Shown here: piece after piece, positions 1 to 64,000 of the stretch
Layout of the letters: every line of letters begins with the position of its first letter
Numbering within the stretch: position 1 is the first letter of the stretch
NCBI GenBank assembly: GCA_964504195.1
Contig: CAZDDI010000004.1
Coordinates: 23,328 to 87,327 of the forward strand
DNA length: 64,000 nt
DNA from: an uncultured Anaerolineales bacterium
GTDB taxonomy: Bacteria > Chloroflexota > Anaerolineae > B4-G1 > SLSP01
Reading direction: 5' to 3'
Translations under genes and position numbers: made by a program
The notes under the pieces: model-generated
Database searches by the model: none
Seen by the model: the letters and a program-made list of their open reading frames with translations, nothing else
What the model was told of the DNA's origin: nothing

Positions 1-2534
1 ATCGTGTAAACCACCGGCCCGCCCGCGTAAGTGGTAGCCGACCCGCCCATACGCAGATGTAGCGCAGAGACATCAATATGGGTGGGTTTAGCCACACTGA
101 AAGGCTCGCTTTGAGCGCTATCCCATATCATGGTATTGGTCAAGACATAGCGGCCCTCAATCACGGAATCTACACGCATGGTCAGAACGATCTGCGCTGC
201 GCCCCCCACAGGTAAAGTCCCGAGCGCCCAGCTCAGTTCCCGCGCACCGGCATCATGGGACGTTGGCGCAGGCGAGGCGGACACAAACGAGAGGAACTCA
301 TCATAATGATCCAAGACCACCACATCATTATAAGCCGTCGTGGCGCGCGTATCCGTCAAGCGAAGCGTATAGGTAAGCAGTTCACCCGGCGCTACATTTG
401 TGACCCAAGGTTGCTTGTCCCCGGCCAGGCCTAAGACTGTAATGCACTGTGCGCCACAGTTGACCGGGGTGGGAATAGGATTATCAGTAAAAATCCGATC
501 ATGGTAATTACGCTCGCCTTCAACAACACCCGCCTTGCTGCTGAATTCCTCGATGGAGACGCGATTGGTGTACATCCCCGGCACAGCGGTCGGCAAAACG
601 CTGATTTGGTACTTTATCTCGTGATATTGCCCTGTGTTTGCCGAACGGGGCAAGCCGTCCAAAGTCCAGCAGATTGTACCGGTGCTTCCTGCAACCGGTG
701 ACGTATAAGCAGGGCAAGGCGCAACCCCACCAACAGCCTCACAGCTGAAAGTAGTTTCGTAAGCAAAGCCGTCAGGAATAGTATCACAAACCCGCAGTCC
801 GTGCGCTGATACGCCAGGAGTAGCACCGCTATTGCGCAGCCGGATCGTCAACAACACCACATCACCAACATTCACCGGCGCCGAGCCGGTGCGAATAGCG
901 GCAAACTGATCATTAACCAAGCGCGGCTGAATGACATTCACCGCGGTTGAGTTCGCCTTGAGTCCTAGATCTGTGTAACTCCCCCCAAGATTTGTGTAAG
1001 TAGAACCCACTGGGGGCGTCCAATGGAGCATCGCACCAGTGAGGCGATTAGTAACAGAACCAGCTTCAATGGTATTTCTAGCCGCGGCCATATCCGCCAA
1101 CGTATCCCAGGTCGGCGTTCCATTGAAGTCTAACCCTGTGTTCAAGGCTACATACTGCACCGTAACTTGACGTAACATCGTTGTTACTGGTAACGTAGCC
1201 ATGTTCACACGTAAGTTTTCCAGATACCGTGCGGCAACGCCAGTCCCAGCAAGTGGCCCTTCCTCAAGCGCGTGCCCTAACAAGGTCGCCCCTTCCACGC
1301 TCAAGGTACCAGAAACGTAATGGAAACCGCGTGACAGCGAGTCCACATACGTGGGTAATTGTAACTCTGTGTTAGGCGCCTGTCGGAAAGTAAGCGTATA
1401 GGTAATGCGGTCGCCCATGGTGACAGCACCGCTCCCGGGGACAGAGGATTTAGCTGTGACAGAAACACCAGGGCGTAGCACTTCAGCTGTACCGGCTGTG
1501 ATATAGCGGCCCATGTACGGAACAACTCCGGGGAAAGTCTCGTGCTCAGCGAAGCCCTGATAGGGGAATTCCTGACCAATCGTGAAGGTGCTGGGCAACG
1601 TCGCTGTCACCACGGCCTGCCAGGTCTGCGGAGCAACCAGGCTCCCCGGCACATTCCAGGTGATGTAAGTCACCTCGCCCACGGTGGTCACTGTTCCCGT
1701 TCCCGCGCCGGCCCCGTTAGAGCCGACATAGGTCAGGCCCGAACCCAACGTCGCGGTGTAGACAATGTCATAAGCTGTCGGGCGGTTAGCTACGCCAGAG
1801 GCCGTGAAGGTTAGCCGCACTTGTCCCCCACCCGCGCCCAACCCGTCGGGATCGAGATAGGTTGCACCATAAGCGGTGTTGACCTGCGGCTGAATCGCGG
1901 GGACTTGCGCAACCGTAGTGTCATTAGAAATAAACGCGAGCGGGGTGCAACCCGGTTCATTGGCGCAGTAACGCAAGATCGCCTGTACTCGCAGGTTAGT
2001 GCCATGATTAATCTCAGTGGTACCAACATAGAAATGCTGGGTACGAACTGCATAAACCACCATTGTTATGATATCAGTGCCTGTGATAGTCCCTTGATCA
2101 GGAAAGATGACCAACGCGCCATCTCGGGCAACCACATTCCCCGGCCCTTCAAGGGTGCGCAGTTCATCTCTAGTACCGGTAGACATCGCGGCCCAACCTG
2201 GTGCGGAACCAATGGGCAGCAAACCGTCTGCCAGCACCACGCGAGGCGACACATCGTAAATTGTCTCTCCAATTGGAACGTTGTATACCACAGTCACAGT
2301 GACAAGCTCACCCGCTACGGCCTGGGCGATGGTATTGTTGGTATCTACAATCGAAGTAACACTGCTTTTTGTAATCGTCGGAGCCAACAACAAAGGGTCA
2401 GCCGCCTGTCCTTGCGCTGTTAAAGCCCCCCAAAAGAATCCAAACAACGCCAACGCGGCTATGACCGCGCTTCCAAAACCGAGCCAGACACGCACGCGGC
2501 GCGGGCTATGATATGTATGTACCTCACTGACCAT
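1..2534 (-). CDS. Large secreted/surface repeat protein (DUF11/Cna-B-like repeats), N-terminal part; gene runs off the left edge (3' end missing)
   Basis: The frame is continuously open on the minus strand from ATG (complement of 2532-2534) to position 1 and is absent from the ORF track only because it is edge-truncated. RBS GGAGG lies 6 nt upstream. N-terminus MVSEVHTYHSPRRVRVWLGFGSAVIAALALFG is signal/TM-like, followed by Thr/Val/Gly-rich beta-repeat sequence. Confidence 0.6.
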   Translation of the reverse strand, partial: MVSEVHTYHSPRRVRVWLGFGSAVIAALALFGFFWGALTAQGQAADPLLLAPTITKSSVTSIVDTNNTIAQAVAGELVTVTVVYNVPIGETIYDVSPRVVLADGLLPIGSAPGWAAMSTGTRDELRTLEGPGNVVARDGALVIFPDQGTITGTDIITMVVYAVRTQHFYVGTTEINHGTNLRVQAILRYCANEPGCTPLAFISNDTTVAQVPAIQPQVNTAYGATYLDPDGLGAGGGQVRLTFTASGVANRPTAYDIVYTATLGSGLTYVGSNGAGAGTGTVTTVGEVTYITWNVPGSLVAPQTWQAVVTATLPSTFTIGQEFPYQGFAEHETFPGVVPYMGRYITAGTAEVLRPGVSVTAKSSVPGSGAVTMGDRITYTLTFRQAPNTELQLPTYVDSLSRGFHYVSGTLSVEGATLLGHALEEGPLAGTGVAARYLENLRVNMATLPVTTMLRQVTVQYVALNTGLDFNGTPTWDTLADMAAARNTIEAGSVTNRLTGAMLHWTPPVGSTYTNLGGSYTDLGLKANSTAVNVIQPRLVNDQFAAIRTGSAPVNVGDVVLLTIRLRNSGATPGVSAHGLRVCDTIPDGFAYETTFSCEAVGGVAPCPAYTSPVAGSTGTICWTLDGLPRSANTGQYHEIKYQISVLPTAVPGMYTNRVSIEEFSSKAGVVEGERNYHDRIFTDNPIPTPVNCGAQCITVLGLAGDKQPWVTNVAPGELLTYTLRLTDTRATTAYNDVVVLDHYDEFLSFVSASPAPTSHDAGARELSWALGTLPVGGAAQIVLTMRVDSVIEGRYVLTNTMIWDSAQSEPFSVAKPTHIDVSALHLRMGGSATTYAGGPVVYT

Positions 2535-2827
2535 TACAACCTCCTTGTGGATTAAAAATTTGTAATCTAAAAGCCGAATGAATATAGAGTGTACGACTAT
2601 CAATTAAGTATAGTTGAAAAATTCTAACTGCCAAGTGCTCTTTTACCGCTAGAGATGCTTATACCTGGCGGGATCAATACAGGCTTTCGCGCGCACATTG
2701 ACTCCCACCTGCACACCGGCTTCCCGCTTGGCCTTTTAAGACCTTTTAGGTATAATACAGCAGTTACGCGGTTGCTGTTTGTGCCACCGGCTCCAAGTGA
2801 ATTTGGCGGCTAAAGCCGCTAAAAAAG

Positions 2828-2872
2828 GAGTGTTTTTCGTGGGCGGGCTATGCCCGCCCACGAAAAACACTC
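2828..2872. other. Perfect 21-bp inverted repeat (hairpin) flanked by A6 runs in a divergent intergenic region
   Basis: gagtgtttttcgtgggcgggc-tat-gcccgcccacgaaaaacactc, flanked by aaaaaag / ttaaaaaa. Confidence 0.6.
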
Positions 2873-3067
2873 TTAAAAAATCACTTTTTGAGCTTACAGA
2901 TCGTTCGATAGAACAAACCGCGTAACTACTGTATAATAGACCTGACGGCATAAAAAGTAACGAGGAAATCCCGATACGCCACACCATGGCTCATGGATAC
3001 CCTCCGCCGTCGACACAAGATAACCCACGTTTTCCGCACAACCATATTCGACCCAGAGGAGTCACGC

Positions 3068-3727
3068 ATGGAAATAACCTGGTATGGTCTGAATTGCTTC
3101 CGCCTTAGCGAGCGGAGCTATCCGACCGTCGTCACCGATCCTTTCGACGAAGAAGAAAGCGGCCTCGCCCTACCCCGCACCCGCGCTGAAATTGTCACCT
3201 CCAGCAGCCTTGCTGATCCCGACCAAACACGCTGGAAGGGCTTGCGCGGCCCATACCGGGTCTTGAGCACCCCTGGCGAATATGAAATCGGCGGGGTCTT
3301 CGTCACCAGCATCGCCACCTTCCGCGACCGCAAAAAGGGCCTCGAACGCGGGCAAAACCTCATTCACGTCATTGAATGCAAAGGCGTCACAGTCTGTCAT
3401 CTGGGCGCATTGGGCCATATTCCCTCACAGTCTCAGGTCGAAGCGATCGGCTCTGTTCACGTTTTGCTGTTGCCGGTCGGTGCGCCCGGCGGGCTAAATC
3501 CCTCGATGGCTTCAGAAATCGTAAGCATGATTGAACCTAACATAGTTGTCCCAATGGATTATCAAATCTCCGGTCTCAAGTTCGAGCGCGAAAGCGTAGA
3601 ACGGTTCCTGAAGGAAATGGGCATCACGAAGAGCGTCCAACAAGACAGCCTCAAGGTGTCTGCCAGCACCAACGCGGAAGAGACCTCAGTTGTTATTCTG
3701 GAACCACAACGCAACGGAAACGGATAA
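3068..3727 (+). CDS. MBL-fold metal-dependent hydrolase (UPF0173-like)
   Basis: MEITWYGLNCFRLSE...GHIP motifs. Internal ATG at 3068 is preceded by GAGGAG; ORF-track ORF 2993-3727. Confidence 0.75.
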   Translation: MEITWYGLNCFRLSERSYPTVVTDPFDEEESGLALPRTRAEIVTSSSLADPDQTRWKGLRGPYRVLSTPGEYEIGGVFVTSIATFRDRKKGLERGQNLIHVIECKGVTVCHLGALGHIPSQSQVEAIGSVHVLLLPVGAPGGLNPSMASEIVSMIEPNIVVPMDYQISGLKFERESVERFLKEMGITKSVQQDSLKVSASTNAEETSVVILEPQRNGNG

Positions 3728-3738
3728 GGAGGCAAATT

Positions 3739-4509
3739 ATGCGCCGGATAATGTGTTATCTCGTGGCAGTTATGTGTCTGGCTATGCTCCTGGGCGGTTG
3801 TGGCCCCACCACCCCGCCTGCCGACATCAGCGCTGTCGAGGCCGCCCTCGCTGCCAAGAATTATGATCAAGCGGCGTTGCTATTGGAGACCATCATCGCC
3901 GCTGAACCCAACCACGCCGAAGCCCACTTCTTGCTCGGCCTGGCGAACTTTAACCTGGGCCGCCACGCCCAAGCGCAAACAGCATTCCGGCGCTCGCTGG
4001 AACTCGATGATGAGCGTGCCGCTGCAATCCATCACAATCTGGGCGCGCTGGCCTACCAGATCAACGATTACGAGACGGCTGTCGCCGAATTTACCGCCGC
4101 GTTACAGTTCGAGCCGAACGATCCCGACACCCACTACCAGCTCGGCGCGGCTTATTTGATCCTCGCTATTCCAGAAAACAGCTTCTTCCCGGACGAGGCC
4201 CTGCTCCTGCAAGCACAAGAGGAATTCGAGACCGCGCTCCATCTCGCGCCAAGCAAACCCGAAGCACTGGTAGGCCTCGGCAATGTTTACCTGCTCCAGA
4301 ATCGCCTCCCAGATGCTATCGCCATCCTTGAGCAAGCCGCCGCAGAAAACCCCTCCATGCTAGAAGCATTGTTTGGACTGGGGCGCGCTTACGCTATCGC
4401 CGGGAACAATGCCGCCGCACAAGAAACGCTACAAGCCTTCTTAGCGCTCAATCCGCCGGAAGTTTGGGCTGAGCAGGCCCGTGAAATTCTAACTATGCTC
4501 GGCCCCTGA
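3739..4509 (+). CDS. TPR-repeat lipoprotein
   Basis: RBS AAGGAGG; lipobox LLGGC; multiple 34-aa TPR-like repeats (AEAHFLLGLANFNLGRHAQA...). Confidence 0.8.
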   Translation: MRRIMCYLVAVMCLAMLLGGCGPTTPPADISAVEAALAAKNYDQAALLLETIIAAEPNHAEAHFLLGLANFNLGRHAQAQTAFRRSLELDDERAAAIHHNLGALAYQINDYETAVAEFTAALQFEPNDPDTHYQLGAAYLILAIPENSFFPDEALLLQAQEEFETALHLAPSKPEALVGLGNVYLLQNRLPDAIAILEQAAAENPSMLEALFGLGRAYAIAGNNAAAQETLQAFLALNPPEVWAEQAREILTMLGP

Positions 4510-4534
4510 GCCAAAACAAAGGGGTACAACTATC

Positions 4535-4840
4535 ATGTCATCAGTTAAACTGATTATGCAATGGAATATCCGAGCTGGGCGAGAAGAGAGCTACTTCGAG
4601 TTCATTACACAGCAGTTCCCCGCACAGCTGATGAAATCCGGCGTTCAACTCAGCGATGCCTGGTACACGCTCTATGGGGACTGGCCGCAGGTGATGATGG
4701 GGTTTGTCGTAGAAGACCTGGATACCCTACAAGAATTCTTAAAATCCGAAACCTGGACGCAGTTACTGGGCCGCCTGCGCTTCTACATTAGTGACTACCA
4801 CCACAAGGCTGTCCCCGCCCGCAACCGTTTTCAGATGTAG
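4535..4840 (+). CDS. Hypothetical small protein (101 aa)
   Basis: Complete ORF with RBS; no recognisable family. Confidence 0.5.
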   Translation: MSSVKLIMQWNIRAGREESYFEFITQQFPAQLMKSGVQLSDAWYTLYGDWPQVMMGFVVEDLDTLQEFLKSETWTQLLGRLRFYISDYHHKAVPARNRFQM

Positions 4841-4902
4841 CGTTCCACTAAATAGAACGCTCGGTCAGGGATCTGGCGATCCCCTTGGCGCATTTCGGGT
4901 TA

Positions 4903-7089
4903 TCATAAATCGAGCGGCAGCGGAATCTGCACGCGCTCTTGCTCCACGATGGGATCTAAACCCAGGTAGACTTCCAGATCTCCAGCGCTCTTGATTTCGC
5001 TAACGATGCGCCGCAGGTGCCGAAACTTGATGAACCCCCAATGATCGCGAGCGATTATAGTTTGCACACGCGGGTCACGCTGCAATTTGAAGCTCATCAA
5101 CCCCGCGCGACTGCCCGGCAGCACCAGACACGCGCGCCCTGGCAGCCGCGCCGCCAACAGCGGCGCAAGCAAGGCCGTCGCAGTCAGATGAAAGCGGTAA
5201 CGAGGCGCGCCGTCACTGCCCAGCCACACACAAGCCCCCAACACATCCACAGCAACGCCGAAGCCCAAACGTGCGCCCAACGCCGCCAGATCATCCGCAT
5301 AACGCGCCAGCTCCGCGCTGCGCGCGGCATACACATCAGCGGCCCGCAGCTGCACACCCCCCTCGATAACGGGACTGGTGTACGATGCCAGACACGCATC
5401 CACCAAAGCAGGCGCTGGCGAGAGGCCGGCGCTGAACTCTGTATAGAGCGCCGTTAGCAAGGCGTGCAGCTCCCAGGTGGTGCGCGACCGCAACCGCTGG
5501 AGCAAGAAAGTCTCCACCCGATCGGCGAGCGGGCGGGCGTCCACGTCCGGAACGGTCAACCACCAGCGCCCCCCACCCACCTGTGTAAAGCCCTCAGCGC
5601 TGAGTTGCTTAGCGATCTCCGCTTGCGCCGGGTCGGCGATCACGGCTACGGCCTGCAATAGCGTTTCAGACGTCGGCTCGGCGCGTTGGCGGAGCGTCGC
5701 TGCCACCTGCGCTGCCGCATCCCGCGCGGGCAAGGCCGGGCCAAGGAGCAAGCGATAACCGTCCGCCTCAGCAGAAAACCAGCGCTGTACGCCGAGTTGC
5801 GCATCACGGGCAGCCCCAACGAGTGTCGCCAACGGCACCGGATCGGCACGCGGCAAAAGTGCGAGTAGTGGCGCACCTGGACACAACAAACGCGCGCCCA
5901 GCTGTAACGCGCCGCGCAAGCGCCCACGATACCAGTCCCAATCCAGACGCCGCCGCCCCAGGAAGGGGCGCAGTTGCGGGTAGGATTCTTGCCCCCAGAG
6001 CCATGTCGCCCACAACGCTGAGAACGCCCAGTAAAGCGCATCGGGCGCGGCAGGTTGGATCACCAGCGCCGCAGCTGATCCCGACGGCAGAATACGCGCC
6101 AACGATTGCAAAGAGCGGGACAGGAGCAAGTAACCCGGGTCGCGGCTTGCCAGCAATGCTGGCAACGATTCAGCTTGCAGATCGGCCATATCACTGGGGC
6201 AATAGGCGGCGGTGTACATTGCGAGCGCTGTTTCCAAGAGCGCCCAAAGGTTGTGCTCGACAAAGCGAGCGGGCTGCTTGAAGCTACGTGGGCGGGCAAG
6301 AGATTCACCGGGCGCAGACAGCCCTACGCCGAAGTCGAGCGCTTCGAGTAGCAACGCGGTCAGGCCCCGGCGCAAGCGCGGCGTGGGCGCAGCTTGCGGC
6401 AGGCGATGCAACAAGTCTGTAAATACGGTCAATGCACGGGGTGGATAGAGTGCCACCAGTTCGGCGGCGCGTTCGCGGAGCGGGTCCTCAGCAGCGGCGG
6501 CCCGCCCCACAGCCAAGTGATAAGCCGGCCCGCTGCGCGGCGGGAACGCGGCAAGCAACGCCAGATCATCCGCATCCACCGGCCCTTCCTGGGGCACGGC
6601 ACAGCGCGTGCAACGCACACGCTTAGCAAAGGGACGTTGCACATCACGCTCCCAGACAAACCAGATCGCCTCGCCCAGCGCCGAACAAGTAGGACACCGC
6701 GAACGGTAGAGCTCGCGGATGTGCAAATAAAGCGGGCGGCCCGATTTAGGGAGATCGCCCAAATGCGTGAGCGCAGTGCGCAGTTCAGCCGGGGTGGGCG
6801 GATCAAGCGCCAGCGCAGCGCTCAACAGGGGCAGGGGATTCACATTCAGGGCGATGACACGCCGACCTTCTTGCAAGGCTTCACGGATGTAGGTCGGCCC
6901 TAAGCAAGCGACCTCGATGATAAGATCGCCGGGTTGCGTAGCCGCAGCAAGCAACGGCCCTAAACAACCGCTTATTTGTGAGTTGCGGTAGCGCGCCAGA
7001 GGCAGCCCCGGCGCGACAAGTGTCCCCGGCAACAATGTAAGAGCCTGAGCACTGACAGACACGACTCCTCCAAGTCTGGTGATTAGCAA
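4903..7089 (-). CDS. Hypothetical 728-aa protein with CxxC...CxxC zinc ribbon; N-terminus weakly methyltransferase-like (LDPPTP)
   Basis: Long ORF; CPTC-x26-CTRC; no confident family assignment. Confidence 0.55.
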   Translation of the reverse strand: MLITRLGGVVSVSAQALTLLPGTLVAPGLPLARYRNSQISGCLGPLLAAATQPGDLIIEVACLGPTYIREALQEGRRVIALNVNPLPLLSAALALDPPTPAELRTALTHLGDLPKSGRPLYLHIRELYRSRCPTCSALGEAIWFVWERDVQRPFAKRVRCTRCAVPQEGPVDADDLALLAAFPPRSGPAYHLAVGRAAAAEDPLRERAAELVALYPPRALTVFTDLLHRLPQAAPTPRLRRGLTALLLEALDFGVGLSAPGESLARPRSFKQPARFVEHNLWALLETALAMYTAAYCPSDMADLQAESLPALLASRDPGYLLLSRSLQSLARILPSGSAAALVIQPAAPDALYWAFSALWATWLWGQESYPQLRPFLGRRRLDWDWYRGRLRGALQLGARLLCPGAPLLALLPRADPVPLATLVGAARDAQLGVQRWFSAEADGYRLLLGPALPARDAAAQVAATLRQRAEPTSETLLQAVAVIADPAQAEIAKQLSAEGFTQVGGGRWWLTVPDVDARPLADRVETFLLQRLRSRTTWELHALLTALYTEFSAGLSPAPALVDACLASYTSPVIEGGVQLRAADVYAARSAELARYADDLAALGARLGFGVAVDVLGACVWLGSDGAPRYRFHLTATALLAPLLAARLPGRACLVLPGSRAGLMSFKLQRDPRVQTIIARDHWGFIKFRHLRRIVSEIKSAGDLEVYLGLDPIVEQERVQIPLPLDL

Positions 7090-7310
7090 ACCAATGGCAT
7101 TAAGTTTAGCCTACAGACCTTGCTCCCGCTGGACGGCGTCCCGTGAAGCAAAGCGCAATGGGATTGCTAAATCCAGCGGTTTACCAGATACCCCTGAGGG
7201 CAGAAGCGTAGATTTGACAATCCACGCCGAGCAAGGTGGACGGTTTTAATTCTTGGAACGGCCTTAGCTTAATGACATTGATTACAATCAGCTCATGCTG
7301 CTATAAAAAA

Positions 7311-8910
7311 TTACGGCGTTTGGAATTCCGGCGGGCCGAGGCGGGTGAGACAGCGCGGATCGGGCTGAGTGCGCGGGTTGTTGAGGAAATCGGCGATGAC
7401 CGCCTGCCCGCATTCCGTATCTACCACGCCATGCCCCACGCCGGGGAACTCGAAGTAGAAGCTGGCGCTCAGGTAGCGCGCGGCACTCTGCGCCCAGGCC
7501 GGGGGCGTGATGGGGTCATAATCGCCCGCCAGCACCAACGCGGGGATGGCGCTCCGCACCGGCTCGGTCTCTAACGCCGGGGCGCGGCCCACGTTCCAAA
7601 TCGCGCAAATCTCAAACACCGAATTGGTATCCGGCATCAGGTAAGGGATGAGCGGCGAGGAGCTGGTCACCGCCAAGTCCGCCGCCTCGGACACACTGTT
7701 GAAGGGTACTTCCTCGTAACACTCGACCGAGTAGAAATGCCCTTCGCTATCGGTCAGGTCTTCATCATCATCCTGGCGCAGCCACGCCCGGCGGCTGAAG
7801 TCCGGGCCTTCCTCGCCGCCCAGCAGCAAAATCCAGGCTTCCTCGTAGTTGCCCTGTGCCAGCTGATCTATCGCGTAGGGAAGCCAGGGAATCGTGGCGG
7901 TGTCATACAGCGATTGGAAGATCGCCCCGGCCAACTCCACGCCGTCGAGGGTAACATCCTCTTCGTCCTCCGTCCAGGGATCAACGAAGGTGAATTCCAC
8001 CGGGTCGGCCTGGAGATCATCAAGCAGGGCGTAGAGGGTCTGGTCGAGGTCGGGGAACGCGCGCCGGCAGGCCGCGTCCGCCGCACATCCGGCGAAGACC
8101 ATCTCGAAGGCGCGCACGCCGTTGAGGGGTTCTTCTTCGTAGGCGTCTACCTCCGGCGGATAGACCGAATCGAGGATGACGCTGCGGATGCCCTGGGGGT
8201 AGTCGCGCATAGCGGTGAGGGCCAGCCGCGTGCCGTAGGAAACGCCGAGCAGGTTCCACTCGCTGTAGCCCAATGCCTGGCGGAGCAGGTGCAAATCGGC
8301 GGCGCTGGCGGCGCTGTTGTATTGCGCAAGATCAATGCCCTCATCAATCAGCCGCTCGTAGCACGCCTGGGCTGCAACCACGTCCTCATCGTCACCATAT
8401 TCCAGCTCGATGCAGTTGAGGCTCGGCTCTGACCAGCCCGTGCCGCGTTGATCGAAGAGGATGAGGTCGCGGTCGGCCAGGAAAGGCTGCTCTAGCCAGC
8501 TTTCCACATCATCGGTGGCGCTGCCGCCAGGGCCGCCCGCCAGATAGACAACAGGATCGGCAAAGCGTGCGCCGCCAGGGCTGCGGATGATGGTGACGGC
8601 CAGGTAGACGAGATTGCCATCGGGGGCGCTGTAGTTTTCGGGGACAACAACATAGCCGCATTCCAGGTCTACGTCGTACTCATCCTCGTACTCGCACTCG
8701 GCCGGCTCGAAGACGCCGATTTCGCCTGCTACGAGTTCGCCATCATCGTCGTCCGTGTCGTCCCACACGTCCGCATCGTCGTCGTAATACTCATAATCGT
8801 CTTCAACGGTTACATCTTCCTCAAATAGAAATTCCAGAAAGCCACAACTCAATGAAGAAAACAACAAGACCACAATCAAGACCCAACGCGTAAGTTTGAG
8901 TATCATCATA
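7311..8910 (-). CDS. Secreted alpha/beta-hydrolase, S33 prolyl/tripeptidyl aminopeptidase-like lipoprotein with acidic N-terminal linker
   Basis: Start MMILKLTRWV with RBS GGAGGG; lipobox SLSCG; GVSYG nucleophile elbow; Asp/Glu-rich linker. ORF-track ORF extends to 9089, but the internal start is preferred. Confidence 0.75.
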
Positions 8911-8939
8911 ACCCTCCGGTGCAAGTTTGCGAAAAAGCG

Positions 8940-9080
8940 AAAAGGCGAGAAGAACCTATCCAAAAACTCATAAAGGCAGTGGTTGAGCCTATCGAAACCA
9001 CCACCGGGCTGCGGCAGGCTCAGCCACCGGGCTGCGGCAGGCGGTGGGTAAGCCTGTCGAACCCCACTACCGACGAAGTT
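8940..9080. repeat. Tandem direct repeats (caccgggctgcggcaggc x2 and gcctatcgaaacc / gcctgtcgaacc) in hydrolase upstream region
   Basis: Seen directly in the sequence between the LysM gene stop and the hydrolase start. Confidence 0.5.
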
Positions 9081-9092
9081 CAAAGTCATGCA

Positions 9093-10160
9093 TCAGTTGA
9101 GCGGCTTACCAAAAACAGCAATAAAGTAGTAGCCCCAACTGGTTTTGACGACCCCCACCCCGATATCGGACAGCCAGGTGGTGAGCAAGGTGCGCCGGTG
9201 CGGATCGTTGGGCGGTATCTCGTCCATCCAAATATCTACCGCGCCTTGCGGGGTGAGGCGTTGCGCCCAGCACTCGGCCCACGATGACGGTTGATAGCCA
9301 GTGCGCAAGACACGCACCTTGATGTCCGAACCATCTGAGCCGGTATGGCTGCACCAGCCGCGCTGCATACAATCGTTGGCCTGCGCCTGCGCAGCAACGG
9401 CCAGGAGCTCATTATACACCAAGGGCGGTAATCCGTGCGCGGCGCGCACTTCATTAATGATGCGCGCGGTTTCGTAGGGCCAATCTGCTGCATCGGCGGG
9501 GGGCGGCGCGGGCGCGATGGTGACAGGGGCTACGGTGGGGCGCGGGGTTGCGGCGGCGACAGACACCTGGGTCGGCGCAGGCGTAGGCACCAGCGGCTCT
9601 GCTGCAGGCCGCGCTTCGGTGTAGTTGCGCAGCGGGATCACCAACGGTTGGCCCACCGTTATCATATCCGCATCGGTCAAACCGTTAGCCGCCCGCAAGT
9701 CCGGCAGTGTCACCCCGTAGCGCTGCGCGATCCCGCTGAGCGTTTCCCCGGCGGAGACGATATGCACGATCCAGAAGGGCGACGCGCCCTGCCAGGCAGC
9801 GGCGGGCGGAATTTCGAGCGTTTGCCCCACCCGCACGGTCTGGCTGCTCCCCATATTGTTTTGCAATTGGATCGCCGCCATCGGCACGCCGTACTGCATC
9901 GCCAGGCCTAACAGCGTGTCGCCGGCCTGCACGGTATGCGTGACCGGGGCGGACGTGGGGGGCGCAACGGTCGCACCCGGCACGACCTCGCCCGGTGGCG
10001 TGTCCGTAAGCGCGGGCGGCGGCGCATCGCCCGGCAACGCGGTAGGCGTGACCAGGATGATCGGTGGGTACGGCGTCGCTGTGGGCGGCACAGGCGTCTC
10101 CTTGCCGAGGCATCCGGTCAACAAAAACAACAGCCATAAACAGGTGAGTATGCGCTTCAT
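9093..10160 (-). CDS. LysM-domain + CAP/SCP (PR-1-like) domain lipoprotein
   Basis: MKRILTCLWLLFLLTGC lipobox; two LysM-like segments (HTVQAGDTLLGLA..., HIVSAGETLSGIAQRYG); C-terminal CAP-like region. Confidence 0.75.
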   Translation of the reverse strand: MKRILTCLWLLFLLTGCLGKETPVPPTATPYPPIILVTPTALPGDAPPPALTDTPPGEVVPGATVAPPTSAPVTHTVQAGDTLLGLAMQYGVPMAAIQLQNNMGSSQTVRVGQTLEIPPAAAWQGASPFWIVHIVSAGETLSGIAQRYGVTLPDLRAANGLTDADMITVGQPLVIPLRNYTEARPAAEPLVPTPAPTQVSVAAATPRPTVAPVTIAPAPPPADAADWPYETARIINEVRAAHGLPPLVYNELLAVAAQAQANDCMQRGWCSHTGSDGSDIKVRVLRTGYQPSSWAECWAQRLTPQGAVDIWMDEIPPNDPHRRTLLTTWLSDIGVGVVKTSWGYYFIAVFGKPLN

Positions 10161-10293
10161 GGGGATAAGATACCACAAAAACGTGAAACGTGAAGAAGGC
10201 GTGCGGTGTGGTGGAAAAGGTTATAGTTGCGTTAAGATTTCTCGTGGTTGACTGGATGAGTGTATGGTAATATTGCTTTGAGCAGCCCCGCCG

Positions 10294-10640
10294 GTGAAGC
10301 GATGCGAGCGGGCAGGTGTTGGGCACGCGGGAGTACGACCCGTATGGCGCGATTATTCAGCAGCAGGGAGTCAGCCCCTCTCCGTTAGGCTTCGCGGGCG
10401 AGCCTGTCCTGAGTCTGCGAAGGATGGCACGATAGCGCAACGGGACTACAATATCTGCGCGCGGTGGGCCATCCTCGAATCCATCACGAATACACGAATG
10501 TCTGTCGGGACAATTCGTGTATTCGTGTGTCATTCGTGGACGGCGGGCGACGCAGCCCGTGTCTGCACGGCCCCTACCAGTACGCGCTCAACAATCCGCG
10601 GCGATATACCGATCCGAGCGGGGAATCGGTGCTGGTGGTG
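10294..10640 (+). pseudogene. Degenerate RHS/YD-repeat core C-terminal remnant (frameshifted, interrupted by a MITE-like insertion)
   Basis: Across frames: REYDPYG, PLGFAGE, HDSATGLQYLRA, then after ~100-bp insertion PYQYALNNPRRYTDPSGE. This matches the RHS consensus ...FaGqyyDaeTGLyYlRaRYYDP...YxYaxnNPvxyxDPxGL. Confidence 0.5.
10463..10563. mobile_element. MITE-like repeat copy A (ACACGAAT / ATTCGTGT hairpin + ATTCGTGGACGGC..GCCCG), inserted in the RHS remnant
   Basis: Near-identical to 52935-53010; internal inverted repeats. Confidence 0.55.
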
Positions 10641-10692
10641 GGGCAGCGGGCGAGAACGTGTTTTAGAGACCCCCAAAGAAGAAGGTTTTTCT

Positions 10693-11484
10693 TCACGCAT
10701 CACGTTTCACGGCCAGGAACATCCCCTGGCACTTGGGCGCACTGAACGGCCCATCGTTCAATAGCGTTTGTAGCCGCTCTGCAAATGCCTGTTCTTGGGC
10801 GGCATCCCCAGCGGGCCAGGCGATTTGGGTGGAGGAGATGTATGCTGCCACCGGCGCGGCTTCGGTCAGGCGCAGCGCATCCTCGTAGGTGAACAGCGTC
10901 ACGGCCTCAAAATACGGCTCCAACTGCGCCGCGCCGTTCTCCAGCGTGAATTTGGCGACCACCTCAACCGCGCGCGTCACGCTCCCCGGCACGACCTGCT
11001 CGACCAAAGCCCACAGCGCGCGCAAGTTCAGCTCGCCTACGGTAGAGGCGTACAGTTGCCCGCCGGGGCGCAGCACCCGATGCAACTCGCGCACCACGTC
11101 CGCCACGCTCGGCACATGGTAGAGGACATGGTTGGCGATGACAACATCGAAGGTCTGCTCCTCAAACGTGAGCGATTGCGCGCTTTGATGCGAGAAACTA
11201 AAGGCCGGGTGGCCTGCTAGCGATTGCCGGGCAGTCTCCAACATCCCCGCCGAGGCGTCCGTCAGCGTGATGCGCCAGCCGGCAGGCAGCCGCGCCAGAT
11301 TGCGCGCCCAGAGTGTGCTCGTCCCGCAGCCCACTTCGAGGATGTGCGCGTCTGGCGGCAAAGCCAGCAACATATCGAACACCCATTCGAACCAGGGCGT
11401 GGGGTTGACGCTAAAACGTCCATACAAATCAATCCGCTCCTTAAGATTGGCGGAAGTGGCATATTGATTGGTCACAAAAAGCAT
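10693..11484 (-). CDS. Class I SAM-dependent methyltransferase
   Basis: ILEVGCGTSTL motif I; DVVIANHVLYHV; RPGG. Confidence 0.8.
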   Translation of the reverse strand: MLFVTNQYATSANLKERIDLYGRFSVNPTPWFEWVFDMLLALPPDAHILEVGCGTSTLWARNLARLPAGWRITLTDASAGMLETARQSLAGHPAFSFSHQSAQSLTFEEQTFDVVIANHVLYHVPSVADVVRELHRVLRPGGQLYASTVGELNLRALWALVEQVVPGSVTRAVEVVAKFTLENGAAQLEPYFEAVTLFTYEDALRLTEAAPVAAYISSTQIAWPAGDAAQEQAFAERLQTLLNDGPFSAPKCQGMFLAVKRDA

Positions 11485-11487
11485 CGC

Positions 11488-12405
11488 TCACACCTCACGC
11501 ATTTGTAGACGCAACAGCCATACGGCCAGCTCCGTCTCGGTCAGGAAACCCTCCGCCGCGCCCTTATCGCCGATTTTGTACGAGGCGAACACCTGCGCAT
11601 TGCGCAATGCGCGGTAAGGATCGCGCCCCTGCGTGTAGAAGTGGATGAAGGCCGAAAACAGCGCATCCCCCGCGCCGATGGAGTTGACCACGGGCCGAGT
11701 ATGCACGGCGGGGAAGCGCCCCACAAAGCCATCCTCACGCACGGCAAGCAGCGCCCCTTGCGCGCCCAGCCCTATCACCACGATCTCCGCCGGGTAACGC
11801 GCCAACACCTCGCGCGCCCACTGCTCCGGCGGCAGCGGCAACGCTTCATCGCTCATAAAGAGGATGTCGGCAGCGGCCATGAAGTCGCGGTTGTAGTCAT
11901 CGTCCAAGTCCGCGATGGTGTGGACATCGGTAGCAATCCGCACCCCGCACTCCCGCGCCGTGCGTAAAAAGGGCCGTGAGAAGTTGATGTTGCACAGCAC
12001 GGCCAAATCCACTTCCGCCAGCGCCTCGGCGAAGCGGGCGGGCGGATAGGGGCGTTCCTGTGCATCCTTGAGATCCACATGAATCTGGCGGCGACCAGAA
12101 GGCTCATAGAGGATCGCCGATTGTGGCGTTTGGCGCAGCTCGCCCAGCACATGCGTTTGCGGTAGACCGTCGTGGGCAAGTGCGGCGCGCACCAGCTGTG
12201 CCCCCAGGTCATCGCCGATGAGCGAGACAAAGCGCACCGTATTGTCCAGCGTGGTGAGGGCTTTGGTGATATTGTAGCCCACGCCAGAGACAGTGCTGTT
12301 GACGCCCCAGAACGGGAAGTTGACCGGGTTGTACTCCAGCGGGAAGCCCGCCACCCGCAGTGTGGTTTCAATGTTGATGAGACCAGATACCAGAATGGTT
12401 GACAT
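11488..12405 (-). CDS. PfkB-family carbohydrate/nucleoside kinase (ribokinase-like)
   Basis: GAGDALFSAFIHFYTQG anion-hole motif at C-terminus; start MSTILVSG with RBS GAGGT. Confidence 0.75.
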   Translation of the reverse strand: MSTILVSGLINIETTLRVAGFPLEYNPVNFPFWGVNSTVSGVGYNITKALTTLDNTVRFVSLIGDDLGAQLVRAALAHDGLPQTHVLGELRQTPQSAILYEPSGRRQIHVDLKDAQERPYPPARFAEALAEVDLAVLCNINFSRPFLRTARECGVRIATDVHTIADLDDDYNRDFMAAADILFMSDEALPLPPEQWAREVLARYPAEIVVIGLGAQGALLAVREDGFVGRFPAVHTRPVVNSIGAGDALFSAFIHFYTQGRDPYRALRNAQVFASYKIGDKGAAEGFLTETELAVWLLRLQMREV

Positions 12406-12446
12406 AGCAATAACCTCAAATGGCGAACCTACGGGGAAATCTTCAC

Positions 12447-13024
12447 TCACCCCTGCGAGCTAAACCACTTGCCGCCGGTATCGGCAGGCTGGTAGGTATC
12501 GAGATAGGCAAACACATCCGCTACGTCCAGCGCGGCATGATAGAAGGCGCGATAGGGTTTGGCGAAGCGTTCATCGTAGAAATGCTCGAAGAGCGCCAGC
12601 AAGGGCGCGTAGTAATCCTGCTGATTGAGCAACACGATGGGCTTGGTGTGCAATCCCAGCTGGCGCAGCAGGAGCACCTCAGCCACCTCATCGAGCGTGC
12701 CGAAGCCGCCGGGCAACGCCACGAACGCTTCCGCGCGCGCCTCCATGATGGCCTTACGCTCGCGCAGGTCGTTGGTCAACACCAGCTCATCGGCCTCAGC
12801 GTAGGCGATGCCCCGCTCTTTGAAGATGCGCGGAATGACGCCGATCACGCGCCCGCCATGCTCGTGCGTGGCCCGCGCGAGCACGCGCATCAGCCCCACA
12901 TCGCTGCCGCCGTAAACCAGCGTGTCGCCGCGCTGCCCCAACGCGGCCCCTAGCGCGCGCGCCACCTCGAAGTAGCCCGGCGCGACGGCCTCACTCGATG
13001 CACAGTAGACGCAGATATGGGTCA
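12447..13024 (-). CDS. LOG-family cytokinin riboside 5'-monophosphate phosphoribohydrolase (TIGR00730)
   Basis: VYGGSDVGLMRVLA...PGGFGTLDE motifs; RBS GGAGG. Confidence 0.8.
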
Positions 13025-13045
13025 TTGGAGCCTCCTGAGAATGTG

Positions 13046-13064
13046 TGAATGGCGAATGGCGAAT
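13046..13064 (-). promoter_or_regulatory. 5'-leader motif TTCGCCATTCGCCATT (copy 1 of 4) upstream of LOG gene
   Basis: Tandem TTCGCCA repeats ~20 nt upstream of start codon on the coding strand. Confidence 0.45.
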
Positions 13065-13090
13065 AAGACAAAAGCACAAACTTATTGCAA

Positions 13091-13146
13091 ACGACAGACC
13101 ACAATTTGCTCTACAAAGGTCGTCCGTCGTCCGTCGTCTGTGGACA
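13091..13146. repeat. REP-like GC hairpin element (CGACAGACCAC...GTCGTCCGTCGTCCGTCGTCTGTGG), copy 1
   Basis: Near-duplicate at 29858-29924. Confidence 0.5.
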
Positions 13147-13274
13147 AAAGTGCGGGTAAATGTTTACTAAAACAGATTTACCGGCGCGGGTGGCGACTTG
13201 GGTTAGCGTGATGCCCTGAGTCTACCAGAATACAGCTTTCTGGCAAGCAATGGAGGCTATGCTATAATTTATAT

Positions 13275-16200
13275 ATGAACACACAAGCTGCTACCCGCCG
13301 CGAACCGGTAGTGCTGGTAGACCTGCACTGCCACTCGGATGCCAGCCGCGATGGCACTTACACGCCCTCGGCAGTGGCGGATTTCCTCGCGGCTGCGGGC
13401 GTGGTGTACGCCGCCCTCACCGATCATCAAACTGTCGCCGGGCTGTTTCCCTTCCACGCGGCGGCGGCGCTGCACGGCATGGCTGAGTTCGCCGGCGCGG
13501 AGCTCCATGCCACGCTGGATGAGCAAGAGCTGCACCTGCTGGCTTACGGCTTCGAGCCGACCAGCCCAGCGTTGCAGCGGGTGCTCGGCGTCATACCTCC
13601 GGTCGAGCAGACCATCGCCGCCGTCCACCAGGCGGGCGGGATCGTGTTCCTGGCCCATCCCTTGCAATACGGCTGGAGCGAGCGCGAGATGGAAGCCGTC
13701 GCGGATCGCTTGGCCCGCGCCGGGCTGGATGGCCTCGAGGCATTCTACAAGCCTTATCCGCTGGAAACGCAGGAGCGCCTGACCGCGCTCGCCGACCGGT
13801 TGGGCCTGCTCACCTGCGGCGGCAGCGACTATCACGGCCCACAGCACAGCCCCGGCGTGGAAATGCCCATCGCCCGCTGGAAGCAGTTCCGCGAGGCGCT
13901 CGGCGATCCCGCGCGCAACGGGCAGCCCGCCCCCGCGCGCCCCGATGAGGCCGAGAGCGCCGAGAGTACCGCGCCGGTTAACTGGCGCGGCCTGCTGCTA
14001 CAAATCGTGCTGCCCGCGCTGCTGGTCATTGGCGTCTTCGTGATCTTGCTCTTCGGCGTGCTGATCCCCACGATGCAGCAGCGGCTCCTCGACCGCAAAC
14101 GCGACATGGCGGTGCAGCTCACCAACTCCGCGTGGAGCATCCTCTGGGAGTACCACCGCGAGGCGCAGGCCGGGCGGCTCAGCCTGGAGCAGGCGCAACA
14201 GGAAGCTATCGAGCGCGTGCGGGGCCTACGCTATGGGCCGGAGAGCAAGGATTACTTCTGGATTACCGACCTGCACCCGCGCATGGTCATGCACCCTTAC
14301 TTGCCTGATCTGGAAGGCGCCGACCTCAGCGACTTCACCGACCCCGAAGGCGTGCGCCCATTCGTGGAATTTGTCGCCGTCGTCCGCAACGATGCCTCTG
14401 GCTTCGTGCGCTACGTCTGGCAGTGGCAGGATGATCCCGATCGCTTAGAGCCGAAGGAATCTTATGTGCGCGGCTTCGCGCCCTGGGGCTGGATCATCGG
14501 GACGGGCCTGTATGAGGACGATGTCCGGCAGGAGATCGCCGTCATCACCCAGCGCATGGTGGATGCCTCGTTCATCGTCACGGCGCTCGCCACCGGGCTG
14601 CTGCTGCTCATCGCCTACCAGAGCCTCAAACTGGAGCGCCGCCGCAGCGCAGCAGAGCAGGCTTTGCGGCTCTCGCACGAGCGTTACCGCGCCCTGGTCG
14701 AATCGGCCACCAGCGGCACGCTGCTGCTGCTGAACGGGCGCTGCACTTACGCCAACACCACGCTGCTGGAGATGCTGGGCTACACAGCGGCGGAGCTCGC
14801 GTTCTTCGATATTCAGGACATCGTGCTGGTGGATGCCGAAGGCGCTGCCGCCGACCACTTGCAGCGCATCCTCAGCGGCGGGGAGGTGCGCGCGCCGTTT
14901 GAGGCCCGCCTCAAGCGCAAGAACGGGCGCACTGTGCCGGTGCTGCTCTCGGCGACCGCCGTGTTCTTCTCCGGGCGGCAGGGGATGATCCTCAGCGTGC
15001 AAGACCTCACGCAGCACCGCGCCATGCAATCCGCCGCCGAGCGCGACCGGCTGATCTCACAGCTGCAAACGTCCTCGCTCTTCCTCACCGAGCCGGTGGG
15101 CGACTCGATGGCCCCGCCGCTCACCTGCGCGCTCGATACGCCCATCGCTCGCGCGGTGCGACAGATGAGCCGCAACGATGCGGATGCCATCATTGTGACC
15201 ACCGCCGAGGGCGAGCCGGTGGGCATGATGAGCGATCACGACATCCGCAAGCGGGTGGTGGCGGTGGGTCTGGATGCGCAGCTGCCGGTGTCGCGGATTA
15301 TGAGCGCGCCGCTCGTCACCATCAGCGAAAACGCGCCGCTGTTCGAGGCGTTCCTGCTAGAGCGCGAGTGCAACGTGCGGCATCTGGCGGTGACGGATAG
15401 CGGCGGCGCGCTGGTGGGCATCATCCAGAGCAGCCGGGCGTTGCAGCCGGATCGCTACTCGCTGGTGGCGTTCACCCACCGCATCCGCCGTGCGCAACGG
15501 GTTGGGGAGCTGGTCGAATGCTACCGCGACCTGCCCGCGCTGGTCGGCGCGCTGGTGGAAGCGGGCGCACTACCGCAGAACATCTGCCACGTCACCACCT
15601 CCGTCTCCGACGCCATCACCGAGCGGGTCATCACGCTGGCGTTGGAGGAGCTGGGGACGCCGCCGGTCCCCTTCGCCTTCGTCGCGCTGGGCAGCGAGGC
15701 GCGGCAGGAGCAAACGCTGGCGACCGACCAGGACAACGCGCTGATCTACGCCGATCCCCCGCCGGACGCGCCCGATGTGGCGGCGTACTTCCTGCGACTG
15801 GGGGAGTTTGTCTGCGACGCACTGGATCGCATCGGCTACCGCTATTGCAAGGGCGGCACGATGGCGAAGAATCCACGCTGGAATCAGCCGCTCAGCCGGT
15901 GGAAGCAGTATGTGGCGGAATGGATCGCCGAGCCGGATGAGCAGGCGTTGGCGCACTGCAACATCTTCTTCGATCACCGCTGCGTCTACGGCGACCGGTC
16001 GCTGGTGAGCGCGTGGTGGGAGCATATCGCCCACATCGTCGCCGCGCGCCCGGCCTTTTTCTCCTACATGGCGCTGAAGACGCTTCAGTACAAGCCACCG
16101 CTGGGCCTGTTCGGGCGGATCGTGACCGGCGCGGACGGCGCGGCCCCCAACACCTTCAACATTAAAGAGGCCATGCTGCCCATCATCAACTTCGCGCGGC

Positions 16201-16496
16201 TCTACGCCCTCAAGCACGGGTTGGAGGAAACGGATACCTTCAGCCGCTTGGAGCGGCTCTCGACGCTGGGCGTGCTGCAAGAGGAGAGCTATCGGGGCAT
16301 CTACCAGGCGTACAGCCACCTGATGCAGCTGCGCTACCAGCATCAAGTGGCGTTGCTCAAGGCGGGGCGCGAGCCGGACAACGCCATTGATCCGCGTGCG
16401 CTCACGCAGATCGAGGTGGGCATCCTCAAGAATACCTTCGCGCAGATCTCGGCGATCCAGAAGAAGGTGGGGTACGATTTCCGCGCGGGGGGGTGA
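13275..16496 (+). CDS. Multidomain sensor: PHP phosphoesterase - TM - sCache_2 - TM - PAS - CBS pair - DUF294 nucleotidyltransferase
   Basis: PHP: VDLHCHSDASRDG, TDH, AHP. Cache: YFWITD...PWGWIIGTGLYEDD. CBS pair. NTase: ALGSEARQEQTLATDQDNAL. TATAAT lies 8 nt before the ATG, so the mRNA may be leaderless. Confidence 0.8.
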   Translation: MNTQAATRREPVVLVDLHCHSDASRDGTYTPSAVADFLAAAGVVYAALTDHQTVAGLFPFHAAAALHGMAEFAGAELHATLDEQELHLLAYGFEPTSPALQRVLGVIPPVEQTIAAVHQAGGIVFLAHPLQYGWSEREMEAVADRLARAGLDGLEAFYKPYPLETQERLTALADRLGLLTCGGSDYHGPQHSPGVEMPIARWKQFREALGDPARNGQPAPARPDEAESAESTAPVNWRGLLLQIVLPALLVIGVFVILLFGVLIPTMQQRLLDRKRDMAVQLTNSAWSILWEYHREAQAGRLSLEQAQQEAIERVRGLRYGPESKDYFWITDLHPRMVMHPYLPDLEGADLSDFTDPEGVRPFVEFVAVVRNDASGFVRYVWQWQDDPDRLEPKESYVRGFAPWGWIIGTGLYEDDVRQEIAVITQRMVDASFIVTALATGLLLLIAYQSLKLERRRSAAEQALRLSHERYRALVESATSGTLLLLNGRCTYANTTLLEMLGYTAAELAFFDIQDIVLVDAEGAAADHLQRILSGGEVRAPFEARLKRKNGRTVPVLLSATAVFFSGRQGMILSVQDLTQHRAMQSAAERDRLISQLQTSSLFLTEPVGDSMAPPLTCALDTPIARAVRQMSRNDADAIIVTTAEGEPVGMMSDHDIRKRVVAVGLDAQLPVSRIMSAPLVTISENAPLFEAFLLERECNVRHLAVTDSGGALVGIIQSSRALQPDRYSLVAFTHRIRRAQRVGELVECYRDLPALVGALVEAGALPQNICHVTTSVSDAITERVITLALEELGTPPVPFAFVALGSEARQEQTLATDQDNALIYADPPPDAPDVAAYFLRLGEFVCDALDRIGYRYCKGGTMAKNPRWNQPLSRWKQYVAEWIAEPDEQALAHCNIFFDHRCVYGDRSLVSAWWEHIAHIVAARPAFFSYMALKTLQYKPPLGLFGRIVTGADGAAPNTFNIKEAMLPIINFARLYALKHGLEETDTFSRLERLSTLGVLQEESYRGIYQAYSHLMQLRYQHQVALLKAGREPDNAIDPRALTQIEVGILKNTFAQISAIQKKVGYDFRAGG

Positions 16497-16510
16497 GGGC
16501 GGGGAATTTG

Positions 16511-16548
16511 TAGCTTGCTCTATGCAAGTTTTGCATAATCCACAACCT
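16511..16548 (+). promoter_or_regulatory. Predicted sigma70-like promoter (TTGCAT-N15/16-TATAAT) with palindromic operator TATGCAAgttTTGCATA, driving the low-GC island
   Basis: Seen in sequence immediately upstream of the ATPase gene. Confidence 0.45.
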
Positions 16549-16592
16549 GTATATAATCATAGTTATGTTTTTTGCAAAATAGGCGGATCAAG

Positions 16593-17630
16593 ATGGCGAT
16601 ACAAAAATTACAGCTGAAAGAGTTTACAGCTTTTGAGGAAGCTGAATTTTCCTTTTGTCCGGGCATTAACGTGCTTATTGGCGCAAACTCTACCGGCAAA
16701 ACGCATGTATTGAAAGCTATGTACACTTTACTCAAAGTGTGCGAACGGGCTGAACTCGATAAAATCGCTGATCCTGACAAGCTCAATGATATATTGAGTA
16801 ATAAACTTATGGGTGTATTCAAACCCGATACAGTCGGACGATTACGACGGCGCGGGCGAGGACGCGGCACAGGTATAATTACTCTGGATTATGACGATAT
16901 TCCATTGACTGCAGCTATTAGCACACAAAACAATGTTCATCTTGAATACAAGCACCTTCCCACACCGCAACCTTCTGTTTATTTGCCGGTTCACGAATTC
17001 GTTTCCGTTTACCCAGGATTCATTGCTGCTTATAGCAAACGGGAAACAGCTTTTGATGAGACATATTTCGATTTGAGTATTGCCTTAAATGCGACTTTGC
17101 TGCAGCCTGGAGCGCGCCAGACCAAGATTGATGAATTAGTAAAACCATTGGAAAGTGCAATCGGAGGCAAAATCACTCAAGAGAATGGGCGTTTCTATTT
17201 CAAATTAGGGGGAAAATTTGAAGCTCCGCTCGTTGCAGAGGGCTATCGCAAACTAGGGGGGTTAATCTATCTCATCCTCAACGGCTCCCTGACACAAAAC
17301 GGCATCCTATTCTGGGATGAACCAGAAGCCAATCTCAATCCCAACCTGGTAACTGTAGTTACCAAGATGCTACAAATTCTGGCAAATTCTGGAATCCAGA
17401 TCTTCATCGCTACCCACGATTACCTGCTGAGCCAAGAATTATCACTCGTCGCAGAATACGAACCAGAAACCGTAAATATGCGCTTTTTTGCACTACACAA
17501 ACCCAATCGGCGCACAGGCGGGGTGGCGGTAGAAACAGGCGCATCCCTGGTCGAAATAGAACATAACCCCATCCTGGCCGAATTTGCCGCGCATTATGAC
17601 CGGGAAGCACGCCGTTTCCAACAAGCCTAG
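16593..17630 (+). CDS. ABC-type ATPase of the AAA_15/AAA_21 (OLD/RecF-like) family
   Basis: Walker A GANSTGKT; Walker B/D-loop ILFWDEPEANLNP; H-loop IFIATHD. Low-GC context. ORF-track start at 16572 is TTG; ATG at 16593 is preferred. Confidence 0.8.
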   Translation: MAIQKLQLKEFTAFEEAEFSFCPGINVLIGANSTGKTHVLKAMYTLLKVCERAELDKIADPDKLNDILSNKLMGVFKPDTVGRLRRRGRGRGTGIITLDYDDIPLTAAISTQNNVHLEYKHLPTPQPSVYLPVHEFVSVYPGFIAAYSKRETAFDETYFDLSIALNATLLQPGARQTKIDELVKPLESAIGGKITQENGRFYFKLGGKFEAPLVAEGYRKLGGLIYLILNGSLTQNGILFWDEPEANLNPNLVTVVTKMLQILANSGIQIFIATHDYLLSQELSLVAEYEPETVNMRFFALHKPNRRTGGVAVETGASLVEIEHNPILAEFAAHYDREARRFQQA

Positions 17631-17645
17631 CCCAGGAACGCCGCG

Positions 17646-18206
17646 ATGTCACACATTTTTCCCGAAGACCGCCTTGAGTTTTGTTTTTCCGATGCGTGGC
17701 ATGTTATCAAGTTTGATGAATGCCCAGAATATCAACGCTTGGCGCAAGAAAGCGGGAAGCAGAATTTGCCCGGAACAAAAGGGGTGGATTTTGTAGGAAT
17801 TTGGAATGAGGTGCTATATTTCATCGAAGTCAAGGATTTCCGCACCTATCGCATTGAAAATCGGCCCAGGTTAGAAGAGGGAACGTTAGCGATCGAGCTG
17901 GGGCAAAAAGTGCGCAGCTCCATTGCCTGTCTGATCGGATTCTATCGCACATCACCGACGCCCGAACTCTGGACCCCCTTTGCGCACTTGTTATGCACGT
18001 CCACGCGGCGCATCAAGGTTGTGCTCTGGTTAGAACACGAGCTACCCCTGCATCCTGTTATGCAGCGCAAAGCCTTGAATTCACTACATATCAAAAATTT
18101 CAAACCCCGCTTGCAGTGGATCACCCCGTATGTGTTCATATCGAACCAGGAGACCAATGTCCTTACCGGCGTCGAGGTGCATAACTTGCCACATCCCCAA
18201 TTATAA
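17646..18206 (+). CDS. Small hypothetical protein with PD-(D/E)xK-like motif (GVDFVGIW...FIEVKDF); putative nuclease effector
   Basis: Sits 16 nt downstream of the ATPase stop, so operonic; D-x13-E-x-K spacing. Confidence 0.5.
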   Translation: MSHIFPEDRLEFCFSDAWHVIKFDECPEYQRLAQESGKQNLPGTKGVDFVGIWNEVLYFIEVKDFRTYRIENRPRLEEGTLAIELGQKVRSSIACLIGFYRTSPTPELWTPFAHLLCTSTRRIKVVLWLEHELPLHPVMQRKALNSLHIKNFKPRLQWITPYVFISNQETNVLTGVEVHNLPHPQL

Positions 18207-18235
18207 ATGCCGCTTACCATACAGAGGGAAGTACA

Positions 18236-18472
18236 ATGTCAACCAACATGAACTCACAGGCACCAAATTCTGGCCTGCTGCAAGAAGCTCAGGCGCGTTT
18301 GCACAACTTATCGCCAGGACGCTTGCGCGTCGCCAATGATTTTCTGACCTATTTGCAGGAACGGGAAGAAAACGAAGCTACGCAGGAACTATTGGAGATT
18401 CCAGGTTTTCTATCCGCATTTCACCAGGCCACAGCGCAGGCAGAGACGGGTGAGACAAAGGTGATCCAATGA
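18236..18472 (+). CDS. Small hypothetical protein (78 aa), antitoxin-like (DUF2281-like C-terminus)
   Basis: RBS GAGGGA; LRVANDFLTYLQEREENE. Confidence 0.45.
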   Translation: MSTNMNSQAPNSGLLQEAQARLHNLSPGRLRVANDFLTYLQEREENEATQELLEIPGFLSAFHQATAQAETGETKVIQ

Positions 18473-18511
18473 ATACACCATACCCCGTTAGGCAGTACCG
18501 GAGGTAATACC

Positions 18512-18874
18512 ATGATTGAGGCGACCTTCTTCGATTGCTGTGAAGTGCGCATGGGATCTCCCTCCGAGGTCTGCTCGCTACGGCTGCAGGGGTCCTGGTT
18601 ACCTCCTGGCCTTAATGAGCAGAGGGAGTGGGTCAGGGTCTCGGCCAGCAATAGGGACAGGAGCTTGCTTGCACTGGCGCGTTGGGATATCCAAGAGAAT
18701 GCACCCGGCTTTCGCTTGCTCGTCATTGACACACACAACAAAAGCGTCACTGAATCCCATAGGCTGGAAGGGTGCTGCGAGAGTTTAGCATTCGAAGAAG
18801 GTAAACTTATATGGCATTCTTTTGGTCTTTCGGAGTCGGGGCATTCCGGTGTCCTTGAGCTAGCCACCACCTAG
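18512..18874 (+). CDS. Hypothetical protein (120 aa)
   Basis: RBS GGAGGT 9 nt upstream; no family recognised. Confidence 0.45.
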   Translation: MIEATFFDCCEVRMGSPSEVCSLRLQGSWLPPGLNEQREWVRVSASNRDRSLLALARWDIQENAPGFRLLVIDTHNKSVTESHRLEGCCESLAFEEGKLIWHSFGLSESGHSGVLELATT

Positions 18875-18949
18875 CGAGAACAAAATTCTGCCACTTAACA
18901 GTCTTTCGCACAAACCTTGAGCCGTTCTCAGAAATATAAGACAGGTTCA

Positions 18950-18995
18950 AAAACAAACAGGCCCGCATCTTCAAAGATGCGGGCCTGTTTGCTAA
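18950..18995. terminator. Bidirectional intrinsic terminator (aggcccgcatc-ttcaaa-gatgcgggcct) between convergent genes
   Basis: 11-bp perfect stem; T-rich on minus side (tttgtttttg). Confidence 0.6.
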
Positions 18996-19007
18996 ACGAT
19001 TTGTAAC

Positions 19008-21098
19008 CTATGCTTGCACAACTACCGGCTGTTTCTTCGCCGTGAGCAGCGAGACCACCACCAGCACGATGAAGCTCAGCGGGATAGAGACGATGCCAGG
19101 CTGGTTAATGGGCATGGGCGCGGTGGCCGGGTTGAGGCCGTAGCGCGCCCACATATCGGGGCTGAGCATGATGAGTGTCACGGAGGCGACAATCCCGGTC
19201 AAAATGGAGGCGATCATCCCCGGCGCGGTAGCCTTCTTCCAGAACAACATCAGCAGCAGCGCGGGCAGATTGGCCGAGGCAGCCACGGCAAACGCCCACC
19301 CCACCAGGAACGAGACGTTCATATCGCGGAAGGCGATGCCCAGCACGATGCCAATGATACCCACCACCACCGCCACGATCCGCCCGGCCTGCACTTTGGC
19401 AGTATCGGAGAACTCCCGCCGGAACAGATTGCCCATCAGATCGTGCGCCACCGCGCCCGAAGCGGCCATAATCAGGCCGGAGACTGTCGCCAACACGGTA
19501 GTGAAGGCAATGCCGGAGATCATCGCAAAGAGCACCTCGCCGAAGCTGCGGGCCAACAGCGGCGCACTCATGTTGCTCGTCTCCGGATTCAGCGCGCCGC
19601 TCGCCACCGACCCCACCCCCAGGTACATCGTGAAGATGTAGAAGAGGCCGATACCCGCGATGGCGACGATGGTGGACTTGCGGGCCGCGTCGGCGCTGGG
19701 GACGGTATAATAGCGGATGAGGATATGCGGCAGCGCCGAGGTGCCGAGGAAGAGCGCCAGCATCAGCGAGATGAAGTTGAGCCGGTTGAGCAGCGTCGTC
19801 GAGGCCGGCTCGCCAGGCTGCGCTTCCAGCGGGAACATCAGCCCCGAACGCATGAAGGTCGCGCCATCCAGCGGTACCTCGTAGTGAATGGTGATACGCT
19901 CGCCAGCATCGGTGGTGAAGGCGACATTGCGCGGACGCTGCACGACCGTATCCTCATCCGCAAACACGCTCAGCAAGCGCAATGGATCGAGCGGGCCAGT
20001 ACGCTCGCCATACGCAGCGGGCAGTTGGGAAACGCCGCCCATCTGCCGGAGCCGATTGGTGAGCACCTCCGGCGCGCCGTTGACCAGCGCCGTCCCATCG
20101 GGCAGCACGGCGCGATACTGCGTCTCCACCAGGCGCATCGCGCCATCCGCGCCGGTCTCCAGTCGCCACCAATCCTCGATGCGGATAAAGGGCCGCCCTT
20201 CGACCTGCTCCAACGCCCAGCCGACGGCCGGCCCGGAAGCGGTGTGGAAGTGCGGCGTGCGCCCTTTGATGCTGGCGGTGTAGCCATCGCCGCCCTCGGC
20301 AATCGCCGGGATCAGCCGCGAGATACGATAGAAGACGATGCTCTCCGCGCCCGTGTAGCGATCCACAACCGCGTGTCGTCCCACCACGCGCGCGCCGGGC
20401 AAATCCACCATGAGCGTGTCGCCGCTGCGTTCAGCCGCGATGGTGGCGTAGCGATAGGCCTCCAATCCCGCCACACCCTCCTCCATCGGACGGTCCGTCA
20501 CACTCACGCCACGCAGCAGGATAGCGATTGTGAGCACCGCAGCAAAAAGCAGCAGCAGCCCGCCGTTGAAGAATTGCACCCAAGTCGTGGAGGTCATCCC
20601 GCCGCCGGCCACAATGAAGATGACCACCGCGCCGACGATGATGACGCCCCAGTGGTGCGGAATCCCCAGCAGCGGCTCTACCAGCACGCCCGCACCCACC
20701 ATCTGCGGCACGAGGTAGAAGAGCGAAACCACCAGCACACTCAATCCAGCGGCCAGCTGGATGCCCGGACTCTTGAAGGTGCTGTTGAGAGCATCGGGAA
20801 AGGTGAACGTCCCCCGCCGCTTCATCGGCTCAGCAATCACGAAGAGGGCCACAATCCACCCTGCGAGAAAACCGATGGAGTAGAGGAAGCCATCGTAGCC
20901 AAAAAAGGCGATAAGACCCGCAATGCCCAGGAAGCTCGCCACGGAGAGATAGCCGCCAGCAAACGCGACACCGTTGACCGTCCACGGCACAGAGCTGTTG
21001 GCGACAAAATAGCCGCCCACACCGCGCGCCCGGCGGCTCGTATAAGAGGAAATCGCCAACACCACACCTACAAAGATGAAGAAAACTACAATTGCCAT
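19008..21098 (-). CDS. Sodium:solute symporter family transporter (ActP-like cation/acetate symporter) with ~230-aa hydrophilic insertion
   Basis: SSS-family TM pattern; start overlaps upstream DUF485 stop. The 862-aa antisense ORF on the + strand is rejected. Confidence 0.75.
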   Translation of the reverse strand: MAIVVFFIFVGVVLAISSYTSRRARGVGGYFVANSSVPWTVNGVAFAGGYLSVASFLGIAGLIAFFGYDGFLYSIGFLAGWIVALFVIAEPMKRRGTFTFPDALNSTFKSPGIQLAAGLSVLVVSLFYLVPQMVGAGVLVEPLLGIPHHWGVIIVGAVVIFIVAGGGMTSTTWVQFFNGGLLLLFAAVLTIAILLRGVSVTDRPMEEGVAGLEAYRYATIAAERSGDTLMVDLPGARVVGRHAVVDRYTGAESIVFYRISRLIPAIAEGGDGYTASIKGRTPHFHTASGPAVGWALEQVEGRPFIRIEDWWRLETGADGAMRLVETQYRAVLPDGTALVNGAPEVLTNRLRQMGGVSQLPAAYGERTGPLDPLRLLSVFADEDTVVQRPRNVAFTTDAGERITIHYEVPLDGATFMRSGLMFPLEAQPGEPASTTLLNRLNFISLMLALFLGTSALPHILIRYYTVPSADAARKSTIVAIAGIGLFYIFTMYLGVGSVASGALNPETSNMSAPLLARSFGEVLFAMISGIAFTTVLATVSGLIMAASGAVAHDLMGNLFRREFSDTAKVQAGRIVAVVVGIIGIVLGIAFRDMNVSFLVGWAFAVAASANLPALLLMLFWKKATAPGMIASILTGIVASVTLIMLSPDMWARYGLNPATAPMPINQPGIVSIPLSFIVLVVVSLLTAKKQPVVVQA

Positions 21099-21389
21099 CT
21101 AGCCCTCCTGTTGGCGGCTCTGCGCCGGAGCAACCGCGCCCGCAGACGGGACCCGGCAGAGGTAGTTGTAGATCAACGCAAAGATGAAGGCGATGATGAT
21201 CAACGCCAGCCCGTAGGCGACGGCCAGATTCAATCCAAACACAGCGCGCGCGCCCATAGTGGTGGGCTGGAACACGCTGAGGATGACAAACCCGGCGTAA
21301 ATGAGGGAATACAGAAGGGTCATGCGAATACCAATGCGGGACTTGCGTCGCTCGAAAGCTTCGCTTGCCGCTGTCGAATGCTGCGTCAT
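21099..21389 (-). CDS. DUF485 (YjcH-like) small membrane protein
   Basis: Two TM helices; coupled to SSS transporter as in yjcH-actP. Confidence 0.7.
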   Translation of the reverse strand: MTQHSTAASEAFERRKSRIGIRMTLLYSLIYAGFVILSVFQPTTMGARAVFGLNLAVAYGLALIIIAFIFALIYNYLCRVPSAGAVAPAQSRQQEG

Positions 21390-21639
21390 AGGAACCTCCT
21401 GGTTACGCGAGTATGGGATAGCGGTAGCTTTCCGTATGGTAGCATGATTCTGGGAAGATACAAACGCAGATTAACAACAAAACTAACGCCAAGGCTTTAC
21501 ACCGATAAGCCAAGTCCTGTACTTGCCAAAACAGGTAGTAACTACTCAATCTTGTCATTACGAGCCACGTCTCCGTGGTGTCCGTTGTCAAGCGACAATT
21601 AGAAATGCCCATATCAGAGGGCAAAACCTCAGCGGCCTG

Positions 21640-21765
21640 GGGAGGGGGCGAAGAATAACGGTTTTTTTGGGCGGCGGCTTCGCCGCCGCCCAAAAAAACC
21701 ACAAAAAAAATCCCCCCTTTCCCCCGCAAGCGGGGGAAAGGGGGCAGAGGGATAGGGGGTATCAT
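21640..21765 (-). ncRNA. GC-rich tandem-hairpin element, copy 1 (hairpin A + U8 + hairpin B); candidate structured RNA or terminator
   Basis: ccctttcccccgc/gcgggggaaaggg + tttttttt + gggcggcgg cttc ccgccgccc; structural homologue at 61546-61735 with compensatory stem changes. Confidence 0.4.
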
Positions 21766-21994
21766 TTTATTTTTAGAACGACCAACTTGACACAAAACCT
21801 TATTTACAGATTAATTTCTTAAAATTTATAAGCGCATCGCTAATATCATCTATGGCGAGCCATGTCATTAAGTTAAGACCCGGCAGGTTTCGCTTACATT
21901 GTGTTTGACCGCATTTTCCAGGTAAATAAAAGGGGGAGTGTAGCGTCAAACCTCTCAAACCTGCCAGATCTGTGTGCTAAACTTAATAACACTG

Positions 21995-23557
21995 CTATGG
22001 TGACCAAACCCAGGTGTCCATACCGTTGAAATAGCGGAGCAACGTGCGAGGTGCAGTGGTCGTGTACCAAGCTATCTCGCGCTCCCCTACTTCCACACGC
22101 CAGGCATCCTGCGAACCAAACGTGGTCTCCACCGCCTCGACACCGATAACTTTGACCAGCATCGTTTCCAGCACTGGGCCGCTATCTTGCGTTGCCTGGC
22201 GCCATACATTTGGCGACAGGTGTAGCAACCGGGCGGTAACGCCCTCTTCAAAAGTGAGTGCCGCCAGCTGCCAGGGCCAAATACCGCTAGCTGTGACAAG
22301 CGTATCCTGCGCCAACAAGGGCAACGGCTCCACCCAAGTCTCCATTTCCGCGTCTGCATGGGTGGCCTCAACAGTGATTGCTTGCTCAGCCAACATCCAC
22401 TGTATCACCTGCGCTTCAAAGTCGGATAGATCTAACAACGGCGCGTAGCTCTCCCGATCCCAACGCACCATACGTTCCCCCACAAGCGCCTGGCTGTACC
22501 AATAACTGCGCTCCACCTGCACTTCGTATTCCTGCTGATCCTGCCAACAGGTCAGGGTAACGGCCTGTGTCTCTGGTGCGAGTGTGCAGGTCGCCTCGCC
22601 AATGGGATCGTCAATGACGTTGTAAATCTGATAGTGCCACGTTTGTGTCTCAACCCAGGGCAGCGGATTGAGGACCACAGGCTGGGCAAACAGCTCCGGC
22701 GAATAGCCAACAAAAACCTCTAGCCCGATGAAAATGAGCCAGATCGGCAAAGCAGCCAGTAAAGGCCAACTGCGCGCCAACCAACCGCGCTCTGTAACCG
22801 GTGCATCTGGAGGCGGTGCGGGGCGCGTGAGGCGGACAAGCAACCCCAGCGATAGCAACACCAACCCGAGACCGGCAATCGCTGTGGGAAACGCCAGAAT
22901 CACCTCCCCCGCTGATTGAATCCACACACGTTGAGTAATCACCAGCGCGGCTAACACATTGGCTCCGAAGTGTGTGAGCATGGAAGCGGGAAGGGAGGCA
23001 GTGCGCCAATAGACAAATCCAAGCACCAGCACCAGGGGTATAATGCTCAAGCCCTGTAGCAATGCGAGATGAAAGGCCATGAACAATAGCCCTACGAAGA
23101 GAATAACCCGCAGCGGCCCCCAATGGGCATAAGCATTTTGAACTATACCACGAAAAAGCACCTCCTCGCAGATGGGCGCCATCACGGCGAACGCCACGAA
23201 AGCCAGTAGGGCTTCAAAAGGCGTGCTAGGAATCAGCTCTGGCATCTCCGGCAAGGTGTAACCGAGGAGTGCCTGGTAAAGGTCGGCACTGTAAATTGCC
23301 AAAGGATACAGCCCCGCACCAATGACGAAACTCAAACCAGCGATTTTCCATCCCGGCCAGCGCCACTGTAGCGTCTCCCGCACCGGAAGCCCCGCCCAAC
23401 GCAGGTAAATAAACGCAGGCAGCAGAATAAACAACGCCTGGTTTAGAATCATACGCACATAGTTCGGCAGCCAAAAAAACAGCACGTTGCTCGCTTGAAG
23501 TCCGAGTACAATCAAGAGCAACAAATTAACATGGGATATAGAAGGTCTTTTCACCAT
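21995..23557 (-). CDS. CPBP-family intramembrane metalloprotease (CAAX protease-like) with long C-terminal soluble domain
   Basis: EEVLFRG, FxxxH, HxxxN motifs; start MVKRP with RBS AGGAG. Confidence 0.7.
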   Translation of the reverse strand: MVKRPSISHVNLLLLIVLGLQASNVLFFWLPNYVRMILNQALFILLPAFIYLRWAGLPVRETLQWRWPGWKIAGLSFVIGAGLYPLAIYSADLYQALLGYTLPEMPELIPSTPFEALLAFVAFAVMAPICEEVLFRGIVQNAYAHWGPLRVILFVGLLFMAFHLALLQGLSIIPLVLVLGFVYWRTASLPASMLTHFGANVLAALVITQRVWIQSAGEVILAFPTAIAGLGLVLLSLGLLVRLTRPAPPPDAPVTERGWLARSWPLLAALPIWLIFIGLEVFVGYSPELFAQPVVLNPLPWVETQTWHYQIYNVIDDPIGEATCTLAPETQAVTLTCWQDQQEYEVQVERSYWYSQALVGERMVRWDRESYAPLLDLSDFEAQVIQWMLAEQAITVEATHADAEMETWVEPLPLLAQDTLVTASGIWPWQLAALTFEEGVTARLLHLSPNVWRQATQDSGPVLETMLVKVIGVEAVETTFGSQDAWRVEVGEREIAWYTTTAPRTLLRYFNGMDTWVWSP

Positions 23558-23581
23558 CAAAGGCACTCCTGTGCGTAGCAA

Positions 23582-23977
23582 TTACTCAGCGGCTTCTTGA
23601 ATCCAGGCATGAGCCTCTTCAAGATTCACAAACCACCGCACGGCCATCTCATCCTTCGAGCGTGCAGCATAATCAGTTTGCCCCATGCGCGTAAACTGAT
23701 CCTTGGGCACGATAAACGCCAGCTTCCGTATCCCCACCTCAAGCAATTGTGGATTCCCTACCTCTGCCAACCACCGCACATCTTCTGTAGCGACTTCTTT
23801 TTGCTCTCGCGTATCGCTGATGATTGCGTGTACTTCTTCTGTCTGCGCAAAGGCAATGGTTTTTTCGATAGACGCTCTAAAGTTTAATGATCCGGCATAC
23901 CCCTGCCAAATCTGAAGCACACAGTACGATTCAGGCATGTATTTGATAACACAATGGGACTTAAAATCAACAAGCAT
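23582..23977 (-). CDS. STAS/SpoIIAA-like domain protein
   Basis: C-terminal ...VNLEEAHAWI; ~130 aa. Confidence 0.45.
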   Translation of the reverse strand: MLVDFKSHCVIKYMPESYCVLQIWQGYAGSLNFRASIEKTIAFAQTEEVHAIISDTREQKEVATEDVRWLAEVGNPQLLEVGIRKLAFIVPKDQFTRMGQTDYAARSKDEMAVRWFVNLEEAHAWIQEAAE

Positions 23978-24201
23978 CTTAATTGTACCTCACACTACGC
24001 TCACAAAAAAACTGGGAATCTACCCGAAAACTCATGCAAGCCTTGGCTTCGGCAGGTTCAAGCACCGCCAAGTCTCGACAGTCTCGATCAGCAACAAAAT
24101 TTCCGAAAATGTTCAGCCAACACTACACGGCTGCTCCCTATAAACATACCCACCAAATTATAATGAAGTTTGAAAAATAACGCAAATGAGATTCACGAAA
24201 G

Positions 24202-24726
24202 TTAAGAATCTCTCATCACAAACACCGCATACGCTGCGGGAATTTTGATGCCAAAGCACTGGCACAACAATTTGACATCGTGATAGTCGTTCTCGTCGAG
24301 CGGGTAGCCGGTGTGGAATTCTACCATCCATTCCGGGGTGATACAGCGCACCGGCTGGCCTGCGATGACGCCCTTGCCGCGCAAAGAGGCGGACGGATAC
24401 GGAACGCCAAAGGTAAGGTTGCCCTCTGCATCGAACGTGTATGAATGGAAGTCCACCAAATGGCCCTGATCGTCACCGAGCACGAAATTGCAGTCCCGCG
24501 TATCGTCACGCGGCACATCCTGGTAACCGCGCGCTTCGAGCAGAGCGCGCAGTTGCGGCACGTCCTTATGCTGCATGGCGATGTCCAGATCCGCGTGCGG
24601 GCGCGTCTGCTCACCGAGCAGCGCATCCACGCCCCACCCGCCATCAAGGATGATCTCGATGTCGTGTTCGACACAGAGCTGGAGCAGCTCAAGTACGTCT
24701 TGTGCGGTCATTTCAGGGTGTGGCAT
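24202..24726 (-). CDS. ANT(2'')-Ia-like nucleotidyltransferase (aminoglycoside/lincosamide nucleotidyltransferase family)
   Basis: GGWGVDALLGEQTRPHADLDIA and GVIAGQPVRCITPEW match ANT(2'') GGWAIDARLGRVTRKHDDIDL / GVIAGRPVRC. Confidence 0.7.
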   Translation of the reverse strand: MPHPEMTAQDVLELLQLCVEHDIEIILDGGWGVDALLGEQTRPHADLDIAMQHKDVPQLRALLEARGYQDVPRDDTRDCNFVLGDDQGHLVDFHSYTFDAEGNLTFGVPYPSASLRGKGVIAGQPVRCITPEWMVEFHTGYPLDENDYHDVKLLCQCFGIKIPAAYAVFVMRDS

Positions 24727-24860
24727 GTTTCATCCATAGCGCGAAGCGTCTCGAACGGCCCGCGCAGCTGATCCTCCGGCGCACCGGAGAGCAGCTGTGA
24801 AAACTTCGCAGTTACGCTTTGGGCAAAGCGTTGGAAGACGGGGAGGATGGGTGGGGTCAT

Positions 24861-25091
24861 TTACATATTCTCCTCAAACCAATCTTCAAGCGCCTTATCC
24901 AACGCTGCCAAAGCGGTATCTAGCGAATCCGTGTTCACGTTACTTTCCCACACCAACCCGCCGAGATCAAGGGCGCGCACCAGCGAGACACTGTATTCGT
25001 CAGAGCCGACTTCAATCCAGCCTTGTTCATCAATCCACCGGGCGATGGTGGGGTAAAGCTGCGAAAATGTCGTCATGTGTAACCTCCACAT
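24861..25091 (-). CDS. Hypothetical small protein (76 aa)
   Basis: Complete ORF upstream of ANT gene; a 44-aa ORF (24727-24860) lies between them. Confidence 0.4.
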   Translation of the reverse strand: MWRLHMTTFSQLYPTIARWIDEQGWIEVGSDEYSVSLVRALDLGGLVWESNVNTDSLDTALAALDKALEDWFEENM

Positions 25092-25267
25092 TGTAACGCG
25101 AAACGTCGGCTTCGCATCTCTTGCGAACTGACAGTTCGCACTACATTTTCGTCATCGTTGATGTGCCAATAGCACATGGAGACCTCTTTCGATGAGGTCA
25201 TGCGGATTGATCATGCACTCAAATTATAGCCTCAATCAGCGGACAGGCAAAATCTCGCTCCCCCTCC

Positions 25268-25305
25268 AAAAAAAAGCGTGAAACGCGATTGCTCACGTTT
25301 CACGC
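25268..25305 (-). terminator. Intrinsic terminator after metH (gcgtgaaacg-N10-cgtttcacgc + T8 on minus strand)
   Basis: Perfect 10-bp stem followed by U-run in transcript orientation. Confidence 0.65.
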
Positions 25306-25324
25306 CTCACGGTTCACGTCCCTC

Positions 25325-28300
25325 TCACACCACAAAATACCGCGCGTGGGGCGCGTGGACGATCAACGCGGCGGTGCTATGCTCCGGCACGAGCTGCCCG
25401 GCGAGGGTGAGGGCCATGCCCAGAGCCGTTTCTGCGGGCAGCAGGGCGAAGACCGTCCGGTGCTGGGTGACATCCGGGCAGGCCGGGTAGCCCCACGAGT
25501 AGCGCTTGCCTTGCGTTGCGCCCAGCCCCAGCTCGCGGCGGATGCGGGCGTGCAGCCATTCCGCCGTCGCTTCCGCCATCGCCGCCGCCAGCCCGTGGAC
25601 GTAGTACGCCTCGCTGTACGCGCCCGCCGTCTCCAGCGCACCGTACCGCTCGGTAGGGCCGCGCCCCACCGTCACCACCTGCAAGGCCGCCACATCCACG
25701 CGCCCGCTCGCTACCGGCGCGAAGTAGTCCGCCAGACACAGGCACTCGCCGCCGCGCTGCCGGGGGAACACGAACCGCCCCAGCTCGCCCCACGCTTCCG
25801 GCTCGCGCGGATCGTAAATCACCAGCGCGTCGCCGTCGGACTGCGCGGGGAAGTAGCCGTACACGGCCTGCGGGCGCAGATACGCCCCGGCCTCCGCCCA
25901 CATCGCCGCCAGCCGCGCATCGAAATCAGCCTGCACCGCCGCCCACTGCTCGCCGGTAGCCCCGCGCGCGCCCCAGCCCACCCGGTACAGGCTCTTGCGA
26001 TCCAGCAGTGGATGCAGTTCCTCCAGGGGGATGCTCCGCAGGGCACGATAGCCCCAGAAGGGCGGCGTGGGCGCGGCGGCGTGATGCTGGCCCGCCGGGG
26101 CGCTGCACTCGGCGCAACTGCTGCACGTCGCCTGCGGCGCGGCGTGCTCATGGTCGTGCTCATGCGCGGGGGGTGCCGGCTTGAACAGCACGATTTGCTC
26201 CAACACCTGCAACGCCTCGAAGGCGTCCTTACAATAGTAGACCCCGCCGTGATACAGGCCGCCCGGCTCGGTGACGGCGATGCGCTGCGCGAACGCCGGG
26301 TTGATGGCCGCGCCGCCCACCAGCAGCGGAATCGCCAGCCCGCGCCGCTGCAACGCCTCCACCATCCGCGCCATCTGTTGGCTGGTCGCCACCAGCAGCG
26401 CGGAAAGCCCAATCGCATCCGCGTTGACCTCCACCGCTTTCTCGATGATGGTCTCCACCGGCACTTGCTTGCCCAAATCATGCACCGTGTAGCCGTTGTT
26501 CGCCAGAATCGTCTTCACCAGGTTCTTGCCGATGTCATGCACATCGCCGTAGACCGTCGCCAGCACCACCACGCCCTTGCTCGCGCTTGCGTCGCGCTCC
26601 AGGTACTGCTCCAAATGCGTCACCGCCGCCCGCATCACTTCTGCCGATTGCAACACGAACGGCAAAATCAATTCGCCAGTCCCAAAAAGCTCGCCCACCG
26701 CCTTCATCGCGGGGAGCAGCACCTCGTTGAGCACGGCCAGCGGCGCGCGCTCGGTCAGACACGCATCCACCAGGGCCTCTACCCCCTCGCGGCGGCGGCG
26801 CAGGACGGCCTGATACAGGCGCTCGGCGGGCGCGGCGGTCGGCAAGGGGTCGGCATCCACTGAAGCCGCGTGCCCCTCGAAGTGCGTCACGAACCGCGCC
26901 AGCGCGTCTGCCCGCCGGTTGAAGATGAGATCATCAGCCAGCTCGCGCTCCTCGGCGGAAATGTCGGCGTAGGGGGTGATTTGGGCGGGGTTGACGATGG
27001 CCGCATCGAGGCCCGCCTCCACCGCGCGATAGAGGAAGACGCTGTTGAGGACACGGCGGGCGGGGGGGCGCAAGCCGTAAGAGACGTTGCTCACGCCGAG
27101 GTTGGTGAGCGCGCCGGGCAGCTCCGCCTGGATGCGGCGCAGCGCGTCGAGCGTGGCGATGGCGGCGGTGGCGCTCTCGGCATCACCGGTGGCCAGCGTG
27201 AACGTGAGCGGATCGAAGATGAGCGCGTGCGGCGGGAGGCCGATGTCATCCACCGCCAGGGCGTACAGCCGCCGGGCGATCTCCAGCTTGCGCTCGACGG
27301 TCTTCGCCATGCCCTGCTCGTCAATCGTGAGCGCAATCAGCGCCGCGCCAAACTCCCGCGCCAGTTCCAGAATCGCACGGGCGCGCGCCTCGCCGCCCTC
27401 CAGGTTCACGGAGTTGATGACCGCCCGCCCCGGATACACCTCCAGCGCGGCGCGCATCACTGCCGGGTCGGTCGTATCGAACGCCAACGGCGCGGGCGAG
27501 TGGAGCGCGAGCTGCTTGACCACGTCCTGCATCGTCGCGACCTCGTCATCGCGCTCGGTGAGCGCCACGCACACATCGAGCAGGTGCGCGCCGTAGCTCA
27601 CCTGCATCTCCGCGAGCTCCACCAGCGCAGCGTAGCGGCGTTCCAGCACCAGCTCGCGGGCCTGCTTGCTACCCTGAGTGTTGATGCGCTCGCCGATGAT
27701 GAGCGGGCGCGGCTCCTGATGCAGCGGCACAGCCTGGATGTTGCTCGCCAGATACGGCAGCGCGGCAGGCGCGAAATCGCCGCGCAGGGCCGTCGCGGGG
27801 AGCGCAGCCCGCAGAGCCGCGATGTGCTGCGGGCCAGTGCCGCAGCACCCACCCACCACGCGGACGCCCCACCCCGCAAACTCGGCCAGCGCCGCGGCGA
27901 AGGTTTCAGGCTGCATCCGGTAGACTGCGCGCCCGGCCACGTTCTCCGGCATCCCGGCATTGGGCATCACGGAGATGGGGCGGTTGCTCAGGGCGAGCAG
28001 ACGACGCACGGCAGCGCGCATCTCTTCCGGGCCGGTGGAGCAATTCAGGCCGATGATGTCCACCGGCAGCGCGGCCATCGCGACCAGCGCGGTTTCGGCG
28101 TCGGGGCCGGTGAGCGTGTGGCCACTCGCGTCGAGCGTGATCTGCGCCTGGATGGGGACGCGGACGCCCAGGCGCGTGAACGCCTGCCATACGCCCTGCA
28201 CGGCGGCCTTGAGCTCCAGCAAGTCCTGCTGGGTTTCCAGGAGCAGCACATCCACGCCGCCTTCGAGCAACGCCTGCGCCTGCTCCGCGTAGACCTCGGC

Positions 28301-28759
28301 CAGCTCCGCGAAGGTGAAGCGGGAGAGCTCCGGGTCATCGAGCGAGGGCAGCTGCCCGGTCGGCCCCATCGAGCCGACGACGAAGCGCGGGCGGCCCGTC
28401 GCTGCCGTGTAGCGGTCGGCCACAGCGCGGGCTAGGCTCGCCGCGCGGCGGTTGAGCTCCGGCGTCAGATCGCCCACGCCGAACTCGGCCAGCGTGAGAC
28501 GGTTGCCCCGGAAGCTGTTGGTCTCGATGGCGTCCGCCCCGGCCTCCAGGTAGGCGACATGCGCGGCTTCCACCGCGTCGGGGCGATGCAGGAGCAGCAT
28601 CTCGTTCAAGCCCTGCGTGCGCTCGCCGCCATAATCCGCCGCGCCCAGGTCAAACAGGGCCAGCTGCGTGCCGGTCGCGCCATCGCACAGCACGACATGG
28701 TCTTCCACCGCGTCGAGGTAGCGGCGGTTGGTGTAGGGGATCAGAGTGTAGTCGGGCAT
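25325..28759 (-). CDS. metH: Cobalamin-dependent methionine synthase
   Basis: Hcy-binding, pterin-binding (GGCCG), B12-binding (DVHDIGKN) and AdoMet-reactivation domains; 1144 aa. Confidence 0.9.
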   Translation of the reverse strand: MPDYTLIPYTNRRYLDAVEDHVVLCDGATGTQLALFDLGAADYGGERTQGLNEMLLLHRPDAVEAAHVAYLEAGADAIETNSFRGNRLTLAEFGVGDLTPELNRRAASLARAVADRYTAATGRPRFVVGSMGPTGQLPSLDDPELSRFTFAELAEVYAEQAQALLEGGVDVLLLETQQDLLELKAAVQGVWQAFTRLGVRVPIQAQITLDASGHTLTGPDAETALVAMAALPVDIIGLNCSTGPEEMRAAVRRLLALSNRPISVMPNAGMPENVAGRAVYRMQPETFAAALAEFAGWGVRVVGGCCGTGPQHIAALRAALPATALRGDFAPAALPYLASNIQAVPLHQEPRPLIIGERINTQGSKQARELVLERRYAALVELAEMQVSYGAHLLDVCVALTERDDEVATMQDVVKQLALHSPAPLAFDTTDPAVMRAALEVYPGRAVINSVNLEGGEARARAILELAREFGAALIALTIDEQGMAKTVERKLEIARRLYALAVDDIGLPPHALIFDPLTFTLATGDAESATAAIATLDALRRIQAELPGALTNLGVSNVSYGLRPPARRVLNSVFLYRAVEAGLDAAIVNPAQITPYADISAEERELADDLIFNRRADALARFVTHFEGHAASVDADPLPTAAPAERLYQAVLRRRREGVEALVDACLTERAPLAVLNEVLLPAMKAVGELFGTGELILPFVLQSAEVMRAAVTHLEQYLERDASASKGVVVLATVYGDVHDIGKNLVKTILANNGYTVHDLGKQVPVETIIEKAVEVNADAIGLSALLVATSQQMARMVEALQRRGLAIPLLVGGAAINPAFAQRIAVTEPGGLYHGGVYYCKDAFEALQVLEQIVLFKPAPPAHEHDHEHAAPQATCSSCAECSAPAGQHHAAAPTPPFWGYRALRSIPLEELHPLLDRKSLYRVGWGARGATGEQWAAVQADFDARLAAMWAEAGAYLRPQAVYGYFPAQSDGDALVIYDPREPEAWGELGRFVFPRQRGGECLCLADYFAPVASGRVDVAALQVVTVGRGPTERYGALETAGAYSEAYYVHGLAAAMAEATAEWLHARIRRELGLGATQGKRYSWGYPACPDVTQHRTVFALLPAETALGMALTLAGQLVPEHSTAALIVHAPHARYFVV

Positions 28760-28788
28760 AGTGTTACCTCAGTGTACAGGCTTTTTAC

Positions 28789-28839
28789 TGCGTAATGCGT
28801 ACTGCGTAATCCGGAAAATTACGCAGTACGCATTACGAA
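28789..28839. repeat. Palindromic hairpin element CGTAATGCGTACTGCGTAAT-loop-ATTACGCAGTACGCATTACG (copy 1, between metF and metH)
   Basis: Identical element at 49291-49337. Confidence 0.6.
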
Positions 28840-28846
28840 TTACGTC

Positions 28847-29839
28847 TCACATCTCCCCCATCGCCTCTAGCGAGAGGGCGCCGAGGGAGACCCACTCCAG
28901 CGGCTCGGCGATGGGACGCGGATAGAGGCGCAATGCCTCCACGATTGGCGGGACAGCCGACGGCCACCCGACGGCCATGATGTGCAGCCCGCGCACGCCT
29001 TCGATTTCGCGCACTTGCTGGGCGATTTCCACACACAGCTCGATGCCAGCCTGGGCTTGCGCCTCTTTGGAGAGGCCCTGCATCCGTTGCACCACCCAGT
29101 CGGGCACGTCCATGCCCGCCACCTGCTCGCGCATGAACTCGGCAGCGCGCAGTGAGCGCACCGGCCCTACCCCCGCGAGGATGGCGACCTGCTCGTGCAA
29201 GCCCAAATCCACCACGCGGGCCATGAACTCGCGGAAGCGCGGCACGTTGAAGATAAGCTGCGTTTGGAGGAACTGTGCACCTGCCGCCACCTTTTTCGCT
29301 ACGCGAAGCGGACGGAAGTCGTAGGGCGGCGCGAAGGGGTTTTCCACCGCGCCGACGAAGAAATCTGGCGCGCGCTTGGGAATGGGTTGGCCGTTCTCGA
29401 AGACGCCCTCGCGCATCATGCGCAGCATCCGCACCAGGTTGACCGAGTCCAGATCGTAGACCGGCTTGACGTGGGGATGATCGCCACCGCTGACGTGATC
29501 GCCGCTGAGCGCCAGCACGTTGACGATGCCGTGCCCCACCGCGCCGATAAGGTCGGCTTGCAGCGCGAGGCGATTACGGTCGCGGCAGGTCATCTGCAAG
29601 ACCGGCTCCATCCCCGCCTGCTTGAGCATGATGCAGACCGGCAGGCTCGCCATGTGAACCGTCGCCGCCTGATTGTCGGTGACGTTATAGGCATCGGCGT
29701 AGCCGCGCAACACCGCAATCTGCCGGTAGATGGGGTCGGTAAGCGGTCCAACCGGCGGCCCTACCTCGACGGTGACGGCGAAGCGCCCAGCGCGCAATAC
29801 TCGCGCCAGGTTGCTATCGGGTTGTGTGATGGTGTTCAT
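28847..29839 (-). CDS. metF: Methylenetetrahydrofolate reductase
   Basis: MTHFR fold sequence; start MNTITQ. Confidence 0.85.
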   Translation of the reverse strand: MNTITQPDSNLARVLRAGRFAVTVEVGPPVGPLTDPIYRQIAVLRGYADAYNVTDNQAATVHMASLPVCIMLKQAGMEPVLQMTCRDRNRLALQADLIGAVGHGIVNVLALSGDHVSGGDHPHVKPVYDLDSVNLVRMLRMMREGVFENGQPIPKRAPDFFVGAVENPFAPPYDFRPLRVAKKVAAGAQFLQTQLIFNVPRFREFMARVVDLGLHEQVAILAGVGPVRSLRAAEFMREQVAGMDVPDWVVQRMQGLSKEAQAQAGIELCVEIAQQVREIEGVRGLHIMAVGWPSAVPPIVEALRLYPRPIAEPLEWVSLGALSLEAMGEM

Positions 29840-29857
29840 ATAATTCTCTAAATTGAC

Positions 29858-29924
29858 CACAGACGACAGACCACTGACCACGTTTCATGTAAAAGTCGTC
29901 CGTCGTCTGTCGTCCGTGGTCTAG
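29858..29924. repeat. REP-like GC hairpin element (copy 2) between metV and metF
   Basis: agacgacagaccac...gtcgtccgtcgtctgtcgtccgtggtct. Confidence 0.5.
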
Positions 29925-30421
29925 GGTTCCCCAATTTCCGCATAGCGCACGGCGCTCTCATTGCCAGTCGTGATGCGATCTGCGCCGGTGGCGTAAGTGA
30001 CCCAGGAGGCCATGCCGCGCAGACGCCAATCCACCGGCGGGTTGAGGCGCGCTTTTTCTGCCGTGTAGGGCGTGCGTTCCAGCCCGGCGAGGGCGCGCAC
30101 CCAGACGCAATCGCGCTCCGGGTAGACCTCGCAATGTCCATTGGCGCGCACGCCGCCGCACGGACCGTTGCGGAGCTGCTTGGGACAATTCATCGGGCAA
30201 ACCATGCCGGTATAGTGCAACACACACTGACCACACTCCTGGCAATCGAAGAGCGGGCGCTTGAGCGCAAGTTCGAACGGGTGCAGCCAGCGCGACGCGC
30301 GCTCCGCCCCCACCCGCTCGAACAGTCCGCCGGTATGGCGCAAGAGCCAGGAGGTAAGCTCCCAGGAGAAAACCAGGAAGTGCGATTTTAGATTTTGGAT
30401 TTTTGATTTTGGATTGCTCAT
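29921..30421 (-). CDS. metV: MetV-like protein (methylene-THF reductase C-terminal-domain family, zinc ribbon)
   Basis: FDCQECGQCVLHYTGMVCPMNCPKQLRNGPCGG; adjacent to metF as in acetogens. Confidence 0.7.
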   Translation of the reverse strand: MSNPKSKIQNLKSHFLVFSWELTSWLLRHTGGLFERVGAERASRWLHPFELALKRPLFDCQECGQCVLHYTGMVCPMNCPKQLRNGPCGGVRANGHCEVYPERDCVWVRALAGLERTPYTAEKARLNPPVDWRLRGMASWVTYATGADRITTGNESAVRYAEIGEP

Positions 30422-30434
30422 CCTCACCGATCCT

Positions 30435-31175
30435 TCACGCTGCTGCCTCATATCCACAGTCCACTTGCCCCGACGGATTGCAATAGCGTTTCAAGAGTGC
30501 GTCTACATTGGGTTTGTCATGCAATGGAATGGCAATACTCATTTCTTTCCAGTCTCGCCAGGGCCAGCGGCGCGTTACAGTCAATGTAAGCGTAGTGGGA
30601 CAATCTTCTTCCCAATGATAAGCCTCAATTTGTTTCCAGGTAATCAATGTTGCCCCTAGGATACCATACTCTCTTATTTGAAGTTGCACCAAACCGGAGA
30701 ACAAACAGAATACACTGAGAGCTAACCACAAGATGAGCGAAGAGAATAGCAAAACACCTCGTTCGCGACTCACATAATAAAGTATTAATCCACACACAAA
30801 GAAAAAAGCTGTCACAAGGCCGAGCACTACCATGGAACGTTGCGCCCCAGTATACCCAATAGTCAGCAAATGATTACCAGACCGGGTTCGATGTCTGAAG
30901 TAAACGATTGGAGGGAACAAAAGTATTGCTGAGAATCCCCATAAAAATGCCATCCGAACACCATCTTGCCATATTTTTGGCAAGATGGACAGAGCGAGCG
31001 GCATCAATACGAATGGCAATACGATTGGCAAACTTATCAACAATAATTTAACCGTTCGCAATGCAGCTGTAGGCCCCACCGAACGTTGCAAAATCACATA
31101 AGTCAGCAACAAGCAAAAAATACTACAAATAAACATCACAAAAACAGCAATTATCGAAAATAAGATGGGCGACAT
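30435..31175 (-). CDS. Hypothetical polytopic membrane protein (lower GC)
   Basis: 6-7 predicted TM helices; RBS GGGGAGG. Confidence 0.5.
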   Translation of the reverse strand: MSPILFSIIAVFVMFICSIFCLLLTYVILQRSVGPTAALRTVKLLLISLPIVLPFVLMPLALSILPKIWQDGVRMAFLWGFSAILLFPPIVYFRHRTRSGNHLLTIGYTGAQRSMVVLGLVTAFFFVCGLILYYVSRERGVLLFSSLILWLALSVFCLFSGLVQLQIREYGILGATLITWKQIEAYHWEEDCPTTLTLTVTRRWPWRDWKEMSIAIPLHDKPNVDALLKRYCNPSGQVDCGYEAAA

Positions 31176-31221
31176 TTTCAAAACCTCCCCTGATAAGAGC
31201 GAAAACCCCACTCTTCATGCT

Positions 31222-31584
31222 TCACGTTTCACGCATCACATCTTCCAGAAACGCCAACGCCTGATACAGCACCTCATCGGGCGTGAGGGCGCTGGTATCA
31301 ATGTAGAAATCGCAGTGCTGGCGGGCGTGGGCCAGGCGTACCTCACGCTCTTCGATCCACCACGAGGAGGGTTTCGCCAGCCGCTCGCGCTGCGCGCCCA
31401 CGTCGAGGCTCACGTCCACATAGAGCAGCAAATCCGGGTTAGTGATTTGCAGCCACATATCCGGCACGCCGGAGTGCTCCTGGCGGATTTCTTTGACCTG
31501 ATACCCACGCTCGCGCAAGCCGCGCGCGAGCACGGATTTCCCCGCCGAGCAAGGGCCGACAATGCCAATCAGCGGCGACTCCAT
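31222..31584 (-). CDS. Small P-loop NTPase (kinase-like)
   Basis: Walker A GPCSAGKS. Confidence 0.55.
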   Translation of the reverse strand: MESPLIGIVGPCSAGKSVLARGLRERGYQVKEIRQEHSGVPDMWLQITNPDLLLYVDVSLDVGAQRERLAKPSSWWIEEREVRLAHARQHCDFYIDTSALTPDEVLYQALAFLEDVMRET

Positions 31585-31593
31585 GGCGCTTGT

Positions 31594-32304
31594 TCACACC
31601 TCGGAGAGCGGCATCTCGATCCGCATATAGCGCGGGCCGTCGCCGGCACCCGGTGCGATGTGCAGCACGGCAATGCTGGTATCATCCGTGGGCCGGTTGT
31701 CATCGGCGGCCAGGCCGCGCGCCAGCAGGCCATCGGCGAGGGCTTGCGCCGTAGGCTGCGCTGCCCACAGCTCAGCAATGGCGGCGGCAACATCGAGCTG
31801 CGCCCCTTTGCGGCTGCCCGCGTGCGCCAGACCATCCGTAAACGCGCAGACGACCAGCCCCGGCGCGAGTGGGATATTTTCGACGCTGGGGCGCATCTGC
31901 CGCCGGAAGCCGAGCGTGAGCGCGGTATCGGGCAGCGCGCGCCACGTTCCCTCCGGCTCGCGCACATAGACGGGCGGCCCGCCACAGCGGGTGATGACCA
32001 GCGAGTGGCTGTGCATATCCACCGAAAGCACCACCAGCGTCGCTGAGACCTTGCCGCCGCGCAGCGTGTGGAGCATATCGTTGGCGGCGCGGGCGGCCGG
32101 GCCATCGCGCACCCCTTCGCCCAGTTCCGAGACCACCTTGCGCACTACCGCCAGGCTCACGGACTTTGCACCTAGCCCGGAGCTCTGCCCATCGGCCAGC
32201 ACCACCGATAGCCCGCCGTGCGGCCGCTCGATGACTTCGAGCGTGTCGCCGCTTTCTAGCACGGCCCACTTGTTGATTTTAGCGACGGCTACTGAGATGT
32301 GCAT
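31594..32304 (-). CDS. PP2C/SpoIIE-family serine phosphatase domain protein
   Basis: LADGQSSGLGAKS...FTDGL pattern. Confidence 0.6.
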   Translation of the reverse strand: MHISVAVAKINKWAVLESGDTLEVIERPHGGLSVVLADGQSSGLGAKSVSLAVVRKVVSELGEGVRDGPAARAANDMLHTLRGGKVSATLVVLSVDMHSHSLVITRCGGPPVYVREPEGTWRALPDTALTLGFRRQMRPSVENIPLAPGLVVCAFTDGLAHAGSRKGAQLDVAAAIAELWAAQPTAQALADGLLARGLAADDNRPTDDTSIAVLHIAPGAGDGPRYMRIEMPLSEV

Positions 32305-32436
32305 AATAACTCACTACCAAGAACTAACGCAAAAGGCATACCCTAAACCTGCCGCAAGGGGCATCGCACTAGAAACCGCCTGACCCTGCCATGGAGAAAG
32401 GCAAGGCTCAGGCGGCGTTGTTGCGCAAGAGCTGTA

Positions 32437-32859
32437 TCAATTTCTACTGCTGCTCGCAACAGCGGCCTTGATCTCTTCAACTTGCGGCGCGCCAGCACGG
32501 GCGTAGACAATCTGACCAACACGATCTACTACAAAAAACGTGGGGACGCCACGCACGCCCCAGCGTTGCGCGATCTCACGGCCTACGGATTGGGTCACGT
32601 TGAGGCGGAGTACACCTGCCTGACCGACCAAATCTGCTTCGAGTTGATCCACCTGAGGCTTGGTAAACAAACATATACTACACGAGTTAGAATAGAAATT
32701 CACCACGGTGGGTTGCCCCGCCTGCAAACGCGCTTCTAGCGCCTCCATAGAGGCGAACGTATCACCGGGTGTACGCAGAAAAACGAACGCCGCCCCCAGA
32801 CCCAGCACCACAATAATGATGAGCCAATTCTCACGCCAGAAAGATTTGAGTGTTGCCAT
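32437..32859 (-). CDS. Membrane-anchored thioredoxin-like (TlpA/ResA-like) protein
   Basis: TM anchor + NFYSNSCSIC CxxC motif. Confidence 0.65.
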   Translation of the reverse strand: MATLKSFWRENWLIIIVVLGLGAAFVFLRTPGDTFASMEALEARLQAGQPTVVNFYSNSCSICLFTKPQVDQLEADLVGQAGVLRLNVTQSVGREIAQRWGVRGVPTFFVVDRVGQIVYARAGAPQVEEIKAAVASSSRN

Positions 32860-32877
32860 GTGTAAAGAGTCTCCAAC

Positions 32878-32923
32878 AGTAATAAATATAGCGTGATGCG
32901 TGAAAATCTCTTCACGCATCACG
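32878..32923 (-). terminator. Intrinsic terminator after osmC (14-bp stem gcgtgatgcgtgaa/ttcacgcatcacgc + U-rich)
   Basis: Perfect stem seen in sequence. Confidence 0.55.
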
Positions 32924-32933
32924 CATCACGCCA

Positions 32934-33380
32934 CTACTTACCCGGCAGGTAGGGGGCGGGCTGATCTTCCACAATGCGGAAGCTAAACGTAATCGGAGCC
33001 GTTGCCTTAAGCATCGCCGCGACCGAGCAATAGGTCTCCTGTGACAGTTCAATTGCACGCTCCAGAGCAGCAGCGGATATGCCCTGCCCGTAAGCCACAT
33101 ACTCCAGATGGATTTTAGTATAGACCTGCGGGTGTTCTTCGGCCTTTTCCGCCTCGACATGCACTTCCAGGCCGGTGAGCGGCTCGCGCTTTTTACCCAT
33201 GATAGAGACCACATCCATCGCCGTGCAGCCGGCCGCACCCATCAGAAGCAGTTCCATCGGGCTAGGGCCACCCTGCGCTCCCGTCGAGTGCGGGACATCT
33301 AAAACAATCGTCGGGCTATGATTGGCCTGCGCAATCAAGCGCATTCCCGGCCCAACCCAAGTAACAGTTGCAGTCGCCAT
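32934..33380 (-). CDS. OsmC/Ohr-family peroxiredoxin-like protein
   Basis: GGPSPMELLLMGAAGCTAMD motif. Confidence 0.8.
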   Translation of the reverse strand: MATATVTWVGPGMRLIAQANHSPTIVLDVPHSTGAQGGPSPMELLLMGAAGCTAMDVVSIMGKKREPLTGLEVHVEAEKAEEHPQVYTKIHLEYVAYGQGISAAALERAIELSQETYCSVAAMLKATAPITFSFRIVEDQPAPYLPGK

Positions 33381-33424
33381 ATAGTTCTCCTTGTGAAAAT
33401 CTAAAATCAGAAAATCTGCAAATC

Positions 33425-33751
33425 TCAGAGCGGAATAACACAGATAAACTTGAGCGTGGCCTGCCCGGTGTTGTGATACCCGTGGACGGCGTCCGGCGGG
33501 ACAAACAATGCCACACCGGGCCGCATATCGCCCAGCGGGCCATCCGGCCCTAGTAACGCCCCCTCGCCCTCAAGGACAAAAATCTCATGCTCGTAGGGAT
33601 GGTGATGCGGATCGAAACGCACGCCGGGCTGAATCTCGATGACGCGCATAGCGAAGTTGGGCGCGCCGTCCTTCTCGGTCAACATCCAGCGGATGCCGAT
33701 GCCGTCCATCACTGGTTCGAGCGGCACATTGTTGAGGTGCTTCAATAACAT
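33425..33751 (-). CDS. Cupin-domain protein
   Basis: HHHPYEHEIFVLEG cupin motif; TTCGCCATT leader. Confidence 0.75.
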   Translation of the reverse strand: MLLKHLNNVPLEPVMDGIGIRWMLTEKDGAPNFAMRVIEIQPGVRFDPHHHPYEHEIFVLEGEGALLGPDGPLGDMRPGVALFVPPDAVHGYHNTGQATLKFICVIPL

Positions 33752-33771
33752 GTGGACCTCCTCAAAAAAAA

Positions 33772-33788
33772 TGGCGAATAGCGAATCT
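33772..33788 (-). promoter_or_regulatory. 5'-leader motif TTCGC(T/C)ATTCGCCATTTT (copy 2) upstream of cupin gene
   Basis: Same motif as at 13046, 35147, 57872; followed by AGATCCGCGA-like box. Confidence 0.45.
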
Positions 33789-33867
33789 CAGAACTTAACC
33801 CGTCGCGGATCTAGCGCTCCGCTCCGAGCAGCTGGCTCTGAAGGAGTCACCAATACCCAAAATTTCA

Positions 33868-34122
33868 TTAGCCTGCTTCCACCGCTTCGGCAGCCGCTTC
33901 TTCGGGGGTGGGCACAGGGGCCGGGCAGGAGACTGGCTTGCCCAGCAGCGTATAGAAGCCGCAATAACCTACTGCGCCGGTCAAGAAAGCAACGGCGCCT
34001 ACCACCCCCAGCAGCGTCCCTAGCACGCCCTGAAGAAACAGTAAGCCGAACAACATAACGTAAAGCCCCACAATCACGCGCAAAATACGCTCAAAGGTAC
34101 TGATGTTCTTTGGAATGCTCAT
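33868..34122 (-). CDS. DUF2892 (YgaP-like) small membrane protein
   Basis: Two TM helices, ~84 aa. Confidence 0.55.
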   Translation of the reverse strand: MSIPKNISTFERILRVIVGLYVMLFGLLFLQGVLGTLLGVVGAVAFLTGAVGYCGFYTLLGKPVSCPAPVPTPEEAAAEAVEAG

Positions 34123-34154
34123 ACAACTTCCCCTCCCATAGATTCATGCAAAAT

Positions 34155-35129
34155 TCACAACGCCAGCAAATACTCGCGCACGGCGACCGCGGACTTGGCT
34201 CCATCACCCACCGCTACTGCGATTTGCGCCAGGTTATCGGCGCGCACATCGCCAGCGGCAAAAATCCCCGGCACCGAAGTGCGCGTGTGCGCGTCGGTCA
34301 CAATGTACCCGAAGCGGTTCAACTCCACCACACCCTCCAGGAACTTGGTGTACGGCGCATACCCAACGTAGATGAAAACCCCATCGGTAGGCAAGGTGAC
34401 TTCCGCGCCAGTCTCGCGGTTCTTCACCACCACCCGCTGCACGGTCTTCTCACCTTCGATAGCGGTCAGGCTGTGGTTAAAGAATAATTCCACTTTCTCA
34501 TGCCCAAAGACCCGGTCTTGTAGGATTTTCTCTGCCTTCGAGGTAGGCAAGAATTCGACGATTTTGACGCTGTTGACGTAAGTGACCATAATCGCGCCTT
34601 CTTGCAAGCCGGAATTGCCCGCGCCAACGATGACCACATCCTTGCCCCGGAAAAGCGGGCCATCGCAAGTAGCGCAGTAAGAGACCCCGCGCCCATAAAA
34701 TTCTTTCTCGCCAGGGACGCCCAGCTTCTTGGACTCACTCCCCGTGGCGACAATCACCGCCTTGGCCTGGTACACTTGCCCCGCGGCAGTATGCACTTCC
34801 ACGCGGCCCGGTTGCACCGGCACAACCCGCTCCACCTCATCAAATTCGACAAGTTCCGCGCCAAAACGTTCAGCCTGCTGGCGGAAGAGTTCCATCATCT
34901 CAGCACCGGAAACGCCATCGGGAAAGCCGGGGTAGTTCTCGACCAGCTCGGTACTGGCCGCCAATCCGCCGGCACCCGCCTTTTCTAAGAGCAACGTCTT
35001 CATGCCATCACGCGCAGTGTAAATGGCCGCGGTCAACCCGGCTGGCCCGGCACCGATGATAAGTACATCATACAGCGTAGCTGTTGCGACTGTTTTCTTA
35101 GTCTCTTTGCTCAATGAAAACTCAAACAT
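34155..35129 (-). CDS. trxB: Thioredoxin-disulfide reductase
   Basis: GAGPAG FAD motif, CATCDG redox-active site, GAGNSG NADPH motif; start MFEFS with RBS GGGAGG. Confidence 0.85.
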   Translation of the reverse strand: MFEFSLSKETKKTVATATLYDVLIIGAGPAGLTAAIYTARDGMKTLLLEKAGAGGLAASTELVENYPGFPDGVSGAEMMELFRQQAERFGAELVEFDEVERVVPVQPGRVEVHTAAGQVYQAKAVIVATGSESKKLGVPGEKEFYGRGVSYCATCDGPLFRGKDVVIVGAGNSGLQEGAIMVTYVNSVKIVEFLPTSKAEKILQDRVFGHEKVELFFNHSLTAIEGEKTVQRVVVKNRETGAEVTLPTDGVFIYVGYAPYTKFLEGVVELNRFGYIVTDAHTRTSVPGIFAAGDVRADNLAQIAVAVGDGAKSAVAVREYLLAL

Positions 35130-35146
35130 ACTGAACCTCCCTTGAA

Positions 35147-35168
35147 AATGGCGAATGGCGAATGGCAA
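35147..35168 (-). promoter_or_regulatory. 5'-leader motif (TTCGCCA)x3 (copy 3) upstream of trxB
   Basis: gccattcgccattcgccattttcaagggagg on coding strand. Confidence 0.45.
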
Positions 35169-35261
35169 ACACTTACCCAATCGCGGATCTGGCGATCTGC
35201 TCTGAACATTCTGACGCTAAGAGATAGTTCCCGCCTCCCGTCTATCATAGCCCGCTCTGTA

Positions 35262-35301
35262 AAGTTTGCAAGAACAAGCCCGGCGGATAAGGCCGGGCTT
35301 G
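35262..35301 (-). terminator. Intrinsic terminator after PDO gene (caagcccggc-ggataa-gccgggcttg)
   Basis: Perfect 10-11 bp stem + U-rich. Confidence 0.55.
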
Positions 35302-35344
35302 GAGTGACAAACATTTATACGCGGAAAGGTATTCAGCCCACCGG

Positions 35345-35983
35345 CTACAACACCGACTTGATAGCATCCACAATTTTCTCAGCAGGCACACTACCTTCGA
35401 CCCGCACCTGCTCGTTGATGACGCTGAGCGGAACGCCCATCACATCAAACTGCTGCGCCAGCTCTGGGAACTCGCTGGCTTCGACCACCTCGGCGCGCAC
35501 GTAAGAGCTCGCCACGGCCATATCATAGGCCATCGCTGCCATGGGGGGGCAATAAGGGCAACCGGGCGTAACAAAGACGCGCATCAGCACCGGCTTTTGC
35601 AGTTCCGCCAGGAAGCTCGCGGTAGCCTCATCAAGATGTGCGTGACCGTGGCCCACCGCCTGAATGCCGTGAATCAGCGTGGTAAACTCATGCTGCGCTG
35701 GGATGCCAAAAAAGCGCAAGCCGTAGTCCTCTTTGCCAATAAAAGCAATCGCCGGAGTTTTATCAATCGCAAACTCGGCCGCTATCGCAGCATTCTTAGT
35801 AACATCGTACACTTCTACAGCTACCTGCTCTGAGGTCGCAGCCACTTCTTGAGTCAGTTCCACGATTACATCGCAATACTGGCAATCCTCTGGTGTGGTG
35901 AATACCAACAAGCGCACGGGATGATCCAAACCAGCCAGTAACTCAGTTACCTGGTCACGAATTTCATCATTAAGCAAAGTCAT
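35345..35983 (-). CDS. Protein disulfide oxidoreductase (two thioredoxin-fold domains, CQYC and CPYC)
   Basis: Two CxxC motifs; glutaredoxin-like domain protein. Confidence 0.75.
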   Translation of the reverse strand: MTLLNDEIRDQVTELLAGLDHPVRLLVFTTPEDCQYCDVIVELTQEVAATSEQVAVEVYDVTKNAAIAAEFAIDKTPAIAFIGKEDYGLRFFGIPAQHEFTTLIHGIQAVGHGHAHLDEATASFLAELQKPVLMRVFVTPGCPYCPPMAAMAYDMAVASSYVRAEVVEASEFPELAQQFDVMGVPLSVINEQVRVEGSVPAEKIVDAIKSVL

Positions 35984-36221
35984 AGAGAACCTCCTTCAAG
36001 CATCTCAATTTGAGCCGGTGGCGCAAACAGCAACCACGTAACTACTGATCGAACTGTTTTGATTGTAACATATCTCAGAAAAGTGTCAAACAAAATATAA
36101 AAATATCGCTTTACATAATGAATAATCTACAAAAAACAGTAAAAACGCTTGACTTTCTTCCTGATAAGGGTATGCTCTTGATAGAGTCTGCGTACTACCC
36201 GGCCCTATCCAACACTCCGGC

Positions 36222-37136
36222 GTGAAAGAGGCGTATAGCGTGAATGTGACAACAAACCATCCTTACATTGCTATCGAAGGCGTCATCGGTGTAGGTAAAA
36301 CTACACTGGGGCGGTTACTCCAACCCCACTTCAACGCGCAGCACGTTCGAGAAGCCTTTGATGAGAATCCTTTTCTTTCCGATTTCTACGGCGACCGAGC
36401 ACGGTACGCCTTTCAGACACAAATTTTCTTCCTGCTCAGCCGTTACCGTCAACAACAGAGCATTCCCGCACAGTTGGGCCAGACTACGGTCATCTCGGAC
36501 TATTTCTTTGCCAAAGATCGCCTCTTCGCGCGGCTCAACCTGGCCGGTGACGAGCTAACCATGTACGAACGGCTCTATGAGGCGTTGGCCGAAAAGACCC
36601 GCCACCCCAATTTAGTCGTCTATCTACGAGCCAGCACAGATATGCTCATGGCGCGCATTGCCATGCGTGACCGTCCCTATGAGCGCCAAATGGATCGTGC
36701 CTACATCGAGGCACTGCGCCAGGGCTACGAGGAGTTGTTCAGCAACTATACCGCCACCCCACTCCTGGTGATCGAGAGCGATGCGCTGGATTTTGTGCGC
36801 ACGCCGCAGGATTTGGAGCTGATCGAGAATCGCATCCATGCGGCGCTGGCCGGGGTGCGCCAACCGACGCTGATGGAGCTGGAAACGCCCAGCACACCGC
36901 ATCTGGCCTGGCAATTACCAACGGCGCCCCCGCTGGAGCCCCGCTCCGCAGCCAACTGGCACGCGCTGGGCGATTTCATTGCCTTGGTAGAGACCGTGGG
37001 TGCTATCGGCGCAGCCCTCTCCCAGCAACCGCCTATCAGGCCAGAAGGTGCGCCCGAAAAGCTCCTGGCGGCTCTGGAGCAAGCGCAAACCGTCCTGCAA
37101 ACCCTGGCCCGCCGCGCCGGACATCCCTATTCATAA
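36222..37136 (+). CDS. Deoxynucleoside kinase family protein with ~100-aa C-terminal extension
   Basis: P-loop GVIGVGKTT; dNK motifs (RY/ERS-like); GTG start. Confidence 0.7.
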   Translation: MKEAYSVNVTTNHPYIAIEGVIGVGKTTLGRLLQPHFNAQHVREAFDENPFLSDFYGDRARYAFQTQIFFLLSRYRQQQSIPAQLGQTTVISDYFFAKDRLFARLNLAGDELTMYERLYEALAEKTRHPNLVVYLRASTDMLMARIAMRDRPYERQMDRAYIEALRQGYEELFSNYTATPLLVIESDALDFVRTPQDLELIENRIHAALAGVRQPTLMELETPSTPHLAWQLPTAPPLEPRSAANWHALGDFIALVETVGAIGAALSQQPPIRPEGAPEKLLAALEQAQTVLQTLARRAGHPYS

Positions 37137-37181
37137 AATAACTCGCCCTCCTCGTGATTTACCATCATAACAAGGAAACCT

Positions 37182-38141
37182 ATGATTTACGAACGCATCT
37201 TTTCTAAAGCCTGGGACTTCACATGGAAGTACAAATCCTTATGGGTACTCGGATTTCTTGCCAGTCTATTCTGGGGAAACAACAACATTAATAGTAACTT
37301 CGTTCAAGGTAGCGCCTGGCTCTTCCAAAATATCGGGGGCATGATAAACCCCGATGCCTTGATTACTACCTTGACCATCATTATCTCTATCGGGCTTTGG
37401 CTGATAGGTACAGTGGCCCGCATCAGCCTCATCCGAGAAGTAGCCGCACTTGATGTGAAACGCCCCCGCCCCATCGCCCCACTGAAAGATGTATTCCAGG
37501 CCGCCTTCAAATCTCTCCGCTCGGTTCTGCTGATGCAATTGTTGCTTTGGTGGCCCATCATAATACTGAATCTCATCATGGTAATTGCCAGTCGCTCCCT
37601 CACCCAAAGCCTGGATGCCAACATTGTAGGGGGGACAATACCCATGGGCGCAACCAGTGCATTCACCGGTATTTGGTTATTAGGCATGAGCACCGCGATA
37701 TTGGCCGTCCCATTGATTTATATGGATGCCTTTGCCTATCGCGCCATCGTATTAGAGCAACGCGGCGTCAAAGCCAGTCTCCAAAAAGCAGCGCACATCC
37801 TGCGCACCCACACCAAATCCATTCTGACATTCTCTGCAATTTGTTTGCTCATTGGCCTGATTTTCAGTTTTGTGATCGGGATTATACTCATGCCGCTCAT
37901 CCCGCTGGTAATGTTTGCCATGGAACCGCTGCTCCAGGTTATGCAACAATGCACAGCCAATGTCAATATTAATGCTGTCATGAGCTGTATGCAACGTCTG
38001 AGCACAAGTCCGCTGTTTATCGTGGTAGGTTTAATAATGAGCAGTCTTAATGCTGCCTTATCGGCAGTATGGGTAGTATTTCAATCCGCCATATTTACAC
38101 TGGCCTATAAAAAACTGACAGAAATTAGCAAACCCAGATAA
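37182..38141 (+). CDS. Hypothetical polytopic membrane protein (lower GC)
   Basis: Multiple TM helices; no family recognised. Confidence 0.5.
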   Translation: MIYERIFSKAWDFTWKYKSLWVLGFLASLFWGNNNINSNFVQGSAWLFQNIGGMINPDALITTLTIIISIGLWLIGTVARISLIREVAALDVKRPRPIAPLKDVFQAAFKSLRSVLLMQLLLWWPIIILNLIMVIASRSLTQSLDANIVGGTIPMGATSAFTGIWLLGMSTAILAVPLIYMDAFAYRAIVLEQRGVKASLQKAAHILRTHTKSILTFSAICLLIGLIFSFVIGIILMPLIPLVMFAMEPLLQVMQQCTANVNINAVMSCMQRLSTSPLFIVVGLIMSSLNAALSAVWVVFQSAIFTLAYKKLTEISKPR

Positions 38142-38167
38142 CCAAAACCCTCCACAACCTACTTGAA

Positions 38168-40852
38168 ATGCAAGCATCAGGAGACTGCACACAATCTATG
38201 GAAGCATGTGCTATCTATCAAGCTGCCCTGCACGCCATTGAAGCGTTGCTCGCTACCCCGCTGAGCAGCGCTGGCTGGAATATACAGGCCGAAACGCTCA
38301 CGCTAGAGCCTTGCACCGGCGACCTTTTCGCGGATGCGGCACTACAAGAGAACCTCACCCGCGCGTTGCCCACACACTTCGCCATCACCGCCCCCACGCT
38401 CCTGCCAGCGGCCCAGTTCGCACCGGAGCTGGACGCACAATTTCTACTCCTGCCAGCGACCATCGCCCCCACGTCGCTGACCCTTAAAGGGTTTATTATC
38501 AGCCTGCCCTCGGCAAACACCCTCACCACGCATCAACAGGCCGGGCTAGAGAGCATCCTCCAGCTCTCACACAGCGCGCTCAAAGGAATCCACAGCCTGG
38601 CACAATCCTATCGCCGCCAGGAGCGTCTGGAAGCAATCGCCACCGTAGGCCGCGACGCCACGGCTTACCTCAACCCAGAAGAACTGCTGGAGCACGTTAC
38701 CCACCTCATCAGCAAACATCTGGGCTTCTATCATGTCGGGATTTTCTTGATGGATTCAGAACAACAATACGCCGTACTCAAGGCGACCAACAGCCCGGAA
38801 GGGCGTGCCCTGCTCGCGCTGCATCACAAGTTGAAGGTGGGCGAGCAAGGGATTGTTGGCTATGTCACCGGCTCCGGCGAACCGCGCATCACACTAGAAG
38901 TAGGTAGCGATAGGCAACACTTTGCCAACCCGCTGCTCCCTGCCACCCGCGCCGAAATCACCCTCCCCATGCGCCATCGCGGACAAGTCATCGGCGCTCT
39001 GGATGTGCAATCCACCCAGCCGGATACATTTACTCAGGATGATTTTACCGCCCTGCAAATCATGGCCGACCAGCTAACCCATGCCCTGGTCAATGCACGC
39101 CTCTACAAGGCCGCGCAACGACGGCTTCAGGACACCCACTTGTTGCGCGAGTTGATGTTGCGCGCTTCGGCGCTTACCCGACGCGATGTGCTAACGCTGG
39201 CGCAAGCCTTCCTCAAGGACGCTCTCCCCTATCCACAACAGGCCTTCCTATGTAAAAAAGGGGACCACCTCCAGCCTCTCGAAGGCTCAAAATGGCTGTC
39301 AGACAGCCTCCCCCTGACGGCGGCCCCCTGGAATACAGTGTGGGCTGGCGAGAGTTACTGGAATTCTCCGCCGCCCGATATGCCTGAGTTTACCCCTCCC
39401 GCATGCACCCTGGCAGCTGTTCCAATCCAGGAACGCGGGGAGACCCAGCTGCTCTTTGCGGTCGCCTCACCAGAAGAAGGCACTAATCGCCAGTATGAAG
39501 TACGCTTCCTGGAAGCGTTAGCCACAGAACTGGGGGTATTGCTACAAAATGCCCGGCTCTATGAAACCATCAGCGCGCGCGCCGAGATGCTCCAACGGCT
39601 GATGCAAACGGGTGCGCACATTGCCGCCAACCGCGAAGTCAACACCATTCTCGATTGGCTCATCCAGGCTATCAACGCCGAAATCCCTGGAAGATTGGAG
39701 ATCGCCTTACTACGCGACGAAACGCGCCTGGAATGGATTACAGCCGCCCCGGACGCCTGCACCACGAGTGAGGCCAATGGGCTTGCCGCACAACTACGCG
39801 GATTGACACCCCACCTGATCCAGCCCGAGGCACGGGCCACCCTACTGGAAAAGTTACCCCAACTAGGCGACTATATTATGGCCCTACCACAACAGCCCCT
39901 CTTCTTCCAACCGTTGCAAACGCCGGAGCGCGTGGTGGGGCTACTTTTGCTCAACATCGAACGCTTACCGAAAGCCGATATGCAGGAACGGTTGGCCGCT
40001 GTCCAAATTCTGGCAAATCAAACCGCGCTGGCTCTCGCCAACGCACAATTGGTATCCCGCTTATGCACACAGGCGGAGGAGCTCACCCTGGCCTACGAAG
40101 AAGCGTACCAGCTCAACGAAATCCGCACGCAGATGGTGCAGAACGTCAGCCACGAGCTGCGCACCCCGCTGGGCATCATCCTGGGCTACAGCGAGATGTT
40201 ACTCGAGGGCGCGCTCGGCGACCTGGCCCCCCCCCAACGCAACATCATCTACACTATTTACGCACGCGCACGCAGTCTCAATCGCCTGATTCACAACCTC
40301 ACCACGCTTCAGGGCCATATCGAACTAGGGCCGCCCACGCAAGTAACGCTACAACACCTGGTACCACAGGTCATCGCAGAATTTGAGGAAATGGCTGAGC
40401 GCCAACACATCCTCTTCCACCTGGACATTCCCGACAACCTCCCCACGCTCTCTGGGGATAGCGAACTGTTGCACCTGGCGCTCAGCCACTTGATTGAAAA
40501 CGCCATCAAATTCAGCCCCGATAAAGGTATCGTAATGATTCGGGCGTTGGATGATATGGATTGGGTCTGCCTTTCGGTTATTGATCAAGGAATTGGCATC
40601 GCATCGGAGCATCTCCAATTGATTTTCGAGCGGTTCTATCAAGTGGATGGTTCAACCCGGCGACGTTATGGCGGCATGGGACTAGGATTGTCGCTAGTAA
40701 TGGAAATTGTACATGCGCATGGCGGATCAATCGAAGTCGCAAGTGTTCCGGGAGTAGGCAGCACATTCACCCTCCAACTACCGTTGCAGCAAAAACCAAA
40801 GCCCGATGAAACGCTTACGCCTTGCGCTCCGTACACTAAATCAGAGGATTAA
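38168..40852 (+). CDS. Multi-GAF sensor histidine kinase
   Basis: HisKA H-box VSHELRTPL; HATPase_c N/G boxes (ENAIKFS, GGMGLGLS); GAF-like regions. Confidence 0.8.
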   Translation: MQASGDCTQSMEACAIYQAALHAIEALLATPLSSAGWNIQAETLTLEPCTGDLFADAALQENLTRALPTHFAITAPTLLPAAQFAPELDAQFLLLPATIAPTSLTLKGFIISLPSANTLTTHQQAGLESILQLSHSALKGIHSLAQSYRRQERLEAIATVGRDATAYLNPEELLEHVTHLISKHLGFYHVGIFLMDSEQQYAVLKATNSPEGRALLALHHKLKVGEQGIVGYVTGSGEPRITLEVGSDRQHFANPLLPATRAEITLPMRHRGQVIGALDVQSTQPDTFTQDDFTALQIMADQLTHALVNARLYKAAQRRLQDTHLLRELMLRASALTRRDVLTLAQAFLKDALPYPQQAFLCKKGDHLQPLEGSKWLSDSLPLTAAPWNTVWAGESYWNSPPPDMPEFTPPACTLAAVPIQERGETQLLFAVASPEEGTNRQYEVRFLEALATELGVLLQNARLYETISARAEMLQRLMQTGAHIAANREVNTILDWLIQAINAEIPGRLEIALLRDETRLEWITAAPDACTTSEANGLAAQLRGLTPHLIQPEARATLLEKLPQLGDYIMALPQQPLFFQPLQTPERVVGLLLLNIERLPKADMQERLAAVQILANQTALALANAQLVSRLCTQAEELTLAYEEAYQLNEIRTQMVQNVSHELRTPLGIILGYSEMLLEGALGDLAPPQRNIIYTIYARARSLNRLIHNLTTLQGHIELGPPTQVTLQHLVPQVIAEFEEMAERQHILFHLDIPDNLPTLSGDSELLHLALSHLIENAIKFSPDKGIVMIRALDDMDWVCLSVIDQGIGIASEHLQLIFERFYQVDGSTRRRYGGMGLGLSLVMEIVHAHGGSIEVASVPGVGSTFTLQLPLQQKPKPDETLTPCAPYTKSED

Positions 40853-40855
40853 TCC

Positions 40856-41494
40856 ATGAAGAAACGCTTTATCGCGATTGCTGGCAATATCGGGGCGGGG
40901 AAATCCACCCTCACCGCGTTGCTTAGCCAACGCCTAGGCTGGGAACCGTTCCTGGAGGGGGTCACAGACAACCCCTACCTGGCGGATTTCTACACCGATA
41001 TGGAACGGTGGAGCTTTCACTCGCAGGTGTTCTTCCTGGCACGCCGGTTATTACACCACCGCCAACTGTTGGAGCGACCCAACTCCGTCATCCAGGATCG
41101 CACAGTGTACGAGGATGCAGAAATTTTCGCCCGCAATCTTTACCTGCAAGGGGCACTGCAAGAGCGCGATTATCACACCTATCACGATCTCTATATTGCT
41201 GTAACCACTATCCTGCCGCCACCTGATCTGGTCATCTACCTACAGGCATCCGTCAGCAAGCTCTGCGAACGCATCCAACAACGGGGCCGCCCCTACGAGC
41301 GCCAAATCACAGAGGATTACCTAACGCGCCTGAACGGGCTATACGAGGATTGGTTCGAGCATTTCGCGCTATGTCCCATCCTCACCGTGCCTGCCGACCG
41401 GCTCGATTTCGTCTCCAACGGCGATCACCTTTCTCTAATTATCGAGAAAGTGTTAGAACGCTTGCAGGGCAAAGAACTCGTATCGTTCGATTGA
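40856..41494 (+). CDS. Deoxynucleoside kinase (dAK/dGK-like), second paralog
   Basis: GNIGAGKST P-loop, dNK fold motifs. Confidence 0.75.
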   Translation: MKKRFIAIAGNIGAGKSTLTALLSQRLGWEPFLEGVTDNPYLADFYTDMERWSFHSQVFFLARRLLHHRQLLERPNSVIQDRTVYEDAEIFARNLYLQGALQERDYHTYHDLYIAVTTILPPPDLVIYLQASVSKLCERIQQRGRPYERQITEDYLTRLNGLYEDWFEHFALCPILTVPADRLDFVSNGDHLSLIIEKVLERLQGKELVSFD

Positions 41495-41555
41495 CACCAA
41501 GCAGCTACAAGCAGCCTTCACAAAATACGGTTGACTGAGTTGAAGAGGAAAAAAC

Positions 41556-44246
41556 ATGCCAGACACGCCTAATCACGATGCACGTCCCACCAGGACGCCA
41601 AGCACACACAACTACACTACCCAATGGGTACGCGACAACCTGCCGGGGGCCGTGCTGGTGCTAAGTCTCTACTATGGCGGATTAGCCTTTAGCCACCAAT
41701 TCTTGTTACCTGCCCCCATCGCCCCCGCCGTGGCCCTGCTAGCGACGGCCACCGCAGCGCTCCTGCTGGTGCTCTGGCTCGCTCTGCGAAGCTACTGGCA
41801 CCCCCCCCTCCACCTGGTGTACCCCCTCACCGCTGGCATCGCCGGCCTGGCTTTGCTTAACAGCCTGATCCTCCTCCATCTCACTGGTGAGCCACAGCAA
41901 ACCACCAACCTCATGTTGATCGTCATCGGCGCTGGTTTCTTGTTCCTTTCCACCCGCTGGTTTGTACTGGTGCTGATCGCCACCTGCATCGGCTGGGGGC
42001 TGATTCTGTGGCAGTTGGCCCCACCCCTGGCAGCGTGGCGACACTTCGGCTTCGCGCTATTTGCGACGATGATTATCACCAGCATCGTACATCGCGCGCG
42101 TATTCGCATGGTGAGCAATTTGGAAGACTTGCGGCAACAAGAACTCCAGCAAACGCACGCACTCGAAAAGGCCCTCACTCTGACACAAAAAGCCCAGTGG
42201 GTGCAGGAGAACCTGACCGCGACAGCCCACGCGCTCGCCAGTACTCTCGATCTGGAACAGGTGCTCAAGCTGATGCTAACACACCTGGCCCAGACTGTAC
42301 CCTGCGATAACGTAACGGTCTATCTATTGGAAGGCGATCACCTCTATCCGCAGGCCTGGCACAGCACCCTCACCCAGTCTGTAGCCCCAGTAGCCCTCAC
42401 GGTCAGTAGCCCCACGCTGCTGGGACATGTGTTCCGGGCGCGCGCGCCGCTCGCGCTCAACGATGTCACCCAACACCCTCACTGGCACCCCCAAGAGGCC
42501 GAACTGCCCTTGCGCAGTTGGATTGGAATGCCGCTCATAGCGGCTGAAAGATCCGTGGGCCTGTTGACCCTGGGCAGTTGCCAGCTCCAGGCATACCAAG
42601 AACAGGATCTCCAGTGGGTACACGCCTTCGCCGATTACGCTGCCGCCGCCGTCCATAACGCAGCCCTGGCAACGCGCACGCGCAACACGCTCGAACGCCT
42701 GGCGTTCCTCTACGCGGCGGCGCGCACGCTGGCAACCACGCTCAACACCCAGGACATTCTGGAAATGCTCATGGATCTGCCCCACAAACGCTTCCATCCG
42801 GATGCTGTCTCAGTCACGACGGTTGAGCCAGACGGCACGCTCGTGTTTCGCGCCGCCTCTGGTGTATCCGCCGATCAGATCATTGGGATGCGGTTGCCGC
42901 CGGAAACGGGGGTGCTGGGCTGGGTGGCTACCCACGGGGAGCAACTCTGGATCCCCAACGTGCAGGAAGATGGCCGTTTTTACACGGGCGTGGATAGTAA
43001 GACCGGCTTTGTCACGCGCGCTATCTATGCTGTCCCCATCCGCGCCGGGCAAGAAACCATCGCTATCCTAGAGCTAATCAATCCCTCCGATGAAGTCAAC
43101 TTCGCAGATACCCAAGACCTGCTCACCGCCCTGGCAGCCCTGGCCGCGCCTGCCATCCGCAACACCCAGCTTTTCGAGCAGATTCGCCAGGCGGAAGAGC
43201 GCTACCAGCAGTTATTCGATCAAAACCTCGATCCCATCATTATCCTCAATCACAGCGGGAATATACTTGAGGCCAATCATGCCGCACAGCGCCTGCTCGA
43301 TCTACCGGATGACTGCCAACGCTGCGATGGCCTGCGTATCCTCAACCTCACACCAGAGCGGTTCGCGATCCTCAAGCAAGAGTTGAAAACGCAACCAGTA
43401 TTGAGCTGGGAAGATCAGTTCACCAATGGGCAACGCATGCAACGCACGTTCACAGTATACCTTTCGTGCCTGCAACACTACACCCCCGACCAGACCTACC
43501 TCTGGCTCGGCCACGACATCACCGACCGGGTGGCCCTGGAAACGACCCGCCAACAACTCGCCAACATGATCGTCCACGATCTGCGCAACCCGCTGAACAG
43601 TATCCTCAACGGGCTGGAATTGATCCACAACGCCTGGCGGGAGCATGACCTCACGCTGCCGATGGAACAGCTCCTCCAGATCAGCCTGCGCAATGCCCAC
43701 CGCATGGAGCGACTCATCGGCACCATTCTGGATACCGCACACTTGAGCTCCGGCGAAAAGCGGCTGACCGTAGAAAGCGTGGATTTGCGCGAACTAACCG
43801 CTGAAGCTACCGAAAGCGCACAACCCGCCGCTACCCAACGCCGCCAAACGCTCACCTGCGCCCTCCCGACCAGTATCCCCCTCACCCTGGGCGATGAAGA
43901 TGTGCTACGCCGGGTCATCGCCAACCTGCTCGATAATGCCATCAAGTTTACACCGCCCGGTGGTGCCATCCACATCACATTGGAGTATGATACCACCGAG
44001 TTCCACGTAAACGTGACCGATTCCGGCCCGGGCATTTCCCCAGAAGAACAAGCGCGCATCTTCGAACCGTTTGTGCGCGGCGATAGTGCGCTTACCAAGC
44101 GCATCACCGGTGCCGGGCTAGGGCTTGCTTTCTGCAAGCTTGCCGTCGAAGCCCACGGCGGACGCATCTGGGTGACGAGCACACCCGACGCTGGGGCGAC
44201 ATTCAGTATTGCGCTGCCCTATCGCCGCCCAGAGGCAATGGCATGA
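41556..44246 (+). CDS. Membrane-bound GAF/PAS sensor histidine kinase
   Basis: N-terminal TM block, GAF, PAS, H-box VHDLRNPL, HATPase_c (DNAIKFT, GAGLGLAF). Confidence 0.8.
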   Translation: MPDTPNHDARPTRTPSTHNYTTQWVRDNLPGAVLVLSLYYGGLAFSHQFLLPAPIAPAVALLATATAALLLVLWLALRSYWHPPLHLVYPLTAGIAGLALLNSLILLHLTGEPQQTTNLMLIVIGAGFLFLSTRWFVLVLIATCIGWGLILWQLAPPLAAWRHFGFALFATMIITSIVHRARIRMVSNLEDLRQQELQQTHALEKALTLTQKAQWVQENLTATAHALASTLDLEQVLKLMLTHLAQTVPCDNVTVYLLEGDHLYPQAWHSTLTQSVAPVALTVSSPTLLGHVFRARAPLALNDVTQHPHWHPQEAELPLRSWIGMPLIAAERSVGLLTLGSCQLQAYQEQDLQWVHAFADYAAAAVHNAALATRTRNTLERLAFLYAAARTLATTLNTQDILEMLMDLPHKRFHPDAVSVTTVEPDGTLVFRAASGVSADQIIGMRLPPETGVLGWVATHGEQLWIPNVQEDGRFYTGVDSKTGFVTRAIYAVPIRAGQETIAILELINPSDEVNFADTQDLLTALAALAAPAIRNTQLFEQIRQAEERYQQLFDQNLDPIIILNHSGNILEANHAAQRLLDLPDDCQRCDGLRILNLTPERFAILKQELKTQPVLSWEDQFTNGQRMQRTFTVYLSCLQHYTPDQTYLWLGHDITDRVALETTRQQLANMIVHDLRNPLNSILNGLELIHNAWREHDLTLPMEQLLQISLRNAHRMERLIGTILDTAHLSSGEKRLTVESVDLRELTAEATESAQPAATQRRQTLTCALPTSIPLTLGDEDVLRRVIANLLDNAIKFTPPGGAIHITLEYDTTEFHVNVTDSGPGISPEEQARIFEPFVRGDSALTKRITGAGLGLAFCKLAVEAHGGRIWVTSTPDAGATFSIALPYRRPEAMA

Positions 44247-45439
44247 CCCGCAAACTTTACTATGAAGATGGCACCCTGCACGACTTCACTGCCCGCGTTC
44301 TAGAAATACGCGCAAGCGAACCGGAGCCAGCAGTGCGGCTCGATCAAACCGCCTTCTATCCCACCGGCGGCGGGCAACCGCATGATATGGGCACGCTGAA
44401 CGCAATACCAGTGGTAGATGTCTGGGAAGAAGCTGGGACAGTGTGGCACCGGCTCGCGCAGCCACTACCAGAAGGCGCAACCGTAAACGGCGTGCTCGAT
44501 GGGGAACGCCGCCGCGATCACACCCAACAACACACCGGGCAACACTTGCTCTCCACAGCCTGCTTGCGACACCTCCAGGCAAAGACCGTCGGTTTCCACT
44601 TGGGGGCGGAGGTTGTCACCATTGATCTGGACGTGGCGGTGCTGGAATGGGAAACTGTCTACGCCATCGAGGACGAGGTCAACCGCATTATCTGGGAAAA
44701 CCGCCCGGTAACGGCCCAATGGATCGAGGCGGATGCTCCAGACGTCCCCGCGCTCCGCAAGCCACCTCCCACCATCTCCGGGCCATTGCGCGTGATTACC
44801 GTGGCCGGTTACGATGCGAATGCTTGCAGCGGAACACACGTCACCCACACGGGCGAAATCGGCCTGCTCAAAGTGATCGGCATCGAGCGCTACAAAGGTG
44901 GGGGACGGGTGACGTTTTTGTGCGGCAGACGCGCACTACGGGATTATCAGCGCGGGCTGGCACTACTACACGCCGTGAGCAGCACACTCACGGTAGGCCA
45001 ACCAGATCTGCCCGCCACCGTAGAACGGCTCCAGACAGAAGTCCAAGCCACACGGCGAGCGTTACGTCAGGCCGAAGCGCGGCTGCACACTTACGAAGCC
45101 CACCAGCTCTGGGAAAACGCACCCGTAGAGGCTGGCATCAAGCATGTGTGTGCCCACTGGCCCGCGCGCTCCTTCGAGGAAGCCCGCGCGCTGGCCGTGT
45201 ACTTGCGCGAACAACCGCACACGCTCATCGCGCTGGCAACTGGCACCGGTGCGACCACCCGGCTACTCTGCGCGCGCAGCGATGACCTGCCCGGTGTAGA
45301 TGCAGTGGCCCTACTGCGCACAATCATCACCCCGCTGGAAGGGCGCGGTGGCGGAGCACCCACGCTCGCGCAAGGTAGCCTTCCCCGCGCACCAGAAAGC
45401 TTGTCGGAGCTATTGCAAAACGTGCTACGTGAAGTGTGA
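44243..45439 (+). CDS. alaX: AlaX-type alanyl-tRNA editing protein (AlaX-L-like)
   Basis: HTGQHLLS ... CSGTHV zinc-binding motifs; start overlaps HK stop (ATGA). Confidence 0.75.
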   Translation: MTRKLYYEDGTLHDFTARVLEIRASEPEPAVRLDQTAFYPTGGGQPHDMGTLNAIPVVDVWEEAGTVWHRLAQPLPEGATVNGVLDGERRRDHTQQHTGQHLLSTACLRHLQAKTVGFHLGAEVVTIDLDVAVLEWETVYAIEDEVNRIIWENRPVTAQWIEADAPDVPALRKPPPTISGPLRVITVAGYDANACSGTHVTHTGEIGLLKVIGIERYKGGGRVTFLCGRRALRDYQRGLALLHAVSSTLTVGQPDLPATVERLQTEVQATRRALRQAEARLHTYEAHQLWENAPVEAGIKHVCAHWPARSFEEARALAVYLREQPHTLIALATGTGATTRLLCARSDDLPGVDAVALLRTIITPLEGRGGGAPTLAQGSLPRAPESLSELLQNVLREV

Positions 45440-45505
45440 AGCTGGTTACAGGATGTTATCAACGCTTTTTCGCTGACTTGTTGATTTTGAAGGAGAACAC
45501 ATACC

Positions 45506-46429
45506 ATGCAAGAAATCGCCCCTGGCATTTTTATTGAACAACGCTACCCGCCCTATACATTGGGGCTGATCCAAACAGACTATGGAGCGCTGGCAGTGGA
45601 TATTCCCCCACACCCCGAAGAGGCGCTTCGCTGGCAGGAAGAAGCCGAGCAGGTCGTTGGGCCGTTACGCTACGCCGTCCTCACCGATGCACAGCCCGAA
45701 CGCCTATTCGCGGCTACCCATTGGCGAGTGCCGCTCATCGCAGGCGAAGGTTTCGCCCGTCGCCTCAAGACCTTCGACGAGCGCGGGTGGCAGGAGTTTA
45801 TGTTAGCAATGGCCCAACGCTATCCCGGCCAAGACCCGCCACTACTGGGACGCAAACCGCGCCGCCCCACACTTGGCGTACATCAACGCTTTGCGCTCCA
45901 TTACCGCCCCCTGCCACTGGAATTCTTCGGCGTTGAGGGCTGCGGCCCAGCGGCACTGTGGCTTTACCTGCCCGATGAGGGGCTTCTCTTTGCTGGTGAC
46001 ACAGTTGTGCTTGATGAACCGCCTCCATTAGAGCACACACCCGACTCACGGAACCTGCTTAACACGCTGGGGAACCTGGCCGGGCGCACGACCGTGCAAC
46101 GGATTGTTCCCGGACGCGGCCCGGCAGTCGTCGGGCGGGGAGAGTTGGAACCGTTACGCGAATACCTGCGCGTGGCGCGACGCACAGCACGGACACTCGC
46201 ACGCCACGCTAGCAGCGCCGACTTCCAGAACACCGCGCAAGACCTCCAGCAGGCATTCTTTGCCGAGCGCCCCCAGACAATCCAACGCGTCCGCCTGGGA
46301 CTGGAACGCCTCGCGGCAGAAGTGATAGAAGCAACCGCAGCAGCCGAAGCAGCAAAAGCATCAGCGGCAGAGGCAGAAGCAGAAGCGACGGCGGAGACGG
46401 CCACAGAAGAGGGTACAGTTGAAGGGTAA
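45506..46429 (+). CDS. MBL-fold-like protein with degenerate metal-binding motif; Ala/Glu-rich tail
   Basis: AVLTDAQPER in place of HxHxDH; low-complexity C-terminus. Confidence 0.5.
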   Translation: MQEIAPGIFIEQRYPPYTLGLIQTDYGALAVDIPPHPEEALRWQEEAEQVVGPLRYAVLTDAQPERLFAATHWRVPLIAGEGFARRLKTFDERGWQEFMLAMAQRYPGQDPPLLGRKPRRPTLGVHQRFALHYRPLPLEFFGVEGCGPAALWLYLPDEGLLFAGDTVVLDEPPPLEHTPDSRNLLNTLGNLAGRTTVQRIVPGRGPAVVGRGELEPLREYLRVARRTARTLARHASSADFQNTAQDLQQAFFAERPQTIQRVRLGLERLAAEVIEATAAAEAAKASAAEAEAEATAETATEEGTVEG

Positions 46430-46654
46430 GACTAAAAAGCCGTGACCGATATCCAAACTCGGCCACGGCCTTCTCAAACTATACTATCCGGAGTATTACA
46501 TCTAACCCAAGTTACTGCCTGTTCTCCAGAATTTTTATAGGACACGGATTTTACAGATAACCCCCCAAAAATCCGTGTCCTAACCTCTGAATCAGTCCAG
46601 TGGCAACATGTATTTTGCTCAACTCTCGATGCACTTATTTACTTTGAAGATGCA

Positions 46655-47542
46655 CTAGCTCACCACCACCAACCACACAGTACACCACAGCGCATTGGAG
46701 ATGGCAATCGTCGCGTTATCGGTAGAGCGAGGTGAAATCAACTCCAGAATCGTGGAACTGAGTGAAATTATCAACGCCAGCCACAGGTAATTGACCGGCA
46801 ATTGCGCGCCGGAAATGTGCAACGCGAGGCTGATCAACGAGAACGCAAAGACCGCCCCCGTTCCCAACCAGGATTTCCGGTTGATTTCCCCTAGCCCTTT
46901 GACCTTGATGGTATGCTTGCCCCACGTTCCACCGATGATTTCCCCGGCGGCATCGCCGATAACCTGCGGGTAGTAGATGAAATTGATCAGGGGTAGAATC
47001 AGCAGCTGTTCATTGCCGGCCAGGGGTAGCATCACCCAAATCCCCAACGCTGAGACCACGATGTACTGCACGCACAACCCCAACAACGCCACGACCAGAT
47101 TAAGCCGCCCGTAGACTCCATCGCGGATGCGCGCCAATCCGCCATAGAACAGGCCACCCAATCCTAGCACGCGCTCAGAGCGATAGGCAATCAGCAAAAA
47201 CCCCAGGTTGATGAACGATTGGATGATGATCGTAGGAACGATGAGAAAGAGGTCTTTGATTACCAGTTGTGTAATCATGATATAGAGCATCCCGCTCAGA
47301 ACGTGATGCCCCTTGCGACAGAATGAATCCACCCGGCGGATGTGAACTTCAGGATACTTTGCCAGCAGCGCCTGGAGATCGAACTCCTTGCGCGTGAAGA
47401 AAATCTGTCGCCGCTCCGCATCACTCAGCCCTAGCCGCTTGAGCCAGAACCATTTGAGCAGCGCCATAGAACCCTGGCTGAAAACCTGCACCGTAGAGAG
47501 CAACAGCAGGTAAGGCGCCCATTGCAAGGGGATGAGGTTCAT
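46655..47542 (-). CDS. CTP-dependent polyprenol (dolichol/phytol) kinase-family membrane protein
   Basis: GDAAGEIIGG...GKHTIKVKGL...KSWLGTG cytidylyltransferase-family signature. Confidence 0.6.
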   Translation of the reverse strand: MNLIPLQWAPYLLLLSTVQVFSQGSMALLKWFWLKRLGLSDAERRQIFFTRKEFDLQALLAKYPEVHIRRVDSFCRKGHHVLSGMLYIMITQLVIKDLFLIVPTIIIQSFINLGFLLIAYRSERVLGLGGLFYGGLARIRDGVYGRLNLVVALLGLCVQYIVVSALGIWVMLPLAGNEQLLILPLINFIYYPQVIGDAAGEIIGGTWGKHTIKVKGLGEINRKSWLGTGAVFAFSLISLALHISGAQLPVNYLWLALIISLSSTILELISPRSTDNATIAISNALWCTVWLVVVS

Positions 47543-47560
47543 CTTTCGAATCTTTAAGAG

Positions 47561-48316
47561 CTATGGCGCAAGAGTATGCAACATGAGATTGGGGATGGTT
47601 ACATGTTGATCATCATCGTGAAAAGTAAAAACTGATGCGCCTGGTTGCGCCGGTGGAAAGAGAAAAGTCCCATCCATCACAGTGAACTGCCCTTGATGTG
47701 CGGAACCACCTAGTTGTGCGGCACCGCCTGTCCCAATATGATCATACCGATGCCCTAAATTATCAATCAAATACATATTTCTGTTATATGTATCTGATTT
47801 TTTCCTGGCATCAGTTCCCGACAAGAAATTGACAGACCAGGTGACAGTAAACTCCATTTCACCAGATTCCCTGAGAATCACATATACCACGCACCAATTG
47901 ATATTGGCATGTGTGTCTGGGCCACTGATTTCGTAAGTGGCGCAAGCATCCTGCTGCGGATATGTTCCTGGCACTGCGGCGGATGGAGGTACCGCTGTAG
48001 GTGTGTGTGTCGCCATAGGTGTTGCTGTCCATACAGGTGTTGGAACCGGTGTGTTGGTAGGTGTTGCCGGCGGCACAGTGTTGGTAGGCGAGGGTGCTGG
48101 AGTATGCGTTGGCGCTGGCGTTATCGTGGCTGTTGCTGTAGCTGTTGGCAGTGGAGTGGAAGTCGCCGTAACGGTTGGTTCAGCCGTCGCGGTCAGTGTC
48201 GGCTGTGGTGTGTGCGTTTCAGTTGTAAGGCCGGTTGTGTTTGGTGTAGTACATGCTGCCAATAAAAAGACAAGCAAAATCCACAATAACTTCCCAGATT
48301 TCGGTGCTGAATACAT
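47561..48316 (-). CDS. Pro/Thr-rich secreted lipoprotein, C-terminal globular domain
   Basis: Lipobox LLAAC; long PT linker. Confidence 0.6.
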
Positions 48317-48537
48317 ATTTTTAGATATCTCCTATTTCAACTTGAAGGATATAGTAACATAATCAAGATTATTGTCAAATACATTGCGACTCGGAAGTTT
48401 TTTAACAAAGTTTTACAACCTTACTCTAACCACAAAGAGCATTCTGAATAGAAGCCACCATAACTTGACTAGAAAATATACCCCCCCCCCTTTGGAAAAT
48501 TCCCAAAACTACACTATACTGCAAGTATCCCGGCGCG

Positions 48538-48569
48538 CGTGAACCTTTGCGCTTGCACGCGCATGTAAC
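48538..48569 (+). promoter_or_regulatory. ECF-type promoter motif GCGTGAAC-N16-GCATGTAACC upstream of sigma factor gene (autoregulatory)
   Basis: Identical motif/spacing at 54757-54790. Confidence 0.5.
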
Positions 48570-48590
48570 CCTATAGAAAGGTAGCCCACT

Positions 48591-49295
48591 GTGGCGGCAT
48601 CACTCGAACACGGATCGCAACCACTTCTCCAACCGCTTTTGCGGCCGCTTCTGCGACGCTGGCTGGCAGCATTGCTCACGCACTGCCTCGACCTGGCCTG
48701 TCGCCTGGCCTGCTTCGTCACCGGCGATGCTGAGGCGCACCGGCAGGGCATCCCCACCGCAGAGCTCATCCGCCGCTTCCAGCACGGGCAACCCCGCGCC
48801 TTCGAACTGCTCTACGACCGCTACAAGGACTACGTCTACCGGGTCGCTTTCTTCATCACCCGCAACGTCTGCGAGGCGGAAGACGCCGTGCAGGAGACCT
48901 TCATGGATGTACACAAGGCGTTGCCCAACTACGATGTGGCCGGCCCGGCGCGCTTCGAGACCTGGCTGTACCGGGTCGCCGTGAACCGCTGCAAGATGCG
49001 GCTGCGGCGCAAACCCGTCCCCTCGGCGGAATGGGACGAGATCGAAGAGCAGTTGGAGCGCCTCCCGCTGCCCTCGGAAGAAGAACCCGAAAGCGCCGCG
49101 CTGCGCAAGGAACGCGCCCTGGCGCTTTGGCAATCGGTAGATGCGCTGCCGCAGGAGCACCGGGATGTAATCATCCTGCGCTACCAGCAAGACCTTTCGT
49201 ATGACGAAATCGCCCAGGTATTGGGTGTTTCACTGGGAACGGTGAAATCCCGACTCTTCAACGCCCATCGCAAACTTAAAGGGGCATTAACGTAA
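48591..49295 (+). CDS. ECF (sigma-70 family, sigma-24-like) RNA polymerase sigma factor
   Basis: Region 2 (YRVAFFITRN...EDAVQETF) and region 4 (LSYDEIAQVLGVSLGTVKSRL); GTG start. Confidence 0.8.
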   Translation: MAASLEHGSQPLLQPLLRPLLRRWLAALLTHCLDLACRLACFVTGDAEAHRQGIPTAELIRRFQHGQPRAFELLYDRYKDYVYRVAFFITRNVCEAEDAVQETFMDVHKALPNYDVAGPARFETWLYRVAVNRCKMRLRRKPVPSAEWDEIEEQLERLPLPSEEEPESAALRKERALALWQSVDALPQEHRDVIILRYQQDLSYDEIAQVLGVSLGTVKSRLFNAHRKLKGALT

Positions 49296-49337
49296 TGCGT
49301 ACTGCGTAATCCGGAATTTTACGCAGTACGCATTACG
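49291..49337. repeat. Palindromic hairpin element (copy 2) overlapping the sigma stop codon, between sigma and anti-sigma genes
   Basis: cgtaatgcgtactgcgtaat-ccggaatt-ttacgcagtacgcattacg. Confidence 0.6.
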
Positions 49338-49363
49338 CAGTATTATCTTGTGCATAGATCACA

Positions 49364-52300
49364 ATGACACCAGAAACCACCCATAGCACCACTGACCTGC
49401 TCGCCTATCTCGATGGCGAATTGAGCGAGCGCGACCAGGCGCGCGTTACCGCGCACCTGGCAACGTGTGCCGCCTGCGCCGCCGAGCTGGCCCAGCTGCG
49501 CGCGCTGCGCGGCGACCTGCGCGCCACGCTCGATGTCGCGCTCGCGCCGGTGCAGCTCTCCCGCGTCGCCGATGCCCGCATCCGTGAGGCGCTGCGCCAC
49601 CGCAACGAGCGCCCCGCCTGGCTGCTCACCTTCTGGCGGCAGCGCGGCCTCACCGTGCAAGCCCTCATGGCCGTGCTGGTGTTGGCCTTCAGCCTCAACC
49701 TCTTCCCCACGCTCCAGGCCGGGCCGGCGCAGCCCAGCACTGCCACCGAAACCGTCGTCCTGAACCAGGAACGCCTGATCCCCGGCAGCGAGGCCGCCGT
49801 GCGCGTCATCGTCCGCTCCGCTGAGAACGCCCTGCCCTTGCTCGGCGCACAGATCACCGTGCTGCTCGCGCCGCGCGGCGGCGCAGCGCGCCCCGTCTAC
49901 ACCGGCGCGACCGGCGCGGGCGGCACTGCCGACATCGCCTTCACCGTCCCCGCCGACCTTACCGGCGCGGCCAACCTCATCATCGAAACGCGCACCCCGG
50001 CGGGCCAGGAGCGCATCGTGCGCCCCATCACCATCGCCCGCAGCTATCGCCTCTACCTCAGCAGCGACAAGCCCGCCTACCGCCCCGGCCAATCCCTCTA
50101 CGTCCGCGCCCTCGCGCTCGACGCGCTGGATTACCTCCCGCCCACCGGCGCGCAAGTCACGTTCACCTTGCTAGGACCAGCGCGCCAGCAGCTCTGGCAG
50201 ACCCAGGCTGCCGTGTCCGAGTTCGGCGCGGCCGATGCCGTTACCGACCTGCCCCTCACCGCGCCCACCGGGACGTACACCCTGCGCGTTACGCTCGGCG
50301 ATACCATCTCCGAGCGCACCCTCACCGTCGGCCAATATCGCCTGCCCGCCTACCAGCTCACCCTCACCCCCGACCGCGCCTTCTACCAGCCCGGCGACCG
50401 CGTGACCGGCGTACTAGAAGCGGCCTACTTCTTCGGGAAGCCGGTGGCTGCCGCGCAAGTCGTACTACACGGCGTCGCCGCCGGCAACCAGGCCCTGGAT
50501 TTGCGCGGCGTCACCGATGCGCAAGGCCGGTTCGCCTTCGCTTTCAATTTGCCCCTTACTTTTGGCGATCCGGAGCCGCGCACGCCGCAGCCCTTCACGT
50601 TGGAAGCGCGCGTCACCGATGTCGTCGGGCAGGTGGAGGGGGTGCGGCACACGCTGCCCGTCGCCGCGCAAGGCGTGCTGCTGCGCGCCCTGCCGGAGGG
50701 CGGCGTGCTCCGCCCCGGCGTCGAGAACACACTCTTCATCCTCGCCGCGCATCCCGACGGCAGCCCCGCCCCGGCAACGCTGCTCGTGACCCTTGACCGC
50801 ACCGCGTACACTCTACGCACCGACGCCTACGGCCTCGCCATGCTGACCTTCACCCCCGCGCAGGCCACTACGCCCATCGCCATCACTGCCCAGGCTGATA
50901 GCGGCGCGACCGGCCAGACGCAGCTCACGCTCACCGGCGATACGGCCCAGCAGCAGCTCCTCCTCCGCGCCGAGCGCGCACTCTACCGCGCTGGCGAAAC
51001 CCTGCGCGTAGAGGCGCTCACCGCCGGGCTGGATGCGTTGCCCGATCCCACGCTCTACCTTGACATCGCGCGCGCCGGACAGACCGTTGCCCTGCTCTCC
51101 GCGCCGCTCCAGGGTGGGCGGGCCGTGTTCGCGCTCGATCTCGAACCGGGGTGGGTGGGTGCGCTTGAGCTGCGCGCCTACGCCCTGCTTCCCGATGGCC
51201 GCCGGGTGACAGATACCCGCCTGATCGTCGTAGACCCACCCAGCGGCGTGGATGTCGCCATCACCGCCGACGCGCCCCAGTACCGCCCCGGCGCCACCGC
51301 CGCCCTCACCGTGCAAACCACGCTCGCCGCCACCGGCGTCCCCGTGCAGGCCGCGCTGGGGCTGGTCGCCGTGGATGAATCTGTCTACGCCCTGGATACC
51401 CTGCCGCCGGGCTTCGCGCGCGCGTACCTGCTGCTGGAAAAAGACCTGTTCACCCGCGCCGGTAGCGTTCCCGGCTTCGATGCCGCCGCGCTCCGCGCCA
51501 GCGAAGACCTCGCTGCGCGCGCGGCATGGGCCGAGCTGCCCGGCGCAGCAGTGCTGACCACGTCACGGATTACCTCGCCCGCGCCCCCTGCACCGCCGCT
51601 CTCCCCCGCGCAAGTGCTGGCGCTTACCCTCACGCTCGCGCTACTGGCGATGCTGCTTACCATTGGCATAATCCGGGGATTGCAACCGGCAGGTGTGTTG
51701 CCCCACGCACTGCGCCGCGTCAGCGTGGGCTTTGTGATACTCACTCTGGCCGGATGGCTGGTGTTTGGCCTGCTCGCCGGGGTGCTCTGGCTGTTGCAAG
51801 CCTGGCTGGGGGGGCTAACGCTCCTGAGCCTGCTGGGGACGCTGCTCGCGCTTCCCTGGCTGTGGCTCGTTATCGCAGGCTGGCGGCGCGGGGATGCACG
51901 CTTGCAAATCACTACCGGCCTCCTGGCGGCTTATCTGGTGTTGCTGATAGGGCTGGTGTGGGCGACGGGGCAAAACGTCCCCATCAGCGCACTGCTCATC
52001 GCGCTGGTCACGCTCAGCTATCTGGCAATCATTGCGACAGTGGCGCTGCTGGGCCAGGGCCTCATCCTCGAAGGTCAACGCGGGCTGGGCTGGCTCACCA
52101 CCGCCTTCGCGCTGCTACTCATCGTGGCAGCGTTGGGCTTGCCGCTGATCTCCGGCCTGGCTTCCGACCTGAGCCGCACGCTGGGACATCCCGCGCTCTA
52201 CGCCGGGCCGGTGGGATGGATTACTGGCTGTGGCGCACCGGCCACCTACGCGCCAGTAGCGACGGAAGCCCCAGCCACCCAAACCCCGCAAGCGACCACA

Positions 52301-52867
52301 GAAGCGCCTGTGATTGTGCCTACGACAGAGGCCACCCCACCGCCGGCCCCTACCGCTACACCGCTCGCGCCGCCCGCCGAACCCTGGCCGCTGCGGCAGC
52401 TCTTCCCGGAAACGCTCTACTGGCAGCCGCAGGCGCTCACGGATGAGCATGGGCAGCTTGCGTTGACCCTGCCGCTGGCGGATAACATCACCACCTGGCG
52501 CTTCACCGCGCTGGCCTCCACCCGCTCCGGCGACCTGGGCGCAGCGACCTACGATATCGTTGTCTTCCAGGATTTCTTCATCGAACTAGCCCTGCCGGAC
52601 GTTATCCGCGCAGGCGCACCACTCACTGTGACGGCCACGCTCTACAACTTCCTACCGGAAGCGCAGAACGTGCAGCTGACCCCCACCCCCGCCGATTGGT
52701 ACACCTTGCTCGCTGCGCCGGAAGCGTTGCGCATTGAAGCGCAAGGCGTGACCACCGCCACACTGCGCATCCGCCCAGAGCAGGGCGGCACATACACATT
52801 GCAAATACACGCCGCTGGCGCACGCATGTCCGATGGTATCGCCGTTCCGGTCACAGTGGAACCCTGA
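49364..52867 (+). CDS. Anti-sigma factor (zf-HC2, TM) fused to alpha-2-macroglobulin-like MG domains, with an internal polytopic TM block
   Basis: HLATCAACAAEL; MG2-like DKPAYRPGQSLYVRA, DRAFYQPGDRVTG; 5-7 TM helices at aa ~740-1010; C-terminal A2M motif LFPETLYWQP. Confidence 0.65.
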   Translation: MTPETTHSTTDLLAYLDGELSERDQARVTAHLATCAACAAELAQLRALRGDLRATLDVALAPVQLSRVADARIREALRHRNERPAWLLTFWRQRGLTVQALMAVLVLAFSLNLFPTLQAGPAQPSTATETVVLNQERLIPGSEAAVRVIVRSAENALPLLGAQITVLLAPRGGAARPVYTGATGAGGTADIAFTVPADLTGAANLIIETRTPAGQERIVRPITIARSYRLYLSSDKPAYRPGQSLYVRALALDALDYLPPTGAQVTFTLLGPARQQLWQTQAAVSEFGAADAVTDLPLTAPTGTYTLRVTLGDTISERTLTVGQYRLPAYQLTLTPDRAFYQPGDRVTGVLEAAYFFGKPVAAAQVVLHGVAAGNQALDLRGVTDAQGRFAFAFNLPLTFGDPEPRTPQPFTLEARVTDVVGQVEGVRHTLPVAAQGVLLRALPEGGVLRPGVENTLFILAAHPDGSPAPATLLVTLDRTAYTLRTDAYGLAMLTFTPAQATTPIAITAQADSGATGQTQLTLTGDTAQQQLLLRAERALYRAGETLRVEALTAGLDALPDPTLYLDIARAGQTVALLSAPLQGGRAVFALDLEPGWVGALELRAYALLPDGRRVTDTRLIVVDPPSGVDVAITADAPQYRPGATAALTVQTTLAATGVPVQAALGLVAVDESVYALDTLPPGFARAYLLLEKDLFTRAGSVPGFDAAALRASEDLAARAAWAELPGAAVLTTSRITSPAPPAPPLSPAQVLALTLTLALLAMLLTIGIIRGLQPAGVLPHALRRVSVGFVILTLAGWLVFGLLAGVLWLLQAWLGGLTLLSLLGTLLALPWLWLVIAGWRRGDARLQITTGLLAAYLVLLIGLVWATGQNVPISALLIALVTLSYLAIIATVALLGQGLILEGQRGLGWLTTAFALLLIVAALGLPLISGLASDLSRTLGHPALYAGPVGWITGCGAPATYAPVATEAPATQTPQATTEAPVIVPTTEATPPPAPTATPLAPPAEPWPLRQLFPETLYWQPQALTDEHGQLALTLPLADNITTWRFTALASTRSGDLGAATYDIVVFQDFFIELALPDVIRAGAPLTVTATLYNFLPEAQNVQLTPTPADWYTLLAAPEALRIEAQGVTTATLRIRPEQGGTYTLQIHAAGARMSDGIAVPVTVEP

Positions 52868-52892
52868 TACGCTGCAAAACGTCTATTCTAAG

Positions 52893-53042
52893 CAGATCAC
52901 AAATCTGTACTGTGGGCCGTCCGCGAATAGGGCCACAAATACACGAATGAATCTGAAACGGAGTAAATTCGTGTATTCGTGAACAAATTCGTGGACGGCA
53001 GACAAGCCCGTTACCCCAATTCATTAAACCTGTGATCTACTG
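52893..53042. mobile_element. MITE-like repeat copy B with terminal inverted repeats (cAGATCACAaa ... cctgTGATCTactg)
   Basis: Internal ACACGAAT/ATTCGTGT hairpin + ATTCGTGGACGGCAGACAAGCCCG, matching copy A. Confidence 0.55.
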
Positions 53043-53103
53043 ATTCTGTATTCCGTAGTGCGTATACGTCCAGAAAATTCGCTGACTCGCAGAGGAGATT
53101 ATC

Positions 53104-53484
53104 ATGCCCGCTCATACGCCCGTCCCATTGCAAACACGGCTAAAACGCTGGTTGATTTCGGGGTTGGCCTTCATCACCAGCGTAGCCTGCACCGTGCTGG
53201 GCATTGATCTTGGTCCGCCCACGCCGATGTGCTACGAGGCGCCGGCCTACACCCCCACGCCACAAATCCTATGTTATGAGCCGACCATACCCCCACCCAC
53301 ACCGGTCAGAGCTACTCACAAGACCGCGCTTCCCAATTTGCCTAAAGCGACCCAAATCGAATGCTACATCATCTCACCCGAAATTTTGCTCACGCCCACG
53401 CCTGAACCGGAGAGCCGCGACGCGCTGCGCGAGCGGCTGCTGGCGGAAGGCCGCTTCCCGGCGGATGTGGCGCGGGAGTTGTGA
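53104..53484 (+). CDS. Membrane-anchored Pro/Thr-rich protein with three Cys-Tyr motifs (CYE, CYE, CYI); putative substrate of the downstream rSAM enzyme
   Basis: RBS GAGGAG; TM helix WLISGLAFITSVACTVLGI; repeats MCYEAPAYTPTP / LCYEPTIPPPTP / ECYIISPE. Confidence 0.55.
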   Translation: MPAHTPVPLQTRLKRWLISGLAFITSVACTVLGIDLGPPTPMCYEAPAYTPTPQILCYEPTIPPPTPVRATHKTALPNLPKATQIECYIISPEILLTPTPEPESRDALRERLLAEGRFPADVAREL

Positions 53485-53486
53485 GG

Positions 53487-54602
53487 ATGGCGTTCAAACG
53501 CACCCTGGCTAATTGGAAGCGCCGCCTGGATGCGGAACAGGCGCGACTTACCGGGCGCTGGTCGGCGGAGCTCGGCCCGCACTTCATCCTGGAACTCACG
53601 CCGCGCTGCAATCAGGACTGCCGCTATTGCTACAATGTGTGGAAGCTGCGCCCGGAGCTCGCCGCAGCCCCGCTCGATGCCGCTGGCTGGTGTGCGCTCA
53701 TCGCCAAATTGCAGGCCGAGACCGGTTGCACCCGCGTCACATTCTCCGGCGGGGAGCCGCTGCTGCATCCCGGTTTCCGTGAGATTCTGGCCTTTTGCGC
53801 CCAACGTGGCCTGGAAAGCACCCTCATCTCCAACGGCGGGCTGCTGGATGACGCCATGTTGGCTTTGTGCATGGCGCAGGGCGTGCGGATGTTCGAACTG
53901 ACGCTGCTGGGGCGGGATGCCGCCACGCATGACGCGCTCACGCGGACGCCGGGTAGCTGGGAGCGCGCGCTGCAAGCCATGACGCGCCTCTACAAAACCG
54001 GGGCGACCTGGTGTGGGGTCTTTGTCGCCACGCGGGACAACATCCACCAAACCCGTGAGACGCTGGAAATGATGATCGCGCTGGGCGCCAGCGCACTCAT
54101 GTTCAACCGGTTCAATCCCGGCGGCGAAGGCTCACGGCATCTGGACTTGATGCCTACGGGGGCGCAGGTGCAGACGGCGCTGGGCGTGGTGGACGAACTC
54201 GCGGCAACCTACGGGCTGCTGGCTTCGGCCTCGATTCCCATCATGCCATGTCTCATCAACACTACGCCCTATACGCACGTTTACTTTGGGTTTTGCGCGG
54301 CGGGACGCGAGAACGCCTATCCCACGCTCGGCCCGGATGGGCGCGTGCGTCCGTGCAATCACAGCGCCACGGTGCTGGGCGATTTTCGCGCACAACCGAT
54401 GGCAAAAATTCTGGCCTCACCCGCGCTCAAAGCGTTTACCGCAGCCGCGCCGGACATCTGCAAGCCCTGCCCCGGCCTGGAAACGTGCCGCGCCGGATGT
54501 CGCGCCGCAGCGGAAGTCTGTTTCGGCTCAGTGGCACAGCCAGAACCCTGGCTGCGGGAGAACTTCGATCCCGGCAGGCTTTACAGCGCGGGGAACCGCT
54601 GA
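53487..54602 (+). CDS. Radical SAM / SPASM-domain peptide-modifying enzyme
   Basis: CNQDCRYC (Cx3Cx2C); C-terminal CKPCPGLETCRAGC (Cx2Cx5Cx3C) plus upstream Cys; overlaps upstream ORF (alternative GTG at 53481). Confidence 0.8.
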   Translation: MAFKRTLANWKRRLDAEQARLTGRWSAELGPHFILELTPRCNQDCRYCYNVWKLRPELAAAPLDAAGWCALIAKLQAETGCTRVTFSGGEPLLHPGFREILAFCAQRGLESTLISNGGLLDDAMLALCMAQGVRMFELTLLGRDAATHDALTRTPGSWERALQAMTRLYKTGATWCGVFVATRDNIHQTRETLEMMIALGASALMFNRFNPGGEGSRHLDLMPTGAQVQTALGVVDELAATYGLLASASIPIMPCLINTTPYTHVYFGFCAAGRENAYPTLGPDGRVRPCNHSATVLGDFRAQPMAKILASPALKAFTAAAPDICKPCPGLETCRAGCRAAAEVCFGSVAQPEPWLRENFDPGRLYSAGNR

Positions 54603-54756
54603 AATCAACAGGCTTTCCCCGCATAGCGAACTCTTCGGCAGACTCAGGGGATAAAGCACATCTAAAATCGGTGCAAACCCGTTTCTATAGGCTTTCTGGT
54701 GAACAGATAGCAACCGAGTTACCTGTATAGTTATCGTTACACAATTCATTGTCAGT

Positions 54757-54790
54757 GCGTGAACTTTTCCCCTCCTCCGTGCATGTAACC
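54757..54790 (+). promoter_or_regulatory. Second copy of ECF-type promoter motif GCGTGAAC-N16-GCATGTAACC upstream of DUF4349 gene
   Basis: Same spacing as 48538-48569; ~30 nt upstream of RBS AGGAGGAG. Confidence 0.5.
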
Positions 54791-54819
54791 ATCAGAATCG
54801 CATTCACAGGAGGAGAACG

Positions 54820-55785
54820 ATGCATCGTATATGGCTACTCAGTATATTGGCTTTGGTGATCTTGCTATCCGCTTGCGGGCAAGCCACACCCCCACCCGTC
54901 CGCGCAACGATAGCACCGGCAACGCAAGAGCCTTATGTTGCTGCGACAATGGAAGCACCCCCAGAGATACCGGCTACTCCCATGCCGACGCCCGTTGGTG
55001 ATCCGGCGCTCCAACAGGCTCGCAACGCCGGAAGCACCCTGCCAGATACCGACTACCGCGCCAACCGGCTCATCATCAAGAACGCCGAAATGATACTGCT
55101 GGTGGAAGATACCGATAATGCCATTGACCGGTTGACCCAGATTGCAGGCGATACGGGTGGCTACATTCTCAGCTCACGGGTCTGGTATCGGGAGTGGCTC
55201 GGCACAAACTACAAGTACGCCACGGTTACGCTCAGCGTTCCATCGGGACAGTTCGAGGTAGCGATGCGCCGGTTGCGCGTCCTAGCACTCCGCGTGCTCG
55301 ACGAAAACGCCTCCGGGCAGGATGTTACGGATGAGTATGTAGACCTGGAATCGCGCCTGCGCAACCTCCAGGCTACCCGTGATCGCATCCGCAGCTTCCT
55401 GGAACAAGCCGAAAATGTAGAAGAAGCGCTGGAGGTCAACCGGCAACTGGGGGCAGTGGAGGCCGACATCGAGCAAGTGCAGGGGCGGATGAACTATCTC
55501 TTCGACCGGGCGGCCTACTCCACCATCACCGTCTCGCTGGAACCGGATTTACCAGAACCGCCGCCCACACCGACGCCGACGCCCACCCCTACACCAACGC
55601 CTATACCACCCTGGTCGCCCGCACCCACAGCGGAAGCAGCCGGGAAGACGCTAACCCTGATCTTGCAAGTATTGGTCGAAATCGGTATCTGGCTCGGTAT
55701 CGTGATGTTGCCGCTGGTCGGGCCGCCGCTGCTCATCATCTGGGGCATCTGGCGCATCTATCAGCGCAAGTCGCGCCGCGCGTAA
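54820..55785 (+). CDS. DUF4349-domain lipoprotein with (PT)n linker and C-terminal TM anchor
   Basis: Lipobox LLSAC; PTPTPTPTPTPTPIP; DUF4349 is often found with anti-sigma factors. Confidence 0.6.
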   Translation: MHRIWLLSILALVILLSACGQATPPPVRATIAPATQEPYVAATMEAPPEIPATPMPTPVGDPALQQARNAGSTLPDTDYRANRLIIKNAEMILLVEDTDNAIDRLTQIAGDTGGYILSSRVWYREWLGTNYKYATVTLSVPSGQFEVAMRRLRVLALRVLDENASGQDVTDEYVDLESRLRNLQATRDRIRSFLEQAENVEEALEVNRQLGAVEADIEQVQGRMNYLFDRAAYSTITVSLEPDLPEPPPTPTPTPTPTPTPIPPWSPAPTAEAAGKTLTLILQVLVEIGIWLGIVMLPLVGPPLLIIWGIWRIYQRKSRRA

Positions 55786-55913
55786 GCGCCAAAGAAAGCC
55801 CGGCCAGTTTTTAGAAACCTGGCCGGGCTGCGTATCTGCCAATGCAAGTCACCCCGTGGATAAATATCCCCAAAAAGACCTGCCAGGTTTCAGAAAACCT
55901 GGCAGGTCTGTGT

Positions 55914-57857
55914 TTAATCTATCATGCTCAGCCGCGCCTCGATATCAGCCTTGACCTGAGCGATAGCGGCTTTGTACTCCGCCTCCTTATGCCCCAGAGC
56001 CTTGAGTTGCTCCTCACTGCTCTCGAGCTGCTCGACATAGCGCGCTCGCAGCGCGCCTTCTTTGCCAGTCTGCGATAGTGCGCCCATGTTGCCCTGAATC
56101 TGCTGCTGGGCGGTATAAATTTTAGTCCGCTCGGTCTCCAACTCCGCGAGTTTCTTCTCGTAATCGGCAATGGTATCCCATAGCATCAACAGCTTGGAGA
56201 CCTGATCAAGCACATGCTGATCCAACAAACCCTGTTTGAGATAGCGCTGCAAACCCGCGTAAGATTGCCGTTGCAGTTCCTCTTGCCGCCGGGTGAGTTG
56301 GCGCTCCTGCACCTTGAACGTGGTTTCGCTCTGCGGCACAACCGTGACCGCAAAGCGCAGCATCTCGTCAGTACGCTCTTTGGGCTGTGGCGTATCAAAA
56401 AGATCATAAGCCGTGTTACGCGGGTGCTCGATCAGCACTGTGACCGGGCGCGCGGTGGTATTAGTGAGCCGGTAGTCCTGCCGCCGTATCTGCCACTCCT
56501 CAAATTGCAAATACGCGCCTTTCAAATCGAGGCGGCGGATTTCACGGCTGTTGATGCTCTGCTCGCTGATTTTGACGCCGAGCTCGACGGCATAGGGCAC
56601 CACCACTTCGCCGCCAGTCACGGTAAAGGGCAGCACAGCCTCGCCCACATACTCGCCACCTTCAATGACCGTGACCGGGCCACGCTCCAGCGTGAGGCCC
56701 ACAGTGTTGCGCAGACGCAATGTCGCCACCGGATGCGCCGGGAGCTTCCGCCCGTTGTAGAGCAAGTCCTTGTGGAAATCCAAATCAGACGCAATGATAG
56801 GCACCATCGCCGACTGCCCCCGACCCACCGTCACCGGCGTTTCGATGCTATACTGGAAGAGCTCGCCTAGCTCTGCACCTTTTGTGGTTACTTGCGCGGC
56901 CTCGGACAACGCGGCGCGGGACATCGGCTCAGGCGCTGCCATCGCCTGCATCTTCGCCATACCCAGCCCCGCGCCCAACCCCATGTGGGCGGGCGGTGCT
57001 TCAGGAATAGCACCCCGGAATGACTCAGCCTCGAACTCCACTGGCGCAGCGGCCACACGGGCTTCTTCTTCGACCACGGGACGCTTGGGGGTAAAGGGGG
57101 TGTATAAATCATAGACAAACGAAATCGGCATACCCGCGACCAGCGATAGCGAGATACCTTTGAGATCTTCTTCCAGGCGATTGTCGAAGATACCCCATCC
57201 CTGGAGCAGGGCCTTGCCCGCACCCTCGGCGTCGGGCGGATCGGCAACCAGGCGATAGCTGACCCGCCAGGTGGGCGCGGGAGCGATGTAGCTCACGCTG
57301 AGCTCGTGCCCGCCGGGGGTCAGGCGGATGGTGACGCTGCGGTAGAGCTCCTGGCTGAGCGCAGTCTGGAGGAAAAAGCGTAAATCGCCCGCGCCGCGCT
57401 CATCGAGGATTTCCACGCCCTGCACCCGACCCAGTGGCGCAACGGCAACCTGTGCGCCCGCGTCACGCAACACCGAGACCAGGGCTGTCGCCAGCGGTTG
57501 TTCATCGTCCACTTCGTCCAGCCCCAACAGAATACCCGCCAGCGCTTCCTCCTGATCGAGCAAGAGGCGTACCTGCCGCCCGCGCAAGCCCACGAGCAGA
57601 TCGCGCAAGCTGCGAGCATCATCCAACCGGATCGAGCAGCCCGCCAAACGCTCTTCACGGCTCTGTGGGGTGGCGTAATCAACGCCCAACACCCGCCCAC
57701 CGCCCCAATCAATTGCGGTGAGACTTTTGAGGATGTCGTTCATTTCTTCCACGCGGAAAGAGAGCTCTACTTCCTCGCCTTCAAACTGCGCCCGGCGCTC
57801 GAAAAAACCCACGCCGTGCTTGTACAACGTCATCCGTGTAATGGGCAAATGCTGCAT
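55914..57857 (-). CDS. DUF4140/DUF4139-family protein (MuiA-like)
   Basis: Start MQHLPITRMTLYKHGVGFFER with RBS GGAGGAACC; TTCGCCATTTTCAAAGGAGG leader. Confidence 0.6.
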   Translation of the reverse strand: MQHLPITRMTLYKHGVGFFERRAQFEGEEVELSFRVEEMNDILKSLTAIDWGGGRVLGVDYATPQSREERLAGCSIRLDDARSLRDLLVGLRGRQVRLLLDQEEALAGILLGLDEVDDEQPLATALVSVLRDAGAQVAVAPLGRVQGVEILDERGAGDLRFFLQTALSQELYRSVTIRLTPGGHELSVSYIAPAPTWRVSYRLVADPPDAEGAGKALLQGWGIFDNRLEEDLKGISLSLVAGMPISFVYDLYTPFTPKRPVVEEEARVAAAPVEFEAESFRGAIPEAPPAHMGLGAGLGMAKMQAMAAPEPMSRAALSEAAQVTTKGAELGELFQYSIETPVTVGRGQSAMVPIIASDLDFHKDLLYNGRKLPAHPVATLRLRNTVGLTLERGPVTVIEGGEYVGEAVLPFTVTGGEVVVPYAVELGVKISEQSINSREIRRLDLKGAYLQFEEWQIRRQDYRLTNTTARPVTVLIEHPRNTAYDLFDTPQPKERTDEMLRFAVTVVPQSETTFKVQERQLTRRQEELQRQSYAGLQRYLKQGLLDQHVLDQVSKLLMLWDTIADYEKKLAELETERTKIYTAQQQIQGNMGALSQTGKEGALRARYVEQLESSEEQLKALGHKEAEYKAAIAQVKADIEARLSMID

Positions 57858-57871
57858 GGTTCCTCCTTTGA

Positions 57872-57892
57872 AAATGGCGAATCGCAAATGGT
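57872..57892 (-). promoter_or_regulatory. 5'-leader motif TTTGCGATTCGCCATTTTCAAAGGAGG (copy 4)
   Basis: Same family as 13046, 33772, 35147. Confidence 0.45.
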
Positions 57893-58030
57893 GTGTTTCA
57901 TTTTTTCATTTCAGTTATGGAACGAAGACTGGCACGGTCGGAGACCGACCTGAGCGTGCTGGGGCCGATCTTTGACCGCGCCCCGCTCAACCCAAATGAA
58001 ACACCTCCGCTACATTCTAGTTGAGAGTAC

Positions 58031-58164
58031 AGGTGCAACGCACTTTAAGTCCCCAAAACACCGATTTTTACACGAATATCGGCGCGGTTTTTCGGCCAAG
58101 TGCGTTGCACCTAACGATTGATTCGTGTATTCGCAGACAGCCCAGCACAGATCTGTGATCTACT
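58031..58164. mobile_element. MITE-like repeat copy C (internally deleted variant; 14-bp IR aggtgcaacgcact/agtgcgttgcacct)
   Basis: TACACGAATA...ATTCGTGTATTCGCAGACAGCCC...CTGTGATCTACTG. Confidence 0.5.
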
Positions 58165-58172
58165 GGGTCTTC

Positions 58173-58727
58173 TTACGACACAGGCCACAAGCGCTTTGCC
58201 ATCATAATATCGGGCTTGCCTGGGCCATTGGCATCTGGAACAACTCCCACGATGGTGTAGCCCAGCTTCTGGTAGAACGAGTAGGGATGCCCCTTGAGGT
58301 TTTGAATCCGCGCGATGTGACCCCATAAGTCGGTGTAGAGATCCACCCCGGAGAGCGAGGTCATGTCATCCTCATCATCCGTGCCCAGATAGAGCGTGAG
58401 CACGCCCCGCGCCGCGACCTGCGCTTCCAGGTCTTCAACCAACGCCCGCCCGATGCCCTTGCCACGCTGATCCGCGCGCACTACTAGCGGATGTAGCTCC
58501 CAGGCATACTCGTACTGCGGCTGCGCCCCCACCCATCCCAGCACCACATCCCCCTCAACAGCGATGCGGTTGAGGTTACCTTCAGCCAGGGTTTCGTGGA
58601 CTTCTTCCAGGGCCGCTTCCAGTGTGGGCCAACCGTTGGGCCAATGCTCGGCAAAGCCTTCTACCAACAAACGCGCTGCTTGTTGGATGGCGAATTCATC
58701 ATCGGGACGCAAATCGCATAAGTGCAT
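58173..58727 (-). CDS. GNAT acetyltransferase, AAC(6')-I-like (aminoglycoside 6'-N-acetyltransferase family)
   Basis: RADQRGKGIGRALV ... HPYSFYQKLGYTIVGVVPDANGPGKPDIMMAKRL resembles AAC(6')-I C-terminus; ATG start with RBS GGAGGA. ORF-track start 58745 is TTG. Confidence 0.7.
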   Translation of the reverse strand: MHLCDLRPDDEFAIQQAARLLVEGFAEHWPNGWPTLEAALEEVHETLAEGNLNRIAVEGDVVLGWVGAQPQYEYAWELHPLVVRADQRGKGIGRALVEDLEAQVAARGVLTLYLGTDDEDDMTSLSGVDLYTDLWGHIARIQNLKGHPYSFYQKLGYTIVGVVPDANGPGKPDIMMAKRLWPVS

Positions 58728-58745
58728 CAAGTCCTCCGTAACCAA

Positions 58746-60182
58746 TCATTGCATAGCAGATTTCTTGCGCTTCCCCAGCGTGGCCCAGGCTTTGACCGCC
58801 AAAAATGCAAGCAATGAAACAGGCAACGTCAAAGCCGCAAACAACCAGCTCTTGCTTCCCAGAGACCGCGCGCTGCGAAGATCGTCGGCTAACGGCTCCA
58901 GCGGAACCCGCTGCTCGATTTTGCGCTCCAGGATCTCCAACTGTTTGTTAAGCGCCGCGCGGATTTCGCCCGCTGGCAACAGATCCACCAGCCGGGTCAA
59001 CTCGGTGCGTTTAGCCGGTTTGACCAGATGCTGCTCTTCCAACAATGCCTGGTAAGCCGTGATCGTCATCTGCATGATGTTGCCCCAATCGAGCGGTTGC
59101 ACGCGCTCGCGGGCACGCAGGGCCATCGCCGTATACTCGGCAGACGGCAGATCGCAAATGGCCTGAACGCACCGGGCAAAGTGTGCCGGATCCGTGTCTT
59201 TGGGCAAGCAACAGCCCACAGCATCATCCACCAGCTCATTTATGGTTTCGTTGGCAAGCCCCACCACCGGCGTTGCCGCAGCCAACGCCTCGATAACCAC
59301 CAGGCTTTGCACTTCCATTTTCGAGGCAGATACAAAAACGTGGGTATTGCTCAAATACTCCGGGATGGCCTCATGGCGCACCTGTCCGGTAAGTAGCACC
59401 CGCTGCTGCAAGTCATGCGCAGCAATGAATTCCTGAATCCGTGCAGCATCTTTCTTGGAAAGCGGCTCCCCCACCAGCTGCAAGCGATACGTCTCCGGCA
59501 AGTACCGCAGCATATCCAGCAGGTATAATTGGTTCTTGCGCTTGGTAATGAAGCCGATGAAAGTGAGCATCTTCTCCGGGCTGGTGATGTCGGCCACCGG
59601 GCAAGTGGCATAGCGCGCCAAATCGCGCCCGTTGGGGATGATAAAGATGCGCTTGCGATAGCCAAATTGTTGAATATCGTCCGCTGCACTGTGATTGAGC
59701 GCCACCACTGCGTCGCAGTTATCGTAGAACGTGGTGAGGAAGCGCAGCGCCACCGATTGGGTCACGGAGCTGCGCATCAGCCCCACCGCATCCGTCGCGC
59801 CGAACTCCAGCACCTTGGAGGGGAGCATGTGCGCCGTTTGGACGAAAGGGACACGCCGCATCTTCGCCCAGATTTGCCCCAACAACCCCAGCGGGGTCGG
59901 ATCATGCGCGTGAACAATGTCCGGGTGAAATTCGTTGAGGAAAGTGAAGAGCTTATTGACCGTCCCCGCCGTGATGATCGGGATCGCCACATCCCCACGC
60001 GCCGCGCTGCGGATGCCGAAAACTCGCAGGCCATGTTCGCCCGAGGTCAACCCGGTCTTTTCAGCAGGGCAAATCAGCACGACCTCATGGGCGCGGGAAA
60101 AATACTGAGCGATCTCATGCGCCACCCGGCCCGCCCCGCCGCCAAAATCCTTGCGGAAGAATGAGATGAAAACGATTTTCAT
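58746..60182 (-). CDS. GT4-family glycosyltransferase with C-terminal TM segment
   Basis: GT4 motifs (E..G.P....G); start MKIVFISFF. Confidence 0.7.
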   Translation of the reverse strand: MKIVFISFFRKDFGGGAGRVAHEIAQYFSRAHEVVLICPAEKTGLTSGEHGLRVFGIRSAARGDVAIPIITAGTVNKLFTFLNEFHPDIVHAHDPTPLGLLGQIWAKMRRVPFVQTAHMLPSKVLEFGATDAVGLMRSSVTQSVALRFLTTFYDNCDAVVALNHSAADDIQQFGYRKRIFIIPNGRDLARYATCPVADITSPEKMLTFIGFITKRKNQLYLLDMLRYLPETYRLQLVGEPLSKKDAARIQEFIAAHDLQQRVLLTGQVRHEAIPEYLSNTHVFVSASKMEVQSLVVIEALAAATPVVGLANETINELVDDAVGCCLPKDTDPAHFARCVQAICDLPSAEYTAMALRARERVQPLDWGNIMQMTITAYQALLEEQHLVKPAKRTELTRLVDLLPAGEIRAALNKQLEILERKIEQRVPLEPLADDLRSARSLGSKSWLFAALTLPVSLLAFLAVKAWATLGKRKKSAMQ

Positions 60183-60215
60183 GGGTTGATCCTCAGAAAG
60201 CATGACCTGACGCAA

Positions 60216-60515
60216 CTATGATTGCTCCACCAAACGCCCCGTAACATACTTGTGTAAAACGCTTGCCATAAGCGTTTGATAAGGCAACCCTTCTTCCATA
60301 GCACGCAACTGCAAACCCACCAAATCTTTCTCAGATAGCCGGATATTCACCCGCCGATCTTTCCGAAAAGTCGCGCGCGCGTATTCCTGATATCTGGTTT
60401 GTTCCTCCGGCAAATCAGTAACAGATTCCCATTCATCCGCGTCATACGATGTCAGCAAAGCAACTTCTTCGCTATCCAATTTATACGTTGGCATGAGTCT
60501 ATTTCTCCTTTCCAA
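60216..60515 (-). CDS. brnA: BrnA-like antitoxin (RHH/CopG family)
   Basis: DSEEVALLTSYDADEWESV...RVNIRLSEKDLVGLQLRAMEEGLPYQTLMASVLHKYVTG. Confidence 0.7.
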   Translation of the reverse strand: MERRNRLMPTYKLDSEEVALLTSYDADEWESVTDLPEEQTRYQEYARATFRKDRRVNIRLSEKDLVGLQLRAMEEGLPYQTLMASVLHKYVTGRLVEQS

Positions 60516-60783
60516 AATACTTTCGAGTGGCCTTCCGACTTGGGATAATGGTTTTCAGAAATACTTCGGTCTCTGACTCCACAAATGGCACCAAATAGGC
60601 ATAATTAGCTACTGCCACAATAAAAATACGTTGTCTCGGATATTGTACAGGATTAGGGTGTGCGACTATATCCAGCAAGCCACCGGTTTCAATGTGATAG
60701 ACGATCTGCTCAAAAGAAATATGGCGTTCTTCGCGTAATTGCTCGTTTTTCACAGGATTCCAAACAAAGTATTTCATACTCAT
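60499..60783 (-). CDS. brnT: BrnT-like toxin (DUF497 ribonuclease)
   Basis: FVWNPVKNEQLREERHISFEQI; overlaps brnA start. Confidence 0.7.
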   Translation of the reverse strand: MSMKYFVWNPVKNEQLREERHISFEQIVYHIETGGLLDIVAHPNPVQYPRQRIFIVAVANYAYLVPFVESETEVFLKTIIPSRKATRKYFGKEK

Positions 60784-60881
60784 ATTTTATCACGTTGTGT
60801 GCTCTTTGGCAACAGAGTGAACTCAAGAGACAGCACGCAATGGGTGCTGTCTCTTGAGTTGATGTGAGTGCTACTTCGCTT

Positions 60882-61472
60882 CTATTGATTCGCCGCGTCC
60901 CATCCCAAGCGGAACGCAACCTTATTAACCGCCTCATACTTCGGCGGAACGCGCTTGAGGATGGCGGCCTCCCACACCTGCGGATCGGTCTCCAGCATGG
61001 CGGAGAGTGCGGCGAGCATGATAGTGTTCACCGCACGCGCGTTGCCGGCCTGTTCCGCAAGCGGCAGCGCATCCACCACCGCCACTTTGCCCGCCCGTTG
61101 ACGCAACGCCGTGAGGATGTCCGCCTCCGCCGGGTAGAGGACATCGCCCACGCTTACCGACATCGGCGTAATCTGCTGCCGGTTGACCAGCACGATACCG
61201 CCGGGCTTGAGCCACTCAATCCAGCGGGCGGCTTCCAACAGCTCGAAAGCCATCAGCACATCCACCGTGCCCTTCTCGCACGTCGGCGAGCCAACGCTCT
61301 CCGCCCAGCGGATGTGGCTCTCGACCACGCCACCGCGCTGCGCGAACCCGTGAATCTCCGATTTCTTCGCATCCAGTCCCAAATCCACACCCACCTGGGC
61401 AGCAATATCGGAAGCGGTCAGCACCCCTTGCCCACCGACTCCGACGAAAAGAAAGTTCATGTTTCCTACCAT
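60882..61472 (-). CDS. iorB: Indolepyruvate/2-oxoacid:ferredoxin oxidoreductase beta (gamma-like) subunit
   Basis: GVGGQGVLTASDI motif. Confidence 0.75.
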   Translation of the reverse strand: MVGNMNFLFVGVGGQGVLTASDIAAQVGVDLGLDAKKSEIHGFAQRGGVVESHIRWAESVGSPTCEKGTVDVLMAFELLEAARWIEWLKPGGIVLVNRQQITPMSVSVGDVLYPAEADILTALRQRAGKVAVVDALPLAEQAGNARAVNTIMLAALSAMLETDPQVWEAAILKRVPPKYEAVNKVAFRLGWDAANQ

Positions 61473-61545
61473 GACGCCTCCTGAGCGCTACAATTCAAAT
61501 TAAGTTTTATCTTGCAAACTAAACTTCAGGGTAGGCGTGGATATT

Positions 61546-61735
61546 CCCCCTCTTCCCCCCAGCCCCCCTTCTCCCCCACGCGGACGTGGGAGAAGGGGGA
61601 TTTTTTTTGTTAGGGTTTTTGCAGGCGGGCGAAGCCCGCCTGCAAAAACCCTTTATTTTATCTCCCCCCTCCCCGGCGTCTGCGCTGGGGAGGGGGGCAA
61701 GGGGGGTGGGAGAAATTCTCCCCACCATATTATTC
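61546..61735 (+). ncRNA. GC-rich tandem-hairpin element, copy 2 (hairpin A + U8 + hairpin B + C-rich hairpin)
   Basis: cccttctccc/gggagaaggg + tttttttt + gcaggcgggc-gaa-gcccgcctgc; matches copy 1 structure with compensatory changes. Confidence 0.4.
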
Positions 61736-61993
61736 AACAAACAAGATTTACAACCAGACTACACTGCTCCACTTGCCGCTCGCGCAACCACTGCTGGACA
61801 GTCTCATCGGATGGCGCGGGTTGTGAGGTTACCAACAACCCCAATGCGCGCGGCAATGTTGGCTCACGCTGCGATTTTTCCTGCACCTGAGGCAACGTGT
61901 TGATCACATCACGCACCAGGGTCAAGCGCTGGTCTGGCGGCCAACGCATGATTTGGGTAATGATATGTTCGTATTCGACCTGATTCAGCGTCA
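61734..61993 (-). CDS. Small hypothetical protein (86 aa)
   Basis: ATG with RBS AGGAG; lies between iorA and iorB. Confidence 0.4.
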
Positions 61994-62016
61994 TGGAGCA
62001 GCTCCTGATATTACAC

Positions 62017-63810
62017 TTATTCGCCGGGACGGATGGCTGTTTGCGGGCAGGTCTGCATACAGACCGTGCAGCCAGTGCAGAGCAGCCGGTCAATGGTGGC
62101 CTTGTGCTTCCCGGTCTTCTCATAAACCTCGTCACTCTTGAGGATGGCCGGGCAACCCACGCGGAAGCACGTCCCGCAGGCCACGCACTTCTCAGCATCC
62201 ACAATCATGCGCGGTTGCAGTTTGAAGTGCGGCGTGAAGACGCACGCGCCTCGCACAATCATCACCGCCGGGCCGCCCTCATGGTCGAGCGTCTCGCGGA
62301 GCGCCGTGTTGACACCTTTCACGTCCCAAGCGTTCACCTCGGTCAGCTGCGCCACGCCCAATCCCCGACATACCCCGGCAATATCAATCTCGACCGCGTC
62401 CTCGCCCTGCAACGTCTTGCCCGTGCTGGGATTGTGCTGCTGCCCCGTCATCGCCGTGATGCGGTTATCCAGCACAGCCACAGCGATGTTGGCCCGGTTG
62501 TAGACCGCGCCCGCCAGCGGCGACAGGCCCGAATGGAAGAAGGTGCTATCGCCAATCGTGGCGACGGCCTTCTCCTGCCCGCCCGCCTGGCGGAACCCGT
62601 GCGCCATACCGATGCTGGCTCCCATCGAAATCAGCATATCCATCGAGCGGAACGGCTCCAGCACACCCATCGAATAACAACCAATGTCCCCGGCGATGAC
62701 GACCTTGTTGCGGTTGCGCCGCAGGTTGTAGAAAAACGCGCGATGCGGACAACCGGGACACAGCGCGGGCGAGCGCGCCGGAACAGTTACCTCGCTTAGT
62801 GGGGCGACGAGCTCCGGCAATGTCCCTTCAATCAGCCCGGCCTTGAGCGCGCCAGCGCGCACGTTGGAGAGCGTCAACTCGCCGCACAGCGGGAAAATAT
62901 CTTTGCCGTGGGCGACCGGAATCCCGGCAGCCCGCAGCTGATCTTCGATGAACGGATCAAGCTCTTCCACCACAATCAGGGTCTCCACCTGCGCGGCGAA
63001 GTCGCGGATTTTCTGCATCGGCAGCGGATAGCTCATGCCCAATTTGAGGATCGAAGCGCCGGCAAAGACCTCGCGGGCATATTGGTAGGCGATACCGGTG
63101 GTGATAATGCCCAGCCGCTTGTCGCCCCAGGTAATGTGGTTGATCTCAGCAGTCTCCGCCCACGCGGCCACGTCGAGCAGGCGTTGCTCGATTTCCGGGT
63201 GGCGCTTGCGGGCAATCGCCGGGATGATGACGCGGGTAATCTCTTCCTCACGCTCGAACTTGGGCAGCGGCTCGAACTCGCGCGGGACTGGCGGCAGCAT
63301 CTCCACCGGCGACTTGGAGTGCGAGATGCGCGTGGTGGGTCGCAACATGACCGGCGTGCGGAACCGCTCACTTACTTCTATCGCCACGCGCATCAAACGG
63401 CGCGCGTCCTCGCTATCAGCTGGATCAAGGCAGGGGAACTTGCCGAAGCGCGCGTACTGGCGATTGTCCTGCTCGTTCTGCGAGGAGAACGCCCCGGCGT
63501 CATCCGCGCTCACCAGCACCAGCCCACCCTGCGTGCCCGTGTACGAGAGCGACATCAGGCTATCAGCGGCCACGTTGACGCCGACGTGCTTCATCACCGC
63601 AATCGTGCGTGCTCCGCCAAAGGACGCGCCGATGGCATTATCGAGCGCCACTTTTTCGTTGGCAGCCCACTCCGCCTTGACGCCAGAGTAGCGGGCCAGA
63701 TTTTCGAGAATCTCGGTCGAAGGCGTGCCAGGATAGGCCGAGGCGTACTGCACACCCGCCTCCCACGCCCCCAGCGCCATGGCTTCATTGCCGGAGAGTA
63801 ATACCTTCAT
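62017..63810 (-). CDS. iorA: Indolepyruvate ferredoxin oxidoreductase alpha subunit (TPP + 2x[4Fe-4S])
   Basis: TPP GDIGCY motif; C-terminal CxxCxxCxxxCP ferredoxin motifs; start MKVLLSGNEA with RBS AGGAGG. Confidence 0.85.
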   Translation of the reverse strand: MKVLLSGNEAMALGAWEAGVQYASAYPGTPSTEILENLARYSGVKAEWAANEKVALDNAIGASFGGARTIAVMKHVGVNVAADSLMSLSYTGTQGGLVLVSADDAGAFSSQNEQDNRQYARFGKFPCLDPADSEDARRLMRVAIEVSERFRTPVMLRPTTRISHSKSPVEMLPPVPREFEPLPKFEREEEITRVIIPAIARKRHPEIEQRLLDVAAWAETAEINHITWGDKRLGIITTGIAYQYAREVFAGASILKLGMSYPLPMQKIRDFAAQVETLIVVEELDPFIEDQLRAAGIPVAHGKDIFPLCGELTLSNVRAGALKAGLIEGTLPELVAPLSEVTVPARSPALCPGCPHRAFFYNLRRNRNKVVIAGDIGCYSMGVLEPFRSMDMLISMGASIGMAHGFRQAGGQEKAVATIGDSTFFHSGLSPLAGAVYNRANIAVAVLDNRITAMTGQQHNPSTGKTLQGEDAVEIDIAGVCRGLGVAQLTEVNAWDVKGVNTALRETLDHEGGPAVMIVRGACVFTPHFKLQPRMIVDAEKCVACGTCFRVGCPAILKSDEVYEKTGKHKATIDRLLCTGCTVCMQTCPQTAIRPGE

Positions 63811-64000
63811 GCAAAAAACCTCCTTTGCAAATCTACAAATCAGCAAATCTCAAATCAAATTACACTGATAACTTAACGCGAACTCTAGTTTGCTCTCTTG
63901 CGGCTATTATCGTCATAGATTGCGATAAGCTTCGCCACGAGGGGCAATACGCATCAGGCATCCAACAAACCCTCAGTAACCAATTCAGCGCGCACCTCGC

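What the first reader, a model, noticed from the sequence alone, without database searches (positions are those of the whole stretch)
16497..18950. Low-GC island carrying an ABC-ATPase + small PD-(D/E)xK-like protein: candidate uncharacterised defence or abortive-infection module
A ~2.4 kb block sits between convergent core genes and is visibly AT-richer than the surrounding DNA, at roughly 45-50% GC by eye against ~62% for the window. It has its own strong promoter (TTGCAT-N15-TATAAT with a TATGCAAgttTTGCATA operator palindrome) and ends in a bidirectional terminator. The first gene (16593-17630) is a compact ABC-type ATPase of the OLD/RecF-like AAA_15/AAA_21 kind, with Walker A GANSTGKT, Walker B/D-loop ILFWDEPEANLNP and H-loop IFIATHD. 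The second gene lies 16 nt downstream (17646-18206, 186 aa) and has a D-x13-E-V-K arrangement (GVDFVGIW...FIEVKDF) typical of a PD-(D/E)xK restriction-endonuclease-like fold. In the published Septu, PARIS, Gabija and class-1 OLD defence systems the ATPase gene is likewise followed by a nuclease effector gene, but the effector here is a much smaller and different protein. Two further small ORFs follow, a 78-aa antitoxin-like protein and a 120-aa protein with a good RBS. The atypical composition, insulated promoter and terminator, and ATPase-nuclease gene order together suggest a horizontally acquired and possibly undescribed defence system.
Basis: partly seen in the sequence, partly recalled or inferred. 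Interest (0 to 1): 0.8.

Follow-up and report, generated by a model that had tools for sequence, protein, structure and literature searches.

The report
HEC-02 phage-defence gene pair island
The low-GC island carries a two-gene ATPase-plus-nuclease module that belongs to an already named and laboratory-tested anti-phage system (HEC-02), so it is a new member of a known kind, not an undescribed system.

Summary
The stretch 16497-19007 has 48% GC against 59% for the rest of the window, and it lies between convergent core genes. It holds four ORFs.

The first two ORFs match the PADLOC HEC-02 models: the ATPase at E=6e-92 and the small protein at E=2e-23. They are 39% and 30% identical to the Dickeya dianthicola HEC-02 pair. 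Payne et al. (bioRxiv 2024) showed that this pair protects E. coli from phages and needs both genes.

ORF3 and ORF4 are not part of the system. ORF3 is a leftover antitoxin of a ParE-type toxin-antitoxin pair. A sister population (flank proteins 93-95% identical) has ORF3 at this site but lacks HEC-02. ORF4 belongs to an uncharacterised small-protein family that was found at no other HEC-02 locus. The hairpin terminator is also present in the sister population, so it was not imported with the island.

Verdict: a horizontally acquired HEC-02 module in a variable hotspot; a new member of a known kind. How HEC-02 works is still unknown.

The parts
16500..18237 (+). Window-specific DNA segment 1: the imported HEC-02 operon with its own 5' region
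   Evidence: Homology to the sister population L096 (flank proteins 95% and 93% identical) stops at 16499 and resumes at 18238. The Anaerolineae locus L004 is 71% identical in DNA over 16569-18193. GC is 43-51%.
16530..16557 (+). Promoter-like site (TTTGCA/TTGCAT -35, TATAAT -10), overlapping the 7+7 palindrome at 16521-16537. A second palindrome, TTTTGCAAAA, lies at 16570-16579.
   Evidence: Matches the consensus at 10 of 12 positions. A -10 element sits in the same position in L004, L005, L006, L011 and L018. TTTTTGCAAAA is shared with L004. The palindrome is only marginally unusual.
16593..17630 (+). HEC-02A: compact ABC ATPase (345 aa)
17646..18206 (+). HEC-02B: NERD/DUF6661-like PD-(D/E)xK protein (186 aa), the putative nuclease effector
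18236..18472 (+). ORF3: orphan antitoxin homolog (ParD position). Resident at this site; not part of HEC-02.
   Evidence: An 82%-identical homolog in L088 overlaps a ParE_toxin gene (PF05016, E=2.5e-12). A 79%-identical homolog in L096 is followed by a ParE 3' remnant. ORF3 is similar to the 80-aa gene upstream of a ParE gene in Marithrix L093. No ParE-like sequence occurs in the window. ORF3 is absent from all 61 genome loci L004-L064.
18445..18949 (+). Window-specific DNA segment 2, carrying ORF4 (18512-18874, 120 aa, GGAGG ribosome-binding site). ORF4 belongs to an uncharacterised small-protein family.
   Evidence: This segment has no counterpart in L096 or L088. ORF4 has 138 representative homologs at E<=1e-3 and 50 at E<=1e-10. 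It has no match in Pfam, PADLOC, NCBIfam, PHROGs or the PDB. An HMM of the family finds it in none of the 92 fetched loci that come from other organisms (L004-L095).
18954..18991 (.). Perfect 18-bp hairpin between the convergent genes. It is the resident intrinsic terminator, with a T-run on the minus strand and TTTG on the plus strand.
   Evidence: -37 kcal/mol, z=-8.8. Inverted repeat I1. Conserved in L096 at 83% nt identity with a compensatory C-G to G-C change.

Best explanation
Genes 16593-17630 and 17646-18206 form a two-gene HEC-02 anti-phage system. HEC-02A is a compact ABC ATPase and HEC-02B is a NERD/DUF6661-type PD-(D/E)xK protein.

The operon, with its own promoter region, was inserted by horizontal transfer as a block of about 1.7 kb (16500-18237). 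The insertion site is a variable hotspot between two convergent core genes, directly upstream of a resident, decaying ParDE-type toxin-antitoxin locus.

Likely mechanism (inferred, not shown). The ATPase head dimerises on ATP, as SMC, Rad50 and PtuA heads do, and acts as sensor and switch. On a phage cue it licenses the tightly co-expressed PD-(D/E)xK partner to cut nucleic acid, which either aborts the infection or destroys the phage genome.

ORF3 is an orphan antitoxin and ORF4 belongs to an uncharacterised family. Both are neighbours, not components. The hairpin is the pre-existing terminator of the site.
For: Family membership. PADLOC gives HEC-02A at E=6.2e-92 and HEC-02B at E=2.2e-23. 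Every other ATPase-containing defence system scores 1e-20 or weaker. The ATPase is 39% identical over its full length to the tested Dickeya HEC-02A. The small protein is 30% identical to the tested HEC-02B, with hhalign probability 99.6%.

Experiment in the literature. HEC-02 reduced plaquing in E. coli and needed both genes (Fig. S3).

Catalytic residues. Walker A, Walker B, D-loop and H-loop are conserved in the ATPase. D48, E61 and K63 are invariant in the small protein.

Synteny. The ATPase gene lies directly upstream on the same strand in 58 of 61 loci spread over at least 8 phyla. The gaps are mostly -20 to +23 nt, and the two genes often overlap by 4 nt.

Defence context elsewhere. In L094 and L095 the pair is embedded between a type III methyltransferase and a restriction-helicase gene.

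Acquisition. The island has the lowest GC in the window. The pair is absent from the sister population, whose flank proteins are 93-95% identical. The site is empty in L068 and L069, and carries an APH kinase gene in L066 and a ParDE pair in L088.
Against: No experiment exists for this locus or for its DUF6661-type clade. The tested homolog is only 30-39% identical.

No nuclease activity, trigger or A-B complex has been shown for any HEC-02, so the mechanism rests on analogy.

No mobility genes, direct repeats or terminal inverted repeats flank the block. How it was transferred is unknown.

The window holds no other defence system next to the pair, so there is no defence-island support at this locus.
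Confidence: 0.85

Rival explanations
1. All four genes (ATPase, PD-(D/E)xK protein, 78-aa and 120-aa proteins) form one new four-gene defence or abortive-infection module.
For: The four ORFs share one strand and are closely spaced, in a single low-GC block between one promoter-like site and one hairpin.
Against: ORF3 and ORF4 are absent from all 61 other genome loci (L004-L064). ORF3 occurs at the same site without HEC-02 in L096, L097, L098 and L088. The island is a mosaic of three segments with separate histories. The tested HEC-02 works as a two-gene system.
Confidence: 0.04
2. The pair belongs to another named ATPase-nuclease system (Septu, AbiL, PARIS, Gabija or class-1 OLD) and not to HEC-02.
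Against: Those hits are 70 orders of magnitude weaker than the HEC-02A hit, and most cover only the N-terminal P-loop or the C-terminal Walker B segment. The partner protein has no HNH, TOPRIM or RloB/DUF4276 domain and hits only HEC-02 models.
Confidence: 0.03
3. The pair is a selfish addiction or toxin-antitoxin-like module, or a DNA-repair accessory of the RecF/SbcCD kind, with no role in phage defence.
For: Pfam describes AAA_21 as 'putative AbiEii toxin'. The ATPase fold is shared with RecF, Rad50 and SMC. The pair sits next to toxin-antitoxin remnants here and in Marithrix. In the closest relative (L090, L091) it stands alone among housekeeping genes.
Against: Its distribution is sporadic and lineage-independent, and it is absent from the sister population, which rules out a core repair role. 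The homologous Dickeya pair has measured anti-phage activity. It is embedded in a type III restriction-modification system in L094. The ATPase has no coiled-coil or Mre11-like partner.
Confidence: 0.06

Closest known systems
HEC-02 (Hma-embedded candidate 02; Payne et al., bioRxiv 10.1101/2024.01.29.577857; tested pair WP_024108366.1 and WP_024108365.1 from Dickeya dianthicola NCPPB 3534)
   Same: Two co-oriented adjacent genes. The first is an ABC ATPase of about 345 aa: full-length HMM match at E=6e-92 and 39% identity. The second is a NERD-like PD-(D/E)xK protein of about 170-190 aa with the same D...E-V-K motif: 30% identity and hhalign probability 99.6%.
   Different: The window pair belongs to a divergent clade found in Chloroflexota, sulfur bacteria, Planctomycetota and Myxococcota. 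Its B protein falls in Pfam DUF6661. Here the pair stands alone in a hotspot between core genes and is not embedded in an Hma or restriction-modification system. It is untested.
Septu and retron type I-A effectors (PtuA ABC ATPase plus PtuB HNH nuclease)
   Different: The partner is an HNH nuclease, not a PD-(D/E)xK protein. PtuA is larger (about 420-550 aa). Sequence similarity is limited to the P-loop and Walker B regions.
PARIS (AriA-AriB), Gabija (GajA-GajB), class-1 OLD and AbiL
   Different: Their effectors are TOPRIM or RloB-type domains, or a UvrD helicase (GajB). No TOPRIM domain is present here.
Stand-alone or helicase-coupled PD-(D/E)xK defence effectors (Shedu SduA, Hachiman HamA, Can2/Card1, Upx)
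   Different: These are regulated by helicases, cyclic nucleotides or their own N-terminal domains, not by an ABC ATPase. There is no detectable sequence similarity.
ParDE/RelBE-type type II toxin-antitoxin systems (for ORF3 only)
   Same: ORF3 homologs sit immediately upstream of, and overlap, a ParE_toxin gene in L088. L093 has a similar pairing.
   Different: In the window the toxin gene is gone and the C-terminus of ORF3 is truncated and altered. ORF3 matches no Pfam antitoxin family.

Membership tests
HEC-02 (PADLOC; Payne et al. 2024) | Component A is an ABC ATPase that matches the HEC-02A profile | tested here: met
HEC-02 (PADLOC; Payne et al. 2024) | Component B is a NERD-like PD-(D/E)xK protein that matches the HEC-02B profile and carries the (D/E/Q)xK motif | tested here: met
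HEC-02 (PADLOC; Payne et al. 2024) | The two genes are adjacent and co-oriented as one cassette | tested here: met
   15-nt gap in the window. The same arrangement in 58 of 61 loci.
HEC-02 (PADLOC; Payne et al. 2024) | Protects against phage, and both genes are required | not testable with these tools
   Shown only for the Dickeya pair.
HEC-02 (PADLOC; Payne et al. 2024) | Embedded in an Hma, BREX, DISARM or restriction-modification system. This is the discovery context, not a requirement; the authors counted non-embedded homologs. | tested here: not met
   In the window the pair lies between a sensor-nucleotidyltransferase gene and an SSF transporter gene. A family member is embedded in a type III restriction-modification system in L094 and L095.
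Pfam NERD (PF08378) and DUF6661 (PF20366) | Score above the Pfam gathering threshold | tested here: inconclusive
   The window protein scores 15.5 bits on DUF6661 (cut-off 27) and does not hit NERD. Among 36 homologs, 31 hit DUF6661 (best E=5e-8) and 8 hit NERD (best E=1.3e-3).
Septu | PtuA ATPase plus PtuB HNH nuclease | tested here: not met
   PtuA models reach only 1e-10 to 1e-11, on residues 1-48. No HNH domain is found in any of the four proteins.
AbiL, Gabija, PARIS and OLD | ATPase coupled to a TOPRIM or RloB (DUF4276) effector | tested here: not met
   Only weak partial ATPase hits (AbiLi 1.7e-13, GajA 1.5e-14, AriA 2.9e-20, Old 1.1e-12). No TOPRIM or RloB hit in any ORF.
ParDE/RelBE type II toxin-antitoxin (ORF3) | An antitoxin gene followed by a cognate ParE/RelE toxin gene | tested here: not met
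   The toxin is present in L088 (PF05016, E=2.5e-12) and only as a remnant in L096. The window has no ParE-like sequence (tblastn). ORF3 is an orphan.

The most novel reading that the evidence does not exclude
ORF4 belongs to a conserved but wholly uncharacterised family of proteins of about 115 aa (motifs EIRMGSP, NxPGF, GCC; 138 representative clusters). In the window it has replaced the ParE toxin immediately downstream of the ParD-like antitoxin. ORF4 could be a new kind of toxin recruited to the orphan antitoxin by partner swapping in a toxin-antitoxin pair, or a new accessory or regulator of the adjacent HEC-02 system.
Probability: 0.08. Interest if true: 0.4.

Novelty: new member of a known kind. 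Interest (0 to 1): 0.22.

Why it matters
The direct value is modest. The locus extends HEC-02, a defence system tested once in an enterobacterial version, to a divergent DUF6661-type clade. That clade is widespread in Chloroflexota, large sulfur bacteria, Desulfobacterales, Planctomycetota, Myxococcota and Bacteroidota.

The locus is also a clean natural insertion. The sister population shows the site before the insertion, which delimits a self-contained unit of about 1.7 kb (promoter plus two genes) suitable for cloning.

The mechanism of HEC-02 is unknown: its trigger, its substrate, and whether it acts by abortive infection or by direct restriction. A compact pair that models with high confidence, like this one, would be a reasonable subject for structural and biochemical work. 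Nothing here would surprise a specialist.

Tried and rejected

2. A sequence search of the ATPase against the PDB gave only marginal PtuA hits, E>=1.7e-4. No HEC-02 structure has been solved.

3. NCBIfam has no family for any of the four proteins above its cut-offs. PHROGs has none for HEC-02B, ORF3 or ORF4.

4. The word-index search made ORF4 look like an orphan. The full phmmer search corrected this, with 138 hits. I withdrew my earlier 'orphan' note.

5. I looked for phage or plasmid carriage. No relative of HEC-02B or ORF4 occurs in 2.9 million viral contigs. There is one weak plasmid hit, in Pseudanabaena.

6. I looked for mobility signatures and found no flanking direct repeats or terminal inverted repeats. 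No integrase or transposase gene is called next to the island.

7. The 'operator palindrome' is not statistically compelling and is not conserved.

8. The source organism could not be named. Exact-match cluster look-ups return no names. Chloroflexota is a guess, based on the nearest HEC-02 relatives.

9. A literature search for DUF6661 or PF20366 found no paper. HEC-02 as a defence system appears in only one paper of the library.
Full report
**1. Observation**

The block 16497-19007 has 48.1% GC against 59.4% for the rest of the window. It is the lowest-GC 2.5-kb stretch in the 64 kb. Third-codon-position GC is 0.43-0.62 in the four ORFs against 0.81-0.86 in the flanking genes.

Minor corrections:
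- The window average is 59% GC, not 62%.
- The nuclease motif is D-x12-E-V-K, not x13.
- The A-B gap is 15 nt, not 16.

A promoter-like site matching the consensus at 10 of 12 positions lies at 16530-16557. The region as a whole has no more such sites than shuffles do. The better support is comparative. The closest Chloroflexota relatives (L004, L005, L006, L011, L018) all carry a (G)TATAAT about 35-60 nt upstream of the ATPase start codon.

The 7+7 palindrome at 16521-16537 is real. However, 5.3% of shuffles of the region match it, and it is conserved only imperfectly in L004.

The hairpin at 18954-18991 is very stable: -37 kcal/mol, z = -8.8.

**2. What the first two genes are**

PADLOC profiles place the ATPase in HEC-02A (E=6.2e-92, full length) and the 186-aa protein in HEC-02B (E=2.2e-23). 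The next-best ATPase families (AriA, NsnB, GajA, AbiLi, Old, PtuA) score 1e-20 or weaker and match only part of the protein. Pfam gives AAA_15 and AAA_21 for the ATPase. For the small protein it gives only a sub-threshold DUF6661 hit.

HEC-02 is described in Payne et al., bioRxiv 10.1101/2024.01.29.577857, as an ABC ATPase plus a NERD-like PD-(D/E)xK protein. It was found embedded in Hma systems. Expressed in E. coli, it reduced plaquing of several phages, and both genes were required (Fig. S3 legend). The tested pair comes from Dickeya dianthicola NCPPB 3534.

The window ATPase is 39% identical to the Dickeya ATPase over its full length (E=1e-72). The small protein is 30% identical to the available 133 residues of the Dickeya partner (E=1e-9). 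A profile of 36 homologs aligns to that partner with 99.6% probability, and the D...E-V-K motif is in register.

**3. Independent checks of the folds**

An alignment of 36 homologs of the small protein has these invariant residues: F14, W18, D24, D48, E61, K63, L81, E84, K88, L127, W128, L129 and E130.

Of the 36 family members, 31 hit Pfam DUF6661 and 8 hit NERD weakly.

- Walker A (G30...G35-K36-T)
- a VAEGxRK signature-like motif
- Walker B and D-loop (LFWDEPEANLNP)
- H-loop (ATHD)

**4. Synteny and distribution**

A scan of one genome per species found 61 loci that encode a relative of the small protein. They come from Chloroflexota, Marithrix/Thiomargarita/Beggiatoa-type Gammaproteobacteria, Desulfobacterales, Planctomycetota, Myxococcota, Bacteroidota, Verrucomicrobiota and others.

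In 58 of the 61 loci an ATPase homolog lies directly upstream on the same strand. Two of the three exceptions are cut off by a contig end. The A-B gaps are mostly -20 to +23 nt, and the genes often overlap by 4 nt. The ATPase family is large, with 4,838 clusters at E<=1e-20.

Contexts vary:
- Between an ABC transporter gene and rpsT in the nearest relative.
- Next to ThiF and PGM genes in Marithrix.
- Embedded between a type III methyltransferase (PADLOC E=4.9e-163) and a ResIII/type III restriction-like gene in L094 and L095. This is the 'embedded' context in which HEC-02 was discovered.

No relative was found in viral contigs.

**5. Anatomy and history of the island**

Relatives of the two flanking genes show that this intergenic site is a variable hotspot:
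- It is empty (15-50 nt) in L068 and L069.
- It carries an APH-family kinase gene in L066.
- It carries a small antitoxin gene overlapping a ParE_toxin gene in L088.

The most informative comparison is a sister population (L096, L097, L098) whose flank proteins are 95% and 93% identical to the window's. There the site holds only three things: an ORF3 homolog (79% identical), a 3' remnant of the ParE gene (...IIITIAHRSQVYR*), and the same hairpin. The hairpin is 83% identical in DNA and carries one compensatory C-G to G-C change.

Homology between the window and L096 covers 16300-16499, 18238-18444 and 18950-19200. The island is therefore a mosaic of four pieces:
- (a) 16500-18237: the imported HEC-02 operon with its promoter region. 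It is 71% identical in DNA to the Anaerolineae locus L004 over 16569-18193.
- (b) 18238-18444: the resident antitoxin gene.
- (c) 18445-18949: a second window-specific segment carrying ORF4, in place of the ParE remnant.
- (d) The resident terminator hairpin.

No direct or inverted terminal repeats mark the junctions.

**6. ORF3 and ORF4**

ORF3 has no Pfam, PADLOC or NCBIfam family. Three observations identify it as an orphan ParD-position antitoxin:
- Its homologs sit in front of ParE genes.
- It resembles the gene upstream of a ParE gene in Marithrix (E=6e-8).
- The window contains no ParE-like sequence.

ORF4 looked like an orphan in the word-index search. A full phmmer scan of 1.84 billion representatives then found 138 homologs, 50 of them at E<=1e-10, mostly 100-130 aa long. 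They share the motifs EIRMGSP, NxPGF and GCC. ORF4 is therefore a real gene of an uncharacterised family. It has no Pfam, PDB or viral match. An HMM of the family finds it in none of the 92 fetched loci that come from other organisms (L004-L095). Neither ORF3 nor ORF4 travels with HEC-02.

**7. How it most likely works**

Shown here:
- The pair belongs to the HEC-02 family.
- Both catalytic motif sets are intact.
- The two genes are tightly coupled in one operon.
- The pair is sporadic in distribution and was acquired horizontally.

Shown in the literature: a homologous pair defends E. coli against phages, and both genes are needed.

Inferred by analogy with SMC, Rad50 and PtuA-type ABC heads, and with other ATPase-nuclease defence systems: the ATPase dimerises on ATP and acts as sensor and switch, and the PD-(D/E)xK partner is the nucleic-acid-cutting effector. 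The trigger, the substrate and the outcome (abortive infection or direct restriction) are unknown for every HEC-02.

**8. Comparison, novelty and score**

The pair meets every sequence-testable defining feature of HEC-02. It fails the defining features of Septu (no HNH) and of AbiL, Gabija, PARIS and OLD (no TOPRIM or RloB domain).

It is a new, divergent and untested member of a known kind. The four-gene and 'own terminator' claims are not supported.

Interest is low (0.22). The remaining value is a well-delimited, compact HEC-02 variant for mechanistic work. The small open question is the ORF4 family.

Noticed in passing
window 60216-60783 (-): Two overlapping small genes in a low-GC patch (41-46% GC). 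One is a 94-aa BrnT-like toxin (PF04365, E=8.8e-6, below the Pfam cut-off). The other is a 99-aa CopG/BrnA-like antitoxin (PF12441, E=7.3e-6). They probably form a second toxin-antitoxin islet.
   Followed up: partly
window 24202-24726 (-) and 23582-23977 (-): A 174-aa aminoglycoside-2''-adenylyltransferase-like nucleotidyltransferase (PF10706, E=7.8e-29). Next to it is a low-GC (48%) 131-aa ORF with no family.
   Followed up: partly
window 21390-22000; L001 against L003 downstream of the DUF485 gene: Contigs that carry the identical island differ just beyond the SSF-DUF485 genes. L001 continues with an Rce1-like gene and L003 with an MreB-like gene. This is either a second variable junction or an assembly chimera. 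The region is also low in GC.
   Followed up: no
PADLOC-DB models PDLC04145 and PDLC04146: The A and B labels of these HEC-02 models are swapped relative to the paper. PDLC04146, labelled 'HEC-02B', matches the ATPase (E=7.7e-85). PDLC04145, labelled 'HEC-02A', matches the small nuclease-like protein (E=4.3e-16).
   Followed up: no
L038 6914-10196 (Thiotrichaceae MAG): Two HEC-02-like ATPase-nuclease pairs lie in tandem on one contig.
   Followed up: no
L048 5490-7956; also L017, L031 and L047: In these loci the ATPase homolog is split into two separated tblastn segments. In L048 the segments are about 1.6 kb apart. This suggests disruption by an insertion or by frameshifts.
   Followed up: no
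L088 9239-10213: The homolog of the 1073-aa sensor gene is an internally deleted 324-aa version: PHP N-terminus, then CBS and part of DUF294, then the last 10 residues. The transporter gene is also fragmented. This is either a decaying locus or a misassembly.
   Followed up: no
L092 1-8537 (Candidatus Marithrix): A PFK-ThiF segment is duplicated on either side of an inserted block. The block carries MqsR/MqsA-like toxin-antitoxin genes and a 1108-aa PLD-SNF2 helicase that hits DrmD, BrxH and HmaA models. It lies immediately upstream of the HEC-02 pair.
   Followed up: partly
L096 11238-11430: In the sister population, the region upstream of the ORF3 homolog contains paired inverted repeats (TGGATTGTCAAATCCA and TGGATTTGACAATCCA). 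They may be the operator of the toxin-antitoxin pair. In the window this stretch has been replaced by the HEC-02 block.
   Followed up: no
window 16514-16579: Three elements built on TTGCA/TGCAA lie upstream of the ATPase gene: CTTGC...GCAAG, TATGCAAgttTTGCATA and TTTTGCAAAA. L004 keeps the last of these. They might be regulator half-sites, but this is unproven.
   Followed up: partly

What the first reader, a model, noticed from the sequence alone, without database searches (positions are those of the whole stretch)
49364..52867. Anti-sigma factor fused to alpha-2-macroglobulin-like domains with an embedded multi-TM block
The gene follows an ECF sigma factor and starts with a textbook zf-HC2 anti-sigma N-terminus (HLATCAACAAEL) and a single TM helix. 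The ~1000-aa extracytoplasmic part contains several A2M MG2-like repeats (DKPAYRPGQSLYVRA, DRAFYQPGDRVTGV, ERALYRAGETLRVEA, DAPQYRPGATAALTV) and a C-terminal A2M signature (LFPETLYWQP, resembling the FPETWLW motif of A2M/C3). These are separated by a cluster of 5-7 hydrophobic helices. Bacterial A2Ms trap proteases, so an A2M-like bait domain wired to an anti-sigma factor suggests an envelope sensor that reports attack by proteases, phage or predators to an ECF sigma. That combination is unusual.
Basis: partly seen in the sequence, partly recalled or inferred. Interest (0 to 1): 0.65.

Follow-up and report, generated by a model that had tools for sequence, protein, structure and literature searches.

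The report
Anti-sigma factor with membrane-embedded macroglobulin sensor
A Chloroflexota gene fuses a zinc-finger anti-sigma domain to a shortened alpha-2-macroglobulin whose protease "bait" site is replaced by a unique six-helix membrane block, a conserved and undescribed design that may let the cell sense protease attack on its envelope.

Summary
ORF 49364-52867 is one 1167-aa gene. It reads: zf-HC2 anti-sigma domain, TM1, macroglobulin domains MG1-MG6a, six TM helices, MG6b-MG7. An ECF sigma gene sits directly upstream.

New findings:
- The six-helix block lies exactly where A2Ms carry their bait region. It has no Pfam or PDB match. In 1.84 billion representative proteins it occurs essentially only in this family.
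- The window protein lacks CUB, TED/thioester and MG8. Sister anti-sigma forms of about 1700 aa keep a TED with CFEQ.
- The most conserved stretch ends in a lipobox-like [LI]-T-G-C, whose Cys956 is one of only three Cys. A variable, disordered linker follows, directly before FPETLYW.
- All 24 GTDB loci that carry the anti-sigma domain have the orthologous sigma upstream. None of 56 loci without it do.
- A conserved promoter, GAAC-N16-GCATGTAAC, precedes the sigma gene and a DUF4349 lipoprotein gene.

The architecture is solid. The mechanism is inferred: protease or ectodomain damage, then regulated proteolysis, then sigma release. I found no paper describing this. Verdict: new variant of known kinds, interest about 0.68.

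The parts
48541..48569 (+). ECF-type promoter motif GAACCTTT-N12-GCATGTAAC upstream of the sigma gene (probable autoregulation)
   Evidence: The motif GAACyTTT-N12-yGCATGTAAC is present upstream of the orthologous sigma gene in 24 of 25 loci. The window holds a perfect match here.
48591..49295 (+). ECF sigma factor (234 aa) with an N-terminal extension of about 55 aa
   Evidence: Pfam Sigma70_r2 4e-19 and Sigma70_r4_2 5e-16. TIGR02937 sigma70-ECF 1e-33. Closest solved relatives are AlgU, RpoE and SigW. Orthologues at E 1e-62 to 1e-89 lie upstream of every anti-sigma-bearing homologue.
49364..52867 (+). Whole gene: anti-sigma factor fused to a membrane-embedded, TED-less A2M-like protein (1167 aa)
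49364..49609 (+). Cytoplasmic class I (zinc-finger, ZAS-type) anti-sigma domain, aa 1-82, with H7, H31, C35 and C38
   Evidence: zf-HC2 1e-9. NCBIfam anti-sigma models match weakly. H7, H31, C35 and C38 are each at least 90% conserved in 92 homologues. AF2 predicts four helices: 9-16, 22-34, 36-63 and 67-81.
49619..49717 (+). TM1 (aa 86-118), N-in/C-out
   Evidence: Hydropathy peak. K+R averages 4.3 on the N side and 0.6 on the C side across the family.
49745..51376 (+). Extracytoplasmic macroglobulin domains MG1 to MG6a (aa 128-671)
   Evidence: Pfam MG2, MG3, MG4 and A2M_BRD. AF2 pLDDT is above 90. Foldseek against the PDB gives C3, CD109, A2ML1, C4, C5, A2M and ECAM at E 1e-35 to 1e-27. phmmer against PDB sequences gives C3 at 4e-20.
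51377..51577 (+). Helical part of the bait-region domain plus one strand (aa 672-738). Residues 681-696 are low-confidence.
   Evidence: AF2 secondary structure and pLDDT. Conserved residues P682, F684, Y688, Q714, A720 and W722.
51605..52147 (+). Family-specific six-helix transmembrane block (aa 748-928) inserted at the bait-region position
   Evidence: Hydropathy. AF2 model with pLDDT 89 and pTM 0.86. Alternating K+R counts in the loops. No Pfam family. No PDB fold match, best E 0.34. A profile search of 1.84e9 representatives gives 85 hits; all that are strong and long enough to judge lie at the same position in A2M-like proteins, and the short ones look like fragments.
52148..52231 (+). 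Most conserved segment of the protein (aa 929-956), ending in the lipobox-like W-I-T-G-C956
   Evidence: Column counts among 92 sequences: position -3 L/M/V/I in 88, -2 T/S/A in 83, -1 G in 87, Cys in 86. Lowest entropy of all regions. C956 is one of only three Cys in the protein.
52232..52396 (+). Disordered, hypervariable A/P/E/T/V-rich linker (aa 957-1011) directly before FPETLYW; the bait-like tether
   Evidence: pLDDT below 50. High entropy, with length 33-147 aa across homologues. Non-anti-sigma thioester relatives have an equally variable stretch at this place.
52397..52864 (+). MG6b and MG7 (aa 1012-1167). The protein ends where CUB/TED would begin.
   Evidence: Pfam A2M 1017-1105, 7e-19. 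Aligns to A2M, A2ML1, C4 and C5 just after their bait/ANA regions. pLDDT above 90.
54761..54789 (+). Second perfect copy of the ECF promoter motif (GAACTTTT-N12-GCATGTAAC)
   Evidence: These are the only two matches in 64 kb, both with 0 mismatches. The same motif precedes the orthologous gene in L004, L018, L020 and L046.
54820..55785 (+). DUF4349 lipoprotein (321 aa, lipobox LLSAC, C-terminal TM segments); probable regulon member
   Evidence: Pfam DUF4349 3e-46. Orthologues lie immediately downstream of the anti-sigma gene in L004, L018 and L046, nearby in L020, and partially in L006.

Best explanation
Shown by computation:
- The gene encodes a membrane-bound class I (zinc-finger) anti-sigma factor for the ECF sigma encoded just upstream.
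- Its cytoplasmic N-terminus (aa 1-82) is the sigma-binding module, and TM1 takes the chain out of the cell.
- The sensor part is a shortened alpha-2-macroglobulin, MG1-MG7, without CUB, the thioester domain or MG8.
- Both ends of the A2M bait-region position are stitched into the membrane by a family-specific six-helix block. After it come a highly conserved lipobox-like motif (ITGC956), a variable disordered linker of about 55 aa, and the FPETLYW start of MG6b.

Inferred:
- In the resting state the bulky macroglobulin ring shields the anti-sigma factor and sigma stays sequestered.
- An extracellular protease, or other damage that cuts the exposed bait-like linker or ectodomain, destabilises the ring.
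- The stump then becomes a substrate for regulated intramembrane proteolysis (a site-2 protease acting on TM1), as for RseA, MucA and RsiW.
- Released sigma transcribes its own operon from GAAC-N16-GCATGTAAC. This replenishes the consumable sensor. It also transcribes the DUF4349 lipoprotein gene.
- The lineage began as a thioester A2M fused to the anti-sigma domain and later lost the trap domain. This suggests that sensing, not trapping, is the retained function.
For: - Architecture and fold.
- Topology is N-in with both ends of the six-TM block outside, from hydropathy and the AF2 model. K+R counts alternate 3.75 / 0.24 / 3.16 / 0.64 / 1.70 in successive loops.
- The TM block and linker lie between Pfam A2M_BRD (ends at 677) and A2M (starts at 1017). 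Human A2M aligns from its residue 730 onward to query residue 1009 onward.
- The linker is disordered and hypervariable, as bait regions are.
- Sigma coupling is strict: 24 of 24 loci with the anti-sigma domain have the orthologous sigma, and 0 of 56 loci without it do.
- The promoter motif is conserved in 24 of 25 loci. It occurs twice in the window, the second copy before the DUF4349 gene, and it recurs before that gene in other genomes.
- The closest solved relatives of the sigma are AlgU, RpoE and SigW. By established knowledge all three are controlled by regulated proteolysis of their anti-sigma factors.
- Long sister forms carry zf-HC2 plus TED (7.7e-39), CFEQ and A2M_recep. They form the sister clade of the short forms.
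Against: - No experiment or tool here shows sigma binding, proteolysis or a response to proteases.
- The window protein has no thioester domain, so the classical A2M spring mechanism cannot operate as such.
- The linker is rich in Pro, Thr and Ala, like ordinary lipoprotein tethers in this genome (47561..48316 and 54820..55785). It could be a tether rather than a bait.
- TM1 has low confidence in the full-length model (pLDDT 51-70), so no coupling path from ectodomain to TM1 is visible.
- No site-1 or site-2 protease gene is conserved next to the locus.
Confidence: 0.5

Rival explanations
1. The A2M-like ring is only a scaffold or shield, and proteases are not the signal. The real input would be membrane, lipid or cell-wall stress, or an unknown ligand. 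It would be sensed by the conserved six-helix block or the conserved post-TM segment and passed to TM1 and the anti-sigma domain within the membrane.
For: - The TM block and especially aa 929-956 are highly conserved, with the lowest entropy in the protein.
- The trap domain (TED) has been lost.
- The probable regulon member is an envelope lipoprotein of unknown function, DUF4349.
- The block has no similarity to any known fold, so a sensory role cannot be excluded.
Against: - The same TM block is present in non-signalling thioester A2Ms that have no anti-sigma domain. It is therefore primarily an A2M feature, not a signalling invention.
- About 900 residues of conserved MG1-MG7 ring are retained, which is costly for a mere spacer.
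- TM1 is not confidently packed against the block.
Confidence: 0.3
2. The precursor is processed at the internal lipobox. Lgt lipidates C956 and Lsp cuts before it. This gives two chains: an anti-sigma chain (anti-sigma domain, TM1, MG1-6a, six TMs) and a lipoprotein chain (tether, MG6b, MG7). They re-associate through a two-chain MG6, as in complement C3 beta/alpha. Loss of the lipoprotein chain would be the activating event.
For: - The lipobox consensus [LMVI][TSA]G-C is kept in 86-88 of 92 homologues.
- C956 is the only Cys outside the zinc finger.
- It is followed by the same kind of Pro/Thr/Ala-rich tether as the two canonical lipoproteins next door.
- The motif is confined almost entirely to the clade bearing the anti-sigma domain.
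- By established knowledge of the C3 structure, MG6 built from two chains has a precedent in C3, C4 and C5.
Against: - The Cys lies about 24 residues after the end of the last TM helix, not directly at the end of an h-region as in canonical lipoprotein signal peptides.
- The site is internal, after seven TM helices, and I found no precedent for that.
- The conserved motif extends well beyond a lipobox (GNPxLYAGPxGW), which suggests another or an additional role.
Confidence: 0.25
3. Artefact: two genes joined by an undetected frameshift, or generic Ig-like repeats mistaken for A2M.
For: One MAG homologue (L027) has the gene split into two ORFs. A 306-aa alternative-frame ORF overlaps the TM block.
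Against: - More than 100 full-length homologues have the same order of parts.
- Pfam A2M-specific models score above their cut-offs.
- Foldseek matches whole A2M/C3 chains over about 1100 columns.
- The alternative frame is compositional noise.
- The L027 split is at residue ~650, not at a domain seam shared by others.
Confidence: 0.01

Closest known systems
RsiW / RseA / MucA-type single-pass anti-sigma factors of RpoE/SigW-like ECF sigmas (class I ASD, regulated intramembrane proteolysis)
   Same: N-terminal cytoplasmic anti-sigma domain with HxxxCxxC, followed by one TM. The gene lies directly downstream of an autoregulated ECF sigma whose closest solved relatives are AlgU, RpoE and SigW.
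   Different: The extracytoplasmic part is about 1050 aa instead of about 100. It is an A2M-like MG1-MG7 ring and re-enters the membrane six more times. No site-1 or site-2 protease link has been shown.
RsiV (anti-sigma V) and RsiP: anti-sigma factors that directly sense an attacking agent, with site-1 cleavage by signal peptidase (PMC4183432, PMC5014341, PMC6066255, PMC8844934)
   Same: The concept is an anti-sigma ectodomain acting as a receptor for a hostile enzyme or antibiotic. A signal-peptidase-type recognition element is embedded in the anti-sigma factor. Here this is a lipobox-like motif, which would be a signal peptidase II site.
   Different: The folds are unrelated. In RsiV the cleavage site follows TM1, whereas here the candidate site follows TM7. 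The ligand here is unknown.
Type I bacterial alpha-2-macroglobulins (E. coli ECAM/YfhM, Salmonella SaA2M; PDB 5a42, 4u48)
   Same: MG-domain ring, A2M_BRD, the FPETxxW start of MG6b, and membrane attachment. Long relatives of the window protein also carry a TED with CxEQ and an MG8/MG10 domain.
   Different: ECAM is an N-terminal lipoprotein with a soluble bait region. This family has an N-terminal TM helix plus six TM helices inside the bait region. The window protein lacks CUB, TED and MG8 and carries an anti-sigma domain.
Type II bacterial A2M, MagD of Pseudomonas aeruginosa, with inner-membrane partners MagA, MagB and MagF (PMC3735191, PMC5764988)
   Same: An A2M homologue without a thioester that works at the cytoplasmic membrane together with membrane components.
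   Different: MagD keeps a TED-like domain and is a separate soluble chain held by partner proteins. Here the membrane part is fused into the chain and there is a transcription-factor link. No sequence relation of the TM block to any Pfam family was detected.
Complement C3/C4/C5 and CD109 (eukaryotic A2M family)
   Same: These are the best structural matches. In C3, C4 and C5 the MG6 domain is built from two chain segments separated by a processed linker. CD109 is lipid-anchored (GPI) to the membrane.
   Different: There are no TM helices in their linker or bait regions. They have TED and CUB domains and no signalling to a sigma factor.

Membership tests
Alpha-2-macroglobulin / C3 superfamily | Series of macroglobulin (MG) beta-sandwich domains forming the MG1-MG6 ring plus MG7 | tested here: met
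   Pfam MG2, A2M_BRD and A2M score above their cut-offs. Foldseek gives E 1e-35 to 1e-27 against C3, CD109, A2ML1, A2M and ECAM over about 1100 columns. phmmer gives 4e-20 to C3.
Alpha-2-macroglobulin / C3 superfamily | Exposed, variable bait (or ANA/linker) region splitting MG6, immediately before the FPETW motif | tested here: inconclusive
   The position is occupied by a six-TM block plus a disordered, hypervariable linker of 33-147 aa before FPETLYW. Whether proteases cut the linker is untested.
Alpha-2-macroglobulin / C3 superfamily | Thioester domain (TED) with CxEQ, CUB domain and C-terminal MG8/receptor-binding domain | tested here: not met
   The window protein has no TED, CUB or A2M_recep hit and no CxEQ, and it ends after MG7. 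These features are present in sister anti-sigma forms, e.g. P0071 with TED 7.7e-39, CFEQ at 1234 and A2M_recep 3.9e-13.
Class I (ZAS-type) membrane anti-sigma factors | N-terminal anti-sigma domain with the HxxxCxxC zinc motif and an upstream His or Cys ligand | tested here: met
   zf-HC2 1e-9. H7, H31, C35 and C38 are at least 90% conserved. AF2 predicts four helices.
Class I (ZAS-type) membrane anti-sigma factors | Single TM helix after the anti-sigma domain, with the domain in the cytoplasm | tested here: met
   TM1 spans aa 86-118. Positive-inside counts are 4.3 versus 0.6.
Class I (ZAS-type) membrane anti-sigma factors | Encoded next to, and co-varying with, a cognate ECF sigma gene | tested here: met
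   The sigma gene lies 68 nt upstream. 24 of 24 loci with the anti-sigma domain have the orthologous sigma, against 0 of 56 loci without it.
Class I (ZAS-type) membrane anti-sigma factors | Physically binds and inhibits the sigma, and is released by a signal | not testable with these tools
   Needs two-hybrid, pull-down or reporter assays.
ECF sigma factors (group 4 sigma-70) | Regions 2 and 4 only, and an autoregulated promoter of the GAAC / CGT-like type | tested here: met
   Sigma70_r2 and r4_2. TIGR02937 1e-33. A conserved GAAC-N16-GCATGTAAC motif lies upstream in 24 of 25 orthologous loci. No NCBIfam equivalog cut-off was reached, so no named subgroup can be assigned.
Bacterial lipoproteins (Lgt/Lsp substrates) | Lipobox [LVI][ASTVI][GAS]C | tested here: met
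   I-T-G-C956 in the window protein. Family columns are L/M/V/I in 88, T/S/A in 83, G in 87 and C in 86 of 92.
Bacterial lipoproteins (Lgt/Lsp substrates) | Lipobox at the C-terminal end of an N-terminal signal peptide (n-region, h-region, then lipobox directly) | tested here: not met
   The motif is internal, after seven TM helices. It lies about 24 residues beyond the last TM helix, which ends at about 928-932.
Bacterial lipoproteins (Lgt/Lsp substrates) | Cys is diacylglycerol-modified and the chain is cleaved by signal peptidase II | not testable with these tools
   Needs lipid labelling, globomycin treatment and mass spectrometry.

The most novel reading that the evidence does not exclude
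The protein is a self-splitting, two-chain protease alarm. An internal lipobox after the seventh TM helix would be used by Lgt and Lsp to cut the precursor. This gives a polytopic anti-sigma chain and a lipid-tethered MG6b-MG7 chain that completes the macroglobulin ring non-covalently, as C3 does with its beta and alpha chains. A foreign protease that severs the hypervariable tether frees this keystone piece. The ring opens, the anti-sigma chain is degraded, and the ECF sigma switches on an envelope response. This would be a bacterial signalling use of the complement/A2M bait principle. It would also be the first internal lipoprotein-processing site in a polytopic membrane protein.
Probability: 0.2. 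Interest if true: 0.88.

Novelty: new variant of a known kind. Interest (0 to 1): 0.68.

Why it matters
ECF sigma/anti-sigma pairs are among the most abundant bacterial signalling systems, yet the input signal is unknown for most of them. Here the sensor domain comes from the one protein family whose defining job is to detect and react to cleavage by foreign proteases. That gives a concrete, testable hypothesis for the signal.

For the A2M/complement field, this family shows an arrangement that has not been described. The bait region is threaded six times through the membrane by a domain with no known relatives. Both thioester-bearing and trap-less versions exist, and a lone conserved lipobox-like cysteine sits before the variable linker. 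If the mechanism holds, the bait-cleavage logic of innate immunity proteins would also have been used for transcriptional signalling in Chloroflexota.

The conserved promoter motif also gives a handle for mapping the regulon in any of these genomes.

Tried and rejected
- Frameshift or two-gene artefact: rejected, because full-length homologues exist and the alternative frame is junk.
- Pfam identity for the TM block: 24 members scanned at E<=5 gave only scattered noise, the best being 7TMR-DISM_7TM in 3 of 24 at 0.05.
- Internal 3+3 duplication of the TM block: hhalign probability 1.9%.
- TM block in other protein contexts: a profile search of 1.84e9 representatives gave only A2M-like proteins or fragments. 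The one giant hit, P0192, is a nebulin-like repeat protein matching 'RGCGWI' by chance.
- Thioester in the window protein: absent. My first regex also missed CFEQ in the long forms, which I corrected.
- Conserved neighbours of the paralogues without the anti-sigma domain (e.g. a PBP1C-like partner as in E. coli): none found by all-against-all clustering of locus ORFs.
- Anti-phage defence annotation: no PADLOC hit for sigma, anti-sigma or DUF4349.
- Literature: no paper combines anti-sigma factors with macroglobulin. The ECF reclassification paper (PMC7826278) does not mention A2M, MG2 or Chloroflexi in its main text, and its supplements are not held. 'Internal lipobox' gave no hits.
- Terminator and sigma-70 promoter scans around the operon gave nothing decisive.
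- Coordinates of the AF2 models could not be read, so contacts between TM1 and the six-TM block could not be measured.

Full report
**1.

Window 49364..52867 (+) is one open reading frame of 1167 codons. Pfam models specific to the A2M family score above their curated cut-offs:
- zf-HC2, aa 13-39, 1e-9
- MG2, aa 229-314, 2e-22
- A2M_BRD, aa 536-677, 3e-13
- A2M (PF00207), aa 1017-1105, 7e-19
- MG3 and MG4 give weaker hits.

The ORF 68 nt upstream (48591..49295) is an ECF sigma with Sigma70_r2 and r4_2 and TIGR02937 at 1e-33. The hits are A2M signatures, not generic Ig/Big domains. The gene is not two genes: more than 100 homologues of 1143-1240 aa align over 99-100% of the length at 39-68% identity. 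A 306-codon ORF in another frame over the TM region is Arg/Ala/Gly-rich out-of-frame noise typical of 70% GC DNA.

**2. Anatomy and topology**

Hydropathy finds one TM helix at aa 86-118 and a block of hydrophobic helices at 748-932. An AF2 model of the block alone has pLDDT 89 and pTM 0.86. It resolves six helices: 748-773, 779-815, 817-842, 845-869, 876-902 and 906-928.

Across 92 homologues the K+R content of successive loops alternates 3.75 / 0.24 / 3.16 / 0.64 / 1.70. It is 4.3 before TM1 and 0.6 after it. The positive-inside rule therefore gives this topology:
- anti-sigma domain in the cytoplasm
- MG1-MG6a outside
- six helices, with both ends of the block outside
- MG6b-MG7 outside

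This is what a split MG6 domain requires. The full-length AF2 model has mean pLDDT 84.9, with more than 90 over nearly all MG domains. It is disordered only at the termini of segments, at 681-696 and at 957-1011. Foldseek aligns about 1100 columns of the model to C3, CD109, A2ML1, C4, C5, human A2M, TEP1, ECAM and Salmonella A2M, with E 1e-35 to 1e-27 and TM about 0.45-0.5. Sequence search of the PDB gives the same family.

The TM block and the following linker lie between Pfam A2M_BRD (ends at 677) and A2M (starts at 1017). Human A2M aligns to the query only from query residue 1009 onward (chain residue 730), which is directly after its bait region. So the insertion occupies the bait-region position. 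The protein stops after MG7. There is no CUB, no TED, no CxEQ and no MG8.

**3. A conserved family, and where the window protein sits in it**

The large protein search returned 435 relatives (E ≤ 0.001), of which the best 120 were listed. The named ones are all from Anaerolineae, Chloroflexi or Thermoflexales MAGs and are annotated only as 'MG2 domain-containing', 'zf-HC2 domain-containing', 'anti-sigma factor RsiW' or 'hypothetical'. Almost every full-length member has the 1+6 TM pattern, HxxxCxxC and FPET.

The best 80 are nearly all Chloroflexota: Anaerolineae, Thermoflexales, Ardenticatenales, Caldilineaceae and Chloroflexia. One is from Vulcanimicrobiota.

These 80 loci split cleanly:
- 24 loci encode a protein that begins with the anti-sigma domain. 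All 24 have an orthologue of the window's sigma upstream (E 1e-62 to 1e-89). It is adjacent in 22 and 2.3 kb away in L014 and L015.
- 56 loci encode proteins with only an N-terminal TM anchor. None has this sigma; one (L048) has an unrelated ECF sigma ORF overlapping the gene's 5' end (E 4e-13). They carry the same six-helix block.
- Many of these 56 are 1600-1780 aa long with a CFEQ thioester motif about 215 aa after FPET. One example is a MAG assigned to Anaerolinea thermophila (L073).

Anti-sigma-bearing long forms also exist. P0071 has zf-HC2, MG2, BRD, A2M, TED_complement (7.7e-39), CFEQ at 1234 and A2M_recep.

A crude NJ tree of the shared core places the anti-sigma forms in one clade, apart from a small second group (P0112, P0120). 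Inside the main clade, long thioester forms are sister to short TED-less forms, and the window protein is one of the latter. The simplest history has three steps:
1. Chloroflexota A2Ms acquired the membrane block.
2. One lineage gained the anti-sigma domain.
3. A sub-lineage then lost CUB, TED and MG8.

**4. The six-helix block is unique**

- No Pfam model matches any of 24 diverse members.
- The confident model has no PDB fold match (best E 0.34).
- Its two halves are unrelated to each other.
- A profile search of 1.84 billion cluster representatives finds only 85 proteins. Every hit that is strong and long enough to judge has the block at the same position of an A2M-like protein; the short ones inspected are contig-truncated fragments, and P0192 is a chance repeat hit.

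**5. A lipobox-like cysteine and a bait-like linker**

The most conserved stretch of the whole protein is aa 929-956, between the last TM helix and the linker. It has the lowest entropy and is 79-86% identical in homologues that are about 50% identical overall. It reads S-D-L-T-R-x-L-G-N-P-A-L-Y-A-G-P-x-G-W-[LI]-T-G-C. The last four columns fit the lipoprotein lipobox: L/M/V/I in 88, T/S/A in 83, G in 87 and C in 86 of 92 sequences.

C956 is one of only three cysteines in the protein. The others are the zinc ligands C35 and C38. C956 is followed by an A/P/E/T/V-rich stretch that is disordered (pLDDT below 50), variable in sequence, and 33-147 aa long (median 56) across the family. Two ordinary lipoproteins flanking the operon (47561..48316 on the minus strand, and 54820..55785) show the same pattern of lipobox Cys followed by a Pro/Thr-rich tether.

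The motif is characteristic of the anti-sigma clade and a few close relatives. Most forms without the anti-sigma domain lack the Cys but keep a variable linker before the invariant PR(L/V)RQ(Y/F)FPET.

Against a canonical lipoprotein signal, the Cys is internal and lies about 24 residues beyond the last helix. I therefore treat lipidation and cleavage as a hypothesis with probability about 0.2-0.25, not a finding.

**6. Regulatory wiring**

Upstream of the sigma gene in 24 of 25 orthologous loci lies GAACyTTT-N12-yGCATGTAAC with fixed spacing. This layout is typical of ECF promoters. The window has exactly two matches at up to three mismatches, and both are perfect:
- 48541-48569, before the sigma gene
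- 54761-54789, 31 nt before a DUF4349 lipoprotein gene (Pfam 3e-46)

The orthologous DUF4349 gene follows the anti-sigma gene in L004, L018, L046 and L020 and carries the motif there too. Control loci without the anti-sigma domain have 4 relaxed matches in 626 kb. So the module is an autoregulated sigma/anti-sigma operon with at least one further envelope target. The closest solved relatives of the sigma are AlgU, RpoE and SigW. By established knowledge, their anti-sigma factors MucA, RseA and RsiW are removed by site-1 and site-2 proteolysis.

**7. Mechanism**

Shown: architecture, topology, conservation, sigma coupling and the promoter.

Inferred (confidence about 0.5):
- The macroglobulin ring shields the anti-sigma factor.
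- Proteolytic attack on the exposed variable linker or ectodomain destabilises the ring.
- The stump is cleared by intramembrane proteolysis.
- Sigma is released and re-expresses the sensor together with DUF4349.

The argument rests on the ancestry from thioester A2Ms, on the retention of a bait-like hypervariable segment at the bait position, and on loss of the trap domain with retention of the ring.

The main rival (about 0.3) is that the ring is only a scaffold and the signal is sensed in the membrane. A further, non-exclusive hypothesis is processing at the internal lipobox into two chains that rebuild MG6 as in C3. A loose parallel is that signal peptidases act as site-1 proteases for RsiV and RsiP (PMC4183432, PMC6066255, PMC8844934). 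Nothing links the locus to phage defence.

**8. Comparison with known systems, and novelty**

As an anti-sigma factor, it meets the testable criteria: zinc motif, single TM and conserved sigma partner. As an A2M, it meets the MG-ring criterion but fails the TED/thioester/MG8 criteria, so it is A2M-like rather than a functional A2M. The bait criterion is inconclusive.

Known bacterial A2Ms are N-terminal lipoproteins (ECAM, SaA2M) or soluble chains held by membrane partners (MagD; PMC3735191, PMC5764988). None has TM helices in the bait region or a link to a sigma factor.

Full-text searches found no paper connecting anti-sigma factors and macroglobulins. The ECF reclassification paper does not mention them in its main text. 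Databases hold the sequences only under generic names. I rate this a new variant of known kinds, an undescribed sensor architecture restricted mainly to Chloroflexota. Interest is 0.68.

Noticed in passing
window 49293-49335 and 28786-28842: A perfect 17-bp inverted repeat (TAATGCGTACTGCGTAA / TTACGCAGTACGCATTA) sits between the sigma stop codon and the anti-sigma start codon. As RNA it folds at -33.9 kcal/mol with z -6.5. The same palindrome occurs at 28.8 kb, so it looks like a REP-like repeated element. It might affect the sigma to anti-sigma expression ratio. It is not conserved in other loci, where the two genes abut.
   Followed up: partly
window 53104-53484 and 53481-54602: A 126-aa ORF with no Pfam hit carries repeated Cys-Tyr motifs (CYEAP, CYEPT, CYIIS). 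It is followed by a radical SAM/SPASM enzyme. The pair recurs in L021 and in L039, where five tandem paralogues of the small ORF precede the enzyme. This looks like a RiPP precursor-plus-maturase cassette inserted between the anti-sigma gene and the DUF4349 gene. The PADLOC pVip hits (1e-17) cover only the radical SAM core.
   Followed up: partly
window 48591-48755 (sigma aa 1-55): The sigma has an N-terminal extension of about 55 aa. In orthologues paired with short anti-sigma forms it contains a conserved segment (..VARxLFALTGxSRAAE..) just before region 2. Orthologues paired with long thioester forms (L011, L013, L042) start directly at M-T-L/I-S/P-T-D-E-L-I.
   Followed up: partly
loci L073, L031, L036 and others (non-window): Chloroflexota also encode many A2M homologues without an anti-sigma domain. 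They have an N-terminal TM anchor and the same six-TM block in the bait region. Many have a TED and a CFEQ thioester, including a MAG assigned to Anaerolinea thermophila. One MAG (JBHIET01) carries both an anti-sigma form (L005) and a plain short form (L047). Polytopic thioester A2Ms appear not to have been described.
   Followed up: partly
P0112, P0120 (non-window): A second, small group of zf-HC2-bearing A2M-like proteins lacks the lipobox-like Cys. It falls outside the main anti-sigma clade in the NJ tree. This may be an independent fusion or a tree artefact.
   Followed up: no
L027 5956-9550 (non-window): In one MAG the orthologous gene is split into two overlapping ORFs at about residue 650. 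This is probably an assembly frameshift or a pseudogene.
   Followed up: no
window 47561-48316 (-) and 46655-47542 (-): Divergently upstream of the sigma gene lie a 251-aa lipoprotein with a long Thr/Pro-rich tether and a 295-aa polytopic membrane protein. Neither has a Pfam hit, and neither is conserved next to the module in other genomes.
   Followed up: partly
window 38168-44246: Two large GAF-domain histidine kinases (894 and 896 aa) flank a deoxynucleoside kinase gene upstream of the region. GC content varies strongly along the window (0.50-0.70), and the anti-sigma gene is among the most GC-rich segments.
   Followed up: no

Follow-up and report, generated by a model that had tools for sequence, protein, structure and literature searches.

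The window (the whole 64,000-nucleotide stretch of DNA that was analysed) contains a closely spaced pair of genes encoding a small protein with Cys-Tyr (CY) dyads and a radical-SAM/SPASM enzyme, preceded by an ECF sigma/anti-sigma locus. Conservation of the small CY protein was read from alignments of eight homologues (A1) and sixteen members (A3) and from the alignment that served for a metagenome scan (A4), and that of the enzyme from 77 family members. The features are:

48591–49295, + strand: ECF sigma factor (TIGR02937, 116 bits against a cut-off of 42.9).
49364–52867, + strand: zf-HC2 anti-sigma factor joined to macroglobulin domains (MG2, A2M_BRD, A2M) and a multi-span membrane region (Pfam).
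53092–53097, + strand: Shine-Dalgarno-like GAGGAG, read from the sequence, with a 6-nt spacer to the ATG at 53104.
53104–53484, + strand: small CY protein of 126 aa, the presumed substrate (ORF and translation).
53149–53205, + strand: hydrophobic signal/anchor, residues 16–34, preceded by RLKR and holding a lipobox-like V-A-C29.
53230–53235, + strand: Cys-Tyr dyad 1, C43-Y44 (PMCYEAP/MCYEAPAY), a candidate modification site, invariant in A1.
53272–53277, + strand: Cys-Tyr dyad 2, C57-Y58 (ILCYEPT; LCYEPTIPPPTP), a candidate modification site, invariant in A4.
53362–53367, + strand: Cys-Tyr dyad 3, C87-Y88 (IECYIIS; ECYIISPE), a candidate modification site.
53407–53481, + strand: PESRDALRERLLAEGRFPADVAREL, the C-terminal motif and best conserved block of A3, predicted to form a helix that may dock the enzyme.
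53481–54602, + strand: radical-SAM/SPASM enzyme, the presumed maturase (Pfam Radical_SAM and SPASM).
53490–53552, + strand: N-terminal amphipathic helix of the enzyme, residues 2–22 (helix H2–22 in the AlphaFold2 model).
53607–53630, + strand: CX3CX2C motif CNQDCRYC (C41, C45, C48), ligands of the SAM-binding [4Fe-4S] cluster, invariant in 77/77 family members.
54249–54521, + strand: SPASM auxiliary-cluster region with eight conserved Cys, each kept in 87–100% of the 77 members.

When reading the region against the original prediction, we found all of its listed sequence features where it had placed them. These were the strong ribosome-binding site (GAGGAG), the 126-aa ORF with three Cys-Tyr motifs, the ECF sigma/anti-sigma locus directly upstream, and a radical-SAM enzyme with CNQDCRYC and a SPASM motif, both Pfam domains of which scored above cut-off (PF04055 Radical_SAM, E = 1.6e-18, 67.9 bits against 29.5; PF13186 SPASM, E = 3e-7, 31.1 bits against 21.5). 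The proposed translational coupling was borne out as well: the small ORF ends with TGA at 53482–53484, and the enzyme starts either at GTG 53481 (373 aa, overlapping the small ORF by 4 nt) or at ATG 53487 (371 aa, 2-nt gap), the latter being the start in public gene calls, and the pair is conserved (see below).

The small CY protein is laid out as an export signal or anchor, a Pro/Thr-rich tether with the three dyads, and a conserved C-terminal helix. Its exact sequence is present in NCBI, JGI, Logan, and ENA sources, JGI and Logan records include the ORF among their called genes, and neither Pfam nor NCBIfam has a model that matches it. Tyr follows three of the four Cys residues of the protein, and with Tyr making up about 3% of the residues, simple arithmetic gives a chance of about 1e-4 for this arrangement. 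Dyad 1 is only a loose fit to the family logo [AVI]-T-C-Y-[EADK]-P-[MV], since it lacks the usual Thr at −1 and has Pro at +4 and not at +3. Dyad 2 is kept across A3 save in two paralogues of loci L004/L013, and dyad 3 is kept in most homologues, with a flanking linker that diverges (A1, A3). The C-terminal helix, LRERLLAEGRFPxDVAREL, which did not figure in the original prediction, is the most conserved part of the protein, and L108, L112, F118, P119, and V122 are invariant in A3. This helix is the likeliest candidate for a docking element of the radical-SAM enzyme.

The N-terminal helix had been described as a transmembrane helix. The helix itself is present, but a permanent transmembrane anchor is not what the comparison favours: the segment looks like an export signal or a lipoprotein-type anchor, since a conserved Cys closes it, as is also the case in two further lipoprotein-like, PT-rich proteins of the window (L-A-A-C and L-S-A-C at the same position), and some homologues have a Tat-like RR. 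A28 and C29 are invariant in A1, and the h-region ends in [ST][AV]AC in most homologues of A3, where the signal Cys is missing in three L004/L013 paralogues. The T-S-V-A-C29 of the window protein, judged by eye, fits only relaxed Gram-positive-type lipobox patterns, and RLKR stands in place of RR; lipidation at C29 is plausible. Signal variants among the homologues include SRRLKV in L008 and a Tat-like GRRQLLK in L094/L095, and some L004 paralogues are without the Cys. CY proteins of the Chloroflexota type have the Tat consensus (S/P)RRDFMKL and are named 'twin-arginine translocation signal domain-containing protein' by NCBI, and the CY proteins found upstream of the enzyme in the wider family often carry canonical Tat signals. 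Cargo of the Tat pathway is folded or matured prior to export.

In the enzyme, the CX3CX2C motif sits inside the family signature C..CYN.W, and the C-terminal part contains the complete seven-Cys SPASM motif (C270-x14-G-x4-C290, C325-x2-C328-x5-C334-x3-C338, C345) together with an extra upstream Cys, C255. The module signatures C..CYN[VA]W and MFNRFNPGG and the eight C-terminal Cys are invariant or nearly so in the 77 sequences including the window enzyme, which is 100% identical to P0009. The AlphaFold2 model of the enzyme had a pLDDT of 82.6; a fold search returned SkfB, SuiB, PqqE, and anSME as the nearest solved folds and otherwise generic SPASM/twitch neighbours, with no discrimination between chemistries. 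About 35 residues, forming one helix, lie ahead of the radical-SAM core, and no PqqD/RRE domain was detected in the enzyme by Pfam. Relatives with 65–76% identity align from query residues 1–6, and most of those with 37–48% identity from about residue 33. By these alignments, the N-terminal helix is specific to the Anaerolineae clade that pairs with small CY proteins, and it may dock the substrate helix.

The original prediction had asked whether the enzyme clusters with housekeeping families such as PqqE, anSME, or cofactor maturases. Scanning the enzyme with NCBIfam placed every match far below cut-off. PqqE (TIGR02109) was the best match with 105.5 bits against a cut-off of 381, and the scores were 78 bits for AhbD (cut-off 500), 64 bits for StsB (cut-off 625), 60.1 bits for MftC (TIGR03962, cut-off 265), and 46.6 bits for SkfB (cut-off 300); neither the anSME nor the QhpD model was among the best 25 of 62 matches. 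The best PDB sequence match was also PqqE (6c8v, 82 bits). Some JGI records name relatives of the enzyme 'PqqE'. From other phyla, three enzymes and four CY proteins were scanned with NCBIfam and Pfam, and again no family scored above cut-off. In an identical public contig, the neighbours are the sigma factor, the anti-sigma-A2M protein, the small ORF, a DUF4349 protein, an unknown protein, an acetyltransferase, and a glycosyltransferase, and no pqqABCD, ahb, nir, mft (mftA/mftB), or sulfatase genes are among them. By its scores, the enzyme is outside every curated housekeeping or RiPP family.

ECF sigma orthologues are found at the same position in L010 and L013, and orthologues of the anti-sigma-A2M protein lie directly upstream of small CY ORFs in L010, L013/L004, L007, and L096, the spacer to the CY ORF being at most about 70 nt where it was read (L013, L007, L096). 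The ECF sigma gene probably heads a unit of sigma factor, anti-sigma factor, CY protein, and radical-SAM enzyme. The link recurs in five close-clade loci but is not universal. In Anaerolineae, the module frequently closes an ECF sigma/anti-sigma operon, and an envelope signal therefore probably turns it on. A promoter motif of the ECF type, GTGAAC-N17-C[AG]T, which lies upstream of sigma genes, is not convincingly repeated before the small ORF of the window, and we therefore do not claim an internal ECF promoter. The structured spacer had no match in Rfam.

The original prediction had also asked whether relatives keep the small ORF beside the enzyme. It was present in 20/20 close-clade (Anaerolineae) loci, with one to six small CY paralogues beside the enzyme, and among close relatives it adjoins the enzyme wherever the flanking sequence suffices. 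None of the outcomes that the original prediction had named as refuting it was observed. Six small paralogues precede a single enzyme in L004/L013, and two do so in several other loci. Tyr follows 74 of the 105 Cys in 32 small ORFs, the remainder being mostly signal-peptide Cys. The association also holds in the reverse direction: in a metagenome scan with the C-terminal motif pattern (A4) as the query, all ten loci retrieved solely through this motif had a same-clade enzyme adjacent. The CY gene is upstream on the same strand in most loci and divergent from the enzyme in L094/L095.

The gene pair recurs, invariably with a (T)CY motif, in MAGs labelled as at least six phyla. The wider enzyme family, with 37–48% identity, amounts to a few hundred 50%-identity clusters and includes Chloroflexota, Planctomycetota, Myxococcota, Pseudomonadota, Kiritimatiellia, and other phyla (MAG labels). 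About 70 of 78 genome loci have an upstream CY protein with the consensus [AVI]-T-C-Y-[EADK]-P-[MV], and about seven, at the far end of the family (37–41% identity), have no CY protein nearby. Upstream ORFs across the wider family contain 367 Cys, of which 118 have a Tyr directly after them, compared with a Tyr frequency of 2.2%, and Cys-Tyr is the only invariant core feature of substrates of 89 to about 840 aa across phyla. A protein has from none (three short or truncated ORFs) to five motif copies, separated by linkers that diverge. In other phyla, the presumed substrates are 230–840 aa long and contain between one and four modules with CY dyads. For the 230-aa Chloroflexota type, AlphaFold2 gave an all-helical model of only moderate confidence (pLDDT 64.8) that has both dyads in low-confidence loops between helices, suggesting that the sites are accessible. 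Foldseek found no match to it in the PDB with E < 1, and the fold gave no clue to function.

Profile comparison with hhalign aligned the Chloroflexota type to the Planctomycetota module with a probability of 98.6% and with the CY positions matched. The small family aligned to the Chloroflexota type with a probability of 87%, the sequences being compositionally biased, and this match places the small-family C-terminal motif on the L..LVasGe.t..VA helix of the Chloroflexota Tat type; the probability was only 2.8% for the small family and the Planctomycetota module. Homology of the small family to the larger CY proteins is thus only moderately supported. All-against-all clustering of the ORFs of 80 loci left the CY protein as the sole conserved neighbour of the enzyme: no protease, transporter/exporter, RRE, reductase, or tailoring enzyme was conserved in these loci, and the recurrent extra neighbours (EamA, YgjP, kinases, ABC components) reflect lineage synteny only. 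The fusion proteins found by HMM search (P0160, P0172, P0220, P0234, P0242, P0245) belong to the family fringe, have no CY domain and are therefore uninformative, and the only apparent enzyme–substrate fusion (L045) is, we suspect, an assembly indel. A literature search for Cys-Tyr SPASM, crosslinks, TCYEP, and twin-arginine maturase led only to known crosslinking systems and found no description of the CY system.

Since the pair recurs with the (T)CY motif in MAGs of at least six labelled phyla, it very probably represents an undescribed protein-modification system. We consider it likely that the two genes form a module in which a cytoplasmic enzyme modifies the Cys-Tyr dyads of the 126-aa protein before this is exported and tethered at the membrane; the substrate is assigned solely from gene neighbourhood and motif conservation. 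The sequence of events would be that: (i) translational coupling, seen as the overlapping or abutting stop and start codons, brings the enzyme and its substrate together; (ii) the enzyme docks on the C-terminal helix, possibly through its clade-specific N-terminal helix; (iii) reductive cleavage of SAM at CX3CX2C yields a 5'-deoxyadenosyl radical, which would abstract hydrogen at or next to Cys-Tyr, the electron being taken up by the two SPASM auxiliary clusters, as SPASM enzymology suggests (PMC10114670); (iv) the Cys-Tyr site is oxidised; and (v) the modified protein is exported, as the signal sequences suggest, and would remain tethered at the outer face of the membrane.

For step (iv), we would prefer an intramolecular thioether from the Cys sulfur to Cα or Cβ of the neighbouring Tyr, with a loss of 2 Da per site; next would come an anSME-type conversion of Cys to formylglycine (−18 Da) and then a C–C or S-aryl Cys–Tyr link. 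The auxiliary-cluster Cys pattern of the fully ligated anSME is like the eight conserved Cys of the window enzyme, and since this is not the pattern of an open-site thioether synthase, the preference for a thioether is weakened. We know of no precedent among sacti- or ranthipeptides for a crosslink between adjacent residues, and crosslinking is one candidate chemistry among several. A new modification of the Cys-Tyr pair, placed on exported, membrane-tethered proteins in at least six phyla (MAG labels), is a tentative proposal that we hold with less than even confidence. Its product might be, for example, a thioether ring of six or seven members, an S-aryl or C–C bond between Cys and Tyr, or a redox or metal-binding group derived from Cys/Tyr.

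The possibility exists that the enzyme acts like anSME on each CY motif, converting the Cys to formylglycine or another carbonyl/thioaldehyde-derived residue, so that an exported protein gains reactive aldehydes, e.g. for covalent attachment or catalysis. The Cys is invariant at the site, there are eight auxiliary-cluster Cys, one of them upstream of the seven-Cys motif, and the nearest solved folds include that of anSME. In addition, anSME acts on complete proteins prior to their export and does so without an RRE (see PMC10114670 for the chemistry). However, the anSME model is missing from the best 25 of the 62 NCBIfam matches, the window CY protein has no C/S-x-P-x-R motif (its dyad contexts are CYEAP, CYEPT, and CYIIS), no sulfatase is nearby, and the invariant Tyr at +1 plays no part in anSME chemistry. 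We regard this alternative as rather unlikely.

It is also unlikely that the locus is a classical RiPP cluster, in which the CY segments of a multi-core precursor would be modified, cut out, and released as bioactive peptides or a cofactor, in the manner of PqqA or MftA. Several paralogous precursors per enzyme (six in L004/L013), short repeated core-like motifs between variable linkers, and a conserved, presumed recognition element outside the core at the C-terminus would all suit such a cluster, and PqqE and MftC, the nearest curated relatives, derive cofactors from peptides that contain Tyr. The 80 loci, however, lack a conserved protease, transporter, RRE/PqqD, or tailoring enzyme, the substrates of other phyla are proteins of 230–840 aa with CY-bearing modules and Tat or membrane-anchor signals, and the CY proteins have export signals and not leader peptides. 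The pair stood up as a conserved unit, but it does not have the character of a RiPP cluster, since no leader protease, transporter, or RRE is conserved and the substrates of other phyla are so large.

The CY protein could instead be a partner of the enzyme (a tether, a chaperone, or a redox or metal-binding subunit), with a lipid, a cell-wall precursor, or a cofactor as the actual substrate. This is very unlikely: most of the CY protein should by prediction lie outside the cell, whereas the Fe-S/SAM enzyme has no signal peptide, variable copies of a tiny invariant dyad in divergent linkers are the signature of modification sites, and no gene related to another substrate is conserved. The idea draws on the lack of a recognised peptide-binding domain in the enzyme and on some far relatives that occur without a CY protein. 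Finally, a diverged housekeeping cofactor enzyme (PqqE, AhbD/NirJ, MftC) lying by coincidence next to a PT-rich lipoprotein, as the PqqE matches and JGI labels might suggest, is effectively refuted by scores three- to six-fold under the curated cut-offs, by the lack of pqqABCD, ahb, nir, or mft genes nearby, and by an adjacency that is reciprocal and conserved across phyla.

Much new peptide chemistry comes from radical-SAM/SPASM enzymes, and of about 60,000 annotated ones, a known substrate is available for only a small fraction (PMC10114670). For the present family, the presumed substrate and the probable site, an invariant Cys-Tyr dyad in Tat/Sec-exported proteins, could be narrowed down from sequence alone. 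If the family does install a previously undescribed modification at this pair, it would form a separate class of protein maturation by radical-SAM enzymes, with a substrate superfamily to itself, and in Anaerolineae it would be wired to an ECF sigma/anti-sigma-macroglobulin operon for envelope sensing. A reaction that joins or transforms the adjacent Cys and Tyr would be a novel kind of radical-SAM chemistry and might create a protein-derived cofactor or metal site new to the envelope; even with formylglycine or a common thioether as the product, a large class of new substrates would be defined and an annotation gap filled. The pair of the window is unusually tractable for chemistry because it is the smallest member, with a 97-residue mature substrate, three sites, a 371-aa enzyme, and no accessory protein.

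When compared with known systems, the CY module shares with Haft's ACGX (TIGR04340), His-Xaa-Ser (HxsB/C), and 'rSAM with lipoprotein' (TIGR04133) systems an uncharacterised SPASM enzyme beside a partner with a repeat motif or lipoprotein signal, and all of them are defined by gene neighbourhood only. The CY dyad is another motif, and with 43–60 bits against cut-offs of 268–425, the window enzyme belongs to none of these families. Bufferins are copper-binding RiPPs with a Sec signal that are modified by MNIO enzymes on Cys in the cytoplasm before export to the envelope and are under stress-type regulation. The likeness is functional and conceptual only, as a large, widely distributed group of signal-bearing products with Cys modified before export; the bufferin enzyme is MNIO/DUF692 and not radical SAM, and the Cys context differs.

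PqqE/PqqA and MftC/MftA are the closest curated sequence relatives, and both enzymes modify Tyr in a ribosomal peptide, but the CY system lacks both a chaperone (PqqD or MftB) and genes for a downstream pathway, and its motif and substrate size are completely different. AlbA, CteB/SCIFF, PapB, and StsB are likewise SPASM enzymes acting on Cys-containing ribosomal products, and in the sacti- and ranthipeptide systems one precursor may carry repeated sites and one enzyme may follow several precursor genes. Those enzymes have an N-terminal RRE, short leader–core peptides, and acceptors at least two positions away, whereas the CY system has no RRE, a presumed C-terminal recognition element, and substrates of 89 to about 840 aa.

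QhpD, also a SPASM radical-SAM enzyme, puts several Cys-based thioethers into a small protein, QhpC (the gamma subunit of quinohemoprotein amine dehydrogenase), which is then exported; the crosslinks run from Cys to Asp/Glu, and the operon includes dehydrogenase subunits and a protease. The CY system resembles it in that it would serve protein maturation and not natural-product synthesis, but has no dehydrogenase, and its only conserved partner residue is the adjacent Tyr. The likeness to anSME lies in a SPASM enzyme without an RRE that would target a defined Cys, set in a short motif, while the complete protein with its signal is still in the cytoplasm and not yet exported, in the two-component logic of enzyme and substrate, and in a similar count of auxiliary-cluster Cys. 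The anSME motif is C/S-x-P-x-R in sulfatases; here it is (T)CY(E/D/K/A)P in non-sulfatases with up to five sites each, and the invariant Tyr suggests a mode of recognition or a chemistry other than that of anSME. On the best reading, the module resembles anSME and QhpD more than a classical RiPP cluster.

The original prediction had described a small membrane protein with Cys-Tyr (CY) repeats, coupled to a radical-SAM/SPASM enzyme, as a candidate novel crosslinking system. The small ORF, its dyads (adjacent Cys-Tyr pairs), the radical-SAM and SPASM motifs and the upstream sigma/anti-sigma locus were all present in the sequence as described, and the two genes are translationally coupled. The features of the region are listed below.

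49364-52867, + strand: anti-sigma factor, 1167 aa, zf-HC2 N-terminus fused to MG2, A2M_BRD and A2M
52911-53004: imperfect hairpin, arms 38 nt, 79% complementary, in the spacer 52868-53103 (anti-sigma stop to small ORF)
53092-53097, + strand: sequence GAGGAG, 5' of the small-ORF ATG
53104 (ATG) to 53482-53484 (TGA), + strand: small ORF, 126 residues, four recognisable parts
53481 (GTG, 4-nt overlap with the small-ORF stop) or 53487 (ATG, 2 nt past the stop) to 54602, + strand: enzyme ORF
54820-55785, + strand: DUF4349 protein (E 3e-46), lipobox L-S-A-C, Pro/Thr linker, TM segment at the C-terminus

The small protein consists of a basic stretch (RLKR), a hydrophobic segment (residues 16-34) with V-A-C29 at its end, a Pro/Thr-rich region carrying the dyads C43-Y44, C57-Y58 and C87-Y88, and a C-terminal block, PESRDALRERLLAEGRFPADVAREL. 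Its ORF is annotated as a gene in JGI and Logan records, and the exact sequence is present in NCBI, JGI, Logan and ENA sources. When the window proteins were scanned, it reached no Pfam or NCBIfam model; a protein collection yielded eight homologues, two of them on the same contigs as enzyme homologues. Three alignments of homologues (A1, A3 and A4) showed conservation of a signal segment ending in A-C, of the C-terminal block and of two to five dyads within divergent Pro/Thr linkers, the invariant positions of the 16-member alignment A3 being L108, L112, F118, P119 and V122. Since two further proteins with a lipobox and a PT tether are found in the window in addition to the small ORF, the sequence context supports reading the N-terminus as a lipoprotein signal. 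In a 251-aa protein at 47561-48316 (- strand), the lipobox reads L-A-A-C and the linker is long and rich in Pro, Thr and Ala.

The small ORF was always located 5' of the enzyme gene in the close relatives (enzyme identity 64-87%, all Anaerolineae MAGs). It is present once in locus L006, twice each in L008, L010, L011, L012 and L014, as six paralogues in L004/L013, and once in L007, where a cyclase-like gene is inserted before the enzyme. The 20 close-clade loci contained 32 small ORFs, in which 74 of the 105 Cys are followed by Tyr. For a reciprocal test, a metagenome scan was seeded solely with the C-terminal motif [EAD][RQT]LLAEGRF. The scan gave ten confirmed loci, and an enzyme of the same clade adjoined in 10/10 (in eight it lies downstream in the same orientation, in two it is divergent), so that the predicted pairing holds from both sides.

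Several of these loci depart from the usual layout. The gene inserted in L007 (2287-3381) encodes a guanylate/adenylate-cyclase domain and DUF5939, and breaks the usual tight coupling. The six tandem paralogues (L004 3625-6004, equal to L013 5607-7986; 89-148 aa) stand ahead of one enzyme, and all six keep the L.E.LL.EGRFP..V..EL block; at the signal end, two read MAASY and so lack the Cys, and two read A-R-C; the last paralogue (89 aa) is devoid of a hydrophobic segment and carries one dyad only, ICYEI. The family members of L094 (62-913) and L095 (2345-2992) carry signals of a Tat-like type (GRRQLLKTLITAGG) and lack the Cys at the signal end; their genes are divergent from the enzyme, not upstream on the same strand.

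The enzyme, of 371 aa from the ATG start used in public gene calls, contains the CX3CX2C motif CNQDCRYC and a complete SPASM motif, and matches the Pfam models Radical_SAM and SPASM. All 62 of its NCBIfam matches were far under the curated cut-offs: PqqE (105 bits, cut-off 381), AhbD (78, 500), GeoRSP (77, 400), StsB (64, 625), MftC (60, 265) and TIGR04133 (58, 425). None of its neighbours is a pqq, ahb/nir, mft or sulfatase gene. Judged by these scores, the enzyme belongs to none of the curated families examined, and a housekeeping role of the PqqE, anSME or cofactor-maturase kind, raised as an alternative in the original prediction, finds no backing in score or neighbourhood. Its relatives are named in their sources only 'radical SAM protein' or, loosely, 'PqqE'. 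The nearest solved sequence is PqqE 6c8v (82 bits), and the nearest folds to an AlphaFold2 model (pLDDT 82.6) are SkfB, SuiB, PqqE and anSME, which, as far as the model goes, is the generic neighbourhood of peptide- and protein-modifying SPASM/twitch enzymes. The catalytic core is preceded by a single helix (residues 2-22), and the enzyme thus has no RRE. The SAM-cluster motif is intact, and eight auxiliary-cluster Cys are conserved across the family.

A genome scan with the enzyme alignment gave 80 loci, all from MAGs. Nine are Anaerolineae at 65-76% enzyme identity; the others, at 37-48%, are labelled Chloroflexota, Planctomycetota, Myxococcota, Pseudomonadota, Kiritimatiellia, Verrucomicrobiota and, in one case, Cyanobacteriota. 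In these loci the directly upstream ORF also has Cys-Tyr dyads and usually ends 0-140 nt before the enzyme. At least one dyad was found in 66 of the 78 upstream ORFs picked automatically, and in approximately 70 of 78 once mis-picked frames (L008, L011, L014 and L073) had been re-picked by hand; the dyad-less loci lie at the far end of the enzyme family. Tyr is the next residue at 118 of the 367 Cys of the picked ORFs (Tyr frequency 2.2%), and the site logo reads [AVI]-T-C-Y-[EADK]-P-[MV]. The predicted motif is borne out here as in the close clade. An exhaustive profile search gave 341 cluster representatives (50% identity) at E <=1e-30, so the enzyme family amounts to a few hundred clusters. 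All-against-all clustering of the ORFs of the 80 loci gave no conserved neighbour except the CY protein; smaller recurrent clusters reflect synteny only.

The partners vary widely in build. The Chloroflexota type (~230 aa, 637 clusters at 90% identity) has two dyads and a canonical Tat signal, (S/P)RRDFMKLxGxS...L(T/A)RC; NCBI calls some of its members 'twin-arginine translocation signal domain-containing protein'. The Planctomycetota/Myxococcota type begins with two membrane helices, after which come one to four copies of a ~180-aa module, each with one dyad; the sequence pattern of the module, and its homology with the Chloroflexota type for which there is a model, indicate that it is helical. 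In hhalign, these two types were homologous with their dyads aligned (probability 98.6%, E 4e-15), and the small Anaerolineae family matched the N-terminal part of the Chloroflexota type (87%, E 4e-7), with its C-terminal block paired with the helix L..LVasGe.t..VA. None of the tested CY proteins and enzymes of other phyla reached a Pfam or NCBIfam model. On this sequence evidence, the window pair is a minimal form of a much larger system, which is far wider and more like protein maturation than the original prediction could see.

Two arrangements stand apart. At the far end (37-41% identity; L083, L077, L066, L062 and L056), the upstream gene does not encode a CY protein; in L083 (5701-7050) its product has 449 aa and 48 Cys, arranged in repeats of the C-x-G-x-C type, and may belong to another class of substrate, one used by a sister subfamily. 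In L045 (7236-8972), enzyme and CY protein share a single continuous frame of 578 aa, either a natural fusion or an assembly indel; a real fusion would be direct evidence for functional coupling.

An ECF sigma gene is found upstream of the small ORF of the window, as is the gene for a zf-HC2 anti-sigma factor of unusual make-up: it is fused to macroglobulin domains, and a multi-span hydrophobic stretch and a Pro/Thr linker separate the two parts. In the window, L010, L013/L004, L007 and L096, this sigma/anti-sigma pair directly precedes the small ORFs; in L006, L012 and L014 it does not. Because the spacers in L013, L007 and L096 are ~70 nt or less, these genes and the small ORFs probably form one operon. 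The window spacer is 236 nt with a strong hairpin (RNA fold of 52885-53045: -58.7 kcal/mol, z = -6.2) that is found once in the window, has no Rfam match and is absent from the homologous loci with spacers of ~70 nt or less; it may act as an attenuator or an operator, or be an inserted element. Three loci show, by eye, a sequence resembling an ECF-type promoter, (G)TGAAC-N17-C(A/G)T, ahead of the sigma gene (window about 48535-48570, L010 about 3015-3050, L013 about 1250-1285), and the GTGAAC within the hairpin (52979-52984) has no matching -10 element. Immediately past the enzyme gene comes the DUF4349 lipoprotein gene, an order shared by the window, L007 and L009; in L012 and L014 the two are no more than a few kb apart.

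All partners share just one core feature, an invariant Cys-Tyr dyad in variable copy number; they bear export signals, and a model of the 230-aa type places the dyads in low-confidence loops between helices. Its lack of a signal peptide, together with its need for Fe-S clusters and SAM, suggests that the enzyme is cytoplasmic, so that the dyads would be modified ahead of export by Sec or Tat, in the manner of anSME and its sulfatases. QhpD likewise acts on QhpC before export. Docking would probably occur through the conserved helix after the dyads, and a synthetic peptide substrate could, for example, be TPMCYEAPAYTP joined to the C-terminal helix. An extra N-terminal helix is confined to the Anaerolineae enzymes, those paired with large substrates being without it, which hints at contact between substrate helix and enzyme N-terminal helix.

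Cys and the adjacent Tyr are the sole invariant residues, and a reaction centred on them is accordingly the favoured reading of the alignments. Tyr is the residue acted on by PqqE and MftC, the enzyme's closest curated relatives in sequence. The eight-Cys auxiliary pattern presumably resembles that of fully ligated anSME, which by analogy would speak mildly against a CteB-like open site. Among SPASM precedents, anSME abstracts H at Cys C-beta to give formylglycine, AlbA abstracts at C-alpha with thioether formation, and ranthipeptides have C-beta or C-gamma thioethers (PMC10114670). For the CY proteins, our first choice would be a thioether from Cys S to Tyr C-alpha or C-beta, with a six- or seven-membered ring and -2 Da; formylglycine-type oxidation would come second, and a C-C or S-aryl link could also form. 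The original prediction is partly supported: its pairing, motif and novelty hold, and 'crosslinking' and 'membrane protein' are unproven candidate details. For working out the chemistry, no member is smaller or more tractable than the window pair.

Searches of the literature, Pfam and NCBIfam gave no published description or family model of a Cys-Tyr-motif substrate for a radical-SAM enzyme. Unlike classical RiPP clusters, the CY/radical-SAM module has no protease, exporter or RRE features. Its gene arrangement is like that of the Haft-type repeat-motif systems (ACGX, HXS), and its logic is like that of anSME-sulfatase and QhpD-QhpC, in which an exported protein is matured at Cys by a SPASM enzyme devoid of an RRE.
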